Part shown: one piece after another, positions 1 through 27,989 of the stretch | Layout: each line of letters begins with the position of its first letter | Position numbering within the stretch: the stretch's first letter is position 1 | Assembly: GCA_046262595.1 (NCBI GenBank) | Contig: JBHEMM010000021.1 | Coordinates: 1-27,989, forward strand | Reading direction: 5' to 3' | DNA length: 27,989 bases | Origin: Vulcanimicrobiaceae bacterium | Lineage (GTDB): Bacteria; Vulcanimicrobiota; Vulcanimicrobiia; Vulcanimicrobiales; Vulcanimicrobiaceae | Translations under genes and position numbers: made by a program | The notes under the pieces: generated by a model | Seen by the model: the letters and a program-made list of their open reading frames with translations, nothing else | What the model was told of the DNA's origin: nothing | Database searches by the model: none

Positions 1-1
1 C

Positions 2-658
2 AGTGAGGACATTCCGTGCGCGACAAAGCTCCCGGTCGTGAATAACTTCGCGGCCGTCGACACCGAGCGCATCGTCGAGCTGCACGCCGACACGGCGATA
101 GCGATTCCCGCGCAGAGGCCGCTGACGGCCGGTTTGCAGCATGCAGGCGTGCGCGTCGTGTATTTACATGACGACAGCTACGCCGACATTTTTTCGGTTC
201 TGCGCTCGCTCGGCGCGTTGACGGGCCGCGAACGCCGGGCGCAGCGCTTGATTGCATCGCTGCGCGCGCGGACTGCGGCCCTGCAGGCGAGCGTGAAGGG
301 GCGGCATCGTCCCAGCGTGTTGTTCGTGGAGCAAAGCCTGCCGCTTTGGACGATCGGGCCGCGATCGTATATCGCCACGCTCATCGGTCTCGCCGGCGGC
401 CGCATCGCGACCCAGTCGCTTCCGCTCGCGTACGCGCAATTTTCCGACGAAGCGCTGCTGCGAGCGGATCCGGATGTCATCGTCGCCACCGCCGATGCGC
501 ACATCGAGAACGTTTTGCAGCGCGAGCCGTGGCGGTCGCTCAAAGCCGTCCGCGCGCATCACGTGTTCGTTGCGCCGGACACCAACGCACTCGTCCGTCC
601 CGGACCGGAATACGTTGAAGGATTGCAATGGCTGATCGCGCGCTTCTCGTCGCTGTAG
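2..658 (+). CDS. ABC transporter substrate-binding protein, helical-backbone metal receptor family (BtuF / Fe-siderophore-like); 5'-partial
   Basis: The frame is open from the window edge (SEDIPCATKLPVVNNF...). Motifs VDTERIVELHAD, LGALTGR, WTIGPRSYIATLIGLAGG, EALLRADPDVIV, WRSLKAVRAHHV and RPGP are typical of this family. The ligand cannot be determined. Confidence 0.8.
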   Translation, partial: SEDIPCATKLPVVNNFAAVDTERIVELHADTAIAIPAQRPLTAGLQHAGVRVVYLHDDSYADIFSVLRSLGALTGRERRAQRLIASLRARTAALQASVKGRHRPSVLFVEQSLPLWTIGPRSYIATLIGLAGGRIATQSLPLAYAQFSDEALLRADPDVIVATADAHIENVLQREPWRSLKAVRAHHVFVAPDTNALVRPGPEYVEGLQWLIARFSSL

Positions 659-1677
659 ACACGGGCGACAAGGGCCGCGCGATCGAGCCGGAACTGCTCG
701 AATTGCAGGCACTCGCGCACGCCTCTGGTGCGAACGTCGAAGAGATTGTCGTGCAGAAGCGTGACGCGGTCGATGCCGCAACGCTCGTAGGCAGCGGCAA
801 AGCACAAGAGCTCGCCGAGATCATCAAGGAGAACGATTACCGCCTCCTGCTCGTGCTCAACGATCTGCGGCCGCGTCAGCGCAAGAACCTCGAGAAGATC
901 GTTCCCGTCCCCATCGTCGACCGCACGATGTTGATCCTCGACGTTTTCGCGCAGCACGCGCGCAGCCGCGAGGGCAAACTGCAGGTGGAACTGGCGCAGT
1001 TACGTTACCGCCAGTCGAATCTCATCGGCACCGGAACCGACCTCTCGCGCCTGGGGGGCGGCATCGGCACGCGCGGTCCGGGGGAAACGAAACTCGAGGT
1101 CGACCGCCGCCGTATCTCCGCGCGCGTAAGCCTTTTACGCGATCAGCTCGAGACCGTGCGGCGTCAGCGCGAAACGCGGCGCAGCGCGCCGCGCGCGGAG
1201 CCGCTCGTGGCGCTTGTCGGGTATACGAACGCCGGCAAATCGTCGCTGCTCAACCGCCTGGCGCGCTCCGATGCGTATGTCGCGGATAAACCGTTTGCGA
1301 CGCTCGACCCGACGATGCGCCGGGTGTGGCTGCGCGGCGCGCAGTATGTGCGCGTCGTGGATACGGTCGGCTTTATCACCGATCTCCCGAAAGATCTGAT
1401 CAACGCGTTTCGCGCCACCCTCGAAGAGCTCAACGAGGCAGATCTGCTCGTGCACGTGGCGGACGCTTCCAATCGCGATTGGCCCCGCCAGATGCAAGCG
1501 GTTGACGCCACGCTGCGCGATCTCGGTCTGGAAAACAAGCCGCGGCTGCTCGTGTTCAACAAGACCGACGCCGCGCAAACGCCGGCTCGGCCCGGCGGAC
1601 TCAACGTGAGTGCGCGCACCGGCGCCGGAATCGACTCGTTACGGGAGGCGCTGGCTGCTGCTGCAGCGCAATCGTAG
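628..1677 (+). CDS. hflX: GTPase HflX (short form, 349 aa)
   Basis: Family motifs DRTMLILDVFAQHARSREGKLQVELAQL and GIGTRGPGETKLEVDRR are present. G motifs are GYTNAGKS, FATLDPT, DTVGF, NKTD and SA. The gene overlaps the upstream gene by 31 bp. Confidence 0.97.
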   Translation: MADRALLVAVDTGDKGRAIEPELLELQALAHASGANVEEIVVQKRDAVDAATLVGSGKAQELAEIIKENDYRLLLVLNDLRPRQRKNLEKIVPVPIVDRTMLILDVFAQHARSREGKLQVELAQLRYRQSNLIGTGTDLSRLGGGIGTRGPGETKLEVDRRRISARVSLLRDQLETVRRQRETRRSAPRAEPLVALVGYTNAGKSSLLNRLARSDAYVADKPFATLDPTMRRVWLRGAQYVRVVDTVGFITDLPKDLINAFRATLEELNEADLLVHVADASNRDWPRQMQAVDATLRDLGLENKPRLLVFNKTDAAQTPARPGGLNVSARTGAGIDSLREALAAAAAQS

Positions 1678-1687
1678 CGCGCGCGCC

Positions 1688-2383
1688 ATGAACAAAAATA
1701 TCCGCCTGCCGGCTCTTGCTGCCGTGCTGCTTGCCGCGTGTTCCTCGCATGCGGCAAATCCCGACGACGCGTTCGTCGCCGCTGCGGATGCGCTGCGCCC
1801 TTCGGTCGTGCTGCTCACCATGGACGTGCCCGGTTCGAAAAGAGGCAACCCCGACAGCGAGTACGCAACGGGCACCGTCGTTGCGAGCGGCGCTTGGGGC
1901 AGCGACATTCTTACGGTGGAGCACGCAATCGAACAAGCGTGGAATCTGCGCGTGACGATCGCAAACAAGGAAAAAGTCGCGGCAAGCGTCGTTGCGAAGG
2001 ACGCGAACCTTGATATTGCGCTGGTGCGCACCACGCGAAAGAATCTTCACGTCGCGAAGCTCGGGAGTACAGCGGACGCAAAACCGGGACGCATGGTCGG
2101 CCTGCTGGGATACCCCATTCCGGATCAGTTCGACGACGAAGGTTTGGGGTTGGCCACCTCGCTCAATTCCGGCCGCATCTCCTCGCTGCGTCAAGACGCG
2201 ATTGAGGTGACGTTGCCTATCGTTCCGGGCGAGAGCGGAAGCCCCGTGTTTTTAAGCGATAACGGTGAGATCGTCGGCATTGCGGAGTCGCGCTTTGACG
2301 AAGAGCGCTCGATCGGTTTCGCGCTCCCTGCCGGCGACGCGCTCAAATTTCTGCGCCGCACGGACGCGACGCACGGCTTTTAG
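1688..2383 (+). CDS. Trypsin-like (S1C/HtrA-like) serine protease, predicted lipoprotein, no PDZ domain
   Basis: ATG at 1688 gives MNKNIRLPALAAVLLAAC (lipobox). The His/Asp/Ser triad lies in LTVEHA, LDIALV and PGESGSP, followed by GEIVGI. Confidence 0.85.
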   Translation: MNKNIRLPALAAVLLAACSSHAANPDDAFVAAADALRPSVVLLTMDVPGSKRGNPDSEYATGTVVASGAWGSDILTVEHAIEQAWNLRVTIANKEKVAASVVAKDANLDIALVRTTRKNLHVAKLGSTADAKPGRMVGLLGYPIPDQFDDEGLGLATSLNSGRISSLRQDAIEVTLPIVPGESGSPVFLSDNGEIVGIAESRFDEERSIGFALPAGDALKFLRRTDATHGF

Positions 2384-3483
2384 TGCGCGGCGCCGTGCGG
2401 CGGCGCATGAAGCAGCGAGCGGTCGCCGACCCATTGCACCGGCGGAATCTCCAGGCGGCGCGCGAGTGCGTTAAGTTGCAGGCCGTACCGCGTGCGAAGG
2501 CGCGTGAACTCGCTCCACGCGCCGGCTGCATCCCGCGTCACGTATCCGGCGTTCTCCAAACGCTCGACCGCAGCGGCGAACTCCTGTTCTTCGATGCCGG
2601 GTCCTGCCGGTTCGCCGTGCATCAGGTCGAAGTAGTGCGCGAAATCGTTCGTCAGATGCTTGCCGATCTCGTACATGAGAAGCGCCTGTCCGCGGCTTTG
2701 CGGACTCAGCACGTGTTCGGGTTCTATTGTGCTGATAACGAGCGCCGATGCGTCCAGCAGTGTGCCGAGCGTTCCGACCCATGATTGGTAGTCGTGGCTG
2801 GAACGGAAATACATCAGCGTGGGGTAGGCAAGATGCGTTTCCATGACCGCCGCGGCCCATACTTGTCCCTCGCGCAACGTTTGCGCGAGGTCTTCGCGCA
2901 GGCCCGCGTACGAGAGCGTTTCGAGTAAGCCGACGCCGCTGGGCGGCACTCCGGCGCGCGCGCCCAGCGTCACGACGAATTGCTCGCGGGTCTGGAATGC
3001 GCCGAAGATCGAAAAGAGAAACGAAATGACGACCGCGACCACCGCAAGGCCGGACGCCGCGCAGAGCAGCGAGAGCAGCCGCGTCGTCATGCTGTGCGCG
3101 ACGATATCGCCGTAACCGATCGTCAGGAGCGAAGCGCCCGCATAGTAGAGCGTGTCACCGAAGTCCAGCCCTTGCGGCTGCAGCCCGGCGCGCAGCCCGT
3201 AAAACACGAGCGCCCAGCCGCCGAGAAGCGCCGCGACCCAAGCGCACAGCAGAACGATTAAATAGAAGGGCGCATAGGTTGCGAAAAAATCTTCCTTTTG
3301 CTCGCTGCCCGCGGCAAAGAGCAGCGTTGCGGCGCGCGGCCACAAATACCACAGACCACGCACGAGGTACCGGCTGATCCGCAGCGTCGTATTGGCCGCG
3401 CGCGGCACGATGACGGCTTGAAAGACGTCGCGCAGCGTGACCGCAATAAGGATGAAGCCGCCGAGAACGGCGGCTGCGTTTAG
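2380..3483 (-). CDS. Potassium channel family protein (Ion_trans_2-like pore plus C-terminal domain); start uncertain
   Basis: The selectivity filter LLTIGYGD is flanked by hydrophobic helices, with family-like [10 protein letters not shown] and [14 protein letters not shown]. There is no in-frame ATG/GTG/TTG ahead of the first hydrophobic helix (see findings). The 505-aa ORF call is over-extended. Confidence 0.8.
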
Positions 3484-3911
3484 CGTGGGGTCATCGCCGG
3501 AACGGGCGTTTCGGCACCCGGCGTGGGCGTTGGGGTCGGCGGCGGCGGGATGGTCGGTCCGCCGGCGATCGGGGCAATGCGCAGATAGCCGACGTTGGCG
3601 GTCTGCGCTTCGCGCACTTTGGCGCGGGCGGTGCTCACCGTATAGCCGGGAGCATCGGCCGTAACGTCCTGGTTGCCGATCGGAATGTTGATGAGCGTGA
3701 ATGCGCCTCGGGGGTCGCTGTAGGTCGTGTAGAGCGACCCGACGGAAACCAGCACGCCGCCCACCGGGCGGTTGTTCGTGGCGTCCAAAACGCGGCCCAC
3801 GATCGCGCCGAATTGCGAGACGCCGCCGCCGTTGGGGTTGCTGCAGCCGCCGCCGTTTGCGCCCAGGCTCAAAAGCAGAACGCCGCCCAAGATCCAAAAT
3901 CTACGCATCAT
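3480..3911 (-). CDS. Small predicted lipoprotein with carboxypeptidase-regulatory-like domain and Pro/Thr-rich tail
   Basis: Signal peptide [23 protein letters not shown]. The pattern [21 protein letters not shown]...[23 protein letters not shown] follows, and the tail is [10 protein letters not shown]. Confidence 0.75.
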
Positions 3912-3961
3912 GTTCTTGAAGAACGATGTTTCCGGCGCCGCTGTTACAGCCCTTCGTCCCC

Positions 3962-3982
3962 TGCCACAATTGTCGCATGCGA
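3962..3982. promoter_or_regulatory. Overlapping palindromes in the divergent promoter region (possible transcription factor site)
   Basis: TGCCACAATTGTCGCA (3962-3977, one mismatched pair) overlaps the perfect palindrome TCGCATGCGA (3973-3982). Confidence 0.3.
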
Positions 3983-4005
3983 TCGTTCAAGGGGTTCCGT
4001 ACCAC

Positions 4006-4023
4006 TTGTGAAAAAATCCACGA
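4006..4023. promoter_or_regulatory. Rex-like operator upstream of nuoA
   Basis: TTGTGAA-AAAA-TCCACGA matches 12 of 14 positions of the Rex consensus TTGTGAA-N4-TTCACAA. It ends 3 bp before the nuoA ATG. Confidence 0.6.
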
Positions 4024-4026
4024 GCG

Positions 4027-4380
4027 ATGACCCCCTATGCTCCCGTAGCCATGTTCGTAGCTGTCGCCTTTGCGGCGGCCCTGGGATTCAGCCTGCTGCC
4101 CGGCTTGCTCGCGCAGCGAAAGCCCAACCCCGAAAAAGAGAAAGCGTACGAATGCGGCGTCGAGCCGACGTCCAGCATCTCCGGCAGATTTCCGGTGAAG
4201 TTTTATTTGATCGCCATGCTCTTCGTCGTGCTCGACGTAGAAGCGGCTTCGATTTTCCCGTGGGCCGTGCAGATGCACGCGCTGCGCGTGTTCGGATTGC
4301 TCGAAATGGTGTTTTTTATTGTGGTGTTGGCGATTGGGTACGCCTATGTTTGGAAAAACAGAGGCTTCGAATGGAGATAG
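4027..4380 (+). CDS. nuoA: NADH-quinone oxidoreductase subunit A
   Basis: Motifs [21 protein letters not shown] and [10 protein letters not shown]; three hydrophobic helices. Confidence 0.97.
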
Positions 4381-4850
4381 GACCGGGACAATTTCTTTTG
4401 GCGCGATTAGACGACGTCGCGCGATGGGCGCAAAGTTCGAGCGTGTGGCCGCTGACCATGGGGCTTGCATGCTGCGCGATCGAGATGATGTCGGTGACTT
4501 CCGCCGAGTACGATATCGCTCGTTTGGGCTCCGAGGTGTTCCGTCCGTCGCCGCGGCAAGCGGATCTGATGATCGTTTCCGGGCGGGTCGCGCAAAAAAT
4601 GGCGCCGGTCGTGAAGCGTCTGTTCGATCAGATGGCGGATCCGAAATGGGTCATCTCGATGGGCGCGTGCGCCAGCTCGGGCGGTGTGTTCGATAACTAC
4701 GCCATCGTGCAAGGCGTGGATACGATCATTCCGGTCGACGTCTATGTGCCGGGTTGTCCGCCGACGCCCGACGGTCTGCTCTATGCGGTGAATCTGATTC
4801 AGCAGCAGATCCGCGAAGGCGGCCGCGGCGGCCTGCTAGCAAGAGCGTAA
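4371..4850 (+). CDS. nuoB: NADH-quinone oxidoreductase subunit B
   Basis: ATG at 4371 (MEIGPGQF). Motifs [28 protein letters not shown] and [11 protein letters not shown]. Confidence 0.97.
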
Positions 4851-4855
4851 ACGCA

Positions 4856-5455
4856 ATGCCGAGTTCCCAAGCTCCGCCGCTGATCGGCTTGGCGGCCGAT
4901 CCGACCGCCGTGCGTCCGCCGATTGCCGATGCGATCGTCGAGCGCATCGAACCGCAGCAGTTGCTCGCGCGTCTGCAGCAGCTCAAAGCGGAAGGCTACA
5001 CGATGCTCCTCGATGTCGGCGGCGTGGATTATCCGCACCGCACGCCGCGCTTCGACGTCGTCTATCATTTGCTGGCAATGCCGCTGCGCAAGGCGGACAT
5101 CGCACAAGTCGGAACGCCCAAACGCCTGCGTCTGCTGTGCGGCGTGAGCGAAGCCTCACCCGCGGTTCCCAGCGCGACGGGCCTATGGCTTAATGCGGAT
5201 TGGGCCGAGCGCGAGATCTTCGATCTGTTCGGCATCGCGTTCGAAGGCCACCCCGACCTGCGGCGCATTCAAATGCCGCACGATTGGGAAGGCGCGCCGT
5301 TGCGCAAAGATTATCCGTTGCGCGGGCCTGCGAAGGAAAAATCGCCGCGGCCCTCGTTCGCGCTCAAGAGCAACGTCGCCGCCGGAACGCCTCCGTCCGG
5401 GCGCACCCTGGAAGCGCTGCAAGAGCAGATACGTAAAGCGCGGGAATCGTCATGA
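4856..5455 (+). CDS. nuoC: NADH-quinone oxidoreductase subunit C
   Basis: ATG at 4856. Motifs GVDYP, RFDVVYHL, ADWAEREIFDLFGI.FEGHPDLRRI and PLRKDYPL. Confidence 0.95.
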   Translation: MPSSQAPPLIGLAADPTAVRPPIADAIVERIEPQQLLARLQQLKAEGYTMLLDVGGVDYPHRTPRFDVVYHLLAMPLRKADIAQVGTPKRLRLLCGVSEASPAVPSATGLWLNADWAEREIFDLFGIAFEGHPDLRRIQMPHDWEGAPLRKDYPLRGPAKEKSPRPSFALKSNVAAGTPPSGRTLEALQEQIRKARESS

Positions 5456-6666
5456 CGACGCCGCTTACGCCGGAAACGGTCTCACAAGACGGCAACTCGA
5501 TGGTGCTCTCCATGGGCCCGCAGCATCCGTCCACCCACGGCGTGCTGCAGATCATGCTTGAAATCGACGGCGAGAACATCGTCAAAGCGGATCCCGAGAT
5601 CGGGTACCTGCACACGGGCATCGAAAAAAACTGCGAGAACCAATTCTGGTCGACGGCGCAAACGAACGTCGAGCGCATGGATTACCTGGCGCCCAGCAGC
5701 AACGCGCTCTGCTATGCGCTCGGCGTCGAAAAACTGCTCGGCATTACGGATGACATCCCCGAGCGCGCGCAGATCATCCGCGTTCTCAACGCGGAGCTCG
5801 CGCGCATCGCCTCACACTGCGTGTGGCTGGGAACCGGCGGCATCGATCTTGGCGCGCTCTCCGTGTTTTTCTACACGTTCGATCTGCGAGAGAACATTCT
5901 TGATCTGCAGGAGGCCGCCGGCGGCGCGCGCATGCATCCGAACTACATCCGCGTCGGCGGCGTGAACGGCGATACGCCCGAAGGCTACATGGAGCGCCTC
6001 GATGCGCTGATCGAAAAGTTTCCCGGCCGCATGAAAGACTTGCGCGCGCTCGTACAGGCAAATCCGATCTTGCAGGACCGCATGGTCGACGTCGGTATTA
6101 TCGCGCCCGAAGAAGCGGTGCAGTGGAGCCTCACCGGTCCGTCTTTACGCGCGAGCGGCATTGCGTACGACGTGCGCAAGGCGTTTCCATACAGCGGTTA
6201 CGAGACGTACGACTTTGAAGTGCCCGTTGCGGCCGAAGGCGATTCGTACGCGCGTTTTCTCGTGCGTTTGGACGAGATGGACCAATCGCTGCGCATCGTC
6301 AAGCAATGCCGCGACCGGCTCAAAGCCGTCAAAGGGCCGATCGCCGTCGACAACGCTAAAGTCGTCGCGCCGCCCAAAGAAACGATCGCGCTTTCAATGG
6401 AGGCGCTCATTCACCACTTTAAGATCATGACCGAAGGCTTCCGTGTGCCGCCCGGCGACGTCTATCAGCCCGTGGAAGGGCCGCGCGGCGAGCTGGGCTT
6501 TTACATCGTCAGCGACGGCGGCAACCGCCCGTACCGCATTCGCACGCGGCCGCCCTCCTTGTATAATTTGCAAGCGATCAAGGGAATCGCTCCGGGCAAT
6601 CTGATAGCAGATCTGGTCGTCATGATCGGTTCGCTCGATCCGGTGTTCGGCGAGGTGGACCGGTGA
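5452..6666 (+). CDS. nuoD: NADH-quinone oxidoreductase subunit D
   Basis: Motifs MGPQHPSTHGVL, IGYLHTGIEK, ERMDY, EGPRGELG and IGSLDPVFGEVDR. Confidence 0.98.
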   Translation: MTTPLTPETVSQDGNSMVLSMGPQHPSTHGVLQIMLEIDGENIVKADPEIGYLHTGIEKNCENQFWSTAQTNVERMDYLAPSSNALCYALGVEKLLGITDDIPERAQIIRVLNAELARIASHCVWLGTGGIDLGALSVFFYTFDLRENILDLQEAAGGARMHPNYIRVGGVNGDTPEGYMERLDALIEKFPGRMKDLRALVQANPILQDRMVDVGIIAPEEAVQWSLTGPSLRASGIAYDVRKAFPYSGYETYDFEVPVAAEGDSYARFLVRLDEMDQSLRIVKQCRDRLKAVKGPIAVDNAKVVAPPKETIALSMEALIHHFKIMTEGFRVPPGDVYQPVEGPRGELGFYIVSDGGNRPYRIRTRPPSLYNLQAIKGIAPGNLIADLVVMIGSLDPVFGEVDR

Positions 6667-7424
6667 ACGCGGCGTTTGCGGAATTGGAGGCGCGCCTGGG
6701 TCCGCAGTGCGAGGAGATCGTCGCGCAATACGAGCAGCCGCGCTCCGCGCTGCTTCCTCTGGTGCATCTCTTCCAAGAACACGAAGGCTACGCCAGTCAA
6801 GACGCGATGCGCGCCGTCTCGCGTATTCTGGATCTTTCGCTTGCGGTGGTGGAGTCGACGGTTTCCTTCTACACCCTGTTTTTTCGTAAGCCCGTCGGTA
6901 AATACGTGCTGCAAGTCTGCCGCGGCTTGGCGTGCCAAATCAACGGCGCGGACGAGATCCACAACTATTTTCGCACCAGACTTGGTATAGGCCACTTGCA
7001 GACGACGCCGGACGGCATCTTCAGCTATGAAGAAGTTGAGTGTCTGGCCGCATGCGATCGTGCGACGTGCATGCAGGTGAATCTCGAATTCGTTTACGAT
7101 CTCACGCCCGTGCAGATCGATACGATGATCGAAGCGATGCGCGCCGGAACCTATGACGTCGCGCCGATGGCGCAGACGGCGGCGCCGGAACAGACGTGGC
7201 TCGTCCTGCAGGACGCGCAAGTGTCGATGGGCGGCAAATCCGCCGGCGCGCTGGATCAGCCGGAGCCCAACAACGCCGGCGGACTGGATCGCGACGGCGT
7301 GATCATGGTGGACCGGATCATCAATCAGGAATACCGTTTCAAGGGACGCACGAAAGAGCGCTTGGCCAACATGGAGGCGCAGTTCGAGGACGTAATCGAT
7401 CGCCGCAACGGAGCGGCGCATTAG
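6663..7424 (+). CDS. nuoE: NADH-quinone oxidoreductase subunit E with C-terminal extension
   Basis: GTG start overlaps the nuoD stop. 2Fe-2S ligands are CRGLAC and CLAAC; SFYTLF is present. Confidence 0.95.
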   Translation: MNAAFAELEARLGPQCEEIVAQYEQPRSALLPLVHLFQEHEGYASQDAMRAVSRILDLSLAVVESTVSFYTLFFRKPVGKYVLQVCRGLACQINGADEIHNYFRTRLGIGHLQTTPDGIFSYEEVECLAACDRATCMQVNLEFVYDLTPVQIDTMIEAMRAGTYDVAPMAQTAAPEQTWLVLQDAQVSMGGKSAGALDQPEPNNAGGLDRDGVIMVDRIINQEYRFKGRTKERLANMEAQFEDVIDRRNGAAH

Positions 7425-8684
7425 ATGCCGGTGGTGAAAGTGCTCACCGAAGGCATCGGCGAGGCGGATCTGCGCGATATCGGCGTCTACCGCAAACGCG
7501 GCGGCTACGCGCAGTTCGAACGCGCCGTCAAAACGATGACACCGGCGCAAGTGCTCGAGATTTGCGATAAGTCGGGTCTGCGCGGCCGCGGAGGCGCGGG
7601 ATTCCCGACGGGCAAAAAATGGTCGTTTTTACCTGCCAACGGCAAGCCGCGGTATCTGGTCTGCAACTGCGATGAAGCAGAACCCGGAACGTTCAAAGAT
7701 CACATGCTGCTCGAACAGGCGCCGCATCTGGTGCTCGAGGGCATTCTGCTGGGCGCGTACGGCATCGGCTGCACGCACGCGTACATCTATATTCGCGGTG
7801 AATTCAAGCGCGGCGCCGCGATCTTCGAGCAAACGATTGCGCAGGCGCGCGACGCGGGCTTTGTCGGCAAGAACCTTTTCGGTAAAGGCTACGATCTTGA
7901 AGTGACGGTGCACCGCGGTGCCGGTGCGTACATCTGCGGTGAAGAAACCGCGCTGCTCAATTCGCTCGAAGGCAAACGCGGCGAGCCGCGCCTCAAGCCG
8001 CCGTTTCCGGCCGTTGCGGGCCTCTATGGCATGCCGACCGTCGTAAACAACGTCGAGACCCTCGCCTATTTGGTGCCGATCCTCGAAAAAGGCGCGCAGT
8101 GGTTCGCATCGGCCGGCACCGAGCGCAGCAAAGGCTACAAGATCGTTTCGATCAGCGGCCACGTCCAAAAGCCGGCTAACTACGAAGTTCCGCTCGGCAC
8201 GCCGGTCCGGGAGCTGATCGAGATTGCCGGCGGTTTGCGGCCGGGACGCACACTGATGGCGATCCAGCCCGGCGGCGGTTCGTCTGCGTGCATCTTCGAA
8301 GAACATCTCGATCTGCCGTACGATTACGAATCGATGGCTAAAGCCGGCTCGATGCTGGGCTCGGCCGCGTTCCTCGTGATGGACGATACGACGGATTTCG
8401 TCAAAGCCGCATTCAACTTGGTGCGCTTCTTTTCGCACGAATCGTGCGGTCAATGCACGCCGTGCCGCGAAGGCGGGCATTGGCTCGAAACGGTGCTGCG
8501 CCGCTTCGTCGAAGGACGCGGCATGCCGTCCGACATGGACATGCTGCACAAAGTGAGTGCGGAGATCACGGGCATCAATCTCTGCGCGCTTGGCGACTCC
8601 ATCGAACCGTTCCTCAAATCCGTCCTCAACCGTTTCCCGCAGCAATTCGAAGCACGCATCCTCAAAGAAAGCGTCCCCGTATGA
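7425..8684 (+). CDS. nuoF: NADH-quinone oxidoreductase subunit F
   Basis: Motifs SGLRGRGGAGFPTGKKW, DEAEPGTFKD, GAGAYICGEETALL, ESCGQCTPCREG and LCALGD. Confidence 0.98.
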   Translation: MPVVKVLTEGIGEADLRDIGVYRKRGGYAQFERAVKTMTPAQVLEICDKSGLRGRGGAGFPTGKKWSFLPANGKPRYLVCNCDEAEPGTFKDHMLLEQAPHLVLEGILLGAYGIGCTHAYIYIRGEFKRGAAIFEQTIAQARDAGFVGKNLFGKGYDLEVTVHRGAGAYICGEETALLNSLEGKRGEPRLKPPFPAVAGLYGMPTVVNNVETLAYLVPILEKGAQWFASAGTERSKGYKIVSISGHVQKPANYEVPLGTPVRELIEIAGGLRPGRTLMAIQPGGGSSACIFEEHLDLPYDYESMAKAGSMLGSAAFLVMDDTTDFVKAAFNLVRFFSHESCGQCTPCREGGHWLETVLRRFVEGRGMPSDMDMLHKVSAEITGINLCALGDSIEPFLKSVLNRFPQQFEARILKESVPV

Positions 8685-9232
8685 AGAACGCCGTCACGAC
8701 GAACGCCCATTGTGTCATGCTGAGCCCCTCGAAGGCCCGGCCAGCGTCGAGGGCATTGACGATCGCCTTACCATTGCTTCTCGCCGCCGCAAGCCTTTGG
8801 ACGCAAGCGCTCGCTCAGGACGCGCACGCGCGAACCGGGGCCGATGCCATGAAAAGGCTCGCGTTCCTGAGCGGATCGTGGACGTGCACGATGCACGGCG
8901 GCAGCTCCGAGGGCGTCGTCGATCATTTAACGTATTCGTTTACTGCGGACGGCCGCTGGATGATCGAACGCAGCGACGTGCAGGGCGGTGAATCGTCCGT
9001 GCAGATCTGGGGTTATGATCCCGCGCAGCGCCGGCTGATCGCGCAGCAATACGGACCGCAAGGCGTCGCAACGAAAACGGTCGATGGTTGGAAGCAGAAC
9101 CAATTCGTGAGCCGCCGCGACGACAACGGTGCCACCATCGTGCTGCAGCAGAGTGCTCCGAACGCGTTCTCGTGGACCGTTCATGCTTCGGCGCCCGGGC
9201 AATCCGCCGTCAGGGAGAACTGCATCCGGTAA
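8681..9232 (+). CDS. Hypothetical exported protein (DUF1579-like/lipocalin-like beta-barrel) inside the nuo operon
   Basis: ATGA overlap with nuoF and TAATG overlap with nuoG. A hydrophobic signal LTIALPLLLAAASLWTQALA is followed by MKRLAFLSGSWTC and IWGYDPAQRR. The true start may lie further downstream. Confidence 0.7.
   Translation: MKNAVTTNAHCVMLSPSKARPASRALTIALPLLLAAASLWTQALAQDAHARTGADAMKRLAFLSGSWTCTMHGGSSEGVVDHLTYSFTADGRWMIERSDVQGGESSVQIWGYDPAQRRLIAQQYGPQGVATKTVDGWKQNQFVSRRDDNGATIVLQQSAPNAFSWTVHASAPGQSAVRENCIR
8713..8760. repeat. Imperfect inverted repeat, REP-like
   Basis: GTCA-TGC..CCCTCGA pairs with TCGAGGG-CA-T-TGAC. Only one copy was noticed in the window. Confidence 0.35.
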
Positions 9233-11478
9233 TGCAGCAAGAAGCCCTCGTAACCGTAACCATCGACGGTACCGCCGTGCACGTGCCCAAAGGCACGCTG
9301 CTGGTTGAAGCTGCGAAGCAGATAAAGCGGGAGATTCCGGTTTATTGCTATCACACGAAGATGGGGCCGGCCGGGTTGTGCCGCATCTGTTTGGTGGAAA
9401 TCGAAGGCATGCCGAAACTGCAGATCGGCTGCAACACCGCCGTCACCGACGGCATGGTGGTGCGCACGCAAAGCGAGAAGGCCGCCGACGGCCGCCGCGC
9501 CGTCCTCGAGCTGTACTTGAAGAATCACCCGCTGGATTGTCCGATCTGCGATAAGGGCGGCGAGTGCGATCTGCAGGACTACGCGATGGCCTACGGACAG
9601 GATTATTCGCGCAGTGCCGACCCCAAAGTACTCAAGCCTAAAGCGGTGGACCTCGGTCCGACGATTGTGCTCGACGAAGAGCGCTGCGTCGTCTGCCAGC
9701 GCTGCGTGCGCTTCGACGACATGATCGTCGGCGAGCGCGAACTCGTGCTGAAGGATCGCGGCGTGCACAACATCATTGCCACGGCAACGGGCGAGCCGTA
9801 CCGGCATAATTTCACGGGCAACGTTACGGAGCTGTGTCCGGTCGGGGCGCTGACGTCGAAGACCTACCGATTTAAGTCGCGCCCGTGGGATCTCGCGCGC
9901 ACGACGACGTCATGCACACAGTGCCCGGTCGGCTGTCAAATGCACGTTGACGTTCGCGTGAACAAAGTGATGCGCACGATGTCCGTCGAGCAGGACGACG
10001 CCATTTCCGATACGTGGCTGTGCGACCGCGGGCGCTACAACATCGGCTTTTACGACAGTCCGGGCCGGCTCATGCAGCCGCTCTACAAACAGGACGGCGA
10101 ATGGATACAGATCGGGTGGGACGATGCGCTCGAACTGTGGGCCACCGCACTGCGGCAAGCCGCCGCGGTAAACCCGCAGACGGCCGGCGCGATCGGCGGC
10201 GGACGCTTGACGAATGAAGAAGCGTACGTGCTGCAGCACCTCTTTCGCGCCCTCGGCGTCCAGAACGTGGATTGGCGGGCGGGCCGTCAACGGCAGGGCG
10301 CGCCCGGGCGCAGCGGCGGTACGCTGAGCGAACTTGAGAGCGCGCAAGCCATCGTTCTTTTGGGCGAATCGCCCGCGCAGCGGGCCCCGGTCATGGATCT
10401 GCGCGTGCGCAAAGCCGCGTTTCAGAAAGGCGCAACGTTGATTCGCGTCGGCTCGCTGGAGCGGCGCTATCCTGCGCCCGTTCCATGCACCGACGTCGCG
10501 GATCTTCGCGGCGCGTTAAAGGCGCTCCCCAAAGATATTTCGCGCATCGCCGTGATTTGGGACGGCGAAGATCTCGCGCTCGCAGCGGCACTGCTGGACG
10601 CGCTTCCCAAGGAAGCGCACGTGCTTACGTATATTACCGGCGAACAGCCGAACGCGCGCGGCGCCGAAACGATGGGCATGCTGCCGCGCGGCGGCGGCAT
10701 GGACACGAGCGCAATGCTTGCAGCGGCGCTTGACGGCAATCTTGCGACGCTTGCGATTCTGGGCGCAAATCCCGTGCTGCATTATCGCGGCGGCGCGCAG
10801 GTTGCGCAGGCACTGAGCAAGGTGCCGTTCCTTGTCGTGAGCGATCTGTTCATGACGGAAACGGCGCAGCTTGCGACACTGGTGCTTCCGGCAAAAGGCC
10901 CGTTTGAAAAGAACGGCACCAGCATCAACGTGGGCGGCGACTTGCTGGCCCTCAATGCGGCGGCGCGTTTAGAGCCGCCCGAGGGCGTGCTGTCCGATTT
11001 GGAGATGTTTGCCGGACTTGCGGGCGTGCTGCGCGTCGAACTGCCCTCGCATGAAGAAGTGCACGCCGCGGTTATCGCACGCGCGGCGAGCGTTCCGGAG
11101 TTCACGCTTGGGGACCAGCGTTTCGCCCGCATCGCATCGCCGCAAGCCGAGCCGCAACCGCCGCAGGACGGGGCTTTGCGCGTCTGGCTTCAATCGGATA
11201 TTTTCGCGGGCGGCGGCACCAGCGCGAACGACACTGCGATTGCGGCGCTGCGGCCGCTTCCCCAAGCTGCCCTTTGCGCGGCCGATGCCGCGCGCTTGGG
11301 CGCCGCGACGGGCAGTTATGTCGATCTCGAGTCCGGCAGCACCGTCATGCGCGACGTGCTGGTGGAAGTGCGCGAGCGCATGCCCTCGGGAACTGTCGCG
11401 CTCGTGGGTGGTTTGCCGGATGACCCAGCGAACGGCTTTGCGGACGGCGCGCGCGCAACGGTGACGAACGTTCGATGA
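9232..11478 (+). CDS. nuoG: NADH-quinone oxidoreductase subunit G
   Basis: ATG at 9232 (MQQEALV). Cluster motifs are CYH..GLCRICLVE..GC (N1b), HPLDCPICDKGGEC (N5), CVVCQRC..CPVGAL (N4) and CTQCPVGC..CDRGR (N7). Confidence 0.96.
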   Translation: MQQEALVTVTIDGTAVHVPKGTLLVEAAKQIKREIPVYCYHTKMGPAGLCRICLVEIEGMPKLQIGCNTAVTDGMVVRTQSEKAADGRRAVLELYLKNHPLDCPICDKGGECDLQDYAMAYGQDYSRSADPKVLKPKAVDLGPTIVLDEERCVVCQRCVRFDDMIVGERELVLKDRGVHNIIATATGEPYRHNFTGNVTELCPVGALTSKTYRFKSRPWDLARTTTSCTQCPVGCQMHVDVRVNKVMRTMSVEQDDAISDTWLCDRGRYNIGFYDSPGRLMQPLYKQDGEWIQIGWDDALELWATALRQAAAVNPQTAGAIGGGRLTNEEAYVLQHLFRALGVQNVDWRAGRQRQGAPGRSGGTLSELESAQAIVLLGESPAQRAPVMDLRVRKAAFQKGATLIRVGSLERRYPAPVPCTDVADLRGALKALPKDISRIAVIWDGEDLALAAALLDALPKEAHVLTYITGEQPNARGAETMGMLPRGGGMDTSAMLAAALDGNLATLAILGANPVLHYRGGAQVAQALSKVPFLVVSDLFMTETAQLATLVLPAKGPFEKNGTSINVGGDLLALNAAARLEPPEGVLSDLEMFAGLAGVLRVELPSHEEVHAAVIARAASVPEFTLGDQRFARIASPQAEPQPPQDGALRVWLQSDIFAGGGTSANDTAIAALRPLPQAALCAADAARLGAATGSYVDLESGSTVMRDVLVEVRERMPSGTVALVGGLPDDPANGFADGARATVTNVR

Positions 11479-12476
11479 ACATTTTAACACCCGCAGCGAG
11501 CATTTGGTGGATGGTGCTGATCAAGTGTGCCGTCCTGCTGCTCGTCGTCGTCACGACGTTCGCTTACGCGATGCTGTTCGAGCGCAAGGTGATGGGGTGG
11601 ATGCAGCTGCGTCCCGGCCCCAACCGCGTCGGTCCCTGGGGGCTCCTTCAGCCGGCCGTCGATGCGGTGAAGCTGATCTTAAAAGAAGATCTTACTCCGA
11701 AGACCGCCGATCCGCTGATTTACCGTCTGGCGCCGTTTATCTCGCTCCTGACGGCATTTTCCGTCTACGCGGTGATCCCGTTCTCCGAGCCCTCGCCCGG
11801 CAGCATCTGGGCGATCGGCGACGTCAACGCCGGCATTTTATTCATTCTTGCACTAACGTCGATTGGCGTGTACGGCATATCGTTGGGCGGCTGGGCGTCG
11901 GGATCGAAGTATCCGCTGCTCGGCAGCGTGCGCGCGACCGCACAGATGATCAGCTACGAGCTCTCGATGTCGCTCTCGATTATCGGCGTGCTGATTTTGG
12001 CGGGAACCACCTCGCTTTCCGGCATCGTGAACGCGCAGACGCGGCTTTGGTTCATCATTCCGCAGATCGTCGGCTTCTTTATTTACATTATCACGGCCAT
12101 CGCTGAAACCAACCGCGCTCCGTTCGACTTGGTCGAAGCCGATGCGGAGCTCGTCGGCGGATTCAACACCGAATACTCGGGGCTGCGTTTCGGGCTGTTT
12201 TTCATCGCCGAATACATCAACATGCTGACCGTTTCGTGCATCGCGACGCTCTTGTTCTTGGGCGGCTGGAATGCCGTCGCGGGCTTGAGCTTCATTCCGG
12301 GCATCGTGTGGTTCTTACTGAAAGTGGCGCTGTTCATGTTTTTGTATATTTGGCTGCGCTCGACGTTCCCGCGCTTCCGGTATGACCGGCTCATGGCCTT
12401 CGGCTGGAAAGTGCTGCTGCCGGCGGCAACGTTGAATCTCGTCGCCACCGCGGTGATCGTGGCGGTGCGTCCGTGA
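11475..12476 (+). CDS. nuoH: NADH-quinone oxidoreductase subunit H
   Basis: Motifs ERKVMGWMQLRPGPNRVGP, KEDLTP, AQMISYE, AETNRAPFDL and PRFRYDRLM..GWK. Confidence 0.98.
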   Translation: MNILTPAASIWWMVLIKCAVLLLVVVTTFAYAMLFERKVMGWMQLRPGPNRVGPWGLLQPAVDAVKLILKEDLTPKTADPLIYRLAPFISLLTAFSVYAVIPFSEPSPGSIWAIGDVNAGILFILALTSIGVYGISLGGWASGSKYPLLGSVRATAQMISYELSMSLSIIGVLILAGTTSLSGIVNAQTRLWFIIPQIVGFFIYIITAIAETNRAPFDLVEADAELVGGFNTEYSGLRFGLFFIAEYINMLTVSCIATLLFLGGWNAVAGLSFIPGIVWFLLKVALFMFLYIWLRSTFPRFRYDRLMAFGWKVLLPAATLNLVATAVIVAVRP

Positions 12477-13078
12477 GCAGCCGCAAGAATCTTTTCAACG
12501 TCGGCGCACTTGCGGCAGGCTTGGCCGTGACGTTCAAGCACATGTTTTCAAAGAAGCCGACCATTCCGTATCCATCGCAAAAGAAAAAGCATGCGCCGCG
12601 CTTTCACGGTCTGCACGAACTGCGGCGCTATGCCGACGGCAAAGAGCGCTGCATCGGCTGCGAGCTGTGCTCGAGCGTCTGCCCGGCAAACGCTATTACG
12701 GTGATTGGAGCGGAGAACGCTCCGGGCGATCGCCGATCGCCCGGAGAGCGCTACGCCGCGCGTTATGAAATCGACGAGCTGCGCTGTATTTTTTGCGGCA
12801 TGTGCGAAGAAGCGTGCCCCACGGACGCCATCGTCCTCACGCCGCGGTTCGAGATGTCGGAGTACCGGCGGGGCTCGCTGATCTACGCGAAGGATCGTTT
12901 GCTGGTGCCGCCCGAAGCCGGCGTCGGAGAAGCGCCCGACGGCCGCCCGAACGGCATTCCGTGCGATCTCGGCAGCGTCGCGGAGAGAAAATCGACGGTG
13001 GATTGGCGGACCGGCTACGATGCGACGTGGCGCGGGCAGATTCTCAAGACGCAGAAGAAGGGCCTGGCCGAAGAGTGA
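12473..13078 (+). CDS. nuoI: NADH-quinone oxidoreductase subunit I
   Basis: GTG start. Two 4Fe-4S motifs, CIGCELCSSVCP and CIFCGMCEEACP. Confidence 0.97.
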   Translation: MSSRKNLFNVGALAAGLAVTFKHMFSKKPTIPYPSQKKKHAPRFHGLHELRRYADGKERCIGCELCSSVCPANAITVIGAENAPGDRRSPGERYAARYEIDELRCIFCGMCEEACPTDAIVLTPRFEMSEYRRGSLIYAKDRLLVPPEAGVGEAPDGRPNGIPCDLGSVAERKSTVDWRTGYDATWRGQILKTQKKGLAEE

Positions 13079-13674
13079 TCCTCTTTTACGGCGCGGCGTT
13101 CGTTCTGATTGTGACGGCCATCTTCGTCGTCACGGCAAAGAAGCCGGTCCACAGCGTGGTTGGCCTGCTGGCACACTTTGCCGCTCTTGCGGTTTTGTAT
13201 TTTTCGCTTTCCGCTGAATTTCTCGGCGTCATTCAAATCATCGTGTACAGCGGCGCGATCCTCATTTTGTTCGTCTTCGTCATCGCGCTGCTTTCAAGCG
13301 GCGTTGCGCCGTTCCGCGAAGGGCCCAACCGTTTACCGAAAATCGCCTTTCCCGCTGCCGGCGGCATCGCGGTGCTGCTCGGATTTTTGATTTCTGCCGC
13401 CGGGCGCGTTCGCGTGGGCGCGCCGGGGGGCGCTTCGGGCGGTTTACCGCCGGTCGGCGCGGCCAACGCCTTCGGTTCGATCGCCCAGTTCGGACGGGCA
13501 CTGCTCACGACGGACTTGCTGCCGTTCGAAATCACCGCCTTCATTCTTATGGTCGCGGTCATCGGCGTTATTCTGCTGGTCGGCGACACTGCACCGTACG
13601 TGCCGGTTCGTAAACGCGAACGGTTGGCCGACCGCGAAATGCGTGAAGCGGTGCTGCGCGAAGGCGGCAAGTGA
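13075..13674 (+). CDS. nuoJ: NADH-quinone oxidoreductase subunit J
   Basis: GTGA overlap at 13075. Motifs PVHS, AEFLGVIQIIVYSGAILILFVFVI and LLPFE. Confidence 0.95.
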   Translation: MILFYGAAFVLIVTAIFVVTAKKPVHSVVGLLAHFAALAVLYFSLSAEFLGVIQIIVYSGAILILFVFVIALLSSGVAPFREGPNRLPKIAFPAAGGIAVLLGFLISAAGRVRVGAPGGASGGLPPVGAANAFGSIAQFGRALLTTDLLPFEITAFILMVAVIGVILLVGDTAPYVPVRKRERLADREMREAVLREGGK

Positions 13675-14000
13675 TGATGCCGCACGCCGGCCTGCTCCCC
13701 GTCGCCCTTTTTAACTACATCAGCCTCTCGCTGGTGATTTTCTGTATCGGCCTTGCCGGCGTGCTGCTGCGGCGCAATCCGCTGATCATGCTGATGAGCA
13801 TCGAACTGATGTGGAACGCGGCCAATCTGCTGTTCCTCACGTTCTCGCGCGCGTGGCTCAACAACAGCGGTCACATCTTCGCTTTCCTCGTGATCACCGT
13901 CGCGGCCGCCGAAGCTGCGATCGGTTTGGCGATTGTGGTGGCGGTTTTCCGCGATCGGCAGAACGTCGATGCCGATGAAGTGGCGCTTCTCAAAGGATGA
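13671..14000 (+). CDS. nuoK: NADH-quinone oxidoreductase subunit K
   Basis: Motifs RRNPLIMLMSIELMWNA and VAAAEAAIGLA. The start could be 13671, 13674 or 13677. Confidence 0.97.
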   Translation: MMMPHAGLLPVALFNYISLSLVIFCIGLAGVLLRRNPLIMLMSIELMWNAANLLFLTFSRAWLNNSGHIFAFLVITVAAAEAAIGLAIVVAVFRDRQNVDADEVALLKG

Positions 14001-14020
14001 GCTGCGCATCTCATCCTTTT
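13992..14020 (+). terminator. Internal stem-loop at the nuoK/nuoL junction (weak terminator or processing site)
   Basis: Perfect 10-bp inverted repeat AAAGGATGAG / CTCATCCTTT with an 8-nt loop; the 3' arm ends in TTTT. Confidence 0.4.
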
Positions 14021-14041
14021 GGAAGCGCGGTGGAGAAATGA

Positions 14042-16039
14042 TTGGAATACGTACGCATGCATGAGATGGGTGTCGGGGGGAATTATCCCGTGCTTTGGGT
14101 GATTTGGCTGATGCCGTTACTCGGAGCGGTTCTGTGTTGGGCATGGGGGCCGCAGCTCAAACGCGGCGCCGGCGTGCTCGCAAGTGCGGCGGCCGGCGTT
14201 TCGTTCCTCGCCGCGCTGGCCGCTTGGGGAAGCGCGACGCAGCATGTGGGCGGGCTCTTAGGTGCGCATCAGGCGTTGTTTTCGTGGCTGCCCGGATTCG
14301 ATTTCGGCCTGCTGCTCGATCCGCTTGCGCTGATTTGGACGCTGATCATCTGCGGCGTGGGCTTCTTGATCCATGTCTATTCCATCGGGTATCTGTGGTC
14401 GGACCGCGCGATTGCGCGCTTCTTCGCGTACATGAACTTCTTCGTGTTCGCGATGCTCACGCTGGTGCTCAGCGATAACTTCGCCGGCTTACTCGTGGGT
14501 TGGGGTTTGGTGGGTCTGGCTTCGTACTTCCTGATCGGCTTTTGGTTCTTCAAGCCCTCAGCGGTCGCCGCCGCGCGTAAAGCGTTCGTCATCAACGTTG
14601 TCGGCGACGTCGGCATCATGTTCGCGATTTTTTTGATGTTCTCGAAGGTCGGCTCCGTCCGCTTCGCCGACGTCTTCGCCAACCCGCACGCGCTCGATCC
14701 ATGGCTTTTTTGGACGTGCGTGTTTTTGTTCATCGGCGCCGCCGCGAAGTCGGCGCAGCTGCCGCTGCATACCTGGCTTGCCGACGCGATGGAAGGGCCG
14801 ACCCCGGTCTCGGCACTTATCCATGCCGCAACGATGGTCACCGCCGGCGTCTATCTCGTCGCGCGCTGTTCGCCGCTTTGGACCGCCTCGCACGATGCCC
14901 AGACCTTGGTCGGAACGGTGGGCTGCCTCACGGCGCTGGCCGGCGCGATGCTCGGAATCGCGCAGTGGGACATCAAACGAATTCTGGCCTATTCCACCAT
15001 GTCACAGATCGGATACATGATCATGGGCGTCGGCGTTGGCGCGTTCGGCGCGGGCGTGGCGCATTTTTTCACGCACGCGTTCTTTAAAGCGTGCTTGTTC
15101 TTGGGCTCGGGCATCGTCATCCACGAGCTCGCCGACGAACAGGACATCCGCCTGATGGGCGGCATGCGTAAACGCACACCCGTCGCGTTTTGGGCCATGG
15201 GGGCTTCTGTGCTCGCCATCAGCGGCTTTCCATTTTTTTCCGGATACTTCAGTAAGGATCAAGTCATCTACGGCGCGCTGCAGAATGGGTATCCATGGAT
15301 GTGGGCGGTGGGGCTTCTGACGGCCGGCATCACGGCGTATTACATGTTCCGGTTGTTCTTCGTCACCTTTTTTGGCACGTACCGCGGCGCTTTGGATCCG
15401 GCGCAGGTCGGCGTGACGCGGCAAGCGCAGTCCGGCCCGGGCGCCGTCATCTCGCACCAGCATGCCGAACCGCACGAACGCGATGCGCACGCGCCTGGCT
15501 GGATTATGGCGGTGCCCGTTGCGATTCTCGGCGTTTTCGCCGTGACAGCCGGCTACCTCATGATCGGCCCCGAGTCGCCATGGGCGCATTTTTTCGCGTC
15601 TTCCTTTCCCGCGCGAGCATTGCCCACGCCGGCCATCAGCGAAGTGGCGACCACACTGATCGCCGTCGCAATGTTTGCGATCGGCTGCGCGCTGGCGTAC
15701 GGCCGCTACATGAGCCGTGCGTTCTTGGAAAACGCGGCGCAGCACCTCGCGCGCGAAACGCGAACGCAGCCGCGCGTCCTCGTGCATTTATACTACTTCA
15801 ACGAAGCGATCGACGTGCTGTTCGTGCGGCCCGCCCTGGCGCTGGGCACATTTTGCGGGCGCTGGTTCGATCCGCATCTGATCGACGGCGTGGTGCGTGA
15901 AACACTGTTGGGAAGCCGCTTCGCGGGCAGTGTGATGCGTGCGGCGCAGACCGGGCTGGTCCGTTCGTACGCGCTCGTGCTCGTCTTGGGCGCGGCTGCG
16001 TTTGCGGTGTACTACGCGCTCGAAGGGGCGGCGCACTGA
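14042..16039 (+). CDS. nuoL: NADH-quinone oxidoreductase subunit L
   Basis: Motifs KSAQLPLHTWLADAMEGPTPVSALIHAATMV, DIKRILAYSTMSQ, HAFFKA, FSKD and QTGLVRSY. The TTG start follows GGAG; alternative ATGs are at 14057 and 14066. Confidence 0.97.
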   Translation: MEYVRMHEMGVGGNYPVLWVIWLMPLLGAVLCWAWGPQLKRGAGVLASAAAGVSFLAALAAWGSATQHVGGLLGAHQALFSWLPGFDFGLLLDPLALIWTLIICGVGFLIHVYSIGYLWSDRAIARFFAYMNFFVFAMLTLVLSDNFAGLLVGWGLVGLASYFLIGFWFFKPSAVAAARKAFVINVVGDVGIMFAIFLMFSKVGSVRFADVFANPHALDPWLFWTCVFLFIGAAAKSAQLPLHTWLADAMEGPTPVSALIHAATMVTAGVYLVARCSPLWTASHDAQTLVGTVGCLTALAGAMLGIAQWDIKRILAYSTMSQIGYMIMGVGVGAFGAGVAHFFTHAFFKACLFLGSGIVIHELADEQDIRLMGGMRKRTPVAFWAMGASVLAISGFPFFSGYFSKDQVIYGALQNGYPWMWAVGLLTAGITAYYMFRLFFVTFFGTYRGALDPAQVGVTRQAQSGPGAVISHQHAEPHERDAHAPGWIMAVPVAILGVFAVTAGYLMIGPESPWAHFFASSFPARALPTPAISEVATTLIAVAMFAIGCALAYGRYMSRAFLENAAQHLARETRTQPRVLVHLYYFNEAIDVLFVRPALALGTFCGRWFDPHLIDGVVRETLLGSRFAGSVMRAAQTGLVRSYALVLVLGAAAFAVYYALEGAAH

Positions 16040-17436
16040 TGTCCGTGCTGCTCATTTTGATTCCCATGATCGCGGGTGCGCTGCTGTTCGCACTTCCCGC
16101 TGCGGATCGCACTGTAAGCCGCATCGCCGGCTGCGCTGTCGCCGCATTCACCTTTTTACTGCCGCTCGCAGCAGGCCCCGGCGGAACGTTCAGCGCGCAT
16201 TGGCTGTCGCGCCCGTTCGACGCCGCGTTCCACTTGAGTTGGAGCGGCATCTCGCTCTGGCTTGTGTTGCTGCTTGCGGTCTGTACGTTCTGTGCGGTGC
16301 TTGCCGCAAACGTGACGCACACGCGGACGATGATCGCGCTGCTGCTGCTGCTCGAGGGCAGCATGATGGGCGTCTTTACGGCGCGCGATCTGCTCGCGTT
16401 CGCGCTGTTTTGGGACCTGATGCTCATTCCGCCGTTTTTTGCACTCGTGGGATGGGGCGGTCACCGTGAAACGGCGTGGCGCTACTTGCTCTATAATTTT
16501 GCCGGAGGATTAACGCTGCTGCTCGCAACGGCGGCCTTCGGCGTGATCCAAGGCAGCACCGACGTACTCGCCGGCGGGGCACATGCGGTGATCGGCGCCT
16601 GGGCGCCGTGGATCTTTGCCGGGTTTGCGTTTGCGTTCGCCGTAAAGACGCCGCTGTTTCCTTTGCATACGTGGATGCCGGCGACATATGCGGATACGCC
16701 GGCGCCGATGGTCAGTGTGGTCAGCTCGGTGCAGTCGAAGGCCGGTCTCTACGGATTCTTGGTGATCGGATTGCCGTTCTTGAGCGGCCAGATGGCGCAA
16801 TGGCGGGGATTGTTCGTCGTCATCGGGTTGATCTCGCTGCTCTACGGCGCATTTATCGCGCTCGCGCAGACGGACGCAAAGCGTATCGTGGCCTACTCGT
16901 CGCTCTCGCATCTGGGCCTCATCGCGCTCGCGGTGTTCAGTCAGAATCCCGTGGCCTTACAGGGCGCGCTGATCTATATTGTCGCGCACGGATTGTTCAG
17001 CGCAGCGCTCTTTCTCATACTCGGTTACGTGGAACAGCGCGAAGGAACGCGGTCGCTGCGCCGTCTGGGCGGTTTGGGCGCGCTCAATCCGAAGCTCGCC
17101 GGCGCGTTCACGATCGCCGCGTTGGCGGCACTCGGGCTTCCGGGCCTTGCCGGCTTTGCGGGCGAAATCGTCATTCTGACGGGCGTGCTGCGCGCGGGAC
17201 TGTTCTGGCCGGCGATGATCGCGCTTATCCCGATCGTTCTGGCTTCCGCCTACGTGCTGCGCTTGCTGCAAGACGTCATGAACGGCCCGCCGGTTGAGGA
17301 CTTGCCCGAGCGGCGCGATCTGACGCTCGTCGAAGGATTGGCCGTTGCTCCGCTGCTCGGCGCGCTCGTCGTACTCGGCGTGAACCCGCACGCGCTGACC
17401 GCAAGCGTCGCGGCAATTTTGGGAGCGAAACCATGA
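16039..17436 (+). CDS. nuoM: NADH-quinone oxidoreductase subunit M
   Basis: Motifs AFAVKTPLFPLHTWMP, DAKRIVAYSSLSH, AHGL and GLPGLAGFAGE. Confidence 0.96.
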   Translation: MSVLLILIPMIAGALLFALPAADRTVSRIAGCAVAAFTFLLPLAAGPGGTFSAHWLSRPFDAAFHLSWSGISLWLVLLLAVCTFCAVLAANVTHTRTMIALLLLLEGSMMGVFTARDLLAFALFWDLMLIPPFFALVGWGGHRETAWRYLLYNFAGGLTLLLATAAFGVIQGSTDVLAGGAHAVIGAWAPWIFAGFAFAFAVKTPLFPLHTWMPATYADTPAPMVSVVSSVQSKAGLYGFLVIGLPFLSGQMAQWRGLFVVIGLISLLYGAFIALAQTDAKRIVAYSSLSHLGLIALAVFSQNPVALQGALIYIVAHGLFSAALFLILGYVEQREGTRSLRRLGGLGALNPKLAGAFTIAALAALGLPGLAGFAGEIVILTGVLRAGLFWPAMIALIPIVLASAYVLRLLQDVMNGPPVEDLPERRDLTLVEGLAVAPLLGALVVLGVNPHALTASVAAILGAKP

Positions 17437-18866
17437 TCCTCAACCCGTACGGGGCGCTCGATTGGAACGCGGTCGCGCCGCTCTTCATCGTCGCAGGCGC
17501 CGCCGTCATCGTTCTGCTTGCCGATCTGCTCGTGCGAAAGCCGAACGGCTGGATATCGATTGGAATCGCCATTGCGGGTCTGCTCGCGGCGGGCGCATAT
17601 GCGGCGCGCAGCTTCGGCACGGTCCACTCCGCGTTCGCCGGCGGCTTTTTGCTCGGCGGATTCGGCATCGTGATGCAGGAAACGATTGTCATCGGCGCTT
17701 TGCTCGCGCTCGCAATGATCCGCGTCGACCGCAATCCGCAGCGCATCGGCGGCAGCGTCGCGCTGCTTCTGTGGGCGACCAGCGGCGCCATGCTGATGGC
17801 GGGCGCCGGGAACCTCATGACCGTGTTCTTGGGGCTGGAGCTGCTCTCGCTCGCACTGTATTGTTTGTGCGCGCTCGGCCGGCGTGCTGCGTCCCGCGAA
17901 TCAGGCTTCAAATATCTCATCCTATCCTCGACGGCTTCCGGGTTTCTGCTTTTCGGCATGGCGCTGCTGTTCGGCGCCACGGGAAGCATGGCGCTGGGCG
18001 CGCTCACCGCTCCCGCGCTCTCGCACGATCCGCTCTATTGGATCGGCGGCGGCCTATTTATCGCGGGGCTTGCGTTCAAATTGAGCTTGGTGCCGTTTCA
18101 CGTGTGGTCGCCCGACGTGTACGAAGGCGCTCCGCTCGCGGTGACGGCCTACATGAGCGTGGTTACGAAGGTCGGAACGCTGGCGGTGCTCGCGCGCTTC
18201 ATCTTCTCCGCATACGCTGCCGGAACCGGCGACGCGCTTCTGCTGCCGCTGTTCATCATCGCCGGCATATCGATGGTCGCCGGCAATGCGGCAATGATCG
18301 CGCAGACCGACCTCAAGAGGCTATTGGCGTATTCCGGCATCGCGCAGGCGGGGTATATCGTTGCGGCGCTCGCGGGCGGCACGGCACTGGGCGCGCGCTA
18401 TGCGATCTACTACGTCGTCGCCTACACACTTATGAACCTGGGCGCGTTTGCCGTTGCGGCGCTCTGTTCTCACGATGCCGAAGAGGGCGCGCACTTGCCA
18501 TCATACCGCGGGTTGGCGCGGCGCAGACCGTTCCTGGCTGCGGCCATGACGTTCTTTCTGCTCGCGCTCGCCGGCTTTCCGCCGACGGCCGGATTTCTGG
18601 GCAAAGTGCTCATCCTGTCGGTGAACGTGACGGCCGGCTTTGCCTGGCTGGGCGCGTTGCTCATCATCGGCACCGCGATATCGCTTTACGCCTACTTTAA
18701 AATCATCCGCGCGATGTACGAGCCGCAAGCGCGGCCGACCGCAGCGGCCGCGCGTTGGACGCAGTTGCCGTTGGCCTACGTGTCCATCGTCGTGTGCGCT
18801 GCGGCGATAGCGGTGATGACGTTCTATCCGCTCACGCCGAGCAGCGTTCTCCCGCTTGCGCGATAG
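17433..18866 (+). CDS. nuoN: NADH-quinone oxidoreductase subunit N
   Basis: Motifs FLGLELLSL, ESGFKY, FKLSLVPFHVWSPDVYEGAP, KRLLAYSGIAQAGY and GFPPTAGFLGK. Confidence 0.97.
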   Translation: MILNPYGALDWNAVAPLFIVAGAAVIVLLADLLVRKPNGWISIGIAIAGLLAAGAYAARSFGTVHSAFAGGFLLGGFGIVMQETIVIGALLALAMIRVDRNPQRIGGSVALLLWATSGAMLMAGAGNLMTVFLGLELLSLALYCLCALGRRAASRESGFKYLILSSTASGFLLFGMALLFGATGSMALGALTAPALSHDPLYWIGGGLFIAGLAFKLSLVPFHVWSPDVYEGAPLAVTAYMSVVTKVGTLAVLARFIFSAYAAGTGDALLLPLFIIAGISMVAGNAAMIAQTDLKRLLAYSGIAQAGYIVAALAGGTALGARYAIYYVVAYTLMNLGAFAVAALCSHDAEEGAHLPSYRGLARRRPFLAAAMTFFLLALAGFPPTAGFLGKVLILSVNVTAGFAWLGALLIIGTAISLYAYFKIIRAMYEPQARPTAAAARWTQLPLAYVSIVVCAAAIAVMTFYPLTPSSVLPLAR

Positions 18867-18878
18867 GCTAAAAGTCCC

Positions 18879-18898
18879 GACACGCGCCGCGGCGTGTT
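18879..18898 (+). terminator. Possible weak hairpin after nuoN
   Basis: ACACGC-GCCGCG-GCGTGT stem about 13 nt after the stop. There is no good U tract. Confidence 0.25.
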
Positions 18899-19009
18899 AA
18901 GTGTTCGTAGGAGCGCGCTCAGTAAGTAGACGGGTGTGCCGATAATCTGGTAGTAACGACGTAAGGGAATGCGGGTGCTCCCCCTCGTGTTGACGTGGGA
19001 GAGACTAAA

Positions 19010-19510
19010 ATGGATTTTCGGCGCGCGCTCATAGCGCTCTGCTTTTTGACTTCTACGCTGCCCGGAATCGCGCTTGCGCGACCGCAGGTGGCTTTGCATT
19101 TGTCCGCATTTTTAATTCAATCGTCGCAAGGCCGCAGCTCGCAAGTGCCGCTCGGCGATAAGAAGGCGCAAGCCGGAGATCGCGTGCGCTTCATTATCGA
19201 AGCGCGCAACAGCGGTTCGTCTTCCGCCTTGCATCTGACGCCCACCGATCCGATTCCGGCGCACATGACGTATGTGAGCGGCAGCGCACAGGATGGCCAA
19301 TCCACCGTGCAGTTTACCGTGGACGGAAAAACGTGGGCCGAACATCCCACCGTTCACGTCAAGACGAGCAAACGAACCATCAGCAAGCCGGCTGACCCCT
19401 CGATGTACAGGGCAATCCGCTGGGTGACGCACGTAGCATTACCGGCAAAGCATACGTTCACGTATTCGTACGAAGCGCAAGTGGACGGTCTTAAAAAAGG
19501 CGCGAAATGA
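19010..19510 (+). CDS. Small exported single DUF11-like domain protein
   Basis: GGGAG Shine-Dalgarno and ATG at 19010. The signal peptide ends in ALA. Motifs GDRVRFIIEARNSG, TDPIPAHMTYVSGSA and IRW..LPA..TYSYEAQV. Confidence 0.8.
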   Translation: MDFRRALIALCFLTSTLPGIALARPQVALHLSAFLIQSSQGRSSQVPLGDKKAQAGDRVRFIIEARNSGSSSALHLTPTDPIPAHMTYVSGSAQDGQSTVQFTVDGKTWAEHPTVHVKTSKRTISKPADPSMYRAIRWVTHVALPAKHTFTYSYEAQVDGLKKGAK

Positions 19511-22080
19511 ACCGGATTCTTTTGCGCGCCTGGTTCGGCGTTTTTGTCTTTGCCTGCGTTCTGGGATTGGCGCTCTCGCGGCACTCCGCCATGACGCCCG
19601 TAATGGCCGTTACGCCGAGTCCTACGCCCGTTCCGCTGCCGTACGCTTCGGCGACGCCGACACCGGCGAGTCCCTCGCTCACCGGCCCGGGACAAACGAT
19701 CACCAACGCCGCGTCCGCAACGTACAGCGACGGCACGAATACGTACAATATTCTCTCGAACACGGTCACCGTTTACGTGCAGAACGCTCCCACGCTCGTC
19801 GTACTCACGAACAACGGCACGAGCGTGGGAAGCAACACGACCCGCTATCCGGGCGTCTACACGTACGATCTGTACACGCTCGTCAACACGGGTAATGGGA
19901 CGGGCTATTTCACCGTCGCATCGGGCCCGCAAGCCTCGCCCACGCCGTTGCCCGCAACGAACAGCGGCACGGGAACGACCGGCACGGTCACCAACGTCAG
20001 TTACGATGTCAGCTGCAGCGGCGGCGCGACTTTGAACGACATCGTCACCACGATCGCCGCGCTGAATACCGACTTGCAGAACGCTGCGTGCAGCGTTGCT
20101 TCCAACGGCTCGGTGAGCATCGAAGTGGTCCTCGACCCGACGGCGGCGCCCGCTTCGGACGGATCGACGCTCGAAGCGCAGATCACCTATTCGACGAGCG
20201 GCACCGGCTACAATGCCGCGAGCTCGCTCTATGCAAGCAACTCGTACGTCGACCCGGTCGTCACGGACGAGCGAATCGACGTGCAGAAATCCCCGGCACC
20301 GATCGCGACGGACGGTACCGTCACGTATGCGGTCACCGCCAACAATGCCGGCAACGGCCCGGCGCAGTACGTTACCGACTATGGCACTACGTGTACGGGC
20401 ACCGTTACGGTGTGCGGCCCGGCATTGACGGGCCCCGGCTTGCTGATCGCGGATAAGATTCCGCTCAATGCAAGCAACACGCCGCTCCCCGTCGTTACGA
20501 TGTCGCCCTCGCCCGGGCCGCAAGCGCTGCCGCCGAGCACGACCGTTTCCGTCGTTTACACCACCGACAGTACTGCGAAGACGGGCTGGACCGTGAAGAC
20601 GGCCGCAACCTTCCCGCCGACGACGCGATACGTCGGCGTGTTCCTCACGGGCGGCGCATATGCGCTCGGCGCGGACCCCACGCCTGCGGCAACGACGACG
20701 CCGGGCTTCGTGCCGGCGGCGAGTTCGCAGATCGGTTTTAGCGTCACGCTCGGGCCGCTCCCCGCGAACCTCACCGTCAGCAATATCGTGACGGCTGCGG
20801 CGGGAGACAACAAGACGACGCCGTGCATCGAAGGGCCCGGCTTGGTGACGACCTCGACGAGCTGCGATCCGAACGGACCGAACGGCCCCGGCGGCGATCC
20901 GTCGATTCCGCTGGCAACGGCGCCGCCTTCACCGAGCGCGCCCGGACCGGGCCTCTCGAACACGACGACGACGTTTACTCCCGCGCTTTACAACGGCCCG
21001 CTCACTGCTCCGGATGCACAAGGCTGTTTCAACAGCAGCGCAGCTCCGGTGCCCCTGCCGACGTGGAGCCCGATGCCCAATCCGTTCCCGACGATTTCGC
21101 CCACAACGTCGCCGACCTGTGCCGCAACGGACAACCAAGACGACTTCACGCAAGCCGTGAGCACGCCGAATCCTTCTACGACCAACATGCCGTACGGCAC
21201 GCAGATGTCCGCCGCATCGACCGTGACGGTGGCGAACTCGATTAAAAACCCGGGCGCGCAATCCACCGTGTATCAGTTGACGTTTCCAACGCTTCCGGCG
21301 GGCATTACGGTGACGAGCGTCACCTACGGCGCCGCGTCGTGCTCGACGACCTCAACGCCGGCCTCGGGCGTATATCCGCTGGGAAGCATCGGCGCAGGTG
21401 CAACGATCCAATACTGCGTGCTCTATACCACCGCGACCGGTGCGAGCGCGCCGTATTACTTCCAGCCGCAGTTCGTTCAACTGCGCGTTGCATACTCGTC
21501 GGCGCCGGCGGTGTACTACAACGACACGTGGAACGTGCTGATGCCCGGCGGTTTCGTTGAAATCGTTAAGACCGCCAACATCCTGACCGCGCTTCCCGCA
21601 ATCTCGAACTTCTCCGGAAACTGCTCGGGAACGATTACGGGCGGCTTGCCGACGCTGGGCGTCTGTCCGGGCGGCATCATCCAATACGCCGTCGCCTACG
21701 TCAACACGTTACCGCCCACCTCAAGCGGCACGCCGGCCGAACCGGCTGGAGCATCCGTTGCGATGACGGGCAACTTGGTGATCACGGAAGACGGCGCTGT
21801 GAACGGCAGCAATTGGACGACGTACACGGGCGGCATGTTCGACCCTGCCGGCGCGGGTACGGTGCCGCTTGTTGCGGGGCTTTCATTGAGCACGCTCTCG
21901 GCGAATTGCGGCATCGTAACGCTCAAATGCGGCGCGACATCCGCTTCGGCGACCTTCGGCGGCGGCGCCTCACCGAATGGCAACCTCTACGGCTCGACGC
22001 ACTTCACCGCTACCATTCCCGCTGCGGGCATTACGGCGCAGAGCGTCGGCACGTTGATGTTCGCCGCAAAAGTGCACTAG
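19507..22080 (+). CDS. Large exported S/T/P-rich multi-Ig-fold (DUF11-like) protein, candidate major fibre subunit
   Basis: ATGA overlap and a signal peptide. Segments include TITNAASATY, YTLVNTGNG, VQKS..VTYAVTANNAG..ADKIP and IVKT..PGGIIQYAVAYVN..ITEDG. The mature region has 14 Cys. Confidence 0.8.
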   Translation: MNRILLRAWFGVFVFACVLGLALSRHSAMTPVMAVTPSPTPVPLPYASATPTPASPSLTGPGQTITNAASATYSDGTNTYNILSNTVTVYVQNAPTLVVLTNNGTSVGSNTTRYPGVYTYDLYTLVNTGNGTGYFTVASGPQASPTPLPATNSGTGTTGTVTNVSYDVSCSGGATLNDIVTTIAALNTDLQNAACSVASNGSVSIEVVLDPTAAPASDGSTLEAQITYSTSGTGYNAASSLYASNSYVDPVVTDERIDVQKSPAPIATDGTVTYAVTANNAGNGPAQYVTDYGTTCTGTVTVCGPALTGPGLLIADKIPLNASNTPLPVVTMSPSPGPQALPPSTTVSVVYTTDSTAKTGWTVKTAATFPPTTRYVGVFLTGGAYALGADPTPAATTTPGFVPAASSQIGFSVTLGPLPANLTVSNIVTAAAGDNKTTPCIEGPGLVTTSTSCDPNGPNGPGGDPSIPLATAPPSPSAPGPGLSNTTTTFTPALYNGPLTAPDAQGCFNSSAAPVPLPTWSPMPNPFPTISPTTSPTCAATDNQDDFTQAVSTPNPSTTNMPYGTQMSAASTVTVANSIKNPGAQSTVYQLTFPTLPAGITVTSVTYGAASCSTTSTPASGVYPLGSIGAGATIQYCVLYTTATGASAPYYFQPQFVQLRVAYSSAPAVYYNDTWNVLMPGGFVEIVKTANILTALPAISNFSGNCSGTITGGLPTLGVCPGGIIQYAVAYVNTLPPTSSGTPAEPAGASVAMTGNLVITEDGAVNGSNWTTYTGGMFDPAGAGTVPLVAGLSLSTLSANCGIVTLKCGATSASATFGGGASPNGNLYGSTHFTATIPAAGITAQSVGTLMFAAKVH

Positions 22081-22096
22081 GCACAATCGAGGTCTG

Positions 22097-24256
22097 GTGA
22101 AGGGTGCCTTCGTCCGACTAATACCGGTCGCCACGGTCCTCATGACGCTCGTTGTCATGTTGGGCCGTGGCGAATCGGCATATGCCGGGCCGTCCGATCC
22201 GGCCGCTAACACAACGATAATCAATTCGGCTACGGCGACCTGGTCCGACAGTGCCGGGCATAGTTTCGAAGAATCGTCCAATCAGATTACCGTTATCGTC
22301 CAAGGCGTTTCGGCGCTTACCGTGACGCCGAAGGAAACCGCTGCGAATCCCTCGCTGGATGGTTATCCCGCCGCTCAAAACGTGACGCGGACGTTCGTGA
22401 TCGAAAACGCGAGCAACATCGCCGACGCGTACCGCATATCCGCATTTACGGCCGACCGCGGAACGCTCGTTTCGCTTGCGTTCGTCACGTCCGGCGGGAA
22501 CGTTCCCATCACCGTCGGTTCCACCGTCTCGCCCACGCTGCAGCCGGGCGAGAGCATCACGGTGCAAACGGTCGTCTCAACGGCGGGCATTGCGGTAGGC
22601 ACCTCGTTTGCGCTGCATCTCACGGCGCAGACCACCGTCACGGGAACCGCGAACGGCGTGCAGAGCGACAGCGGCGAGCAATGGCTTGTGGCGGCGGCCG
22701 GTCCGGCTTTGAGCGGCCCCGGCGGCGGCAGCACGCCGATCTCGAAAACGGTGAACCGCGAACAAGTGCTGCAGTCGCAGTCGGGCGCGATCGTCACGTT
22801 CGACATCGTCGTAAAGAACAACGGCGGGACGCCTGCCGACAACGCGGTGATGACGGATACGATACCCGCCGGCCTGACGGCCGACCTGACGACGCTTAAA
22901 CTCAACGGCGTTGCGGTTTCGGGAACGCAATCCGGTCAAACGCTCACGGTGCCGCTTGGCATGCTGGCGGCAGGCGCGGTCGACGACGTCTCGTTCAATT
23001 CGCAGATCGCTGCTATCGATACGCTCGGCACGACGTTCGTGAACGTCGCGGCGATCGCCGCAGACGGTATTGCGCCGGCCTCGACGACGCCGGCCGCCAT
23101 TTTGATCGGCACGGCCGACATCGTTTTCGACCCGTCGAACAACAACGCGCCGATCGCCGGCGCGACCGTTTCGCTCCTCGACCAGAACAGTCACTTGGTG
23201 CCCCTGGGCGCCGGCAGCAACGGCGCGTTCCGCGCGAAGACTTTTTCCGCTCCGCAGTCGGCCAATTCGCAGAACCCGTTGCTCACGGGTCCCGACGGCA
23301 CGTACGGGTTCGCGCTCGAGCCGAATCAAATCGGCCCCGGCGCAGGCACGTTTTACATTACGATTCAGGCTCCCGGGTATCTTAACCGCCGAATCAAAAT
23401 CGTTCTCACGGCGTCCACGCAAGGCATGCTGTACGACGTGACGACCTCATCGCAGGACGGCCAGCCCTTAGCGCACGCGGGCGGGTATGCGCTTACAACG
23501 GGCGCCGTTGCGCTCAATAATATCTTCGGTTTGTTCGGCAACTTGCCGATGTTCAAAACGCAGGCGATTACCATCGATAAAGTGGTCGACCGCACCAGCG
23601 CGCAACCCGGCGACCGGCTCGTCTACACGCTCGATGTTGCGAACCCGTCCGGCGCGCCGCTGATCGCGGCCAAGGCGATCGACACGCTGCCCTCGGGCGA
23701 ATCGTATGCGCCCGGATCCGCGCGCGTGGATGGGGTCCCGCGCGAACCCGCCGTCAACGGACGCGCGCTGACGTGGAATCTCTCGACGATCGCCTCGGGC
23801 GCGAAACATCAGATCGTTTACGCGGCGATCGTCTATCCCAACGTCCCGGCCGGTACCACGTTGACGAACTCCGCGGTCGCGCAGGCGGTCCTCTCGGGAA
23901 CACTGGTCAACGTAAATGCCGCGGCCAATGCCGACGTCATCATCACCGAAGGCGCATTGAGCGACCGCTCCGTCATCACCGGCCGGGTGTTCGCGGACCT
24001 GATGCACACCGGCCGCTTCGTTAAAGGCGATCGCGGCCTGGCCGGCGTGCGCGTCTTTCTTGAAGACGGCACCTCGGTGACGACGGACTCGCAAGGGCGC
24101 TACAGTTTCCCGGGCGTCCGGCCGGGCATGCACGTGCTTCGCGTCGACCGGACGACGCTTCCCGACGGCGCAAACGGGACGTTTCAGCGTCTCATCCACG
24201 GCGTGCTCGACGACGGGCTGATGCAAGACGTCGAGTTTGCGGTGGGTTCGCCATGA
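22097..24256 (+). CDS. Exported protein with two DUF11 repeats and a C-terminal SdrD-B-like domain
   Basis: GAGG followed by GTG, then a signal ending AYA. Repeats are SKTV..VTFDIVVKNNG..TDTIPAGL and DKVVD..PGDRLVYTL..DTLPSG. The C-terminal domain reads ITGRVFAD..GLAGVRVFLEDG..TDSQGRYSFPGVRPGMHVLRVDRTTLP. Confidence 0.85.
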   Translation: MKGAFVRLIPVATVLMTLVVMLGRGESAYAGPSDPAANTTIINSATATWSDSAGHSFEESSNQITVIVQGVSALTVTPKETAANPSLDGYPAAQNVTRTFVIENASNIADAYRISAFTADRGTLVSLAFVTSGGNVPITVGSTVSPTLQPGESITVQTVVSTAGIAVGTSFALHLTAQTTVTGTANGVQSDSGEQWLVAAAGPALSGPGGGSTPISKTVNREQVLQSQSGAIVTFDIVVKNNGGTPADNAVMTDTIPAGLTADLTTLKLNGVAVSGTQSGQTLTVPLGMLAAGAVDDVSFNSQIAAIDTLGTTFVNVAAIAADGIAPASTTPAAILIGTADIVFDPSNNNAPIAGATVSLLDQNSHLVPLGAGSNGAFRAKTFSAPQSANSQNPLLTGPDGTYGFALEPNQIGPGAGTFYITIQAPGYLNRRIKIVLTASTQGMLYDVTTSSQDGQPLAHAGGYALTTGAVALNNIFGLFGNLPMFKTQAITIDKVVDRTSAQPGDRLVYTLDVANPSGAPLIAAKAIDTLPSGESYAPGSARVDGVPREPAVNGRALTWNLSTIASGAKHQIVYAAIVYPNVPAGTTLTNSAVAQAVLSGTLVNVNAAANADVIITEGALSDRSVITGRVFADLMHTGRFVKGDRGLAGVRVFLEDGTSVTTDSQGRYSFPGVRPGMHVLRVDRTTLPDGANGTFQRLIHGVLDDGLMQDVEFAVGSP

Positions 24257-27200
24257 TCCGCCGCTCGTTTGCGCGCCTGCTGCAGGCCGTCGCGGTGCTG
24301 TTGATCTGCGTAGCCGGCGTGGGTTCGACGTTGTTCTTCACGCGCGCGCAAGACGATTCGAAACCGCAATACAGTGACCTCTCCCATCTGAAGCTGACGG
24401 CGACGCGCAGGCTGCCGGCCAACGTGATCGCTCCGCAGGACGGCGCATCGATTTCGGGCGCCGCAACGCAAGTCACCGTGGAAACCGTGAACGGTGCGGG
24501 CGTCGAGCTCCAGGTGAACGGCGAGATCGTTCCGGTTCGGAACTTGGGACGCATGAGCGTTTCGAAGGCGGGAACGACGCAGTTCGAGTACTTCGGCGTG
24601 CTCCTTCGTGCCGGTCCGAACACGCTGCTTGCCACGGCAATCGGCGCCGGCGGCGCACGCGGAGCATCACAGAGCGAAACGATCTTCGGCGCCGGGCCGC
24701 CCGTCGCGATCCATGTATCGATGCTTGGTTCGCTTGTCGCGGACGGTAAAACGACGGCCCGGCTCATCGTCGATGCGGTCGACCAATGGAATCATCCCGC
24801 CATGTCGGGATCGGAAGTGCGCGTGAAGATTCTGCAGGGCCGCGCGCGCGTGGGCAACGCCGGCCAAAGCGATCCCGCAGCTGGCGCGTCGCCGGCTCCC
24901 TCGGCGTTTGCAACCTCGCTGCCCGCAAGCGGCACATCGTCGCCGCAAGCGCATTACGTTCTGGCGCAGGGCGGCCGCATCGTCATTCCGCTGACGGCCT
25001 CACTCGAGCCCGGAACGCTGCAGCTGCAGGTTGCGGTCAACGACATCACCGATACGCAGAGCTACACGATTGCGCCGTACCTGCGCGCTCCGTTCGTCAA
25101 CGGCATCATCTCCGCCGGAGCCGGGAACGTCCCGGCCGCCGTTGACGGCGACGGACGCTATGACGGCGGCGGCGCGCGCAAAGAGCGTCTTGCGATTTAT
25201 GCAAACGGCAAAGTAGGGCGCGCAAGTTCTCTCACGTTCTCGTACGAATCGCAGAACCGTTTAGAGGAATCGTCCTCGCTGGGTCCGTTCGTTTCGAATC
25301 CTGACGAGCGTCCGTATCAAACGTACGGCGACTCCTCGCGCGTAACCAGCGATTTTCACTCGACTGACCGCCTTTATGCACGCATCGATAACGGCCGCAA
25401 CAATCTGATGTGGGGCCAATACACGGCGGCCGTCGGAGATCCGCAGGGCGTTGCGCATTACGAGCAGCAGATCAGCGGCCTCAAAGGCGAGGCGACGCTG
25501 GGGCGTCCGGGACAAGGCCATGTCATGGCGTTTACCGCGCACGATCGCACCGGCTACGTGGCGTTCACCACTCCGGTTTCGGGGTTGGGAGCGCTGCTTG
25601 CGCCGCTGCACCCGAACGTCGTGATCGGCTCGGACGTGCTCACGCTCGTGGCTTTGGACCGCCGCACGGGCGCAGCCGCGTCGCAGACGCCGCTCACCCG
25701 CAACGTCGACTACACGATCGACTACGCGACGGGCGCGCTGCGTTTCCTCAATGTTCCGTTACCGTTCGATCAGAACTTCAATCCGCAGTTGCTGTACATT
25801 CAGTATCAATACCAGGGCCCCGACGTAAAATCCGAGACGAGCGGATTCGACTTCCGCTATGCACTGGCGCGCAACGGCTCCGCGACGTTTGACTTCGGCT
25901 ACTTGAACGATGCGAGCGGTACGACGAACTACTCGCTCGCGACGCAGTCCTTGAGCGGCCGCATGCCGACGGGCGATTGGCGTTTCTCGCGCGCAACGAG
26001 CAACGGTTCGGCGCCGACCGCCGCAAGCTTCGGCGAAACGCCGGCCTCGCGCGGAAGCGCAACGTCGTTCGCGCTTAACGAACACGTTCGCGGCAACGAG
26101 ATCGCTTTCAACTACCAAAATACAGGCGCCGGATTTGCGAATCCGTTCGGCGGCTTTAACGTGACGGGTTTGGAGAACATCCAGGCCACGTTCGCGCACC
26201 GCACGCGCAGTCAAAGCGCGTTCACGCTTTCTCTCTCGCAGCAGCGCAATACCGGAGGTTCGGGCGGATCGACCGGCGTTGAGCAAAACGTCGTGGCGAG
26301 CTGGCAGGCTGCGATCGCCAAAGCGCTCGCCGTTACCTTGGGATTTCAAGCGCAGCGCGAGACGAACGGCCCGGGCGCGATTGTGCCCGGACACACGCCG
26401 GTGCAGCCGGTCAACGGTTCGAGCGCCGGGCTGCAGGCGGGATTGCAATGGAAGGCGTCGCGCCGGCTCAGCGTGAGCGTGCAGCATGCCGCCTCACTCG
26501 GCGGCAACAGCCAAATTTTGCCTTCGCAAACCGCCGCGGAAGCCGACTACGATCTGCCCACGCAAGGCCGGCTCTACGTGCGCGAGCTGCTCGGCGGCGG
26601 CGTCTCGAGTTTTGCCTCGTCCACGTCGAGCCTTACAAACGCTTCCCTCGGCTCTCGTTCAACGCAGATCGGCATTCAGCGCACGATCGGCTCCACAACG
26701 GCGCTCGACACGTCGTATCTCATCGCCGACACGGGCAACGAAACGAACGTGTATACGACGCTGGGCGTGCAGGAAACGTTTCACCTTGGTAAGCGCCTCT
26801 CCGGCAACGCGACGTTCGAAAGCGCGCGTTCCACCGGCGCAAGCCCGGGCGGATTCAGCACGCTCGGAACGGGGTTGACGTACAGCGATCTCAAAGATTT
26901 CCGCGCCTCGTTTTCAATGCAGACGCGCGGCGGGGGCGGCGGCGGAATGACGATGAACGGAGGCGCTGCGGGGCATATCGGCCAAAATCTCGCGCTCATG
27001 GGATCGTTCAATGAAACGTTCGGCAACGGCCTTTCCATTGTTGACGACCGCATCTCGCTCGCGTTTCGTCCGTCTCAGAACGACAGGTTTATCTCGCTGC
27101 TCGGGCTGGACCGCCAATCCGGCGGCTATACAAACACTGCCGGAACCTCCGACATCCTCTCGTTTGAGGAAGTGTACCGGCCCACGCTTACGACGGAAAT

Positions 27201-27528
27201 TGCGGGCCGCGTCGGCTACAAGCTCAATGGCGACGGATACTATCTCGCGCACAGTTCGGTTGCGGGCGTGCGCATCACCCAATCGCTCGGCGCGCGGTTC
27301 GACATCGCCGGCGAAGTGCGCGCGATGGCTGCCGGGAACGTTGCGTCCGCGCGTTCTTCGGATTTTGCAGCCGAGATCGGCTACAAAGCGGGCGGCGCGC
27401 GGCTGTCGGGCGGGTACAATTTCTCTGGTGCGGTCGACCCGTCGCTTACCGGACATCCGCAGCGCAAAGGCTTGTATGTGATGGTAACGGCGCTTGTCGA
27501 TCGCATCTTCGGCTGGGGCAAGCCGTGA
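24253..27528 (+). CDS. Large predicted outer-membrane beta-barrel protein with N-terminal Ig-like domains
   Basis: It has its own signal peptide and an Ig-like region (ADGKTT..VDQW). Motifs YQTYGDSS and RNVDYTIDYATGAL are followed by several hundred residues of alternating amphipathic strands ending in GYNFSG..KGLYV. Confidence 0.75.
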   Translation: MIRRSFARLLQAVAVLLICVAGVGSTLFFTRAQDDSKPQYSDLSHLKLTATRRLPANVIAPQDGASISGAATQVTVETVNGAGVELQVNGEIVPVRNLGRMSVSKAGTTQFEYFGVLLRAGPNTLLATAIGAGGARGASQSETIFGAGPPVAIHVSMLGSLVADGKTTARLIVDAVDQWNHPAMSGSEVRVKILQGRARVGNAGQSDPAAGASPAPSAFATSLPASGTSSPQAHYVLAQGGRIVIPLTASLEPGTLQLQVAVNDITDTQSYTIAPYLRAPFVNGIISAGAGNVPAAVDGDGRYDGGGARKERLAIYANGKVGRASSLTFSYESQNRLEESSSLGPFVSNPDERPYQTYGDSSRVTSDFHSTDRLYARIDNGRNNLMWGQYTAAVGDPQGVAHYEQQISGLKGEATLGRPGQGHVMAFTAHDRTGYVAFTTPVSGLGALLAPLHPNVVIGSDVLTLVALDRRTGAAASQTPLTRNVDYTIDYATGALRFLNVPLPFDQNFNPQLLYIQYQYQGPDVKSETSGFDFRYALARNGSATFDFGYLNDASGTTNYSLATQSLSGRMPTGDWRFSRATSNGSAPTAASFGETPASRGSATSFALNEHVRGNEIAFNYQNTGAGFANPFGGFNVTGLENIQATFAHRTRSQSAFTLSLSQQRNTGGSGGSTGVEQNVVASWQAAIAKALAVTLGFQAQRETNGPGAIVPGHTPVQPVNGSSAGLQAGLQWKASRRLSVSVQHAASLGGNSQILPSQTAAEADYDLPTQGRLYVRELLGGGVSSFASSTSSLTNASLGSRSTQIGIQRTIGSTTALDTSYLIADTGNETNVYTTLGVQETFHLGKRLSGNATFESARSTGASPGGFSTLGTGLTYSDLKDFRASFSMQTRGGGGGGMTMNGGAAGHIGQNLALMGSFNETFGNGLSIVDDRISLAFRPSQNDRFISLLGLDRQSGGYTNTAGTSDILSFEEVYRPTLTTEIAGRVGYKLNGDGYYLAHSSVAGVRITQSLGARFDIAGEVRAMAAGNVASARSSDFAAEIGYKAGGARLSGGYNFSGAVDPSLTGHPQRKGLYVMVTALVDRIFGWGKP

Positions 27529-27989
27529 GCCGCGGCGGCAAACGGCTTGTAAAACGCACTGCGGTTGGACTGGTTCTGCTCGCGCAGGTGTACGCGTTCG
27601 TTCCGGCGCCGGCGCAAGAACGGCAGACGTACGCCTTTGCCGCAAGCGTCACGTGCCCAACCACGCCCGGAAACTATGTCGCCGGCGGGACGCTGGCCGC
27701 CGGCGTGAACAGCTATTGGCAGCCGCCCGCGGGGACGCTTGCGGCAGGCTCCACGACGTTTTCGCTGGGAACGATCGACACCGCGGGCGGCGGCGCCTCC
27801 ACAACGCCGAGCGCCGGCGACGAACTGTTGCTGATCCAGATGCAAGACGGATCCATCAATACGGCCAACAGCGCGGCTTACGGCGGCGGGGGCACCGGCG
27901 GCACCGGTTTCACTTCGCTCGGCAACGCCGGCTTGTACGAGTACGTATCGGTAACCGGCGTGGCGGGTTCCACAATGACGATCCAGGGC
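27525..27989 (+). CDS. Exported adhesin-like protein, 3'-partial (absent from the ORF track)
   Basis: GTGA overlap, and the frame is open to the window end: MSRGGKRLVKRTAVGLVLLAQVYAFVPAPAQ...GDELLLIQMQDGSINTANSAAYGG...GNAGLYEYV. Confidence 0.75.
   Translation, partial: MSRGGKRLVKRTAVGLVLLAQVYAFVPAPAQERQTYAFAASVTCPTTPGNYVAGGTLAAGVNSYWQPPAGTLAAGSTTFSLGTIDTAGGGASTTPSAGDELLLIQMQDGSINTANSAAYGGGGTGGTGFTSLGNAGLYEYVSVTGVAGSTMTIQG

Follow-up and report, generated by a model that had tools for sequence, protein, structure and literature searches.

A five-gene operon of an uncultured soil Eremiobacterota bacterium with split DUF11 domains: a candidate surface fibre joined by donor hairpins

Gene layout and host genome

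The window analysed, a stretch of 27,989 nucleotides from a MAG of an uncultured soil bacterium of the Eremiobacterota, carries five co-oriented open reading frames on the + strand, termed g1 to g5, downstream of the nuo operon. The first, g1 (18995..19510), encodes 171 amino acids, and the ATG at position 19010 is the start used in the original prediction. It is followed in the ORF list by g2 (19507..22080, 857 amino acids), g3 (22097..24256, 719 amino acids) and g4 (24253..27528, 1091 amino acids), all on the same strand. The 5′ part of g5 (27525..27989, +) comprises a leader and the start of a Gly-rich putative tip protein. A 10-N scaffold gap (contig 27990-27999) interrupts g5 at the end of the window; beyond the gap the gene continues in another frame to a stop at contig position 30370, and the total is ∼950 amino acids. 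The junctions g1/g2, g2/g3, g3/g4 and g4/g5 are a 4 bp overlap, a 16 bp gap, a 4 bp overlap and a 4 bp overlap, respectively, which is the arrangement that the original prediction had given. Signal peptides had been proposed for all five proteins, and a basic then hydrophobic leader can be read by eye at the start of each; no lipobox Cys was seen by eye at the cleavage region of these leaders. The spacer between nuoN and g1, scanned for promoters and terminators, has no promoter-like site. The five frames represent real genes, as each has same-order relatives in other genomes.

Genome-wide profile searches were made on a host genome that is 89.7% complete. BamA is present in the organism. The LptD profile has no match in the host genome, with a control that detects LptD in only 2 of 14 known genomes.

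Split DUF11 domains in g1, g2 and g5

The DUF11 domain (PF01345), also termed CLIPPER, is described as a CnaA-like domain of fibrillar adhesins that forms an intramolecular isopeptide bond (PDB 9IFR), with a Lys/Asp/Asn triad in which the Lys is on the first strand and the Asn on the penultimate strand (PMC12617251). g1 consists of a leader and a single DUF11 domain (32.4 bits against a Pfam gathering cut-off of 24.6) that ends after strand F. Orthologues of g1 align at their extreme C-terminus to position 87-88 of the 106 in a local DUF11 HMM; among 18 sequences, seven reach position 87-88 and one reaches 85. The canonical Lys and acid sites are not conserved in the 18-sequence alignment. By this pattern g1 is a predicted acceptor only, i.e., a truncated DUF11 domain devoid of bond-forming residues, and it is a candidate for a non-covalent cap or a donor-hairpin chaperone.

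No family scores above threshold in g2, g4 or g5 (Pfam, NCBIfam). Alignment of 18 orthologues shows that g2 is an 857-amino-acid subunit with several Ig-like domains, a hairpin that directly follows the leader and a DUF11-like domain at its C-terminal end. The hairpin (residues 60-95; 19684..19791, +) has the pattern GT.I.N.A.A.Y.D...SN.V...V, and N67, A69, A71, S84 and N85 are invariant in the 18 orthologues. The C-terminal domain (residues 682-857; 21550..22077, +) ends, as does g1, after strand F. K688 is invariant in this domain in the same orthologues and the acidic pair E761/D762 is conserved. With both a putative donor hairpin and a putative acceptor domain, g2 is probably the shaft subunit.

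g5 ends in an acceptor domain of the g2 type and has no donor hairpin. The two proteins share the terminal strand ..TF.V.VK-COOH, and both the acceptor Lys and the [ED][DN]G strand are kept in g5; alignment A3 shows no variation at K632 (g5C numbering). As acceptors only, g5 or g1 probably represents the tip or cap. A model of the 789 amino acids of g5 after the gap (AF2, 10-row alignment) has a mean pLDDT of 49.8, which is insufficient for a fold search, and the adhesin identity of g5 therefore cannot be called. Membership of its Gly-rich part in AgmC_N was rejected (51.8 bits in NCBIfam against a cut-off of 275).

Even when E values up to 10 are admitted, Pfam gives no match, to DUF11 or otherwise, for the end domains of g2 and g5, the two hairpins of the operon (those of g2 and g3) or g5, and local profiles were used in its place for the end domains and hairpins. 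In hhalign, the g2/g5 end domain falls on DUF11 columns 2-99 of 144 and the g2/g3 hairpin on columns 101-136, with N67 matching the conserved DUF11 Asn; these matches are modest, with E values of 0.002 and 0.0097 and probabilities of 14% and 4%. The split of the DUF11 domain as a means of joining subunits is not found in the original prediction.

The probable g3 anchor and putative g4 barrel

g3 displays two DUF11 domains (49.6 bits against the cut-off of 24.6) and an RrgB-type isopeptide domain, TIGR04226 (Pfam, NCBIfam). Behind the leader it begins with a donor hairpin (residues 37-71; nt 22205-22309, +), the intact DUF11 domains span residues 215-322 and 493-597, and the C-terminal domain is of the SdrD_B/CarboxypepD_reg type. 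An acceptor domain is absent. g3 is probably the terminal anchor, because it is donor only and because in other phyla a single protein combines g3 with the g4 barrel. One such fused protein, P0135, matches g3 (E 7e-65) and then g4 (E 3e-64) as collinear N- and C-terminal halves, and a scan of 11 long relatives shows DUF11 N-terminal to the barrel module in 10. In fused relatives an OmpA domain separates the g3-like part from the g4-like part; it sets the g3/g4 junction in the periplasm and is compatible with a larger or a smaller share of the anchor outside.

g4 has a leader and is modelled with two Ig domains (residues 56-274) and ∼40 beta strands (residues 281-1082). The original prediction had proposed a barrel, and the AF2 model (mean pLDDT 75.6) is indeed an all-beta meander of ∼40 strands whose best structural matches are outer-membrane barrels. 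Residues 281-1082 are read as a putative giant barrel of the outer membrane. Conservation is highest in a small beta insert (residues 445-510; nt 25585-25782), which is a possible plug. Foldseek gives TM-scores of 0.16 or less, with LptD the best among barrels. VIA-align finds many barrels at Z 11-13.6 and no standout, so that no specific barrel family can be named. Among barrels, Deinococcus SlpA ranks first (7zgx; Z 13.6 and rmsd 10.7 Å over 412 aligned residues), with a Z score barely above those of unrelated porins. The Ig domains resemble intimin D00-D0/D0-D1 (Z 12.5-12.6; Foldseek E 1.5e-6). A PDB sequence search with the barrel profile has no match at E up to 1, and an ESM Atlas search with g4 returns only ‘hypothetical’ clusters.

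Conservation and distribution

The genes co-occur, as the original prediction had supposed. The order g1-g2-g3-g4 is kept in 17 of 20 related loci, and, of 201 sampled genomes, 34 match g4 strongly and 32 match g1 strongly, each of the 32 being one of the 34. The g4 barrel family comprises 3191 representatives at 50% identity. Loci with the same logic are found in Desulfatitalea, Woeseiaceae, Burkholderiales, Rhodanobacteraceae and Akkermansiaceae. There, small subunits each have a hairpin and a truncated end domain, tips have no hairpin, and fused anchors begin with a hairpin. Two small donor-plus-acceptor subunits are retained in distant loci, and tips of relatives carry lectin or Pmp-type adhesin modules.

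Modelled contact between two g2 chains

In a complex model, residues 56-255 of one g2 chain were paired with residues 670-857 of another. The score is 0.73, compared with 0.00 for the best of three controls. In calibration, the mark was reached by 116 of 157 solved complexes and by 2 of 215 mismatched pairs. At least 76% of contacts recur between runs. The pLDDT is 79 or more for the partner and only 58-61 for the acceptor chain. The passing score may stem from intact DUF11 folds that the model had memorised.

The modelled interface places the hairpin (residues 56-96) against the first strand of the acceptor (681-690), residues 751-775 and the last strand; the acceptor residues involved are 681-690, 704-731, 751-775 and 850-857. 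The residues of a Lys-Asp-Asn triad are at the expected places, with K688 and E761/D762 in the acceptor and N67 in the hairpin. K688 contacts residues 84, 85 and 87 in the model, and its top-ranked predicted contacts are with the last strand and not with N67. From conservation alone, a self-made Lys-Asn isopeptide lock at each joint is plausible.

Proposed assembly and alternative readings

We favour, with somewhat better than even confidence, the reading that the operon encodes a cell-surface fibre in which donor hairpins complement split DUF11 (CLIPPER) domains. Each subunit's hairpin would complete the last domain of the next distal subunit, giving a chain in the order of a tip (g5 or the one-domain g1), repeated g2 and then g3. 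The chain would end at g3 because g3 has no acceptor domain. g3 would keep its C-terminus on the periplasmic side, next to the Ig domains of g4, and the chain would pass out through the g4 barrel. Subunits would be added at the base, as in chaperone-usher pili, with complementation as the driving force. The CLIPPER triad would be rebuilt across the joint from Lys688 and E761/D762 of the acceptor and Asn67 of the incoming hairpin, and each joint would therefore probably be sealed by a self-catalysed Lys-Asn isopeptide bond with no need for a sortase. Having neither the Lys nor the acid, g1 would bind the hairpin reversibly and may either cap the chain or hold donor hairpins in the periplasm.

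The first rival is clearly less probable than the fibre: the same click joint may serve to attach a single tip, g5 or g1, to a g3-g4 root through a few g2 spacers at most, which would give a short stalked adhesin and no polymer. The 1:1 fusion of anchor and barrel in other phyla fits such a design, since a hairpin held nearby could stop the chain early, and a single g2 is already 857 amino acids long with several domains. However, g2 has both a donor and an acceptor, which dock on each other in the model, and the two small donor-plus-acceptor subunits of distant loci are what is expected of shaft proteins.

It is improbable that g2 folds back on itself, with the N-terminal hairpin closing the last domain of the same chain as a circularly permuted DUF11; each protein would then be a secreted or surface adhesin in its own right, with a porin-like or autotransporter-like g4 as exporter. 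In favour of this reading, hairpin and acceptor are on one polypeptide in g2, but ∼600 residues (96-681) with several Ig-like domains lie between its two ends. In addition, g3 has a hairpin and no acceptor whereas g1 and g5 have acceptors and no hairpin, and this imbalance recurs in other phyla.

Least probable, by a little, is an envelope tether or surface layer, in which g3-g4 would hold outer membrane and cell wall together, with the DUF11 proteins as a coat or periplasmic scaffold; the OmpA domain of fused relatives and the SlpA match point that way, but the SlpA Z score hardly exceeds those of porins, the tips of relatives carry adhesin modules and the cassette is accessory, present in 39 of 201 genomes of the phylum and in 0 of 44 in one genus.

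Beyond the fibre itself, we put forward more tentatively, and at less than even confidence, a new class of self-locking, enzyme-free diderm pilus. A natural CLIPPER Tag/Catcher split would set both the subunit order and the covalent joint, the ∼40-strand barrel would be usher and also anchor via g3, and g1, an addition of the Eremiobacterota form, would be a catalytically dead hairpin chaperone. PapD caps the acceptor groove; g1 would be its mirror image.

Comparison with known systems

Chaperone-usher pili are built from a tip (FimH/PapG), a rod (FimA/PapA), a terminator (FimI/PapH), an usher (FimD/PapC) and a chaperone (FimC/PapD). [quoted passage not shown] On the fibre reading, the operon would operate in the manner of these pili and would be unrelated to them. 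Common to both would be a donor-less tip, a chain-ending terminator, a large outer-membrane barrel at the base and probable growth from the base; the likeness draws in part on PMC11821415. In contrast to those pili, the missing piece is here a two-strand DUF11/CLIPPER hairpin of another fold, the barrel has a predicted ∼40 strands rather than 24, many relatives have anchor and barrel in one chain, and a covalent lock is predicted.

The original prediction had noted that no LPxTG signal, sortase, prepilin motif or PapC/PapD could be seen, and the motif scan and genome profile searches agree. Usher (PF00577) has no match to g4 at E up to 0.01 and none in the host genome, and the PapD-like chaperone profile (PF00345, PapD_N) has no match in the operon proteins or the host genome. 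Fold matches of g4 to FimD/PapC (Z 11.5-12.3) are not above those to unrelated porins. A classical chaperone-usher reading was rejected, the usher and PapD-like chaperone being missing. LPxTG is absent from g1-g5; the looser LP.[TSA]G matches once, as LPASG at g4 residue 223. The Sortase profile has no match in the host genome, and a sortase-dependent pilus was rejected for want of both signal and enzyme. The operon proteins have no prepilin motif. A type V (Bacteroidota) pilus was discarded on the lack of a FimA/Mfa-type match in Pfam or NCBIfam and of a lipobox Cys, and an autotransporter or inverse autotransporter (intimin/invasin, with a 12-strand barrel and passenger on the same chain) on the lack of a barrel-family match. 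The TasA/BsaA family (peptidase M73) has no match in Pfam or NCBIfam.

With CLIPPER the operon shares the Lys/Asp/Asn pattern, and g1 and g3 score above the Pfam cut-off. In CLIPPER as described, the bond forms within one domain and chain (PMC12617251), whereas the version in the operon is split between strands F and G and the triad is predicted to be rebuilt only between two proteins. Clostridium perfringens BsaA, of the TasA family, is described as forming fibres by ‘donor-strand exchange and lock’: an N-terminal strand enters the neighbour and an N-E-K triad forms a sortase-free intermolecular isopeptide bond (PMC11580942). BsaA differs in fold and family, belongs to a monoderm host and has no outer-membrane barrel, anchor subunit or separate tip. 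The Sulfolobus thread filament Saci_0406 also combines donor-strand complementation with proposed inter-subunit isopeptide bonds (PMC9715654). This archaeal filament has an unrelated fold and no barrel, and its bond joins the N-terminal amine of Asp24 to Asn57 of subunit n-2 (PMC9715654).

The operon bears some likeness to an engineered pair. SpyTag/SpyCatcher is a man-made split of a CnaB isopeptide domain, in which the tag peptide, bearing one of the bond partners, docks as a strand on the truncated domain and locks covalently; the split proposed here is natural, is of a CnaA-like domain and would be used for polymerisation.

No part of the operon maps to a characterised pilus or secretion machine. 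The system is also undescribed in the literature searched, with subscription journals and bioRxiv supplements outside the search. The central proposal of the original prediction, an undescribed fibre system with chaperone-usher logic and other protein families, is thus supported and gains a joining principle. The roles assigned there change: g1 is not a PapD-like chaperone and is a truncated DUF11 acceptor, and g3 is read as the probable terminal anchor.

Significance

If the fibre reading is correct, the operon would represent a pilus type that occurs across many diderm phyla and is unrelated to chaperone-usher, type IV, type V, curli and sortase pili. It would form a covalent extracellular fibre with neither enzyme nor ATP, and may be a source of natural orthogonal protein-ligation pairs. 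The g4 family would rank among the largest outer-membrane barrels made of a single chain. In the Eremiobacterota, a little-known group, the operon would provide a surface structure for attachment.

The operon and its surroundings

The five co-oriented genes of the original prediction are confirmed, and the ORF list agrees with their junctions, which are 4-bp overlaps or a 16-bp gap. The genes, all on the + strand, are g1 (18995-19510, 171 aa), g2 (19507-22080, 857 aa), g3 (22097-24256, 719 aa), g4 (24253-27528, 1091 aa) and g5, which starts at 27525. A leader-like sequence can be read at the start of all five proteins. The window is the start (bases 1-27989) of a 42.6-kb contig, C21, in a MAG of 2.4 Mb that is 89.7% complete. 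Judged by how the nearest relatives of its proteins are named, the MAG belongs to Eremiobacterota/Vulcanimicrobiota, near Baltobacteraceae. Just beyond the window end, g5 is interrupted by a 10-N scaffold gap (contig positions 27990-27999) and resumes in another frame up to contig position 30370; as the frames differ on either side, some bases must be missing there. Gly-rich repeats at residues 136-351 of the post-gap g5 (L098:2-2368) weakly match AgmC, a gliding protein of Myxococcus, in its N-terminal domain (51.8 bits; cut-off 275).

Directly upstream, at 3813-18866, the genes nuoB to nuoN form a nuo (complex I) operon that looks complete; a 143-bp spacer separates it from g1. A 505-aa open reading frame with an ion-channel (Ion_trans_2) domain (2380-3897, - strand) sits between nuo and a pair encoding an HflX GTPase and a trypsin-like protease. 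A TPR protein with a leader is encoded 0.6 kb downstream of g5 (L098:2992-4206, contig C21 30991-32205).

A proposed split DUF11 domain

DUF11 (PF01345) has recently been renamed CLIPPER, and its crystal structure, 9IFR, has revealed a Lys-Asn isopeptide bond with an Asp as catalyst, the Lys on the first strand and the Asn on the penultimate one (PMC12617251). In Pfam and NCBIfam, g1 matches DUF11 only; g3 matches two DUF11 domains, an RrgB-type isopeptide domain and a C-terminal SdrD_B/CarboxypepD_reg domain. A motif GT.I.N.A.A.Y.D......Y...SN.V...V directly follows the leader in all g2 and g3 orthologues, and ..[FY].[VA].[VI]K-COOH closes all g1, g2 and g5 orthologues. On a local DUF11 HMM of 106 positions, built on the intact domains of g3 and of relatives, the g1 orthologues align only through position 87-88, the end of strand F, which is also their C-terminus; of 18 g1 sequences searched, 7 extend to this position and one to position 85.

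The g2/g5 end domains, DUF11-like and ending after strand F, and the N-terminal hairpins, which correspond to the last two DUF11 strands, found no match in a Pfam search. In profile-profile alignment, with modest scores, the end domain falls on DUF11 columns 2-99 (E 0.002) and the hairpin on columns 101-136 (E 0.0097), where its residue N67 coincides with the conserved DUF11 Asn. Invariant in 18 g2 sequences are K688, which lies on the end domain's first strand, and the hairpin residues N67, A69, A71, S84 and N85; the same sequences keep an acid in the strand ITEDG. The Lys and the acid are both retained in g5 and both missing from g1.

A modelled pair of g2 residues 56-255 and 670-857 scored 0.73, and the best of three controls 0.00; in calibration, 116 of 157 solved complexes pass the mark used, against 2 of 215 mismatched pairs. 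The runs share at least 76% of contacts, with a partner pLDDT of at least 79 and an acceptor-chain pLDDT of only 58-61. The hairpin (56-96) packs against residues 681-690, 704-731, 751-775, 850 and 856-857, and K688 contacts residues 84, 85 and 87. Its score may reflect intact DUF11 folds that are already known; the result supports, short of proof, a predicted complementation of the end domain by the hairpin.

Judged by these termini, g5 and g1 are putative acceptors only, g2 a donor and acceptor, and g3 a donor only, an assignment that gives a chain running from tip to shaft to anchor. The N-terminus of every subunit would point away from the cell, and the g3 C-terminus would meet the periplasmic N-terminus of g4.

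The putative barrel protein

In its AF2 model (mean pLDDT 75.6), g4 displays a leader helix, two Ig domains at residues 56-274 and about 40 beta strands at residues 281-1082, which may close into a barrel. A small beta insert (445-510, VDYTIDYATG...) interrupts the series after about eight strands and is the most conserved stretch of the family; its position in the model recalls the plug of ushers, a role it may share. In Foldseek, LptD was best among barrels, with low TM-scores. VIA-align ranked Deinococcus SlpA highest (Z 13.6 over 412 aligned residues, rmsd 10.7 A); porins, BamA and ushers came next, with Z of 11-13. In fold, the two Ig domains are similar to intimin D00-D0/D0-D1. A PDB sequence search with the barrel profile matched no solved chain. 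A BamA gene is present in the same genome.

A word-based search found 88 g4 relatives, nearly all without a name, and a profile built from 36 relatives detected 3191 protein representatives at an E cut-off of 0.001 (1278 at 1e-30). Many reach lengths of 1500-3600 aa and carry the g4 module at their C-terminal end, and DUF11, usually with SdrD_B, lies ahead of it in 10 of 11 long relatives scanned. One, P0135, is collinear with g3 at residues 37-696 (E 7e-65) and with g4 at 796-1818 (E 3e-64); g3 and g4 are thus a single protein elsewhere. Such fusions, some with an OmpA domain at the anchor-barrel junction, fit the outward N-terminus proposed here, as does the OmpA domain itself.

Conservation of the cassette

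Around g4 relatives elsewhere in the phylum, 17 of 20 loci conserve the order g1-g2-g3-g4, and in 10 of these 17 a g5-like gene comes after g4. Of the other three loci, one is a distant relative, one has a lone barrel and one a barrel beside a g3-like protein of 2109 aa. L039 (G036) and L038 (G145) are variant layouts, the one type with a barrel gene and no g1-g3 nearby, the other with a barrel and then the 2109-aa protein, which shares only the C-terminal part of g3. As nuoN is upstream in only 5 of the 17 loci, the cassette is mobile and not part of nuo. A relative of the TPR protein adjoins the cassette in 5 of the 17, on either side, and a TPR gene also follows the Woeseiaceae locus L091; the TPR protein may have an accessory role.

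Within a sample of 201 genomes, matches to g4 occur in 39 (34 strong; 5 weak, all one family) and matches to g1 likewise in 39, 32 of them with E of 1e-14 or better. All 32 fall among the 34, so that the expected co-occurrence of the genes, like their order, is borne out. Of the two strong-g4 genomes in which g1 is missing, one is the lone-barrel genome and the other a fragmented assembly; the seven weak g1 matches lie inside large DUF11 proteins in genomes without g4. One complete genome carries two whole cassettes 0.8 Mb apart (G130:C1, L028 and L029).

The same grammar is found in loci from Desulfatitalea, Woeseiaceae and other Gammaproteobacteria, Burkholderiales, Rhodanobacteraceae and Akkermansiaceae. 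Subunits of 350-970 aa there pair a hairpin with a DUF11 domain that breaks off after strand F and retains Lys and Asp. In the tips, which bear lectin or Pmp-type modules, the hairpin is absent. The fusions of anchor and barrel begin with one, clearly in 8 of 9 full-length proteins and more loosely in L094. The g4 relatives on contigs labelled Verrucomicrobiia or Rhodospirillales (L058, L071, L083, L084) show 35-43% identity along their whole length, as high as Eremiobacterota ones, which suggests mis-binning of the contigs or a recent transfer.

Comparison with known systems

The original prediction saw no LPxTG, sortase or PapC/PapD, and this holds: g1-g5 have no LPxTG, and Usher, PapD and Sortase profiles match neither the operon proteins nor the genome at its 89.7% completeness. 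The literature searched yielded no account of a fibre that combines split DUF11 domains with a barrel. Donor strands locked by isopeptide bonds are described for C. perfringens BsaA (PMC11580942) and Sulfolobus threads (PMC9715654); their folds are different, and an outer membrane is absent in both cases. The cassette would work much as chaperone-usher pili do. Its interpretation as a fibre system is supported and can be refined to joining through split DUF11 domains, a candidate mechanism that is well founded in sequence and one complex model.

Follow-up and report, generated by a model that had tools for sequence, protein, structure and literature searches.

A small DUF11-like protein that lacks the isopeptide lysine is a candidate decoy acceptor for the donor hairpins of putative fibre subunits

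Results

A small gene at the start of a five-gene operon

We analyzed a stretch of 27,989 nucleotides (the window; contig JBHEMM010000021.1, positions 1 to 27,989 of the forward strand) from an uncultured soil bacterium of the Eremiobacterota. The first gene of a five-gene operon in the window encodes a small DUF11-like protein of 166 amino acids (19010..19510 on the + strand, including the stop codon at 19508-19510), recognized from its open reading frame, its Pfam matches and its homologues. In the list of open reading frames the gene starts at a GTG at 18995, giving 171 amino acids. We prefer the ATG at 19010 because the database copy that is 100% identical has 166 amino acids and because a Shine-Dalgarno-like GGGAGAG (18997..19003, + strand, read from the sequence) is 6 nt upstream. 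Most relatives are also 166 amino acids long. The small gene is not a chance open reading frame, since there are 23 homologues of 149-167 amino acids (E values down to 1e-80) and its synteny is conserved.

A gap of 143 nt separates the small gene from the end of nuoN at 18866. nuoN is the final gene of an NADH dehydrogenase operon, and the Shine-Dalgarno-like sequence lies inside the gap. A promoter scan found no sigma-70-like site, using a consensus that may not be the organism's own. The genes nuoL-M-N (window 14042-18866) are immediately 5' of the fibre operon. They are likewise 5' of the fibre operon in a relative (L003 4511-9898) whose small protein is 54% identical, indicating that the position of the fibre operon after the nuo genes is conserved.

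The protein appears to be exported. Residues 1-23 (19010..19078, + strand) resemble a Sec-type signal peptide, with cleavage after A21-L-A23 inferred rather than computed. The signal region is a helix over residues 3-14 in the AF2 model, and A23 and P25 are invariant in the alignment of homologues. We considered a lipoprotein or Tat signal and found support for neither: there is no lipobox, and an RR pair is not conserved among the homologues.

The small protein ends early and has no Lys on strand 1

We found matches in the small protein to PF01345 (DUF11; E 1.1e-7, 32.6 bits, cut-off 24.6) and to TIGR01451 (E 3.6e-8, 33.3 bits, cut-off 24). Residues 50-110 correspond to positions 10-66 of the 114 in the PF01345 profile. 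RrgB_K2N_iso_D2 also matched, at E 0.022, below its cut-off. Judged by its sequence, the small protein is a secreted, single-domain member of the DUF11/CLIPPER family, with a domain of about 135 residues.

The DUF11 core, located by Pfam, alignment and co-folding, is at 19175..19258 (+ strand) and extends from G56-D-R-V-R-F..N67 to T79-D80-P-I-P83; the codon for D80 is at 19247-19249. Both motifs that the earlier note had read there, GDRVRF..N and TD80PIP, were found, at G56-D57-R58-V59-R60-F61...N67 and T79-D80-P81-I82-P83 in the numbering of the 166-amino-acid protein.

The C-terminal end of the protein falls short of the end of a complete domain. The last strand, H-T-F-T-Y-S-Y-E-A-Q-V (residues 148-158), and a basic tail, D-G-L-K-K-G-A-K, are encoded at 19451..19507 (+ strand; alignment and AF2 model). 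By BLAST, residues 52-153 of the small protein align with residues 501-576 of its 719-amino-acid neighbor (the third gene of the operon), which are in the second complete DUF11 domain of that protein. The 30 gap positions in the row of the 719-amino-acid protein mark extra residues in the small protein. The complete domain of the neighbor runs on to profile position 98, through the Asn strand and the last strand. In contrast, beyond the aligned part the small protein has five strand residues and the eight-residue basic tail. Its DUF11 domain is thus incomplete and lacks the final two strands, one of which is the Asn strand. The earlier note had claimed that the Asn strand is missing after YSYEAQV, and this proved correct, as the protein ends with F150-T-Y-S-Y-E-A-Q-V158 and 8 tail residues and the complete neighboring domain continues. 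In a MAFFT alignment of 39 homologues (29 database proteins and 10 translated from loci), the C-terminal end is 8 or fewer residues past that strand in 38.

We also found that the Lys needed for an isopeptide bond is missing. Strand 1 (residues 27-39; 19088..19126, + strand; AF2 model, co-fold and alignment) has the pattern V27-x-L29-x-L31-x-A33 (V27-A-L-H-L-S-A33). Complete domains have a Lys at the third core-facing place. In the small protein this place is occupied by L31 (codon 19100-19102), in agreement with the earlier reading of strand 1 as VALHLSAF without the Lys. None of the 39 homologues has a Lys at any of the core-facing positions 27, 29, 31 and 33, which was the orthologue check that the earlier note had proposed. 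Position 31 is Leu in 36 of them, Met in 2 and Ser in 1. Asp80, the Asp of the triad, is kept in 24 of the 39. The small protein does not have the Lys-Asp-Asn triad of isopeptide domains, and the description of an acceptor-type module with neither the Asn hairpin nor the Lys holds for all 39 homologues examined.

Several other features of the small protein are recorded here as observations in their own right. H30 (19097-19099) probably points outward from strand 1. Of the 38 homologues that have a residue at this position, 35 have a basic one (His in 24, Lys in 6, Arg in 5); the docking model described below does not explain this. Relative to a complete DUF11 domain, the small protein has about 30 extra residues, 98-127 (19301..19390, + strand), with limits taken from the model strands 98-103, 114-118 and 123-127. 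Residues 101-108 (window 19310-19333), within this region, form a turn with the pattern (S/T)-x-D-G-K-T-W, or S-L-D-G-G-K-T-W in a distant subgroup, and D105 and G106 of the turn are invariant in 23 homologues. We take the S/T-x-D-G-K-T-W turn to resemble an Asp-box motif. The basic tail, N/D-G-x-K-K-G-A-K (19484-19507), is conserved in the close subgroup and has low model confidence. The distant subgroup has no basic tail; a single Lys, Gln or Glu directly follows the last strand.

Genes 2-5 encode putative donors and acceptors

The small gene and the gene after it share the sequence ATGA, which holds the TGA of the former and the ATG of the latter. This second gene (19507..22080, + strand; open reading frame and alignment) encodes an 857-amino-acid protein that we call the shaft subunit. 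It has a signal peptide, a Pro-rich linker, a nearly invariant N-terminal hairpin and a C-terminal acceptor domain with a Lys. The donor hairpin comprises residues 56-95 (19672..19791, + strand; alignment, hairpin query and co-fold), with the codon for N67 at 19705-19707. In 14 shaft homologues, N67, K688, E685 and E761 are invariant, and K688, E685 and E761 lie in the C-terminal acceptor domain. That domain and the small protein break off at the same strand. We compared the small-protein family to the shaft family with hhalign. The probability was 8%, the match was to an internal DUF11-like stretch, and the C-terminal acceptor was not matched; therefore, the small protein is not a recent copy of the shaft acceptor.

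The third gene (22097..24256, + strand; Pfam, BLAST and hairpin query) encodes a 719-amino-acid protein. Its N-terminus carries a hairpin (~22202-22312), its C-terminal domain is CarboxypepD_reg / SdrD_B-like, and it also contains two DUF11 domains that are complete. It has no open acceptor and is classed as a donor-only subunit. The fourth gene (24253..27528, + strand) shares nucleotides with both of its neighbors, at the stop of gene 3 and at the start of gene 5. It encodes a 1091-amino-acid protein that falls into no clear family and has a weak Invasin_D3 match near its N-terminus. No Usher match was found in this protein at E up to 0.01. Its C-terminal 800 residues fall among language-model look-alike clusters that are unnamed except for one labeled 'outer membrane protein family', which is a lead only. 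It is possible that this part is an outer-membrane domain, making the protein a candidate export pore or anchor.

The fifth gene, of ~950 codons, starts in the window (27525..27989, + strand; profile and BLAST) and continues at L011 126-2971. In the assembly its frame is broken by 10 N at L011 592-601, just past the end of the window. Over its C-terminal 223 amino acids, the product shares 35% identity (E 3e-28) with the acceptor domain of the 857-amino-acid protein, with the Lys aligned, and its middle part is Gly-rich. A query with the hairpin in this genome and in one relative matched genes 2 and 3 only, and the N-terminus of an intact orthologue of the fifth gene shows no hairpin. The product of this gene is likely an acceptor-only tip subunit that has kept the Lys. 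By these assignments, the operon comprises two putative donors, two putative Lys-bearing acceptors and one putative Lys-less acceptor.

The genome (89.7% complete) contains Omp85/BamA, and therefore the cell has a periplasm. We found no sortase in this 89.7% complete genome, and assembly would therefore proceed without one. A second DUF11 group is present elsewhere in the genome (G000:C11:35018-39755), with open frames of 725 and 1078 amino acids. Many relatives also have a DUF11 protein of ~1100 amino acids at another place in the genome.

The small gene is linked to a hairpin-bearing gene across genomes

We found that the small gene is almost always next to a gene for a hairpin-bearing protein. 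In a sample of the phylum, 151 Eremiobacterota genomes, 26 had a full-length homologue of the small protein at E <= 1e-30, a count that leaves out a weaker full-length match in genome G104; of the two copies in genome G134, one entered the analysis. A match to the shaft profile (E <= 1e-20) was present in 18 of the genomes, and in all 18 the small gene was directly upstream of it on the same strand. We read the other eight loci. In seven, where the shafts are more divergent, the small gene is immediately followed by a gene for a protein of 776-848 amino acids that bears an Asn hairpin at its N-terminus; in one of these, the shaft hairpin was missed by the pattern and was read by eye. At the same seven loci the next gene encodes a protein of 711-736 amino acids with an N-terminus of the same look. 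Taken together, a hairpin-bearing gene directly follows the small gene in 25 of 26 genomes, across a range of 38-77% identity. The small-gene stop and the shaft start abut or overlap by up to 4 nt in 9 of the 10 loci in which they were read (using the longest-ORF rule).

The distant subgroup (P0021-23 type) had been considered as a stand-alone form. We rejected this, as the seven loci show hairpin genes downstream of it too. The stand-alone exception within the phylum is the G149/L024 locus. The homologue there (L024 794-1507, the same as L004 9875-10588) has a different C-terminal tail and is 37 residues longer; we found no frameshift or alternative frame in it that would restore the usual end. 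This 37-residue tail might fill the hairpin site in cis. A relative on a Deinococcales contig (L006; 31% identity) has the usual C-terminal end and is beside unrelated genes at the start of the contig. Queries of the genomes of L004/L024 and L006 found neither an 857-like protein nor the hairpin. In one relative (L017 1193-11719), the pair of small gene and shaft gene is present twice, with two genes (for 498 and 248 amino acids) between the pairs, and the second small gene there is without its N-terminal part.

Predicted fold of the small protein

The AF2 model of the monomer, made from a 23-row alignment, was a confidently predicted sandwich with a mean pLDDT of 85.9, a pTM of 0.74 and ten strands within residues 27-158. 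Foldseek found no match in the PDB at E <= 0.001. A wide structural search returned Ig-like domains at Z 8-9, mostly of isopeptide-type adhesins and pilins, at values near the stated background of the tool. Also near that background were the individual neighbors: the C-terminus of AgI/II (Z 9.3, rmsd 3.7, 107 residues aligned), PrgB (Z 8.7), the stand-alone 160-amino-acid Thermus protein 7wrk (Z 8.2, rmsd 2.8, 104 residues aligned) and CLIPPER 9IFR (Z 8.1, rmsd 2.7, 94 residues aligned to chain residues 18-114). When the PDB was searched by sequence, neither the family profile, nor a complete DUF11 domain of the neighbor, nor the Deinococcales relative gave a meaningful match. The confident monomer model settles the completeness of the fold in neither direction, and the predicted fold may be self-sufficient.

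The donor hairpin of the shaft subunit is predicted to fit the small protein

For the co-fold we combined the small protein in its mature form (residues 25-166; 23-row alignment) and the hairpin of the 857-amino-acid protein (residues 54-97; 14-row alignment), one of the two hairpins for which the earlier note had suggested this check. The pair reached an ipSAE of 0.70 (0.67, 0.70 and 0.72 in three runs), and the best of 3 controls was 0.00. This passes the mark, as did 116 of 157 solved complexes and 2 of 215 mismatched pairs; these counts are only roughly valid here because we used our own alignments. Contact agreement among the runs was at least 88%, and the pLDDT of the partner was at least 81.

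In the model, hairpin residues 69-74 are antiparallel to residues 73-80 of the small protein, in the strand that ends in D80 (strand 73-81). Residues A69, S84 and V87 of the hairpin contact L31, and alternate residues of strand 2 (V59, F61, I63 and A65) are covered by the hairpin. The extra region, 98-127, is outside the predicted interface. The predicted geometry is that of a DUF11 domain rebuilt from two chains, with a Leu where a Lys would reach the Asn. These results support the notion that the hairpin fits the small protein, as a predicted fit rather than as real binding. It is possible that the co-fold passed because of a likeness to intact or solved DUF11 folds such as 9IFR.

We had also considered that the N-terminal strands might fill the groove in cis, as in a circular permutation, or themselves act as a donor. 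In the co-fold, strand 1 takes a normal place in the core beneath the hairpin, which makes these ideas less likely, although not firmly so, as the model was judged without coordinates.

Discussion

A possible role for the small protein in fibre assembly

This analysis shows the anatomy of the small protein, the conservation of that anatomy, the linkage of its gene to the shaft gene and a passed co-fold. The reading that we favor, tentatively and somewhat short of an even chance, is that the 166-amino-acid protein serves as a decoy acceptor, itself non-reactive, and keeps the reactive hairpins masked until assembly. Loss of the Lys in every homologue examined is in keeping with a partner that has to release the hairpin.

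Based on these results we infer binding, reversibility, a periplasmic location and hand-over, which would be combined as follows. The small protein would be exported by Sec to the periplasm. There it would take up the N-terminal Asn hairpin of the 857-amino-acid subunit, and probably that of the 719-amino-acid subunit, with the hairpin completing the beta-sandwich of the small protein. As the dock has no nucleophile, its complex with the hairpin could not lock and would stay reversible. Docking would keep the hairpin from Lys-bearing acceptors, including the C-terminal acceptor of the same subunit. At the assembly site the hairpin would be passed to a true acceptor, and formation of the isopeptide bond would make the transfer irreversible. 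In its most specific form, the proposal is that the small protein is a natural 'SpyDock', that is, a split isopeptide domain stripped of its Lys that serves as an acceptor-type chaperone, masks Asn hairpins in a diderm periplasm and yields to the true acceptors. We regard this specific form as possible and hold it with somewhat more doubt. A decoy would account for protection of the hairpins and not for protection of the incomplete acceptor domains.

The earlier note had proposed a candidate chaperone or cap. The acceptor-type anatomy and the fit in the co-fold speak for that proposal as a whole. Of its two parts, the chaperone is favored by the gene context. The cap is the less probable one, since the operon already has, in its fifth gene, a source of a covalent end with an acceptor only. 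A fibre made of the product of gene 5, then n copies of that of gene 2, then that of gene 3 leaves no free hairpin, and therefore a cap has no obvious place. The stop of the small gene on the start of the shaft gene fits near-equal synthesis of the two proteins. These points bear on a related explanation, which we consider unlikely: that the small protein is a structural end-piece, a non-covalent cap or adaptor on one free hairpin, either as an alternative to the large acceptor-only tip or as a first subunit that nucleates assembly. The co-fold and the anatomy are what one would expect of an acceptor-only terminal subunit, linkage to the shaft gene is conserved, and terminal subunits with one complementation element are known or proposed in other fibres, namely Saci_0405 (PMC9715654) and TafF (PMC11821415). 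However, the operon already has an acceptor-only subunit that keeps its Lys, and a cap that cannot lock would be the weakest link of a covalent chain. First place in the operon and a stop on the shaft start seem better suited to shaft-like amounts than to one copy per fibre, and the Lys is lost in 39 of 39 homologues.

It is also possible, with a low probability of much the same order, that the small protein is a self-sufficient secreted DUF11-like protein with no hairpin role (for example in the matrix, in adhesion or in the envelope), and that the missing strands reflect a compact form of the fold. In favor of this, the monomer model is confident, its structural neighbors include the stand-alone 7wrk and many Ig-like adhesin domains, and there are stand-alone relatives with the same C-terminal end outside fibre operons. 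In addition, many DUF11 domains are without isopeptide residues according to the CLIPPER survey (PMC12617251). In contrast, a free-standing role does not lead one to expect the small gene directly 5' of a hairpin-bearing gene in 25 of 26 genomes at 38-77% identity. In the co-fold the hairpin covers the hydrophobic residues of strands 1 and 2 that face the core and that would be exposed without it, and the co-fold controls were at 0.00. A negative regulator of fibre length or number, that is, a secreted competitor that titrates hairpins and so limits polymerization, is the least probable of the explanations we weighed, and we think it quite improbable. The co-fold evidence for it is the same as for the decoy reading, and a Lys-less decoy is inherently a competitive inhibitor of locking. 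However, sequence cannot separate a regulator from a chaperone, and co-translation with the shaft gene would give no independent control of its level.

Why a decoy acceptor might be needed

In subunits that lock covalently, a premature or intramolecular reaction is irreversible, unlike in ordinary donor-strand pili. If the decoy reading is correct, this problem would be solved simply, by a conserved copy of the acceptor that has no Lys and is produced along with the shaft, and such a copy would be a new kind of assembly factor. The logic of such a chaperone would be inverse to that of PapD, and bond formation would supply the direction. It would then also be a general answer to the question of how self-ligating fibre subunits avoid reacting with themselves. 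The system would provide a natural pair of reversible and irreversible binders for one peptide hairpin, which would make it interesting for the design of protein-ligation tools. The two halves are small, look soluble and could be produced in E. coli, so the idea is directly testable even though the host is uncultured.

Comparison with known systems

PapD donates a strand into the groove of a pilus subunit. Like PapD and FimC, the small protein is a small secreted Ig-like protein that is encoded with fibre subunits and with a large, possible outer-membrane protein, and the proposal is likewise one of reversible complementation of subunits before assembly (compare PMC9715654 and PMC11821415). 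In contrast to PapD, it would accept a donor hairpin rather than donate a strand; it has one domain, not two, and there is no sequence relationship. A Pfam scan of the small protein (E up to 1) matched DUF11 and, weakly, Invasin_D3 alone and none of the pilus chaperone families, and the operon has no recognizable outer-membrane protein of the Usher family. In the main texts that our literature search covered (most subscription journals were outside it), we found no description of a DUF11 fibre system or of an acceptor-type chaperone. What the search returned on donor strands concerned the DUF1102 and DUF4183 systems, and what it returned on intermolecular isopeptide bonds concerned BsaA and the archaeal threads.

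Among known systems, the sequence family of the small protein is that of CLIPPER. As reported for 9IFR, the domain has nine strands and a Lys715-Asn806 bond within one chain, presumably catalysed by Asp748 (PMC12617251). The small protein is in the same sequence family, has a predicted Ig-like, CnaA-like fold, and shares the G-D-x-V-x-F/Y...N and T-D-P-I-P motifs. It differs in being without the last two strands, in having Leu for Lys and in having ~30 extra residues. In addition, CLIPPER is a repeat in the long stalk of an adhesin, whereas the small protein is a single free domain.

FimI/PapH and FimH/PapG are terminal subunits of donor-strand fibres. Like these proteins, and like Saci_0405 and TafF, the small protein has one of two complementation elements and is encoded beside the major subunit. 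In contrast, those proteins are proposed or shown to stay in the fibre, and in the operon described here that place is filled by a separate, Lys-bearing acceptor-only subunit. Archaeal threads have isopeptide links between subunits and a putative cap (PMC9715654).

A system in which exchange is followed by a lock is known for BsaA and BsaB of Clostridium perfringens, members of the TasA family, in which donor-strand exchange is followed by an Asn-Lys isopeptide lock with a catalytic acid (PMC11580942). The BsaA operon also holds paralogues without the triad (PMC11580942). The DUF11 system would be similar in having a donated N-terminal segment and an Asn-Lys isopeptide (here as predicted), and its operon has a paralogue without the triad. 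It differs in that BsaA and BsaB have the TasA fold, their host is a monoderm and their donor is a loop rather than a hairpin; their triad-less paralogues are not described as acceptor-only docks. By the same split-isopeptide, exchange-and-lock comparison, the shaft subunit has N67, K688, E685 and E761 in each of 14 homologues, and the small protein has the shape of an acceptor without the Lys.

A precedent for the proposed role is an engineered one. SpyDock, a SpyCatcher in which one residue of the reactive triad is mutated, binds SpyTag 1:1 and reversibly, with reported Kd values of 0.75 and 0.073 uM (PMC6465384). SpyDock is of the CnaB type and has the catalytic Glu mutated, whereas the small protein is natural, is of the CnaA/DUF11 type and has the Lys replaced. 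In both cases a split isopeptide domain is represented by its acceptor half, minus one residue of the triad.

Follow-up and report, generated by a model that had tools for sequence, protein, structure and literature searches.

Classical chaperone-usher pili are very stable structures without covalent links, and SpyTag/SpyCatcher is an engineered split isopeptide pair. Jo-In, an engineered split pair obtained from RrgA, is described in the accessible part of PMC5333627. CLIPPER domains (DUF11, PF01345; structure 9IFR) contain a Lys on the first strand, an Asp or Glu, and an Asn on the penultimate strand, and in the accessible text of PMC12617251 this triad is located within one domain of one chain, in the stalk of single-chain adhesins. 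For the TasA-family protein BsaA of Clostridium perfringens, an "exchange and lock" mechanism involving N35, E56 and K74 has been supported by mutations (accessible part of the preprint PMC11580942); BsaA is described there as a single-domain protein of TasA fold from a Gram-positive host, with a one-strand donor and the SipW signal peptidase. Donor-strand complementation with a proposed inter-subunit isopeptide bond is also described for the Sulfolobus acidocaldarius thread Saci_0406, in which Asp24 would be joined through its N-terminal alpha-amine to Asn57, subunits n and n+2 being linked without a Lys/acid triad (PMC9715654).

The DNA analysed here (the window, 27,989 nucleotides in total) is from a soil bacterium, a diderm member of the Eremiobacterota. 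Five co-oriented, overlapping genes occupy its + strand from position 18995 to beyond the window end at 27989 (Table 1), the ATG of P0001 overlapping the stop codon of P0004 by 4 nt. We propose that this operon codes for a cell-surface fibre of its diderm host, whose subunits join when a two-strand donor completes a split CnaA/CLIPPER-like Ig domain, with a probable autocatalytic bond between K688 and N67 as the lock; to this explanation as a whole we assign a probability of about 0.62. The in silico support comes from the split itself, residue conservation, gene order and a confident model of the complex.

Table 1. Coordinates of the genes of the operon and of the regions of the shaft subunit P0001
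Feature	Position (nt)	Strand	Description
P0004	18995..19510	+	171 aa, signal peptide and one partial DUF11 domain
P0001	19507..22080	+	857-aa shaft subunit, donor and acceptor both present
P0001 donor element, residues 62-92	19690..19782	+	two beta-strands
P0001 domain 1, residues 93-254	19783..20268	+	Ig-like, complete without hairpin
P0001 middle DUF11-like domain	20269..20856	+	in-chain triad K261, D316, N426 (plus D434)
P0001 C-terminal acceptor domain, residues 676-857	21532..22077	+	predicted CnaA/CLIPPER-like Ig domain without the last two strands
P0002	22097..24256	+	719-aa donor-only subunit
P0003	24253..27528	+	1091 aa, signal peptide, probable outer-membrane protein
Fifth gene (start)	27525..27989	+	acceptor-only subunit, continues beyond window end

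Gene content and conservation of the operon

No match to sortase (PF04203) was obtained in the genome itself, which is 89.7% complete, and the C-terminus of P0001 (...FAAKVH) is without an LPXTG-type sorting signal; Omp85 was found in the same genome. P0001 has a single hydrophobic segment, which is N-terminal, and the whole protein did not match any family in Pfam or NCBIfam. Related loci were collected from Eremiobacterota, Acidobacteriota and cyanobacteria (78 loci), and the order of their genes (acceptor-like, shaft, donor-only, P0003, acceptor-only) is kept. Of these loci, 68 have an intact shaft gene; a P0004 homologue lies directly upstream of the shaft gene in 63 of 66 testable loci, and a donor-only (P0002) homologue directly downstream in 60 of 60. 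None of these 60 downstream genes encodes an acceptor domain, and 50 of them pass the hairpin profile; among 13 donor-type ORFs missed by this profile, the Asn motif could be seen by eye in 12. Of 52 testable loci, 50 have a P0003 homologue; a comparable acceptor-only gene could be located in 22 of 41 testable loci and not in the other 19. Five Acidobacteriota loci (L055, L066, L067, L068 and L079) encode the donor-only and P0003 homologues as a fusion. Within the phylum the distribution is patchy, with the system occurring in 30 of 201 sampled genomes.

The donor-only protein P0002 has the same hairpin at its N-terminus (residues 38-69, nt 22208-22303), which was overlooked in the initial annotation, with N43 and N62 as counterparts of N67 and N85 of P0001. 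The hairpin is followed by complete DUF11 domains, which indeed hold the GTTFVNVAAI and GTTLTNSAVA motifs that had been read from the sequence, and by a C-terminal CarboxypepD_reg/SdrD_B-like domain. P0002 matches PF01345 (5.6e-13), TIGR01451 (1.4e-18) and TIGR04226 (6.1e-12), and its matches to PDB sequences are at chance level. It is a candidate terminator or anchor of the fibre.

In P0003, an Ig-like (Big_1/Invasin_D3-like) part is found near residues 140-264, while the remainder is a large all-beta region, rich in Gly, Ser and Thr, of no known family. Weak Ig-like matches to Pfam were obtained for this protein family (Big_1 in 6 and Invasin_D3 in 5 of 21 members); its profile found nothing below E 0.01 among PDB sequences, and no barrel family in PDB or Pfam. 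Based on its signal peptide, all-beta composition and context, P0003 is probably an outer-membrane platform or anchor. P0004 matches Pfam DUF11 (1.2e-7) over positions 10-66 of the 114 of the profile only, and its C-terminus (...YSYEAQV) resembles the end of the acceptor domain; 80 homologues finish with ...YEVRVK. The P0004 consensus contains neither a conserved strand-A Lys nor a conserved acid, and the protein is a candidate for a non-covalent hairpin binder or chaperone. In scans of P0003 and P0004 against Pfam and NCBIfam, no usher and no PapD-like chaperone family was found. The fifth gene crosses a run of N with a change of frame and reaches contig position 30367 (match at C21:29681-30367, 1.9e-33). 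Its product has no hairpin, a Gly-rich middle part and a C-terminal acceptor domain ending in ...SLVFAAKVH, truncated like that of P0001 and likewise absent from the initial annotation, and is a candidate tip subunit.

Donor hairpin and C-terminal domain of the shaft subunit

The hairpin of P0001 (G62-QTITN67AASATYSDGTNTYNILSNTVTVYVQ92; N67 codon at nt 19705-19707) follows the signal peptide and shows the strongest conservation within the protein. The C-terminal domain contains the motifs IVK688T (K688 at nt 21568-21570) and ITE761DG (E761 at nt 21787-21789), and the chain terminates directly after the strand GTLMFAAKVH. The initial annotation had given these sequence motifs and the end of the chain correctly. 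When searched with the hairpin profile, the 2.42-Mb genome gave only P0001 (2e-22) and P0002 (7.7e-7), the next match having an E-value of 0.62. In Pfam, the hairpin had no match at E <= 10.

This arrangement goes beyond chance: when 27 full-length relatives sharing as little as 31% identity are aligned, N67, A69, A71, Y73, D75, S84, N85, V87, K688, T760, E761 and G763 are among the columns that never vary. No Asn downstream of E761 in the same chain is invariant in these relatives. In the larger collection, K688 is a Lys in 69 of 69 proteins with both donor and acceptor; among the 30 acceptor-only rows it is a Lys in 28, the remaining two being gapped fragments. Position 761 is Glu in 57 and Asp in 12 of the 69, and Asp in 24 and Glu in 4 of the 30 (two gaps); both residues are present in 97 of 99 acceptor rows (two gapped), and G763 in every aligned acceptor row. 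The hairpin Asn is equally constant (N67 in 69/69 donor-plus-acceptor and 68/68 donor-only proteins, 137/137 in total), an invariance that is inflated for the shaft proteins since one of the two patterns used to fetch relatives contained N67 and the hairpins were gathered by profile; the neighbouring donor-only hairpins were not among the fetch criteria. N85 is an Asn in 131 of the 137 hairpins. The conservation of K688, E/D761 and N67, for which a check had been suggested, holds in every aligned relative, whichever of the three phyla or three protein classes it belongs to.

The end of the chain is located at most three residues from the H857 column in 55 of 69 shaft proteins, and in the other 14 rows the last strands were left unaligned by the profile; when 46 acceptor domains were aligned with MAFFT, the 23 rows displayed all stop in the same column. 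The structure model of the acceptor domain (pLDDT 78, pTM 0.77) aligns with 9IFR by VIA-align (Z 6.7, rmsd 2.1, 92 residues), covering residues 18-109 of 18-140 only. The matched part stops nine residues ahead of the bond-forming Asn806, and the unmatched 31 residues contain Asn806 and strand beta9 (both in our own numbering); the hairpin G62-Q92 also has 31 residues. Other structural neighbours are the isopeptide pilin domains of RrgB, EbpB, SpaD, BcpA and LrpA (Z 5-6). The best structural match is middling (Z 7.1, all Z < 8), and Foldseek gave no match at E <= 0.001. In sequence comparisons, this domain and that of the fifth protein matched no Pfam family at E <= 10, DUF11 included, and eight acceptor-only proteins had no Pfam match; hhalign found no significant match between the acceptor domain and the complete middle domain of P0001, and matches to PDB sequences were at chance level. 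Judged by its model, the C-terminal domain is an incomplete fold without its last two strands, in line with the initial annotation.

The middle domain of P0001 has a weak DUF11 match in Pfam (E 0.16), and its residues K261, D316, N426 and D434 are invariant in the 27 full-length relatives; from its sequence, it probably holds an ordinary intramolecular isopeptide bond. An N-x7-D pattern is common to the hairpin (N67/D75), the middle domain (N426/D434) and P0002 (N315/D323 and N43/D51), while the similarity of the hairpin to the N426 strand of the middle domain is not significant in hhalign (E 0.016, probability 2.9%). In the model of residues 53-254, the structural matches listed (50 of 50) begin at fragment residue 37-46, past the hairpin, and cover approximately fragment residues 40-202, i.e. 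a complete Ig-like domain; the domain 1 model matches 9IFR over its full length, 18-140. The hairpin is therefore not needed by the adjacent domain. It is nevertheless modelled with confidence in the absence of the acceptor (pLDDT 72-89), which leaves room for its packing on domain 1.

Predicted complex, proposed assembly and alternative explanations

A predicted complex of residues 676-857 with residues 54-98 reached ipSAE values of 0.74, 0.78 and 0.75, against 0.00 for the best of three controls, with a partner pLDDT of at least 69 and a contact agreement of at least 83%. Of 157 solved complexes, 116 attain the ipSAE mark applied, as do 2 of 215 mismatched pairs; these figures are rough since our own alignment was used. 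Hairpin residues 63-76 and 82-94 form the interface, strand 757-760 is paired with 69-73, and K688, E761 and N67 all lie inside it. This agrees with the proposal of the initial annotation that the hairpin of one subunit completes the C-terminal domain of another, and with the placement of the triad; the direct contact between K688 and N67 that had been expected is absent from the 25 lowest-error pairs listed. Of the three outcomes that the initial annotation gave as refuting its reading (hairpin folded into domain 1, self-sufficient C-terminal domain, triad residues neither conserved nor adjacent), none was seen. In the model N67 contacts Y727, S768 and W770, and K688 is listed against S84, N85 and V87, which makes N85 an alternative bond partner to N67. 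The modelling may succeed through likeness to solved, complete CnaA-like domains, in which case it would indicate that the pieces fit rather than that they bind in trans. The start of one protein, with its hairpin, probably inserts into the C-terminal end of the following one, and an isopeptide bond between K688 and N67 may lock this junction covalently.

We propose the following assembly. The C-terminal domain of the shaft subunit would supply the first strands together with K688, a lysine of strand A, and E761 as the catalytic acid. The missing two strands with N67 would come from a following shaft subunit or from P0002, in each case from the N-terminus of the mature protein. Insertion of the hairpin would complete the split CnaA/CLIPPER-like Ig domain head-to-tail, and K688 and N67 would probably bond autocatalytically, with E761 assisting and without a sortase. 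For the polarity of growth we infer that the acceptor-only fifth protein forms the tip at one end, and that the donor-only P0002 is situated at the opposite end, attached to P0003.

The same two-strand complementation could also be non-covalent, with Lys, acid and Asn forming a buried hydrogen-bond or salt-bridge network. The missing K688-N67 contact among the low-error pairs listed would fit such a junction, and in classical chaperone-usher pili high stability is achieved with no covalent link. DUF11 domains without an isopeptide bond have been described (accessible text of PMC12617251), and BsaA oligomers are SDS-stable even without their bond (accessible text of PMC11580942). However, an invariant buried Lys and acid combined with an Asn present in the partner only is the signature of autocatalytic isopeptide formation, these three residues are kept over three phyla and three protein classes, and the complete middle domain of P0001 keeps the same triad within one chain. 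A purely non-covalent junction is regarded as unlikely.

Self-complementation, in which the hairpin folds into the C-terminal domain of its own chain to give a closed monomeric adhesin, is improbable. Both halves do reside in one chain, the approximately 590 residues between them impose no obvious length constraint, and structure predictors are blind to the difference between insertion within and between chains; but the same operon encodes donor-only and acceptor-only proteins, which are incapable of self-complementing, and the fusion of the donor-only protein to a probable outer-membrane protein in five loci is sensible only if strands are exchanged between chains. Similarly improbable is the reading of the N-terminal motif as a TPS-like secretion or recognition signal, or as strands of domain 1, next to a complete but divergent C-terminal Ig domain. 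It could account for the strong conservation of the hairpin, for its confident modelling beside domain 1 and for the absence of Pfam matches that would connect the hairpin or the C-terminal domain with DUF11. Yet acceptor-only proteins, presumably also exported, are without the motif, domain 1 is complete without it, and the acceptor model spans only residues 18-109 of 18-140 of 9IFR; the predicted complex has an ipSAE of 0.75 versus 0.00 in controls, and the orphan Lys/acid pair would be left unexplained.

The split-domain fibre might further represent an undescribed class of diderm pili, with irreversible split-domain joints, an acceptor-only tip, an outer-membrane-tethered donor-only terminator and, in P0004, a periplasmic chaperone that caps hairpins. 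This broader suggestion, which includes the occurrence of the class in Eremiobacterota, Acidobacteriota and cyanobacteria and the fusion of terminator to platform in Acidobacteriota, is tentative, and we hold it to be somewhat less probable than its opposite.

Relation to known fibres and isopeptide systems

Building fibres from split domains, which here probably plug into each other and may lock, is not yet described for outer-membrane bacteria, and no published description of the present system was found in literature searches. If the bond forms, nature would possess an equivalent of SpyTag/SpyCatcher-type pairs, and outer-membrane bacteria a way to covalent, sortase-free fibres that differs from the chaperone-usher, type IV, type V, curli and sortase routes. 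"Exchange and lock", for which experimental support so far concerns only the unrelated BsaA, would be extended to Ig-like adhesin domains; protein engineering would gain orthogonal tag/catcher pairs of natural origin, and there would be a first functional approach to the surface structures of the poorly known Eremiobacterota. Haloarchaeal tafi were considered as a counterpart and rejected, as they have no isopeptide bond.

The principle of donor-strand exchange with an autocatalytic Asn-Glu-Lys lock is precedented by BsaA and, together with the archaeal thread, this makes it less novel than the initial annotation implied. As described in the accessible text on BsaA, its N-terminal donor strand enters the next subunit and is locked autocatalytically by an Asn-Lys bond with the help of Glu and without sortase, and here, too, the donor element carries a conserved Asn and the acceptor a conserved Glu (or Asp) and Lys. 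P0001 differs from the TasA family in that it matches no Pfam family and has CnaA-like pilin domains as structural neighbours. Further differences from BsaA are the multi-domain subunits, the split CnaA-like domain, the two-strand donor, the diderm host, the dedicated 1091-aa probable outer-membrane protein, and the separate donor-only and acceptor-only subunits. The Sulfolobus thread, as far as described, is likewise head-to-tail and sortase-free, with a donor-only cap protein encoded next door, but is archaeal, consists of single-domain subunits and has no sequence relation to the present proteins.

With CLIPPER domains the system may share a CnaA-like Ig fold, the acceptor model superposing on 9IFR at a middling Z of 6.7 (rmsd 2.1), and P0002 and P0004 are themselves DUF11 members in Pfam. 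Here, however, the last two strands and the Asn are shifted to the N-terminus of the partner, the Lys-Asp/Glu-Asn triad occurs only across two chains, and acceptor and hairpin have no Pfam match. The likeness to chaperone-usher pili (Fim, Pap) lies in the incomplete Ig fold that, according to the models, receives its missing strands from the N-terminal extension of the following subunit, in a tip with a groove but no donor and a donor-only terminator, both candidates here, and in the large, here probable, outer-membrane protein encoded in the operon; the differences are the two-strand donor, multi-domain subunits of 700-1000 aa, a likely covalent lock and, in the Pfam and NCBIfam scans, the lack of an usher or PapD-like chaperone family. 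As in the engineered pairs, in which a strand with one bond partner spontaneously rebuilds an isopeptide domain across chains, the two partners would reside on separate pieces; intact domains were the starting material for those laboratory pairs, whereas here a natural split would serve polymerisation.

Operon structure and gene products

Up to position 18866 the window (GC content about 0.63) contains a nuo (complex I) operon, as identified by family scans, with ordinary nuo genes directly 5' of the fibre genes on the same strand. Five co-oriented genes follow, in which each start overlaps or closely trails the preceding stop. P0004, P0001, P0002 and P0003 each have one hydrophobic segment, which is N-terminal, and no other. 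Beyond the window end the fifth gene is interrupted by a run of N, across which the frame changes, so that the N-terminal part of its protein is incomplete in the assembly. The host genome (89.7% complete) contains an Omp85 gene and gave no sortase match. The genes 3' of the fibre operon could be candidates for c-di-GMP regulation of surface structures.

Coordinates of the fibre operon, its surroundings and the in-chain triad of P0001 (C21, host contig; L001, fetched C21 stretch overlapping the window end)
Feature	Position	Strand	Length or content
nuo genes	9088-18866	+	nuoG, H, I, J, L, M, N (NADH:quinone oxidoreductase)
P0004	18995-19510	+	171 aa
P0001	19507-22080	+	857 aa
K261 of P0001	20287-20289		
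D316 of P0001	20452-20454		
N426 of P0001	20782-20784		
P0002	22097-24256	+	719 aa
P0003	24253-27528	+	1091 aa
Fifth gene	start 27525, past window end, to contig position 30367	+	
N run	C21 ~27990-28001 (L001 ~591-602)		
3' genes	L001:3592-10361 (C21 ~30991-37760)		TPR protein, PLP-dependent decarboxylase, hybrid histidine kinase/response regulator, PAS-GAF-GGDEF diguanylate cyclase

All sequence strings quoted in the initial annotation were recovered at the same residues in the translations of P0001 and P0002. The shaft subunit P0001 matches no family in Pfam or NCBIfam, and a search of 1.84 billion representatives shows it to have a small family of 42 clusters at E <= 0.001, the named relatives belonging to Candidatus Eremiobacterota/Vulcanimicrobiota. 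Across 27 aligned full-length relatives (the nearest 13 with 55-72% identity, the others with 31-40%), conservation is highest in the N-terminal element 59-95, and K688, T760, E761 and G763 do not vary. An invariant triad K261/D316/N426, besides D434, lies in the middle domain; judged from sequence, this triad probably forms an ordinary intramolecular isopeptide bond, and is an example, inside P0001, of the ordinary in-chain arrangement.

P0002 contains two DUF11 repeats and, at its C-terminus, a CarboxypepD_reg/SdrD_B-like domain, and it also matches the isopeptide-domain model of RrgB. Its N-terminus (residues 38-69) is the same element as the P0001 hairpin, which the initial annotation had not included, and a hairpin profile search of the whole genome found only P0001 (2e-22) and P0002 (7.7e-7), the next match having an E-value of 0.62. 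The fifth protein has a signal peptide, a Gly-rich middle and no hairpin, and ends in a truncated acceptor domain (...LKITDDG...SLVFAAKVH, stop) with Lys at the K688 position and Asp at the E761 position. The hairpin in P0002 and the truncated domain in the fifth protein thus give an operon with a donor+acceptor (P0001), a donor-only (P0002) and an acceptor-only protein (fifth gene). P0004, a small secreted protein, has a partial DUF11 match (profile positions 10-66 of 114) and, like 80 homologues in the fetched loci, stops at the acceptor-domain end strand (...YEVRVK, stop). Its family lacks a conserved strand-A Lys or acid and has the consensus LVPVGRIPAG where DUF11 has vtDtlP; hypothetically, P0004 may be a non-covalent hairpin binder, chaperone or cap.

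Fold of the acceptor domain and of domain 1

The acceptor domain (residues 676-857), modelled alone (pLDDT 78, pTM 0.77), had no Foldseek match at E <= 0.001; Gram-positive pilins and collagen adhesins filled the top rows, and 9IFR, a crystal structure of a CLIPPER/DUF11 isopeptide domain, stood at rank 15. An exhaustive aligner gave 7wrk (Z 7.1), 4mdr (Z 7.0) and 9IFR (Z 6.7), followed by RrgB, EbpB, SpaD, BcpA, LrpA and others (Z 5-6), all of which are below the level of safe fold identity. The 9IFR match (rmsd 2.1, 92 aligned) covers chain range 18-109. The 9IFR construct comprises residues 708-828 behind a cleaved tag, which we take to be entry residues 20-140 (an assumed offset). With this offset the last matched residue is 797, which precedes Asn806 by nine, and the unmatched remainder of 31 residues equals the hairpin G62-Q92 in length. 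The acceptor domain therefore appears incomplete, as had been proposed, since it covers only 9IFR 18-109 whereas domain 1 (residues 93-254) covers 18-140.

The hairpin might instead belong to the adjacent domain 1. When residues 53-254 are modelled, each of the 50 listed structural matches begins at fragment residue 37-46, past the hairpin, which argues that domain 1 does not need it; the full 9IFR range 18-140 is matched without it, in agreement with the earlier view of a separate element. The hairpin does reach pLDDT 72-89 in this acceptor-free model, so some packing against domain 1 is conceivable.

Gene order and conserved residues in related loci

Scanning a single genome from each species gave 318 pattern matches, 103 with an encoded relative, of which 80 were kept; 78 loci were returned. 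Eremiobacterota supplied most of these loci, Acidobacteriota (Pyrinomonadaceae and others) and three cyanobacteria the rest. Of the 78 loci, 68 have an intact shaft gene, while contig ends or frameshifts cut it in the other 10. Among 66 testable loci, 63 have a P0004 homologue directly upstream of the shaft gene and 3 have one at another place in the locus; a P0002 homologue lies directly downstream in 60/60; 50 of these 60 pass the hairpin profile and none has an acceptor domain. P0003 homologues are present in 50/52 testable loci, with an acceptor-only gene beyond them in 22/41. In the Acidobacteriota loci L055, L066, L067, L068 and L079 a single ORF of ~1900-2000 aa joins the donor-only protein to the P0003 homologue, which argues for physical association of the proposed chain terminator with the probable outer-membrane protein P0003; L034 also scores as such a fusion, but is probably frameshifted. 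The cyanobacterial loci L065, L070 and L073 have an altered order, with the P0004 homologue after the shaft gene, a shorter donor-only protein (~500 aa) and the hairpin variant ITNRA.[YF].Y.D. The shaft gene occurs in 30 of 201 sampled genomes of the phylum (E <= 1e-10; 29 of 170 high-quality genomes), which makes this an accessory system.

Hairpin and acceptor profiles, with the window and L001 included, classified 69 ORFs as donor+acceptor, 68 as donor-only and 30 as acceptor-only. N67 and S84 are found in all 69 donor+acceptor and all 68 donor-only proteins, and N85 in 69/69 and 62/68 (P, E or R in six); where N85 would stand, the Acidobacterial fused proteins read VSPTV. As caveats to these counts, N67 was part of one of the two fetch patterns, and members were gathered with profiles derived from A1; donor-only hairpins played no part as fetch criteria. 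K688 is kept in 69/69 donor+acceptor and 28/30 acceptor-only domains (two gapped fragments), and position 761 is E in 57 and D in 12 of the former, D in 24 and E in 4 of the latter (two gaps). Lys, acid and Asn, the proposed reactive residues, are thus conserved in all aligned rows except these two fragments. Among 13 donor-type ORFs missed by the hairpin profile, the Asn motif was seen by eye in 12 (9 by pattern, 3 cyanobacterial variants) and one is truncated. No C-terminal hairpin occurs among the profile matches of the related loci. The chain ends at most 3 residues from the H857 column in 55 of the 69 shaft proteins, the last strands of the other 14 being left unaligned by the profile; MAFFT, applied to 46 acceptor domains, places the chain end in one shared column for each of the 23 displayed rows, among them Acidobacterial and cyanobacterial sequences.

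Acceptor-domain cysteines at P0001 residues 720, 799 and 806 (VCPGG, NCG...KCG) are conserved within subfamilies, C720 in 23/69 shaft and 27/30 acceptor-only domains; they may form disulfides like those reported for many CLIPPER domains.

Predicted complex, proposed assembly and comparison with known systems

Complex prediction with residues 676-857 and 54-98, with alignments supplied for both, gave ipSAE values of 0.74, 0.78 and 0.75 (best of 3 controls 0.00), a partner pLDDT of 69 or more and an overlap of contacts between runs of 83% or more. The tool's mark is reached by 116/157 solved complexes and 2/215 mismatched pairs, counts that are only roughly valid here because a custom alignment was used, and resemblance to complete domains of solved structure may underlie the pass. 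The modelled interface comprises 681-690, 716-731 (alternating), 751-763 and 765-770 of the acceptor domain and 63-76 and 82-94 of the hairpin, with strand 757-760 paired with 69-73. N67 contacts Y727, S768 and W770, and K688 contacts S84, N85 and V87. The complex model is confident; the proposed K688-N67 pair is absent from the 25 listed contact pairs.

N85 adjoins K688 in these contacts, yet is replaced in six donor-only proteins. N67 is universal in the hairpins, neighbours the E761 strand, and belongs to an N-x7-D motif that the in-chain Asn strands also have (N426/D434; P0002 N315/D323). In CnaA-like domains the bond links the first strand to the penultimate one, the two lying in opposing sheets (PMC12617251), which fits K688 with N67. 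N67 is tentatively favoured over N85 as the putative bond partner.

We propose that subunits would be exported by the Sec pathway and that the acceptor-only protein would form one end of the fibre. The two N-terminal strands of each shaft subunit would insert into the subunit before it, at its open C-terminal domain, where Lys, Asn and acid would probably react at each junction; P0002 would end the chain and tie the fibre to P0003, a polarity of growth that is presumed. The observation behind the initial annotation is confirmed and its interpretation gains in silico support, the bond being putative: we put strand complementation between chains at about three in four, and consider a covalent lock between them an even bet, if slightly favoured.

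The arrangement mirrors chaperone-usher logic, with a tip without donor and a terminator with donor only. Full-text literature searches found no description of this split-domain fibre system. Haloarchaeal tafi are non-covalent. The archaeal thread combines strand complementation with an alpha-amine-to-Asn isopeptide bond between subunits n and n+2, which differs in kind from the proposed Lys-Asn bond (PMC9715654). CLIPPER/DUF11 is the closest domain, but its bond is intramolecular (PMC12617251). In principle the nearest system is Clostridium perfringens BsaA, for which PMC11580942 describes donor-strand exchange and then an autocatalytic bond between N35 and K74, aided by E56, with mutant support; it differs from the operon described here in fold and cell envelope.
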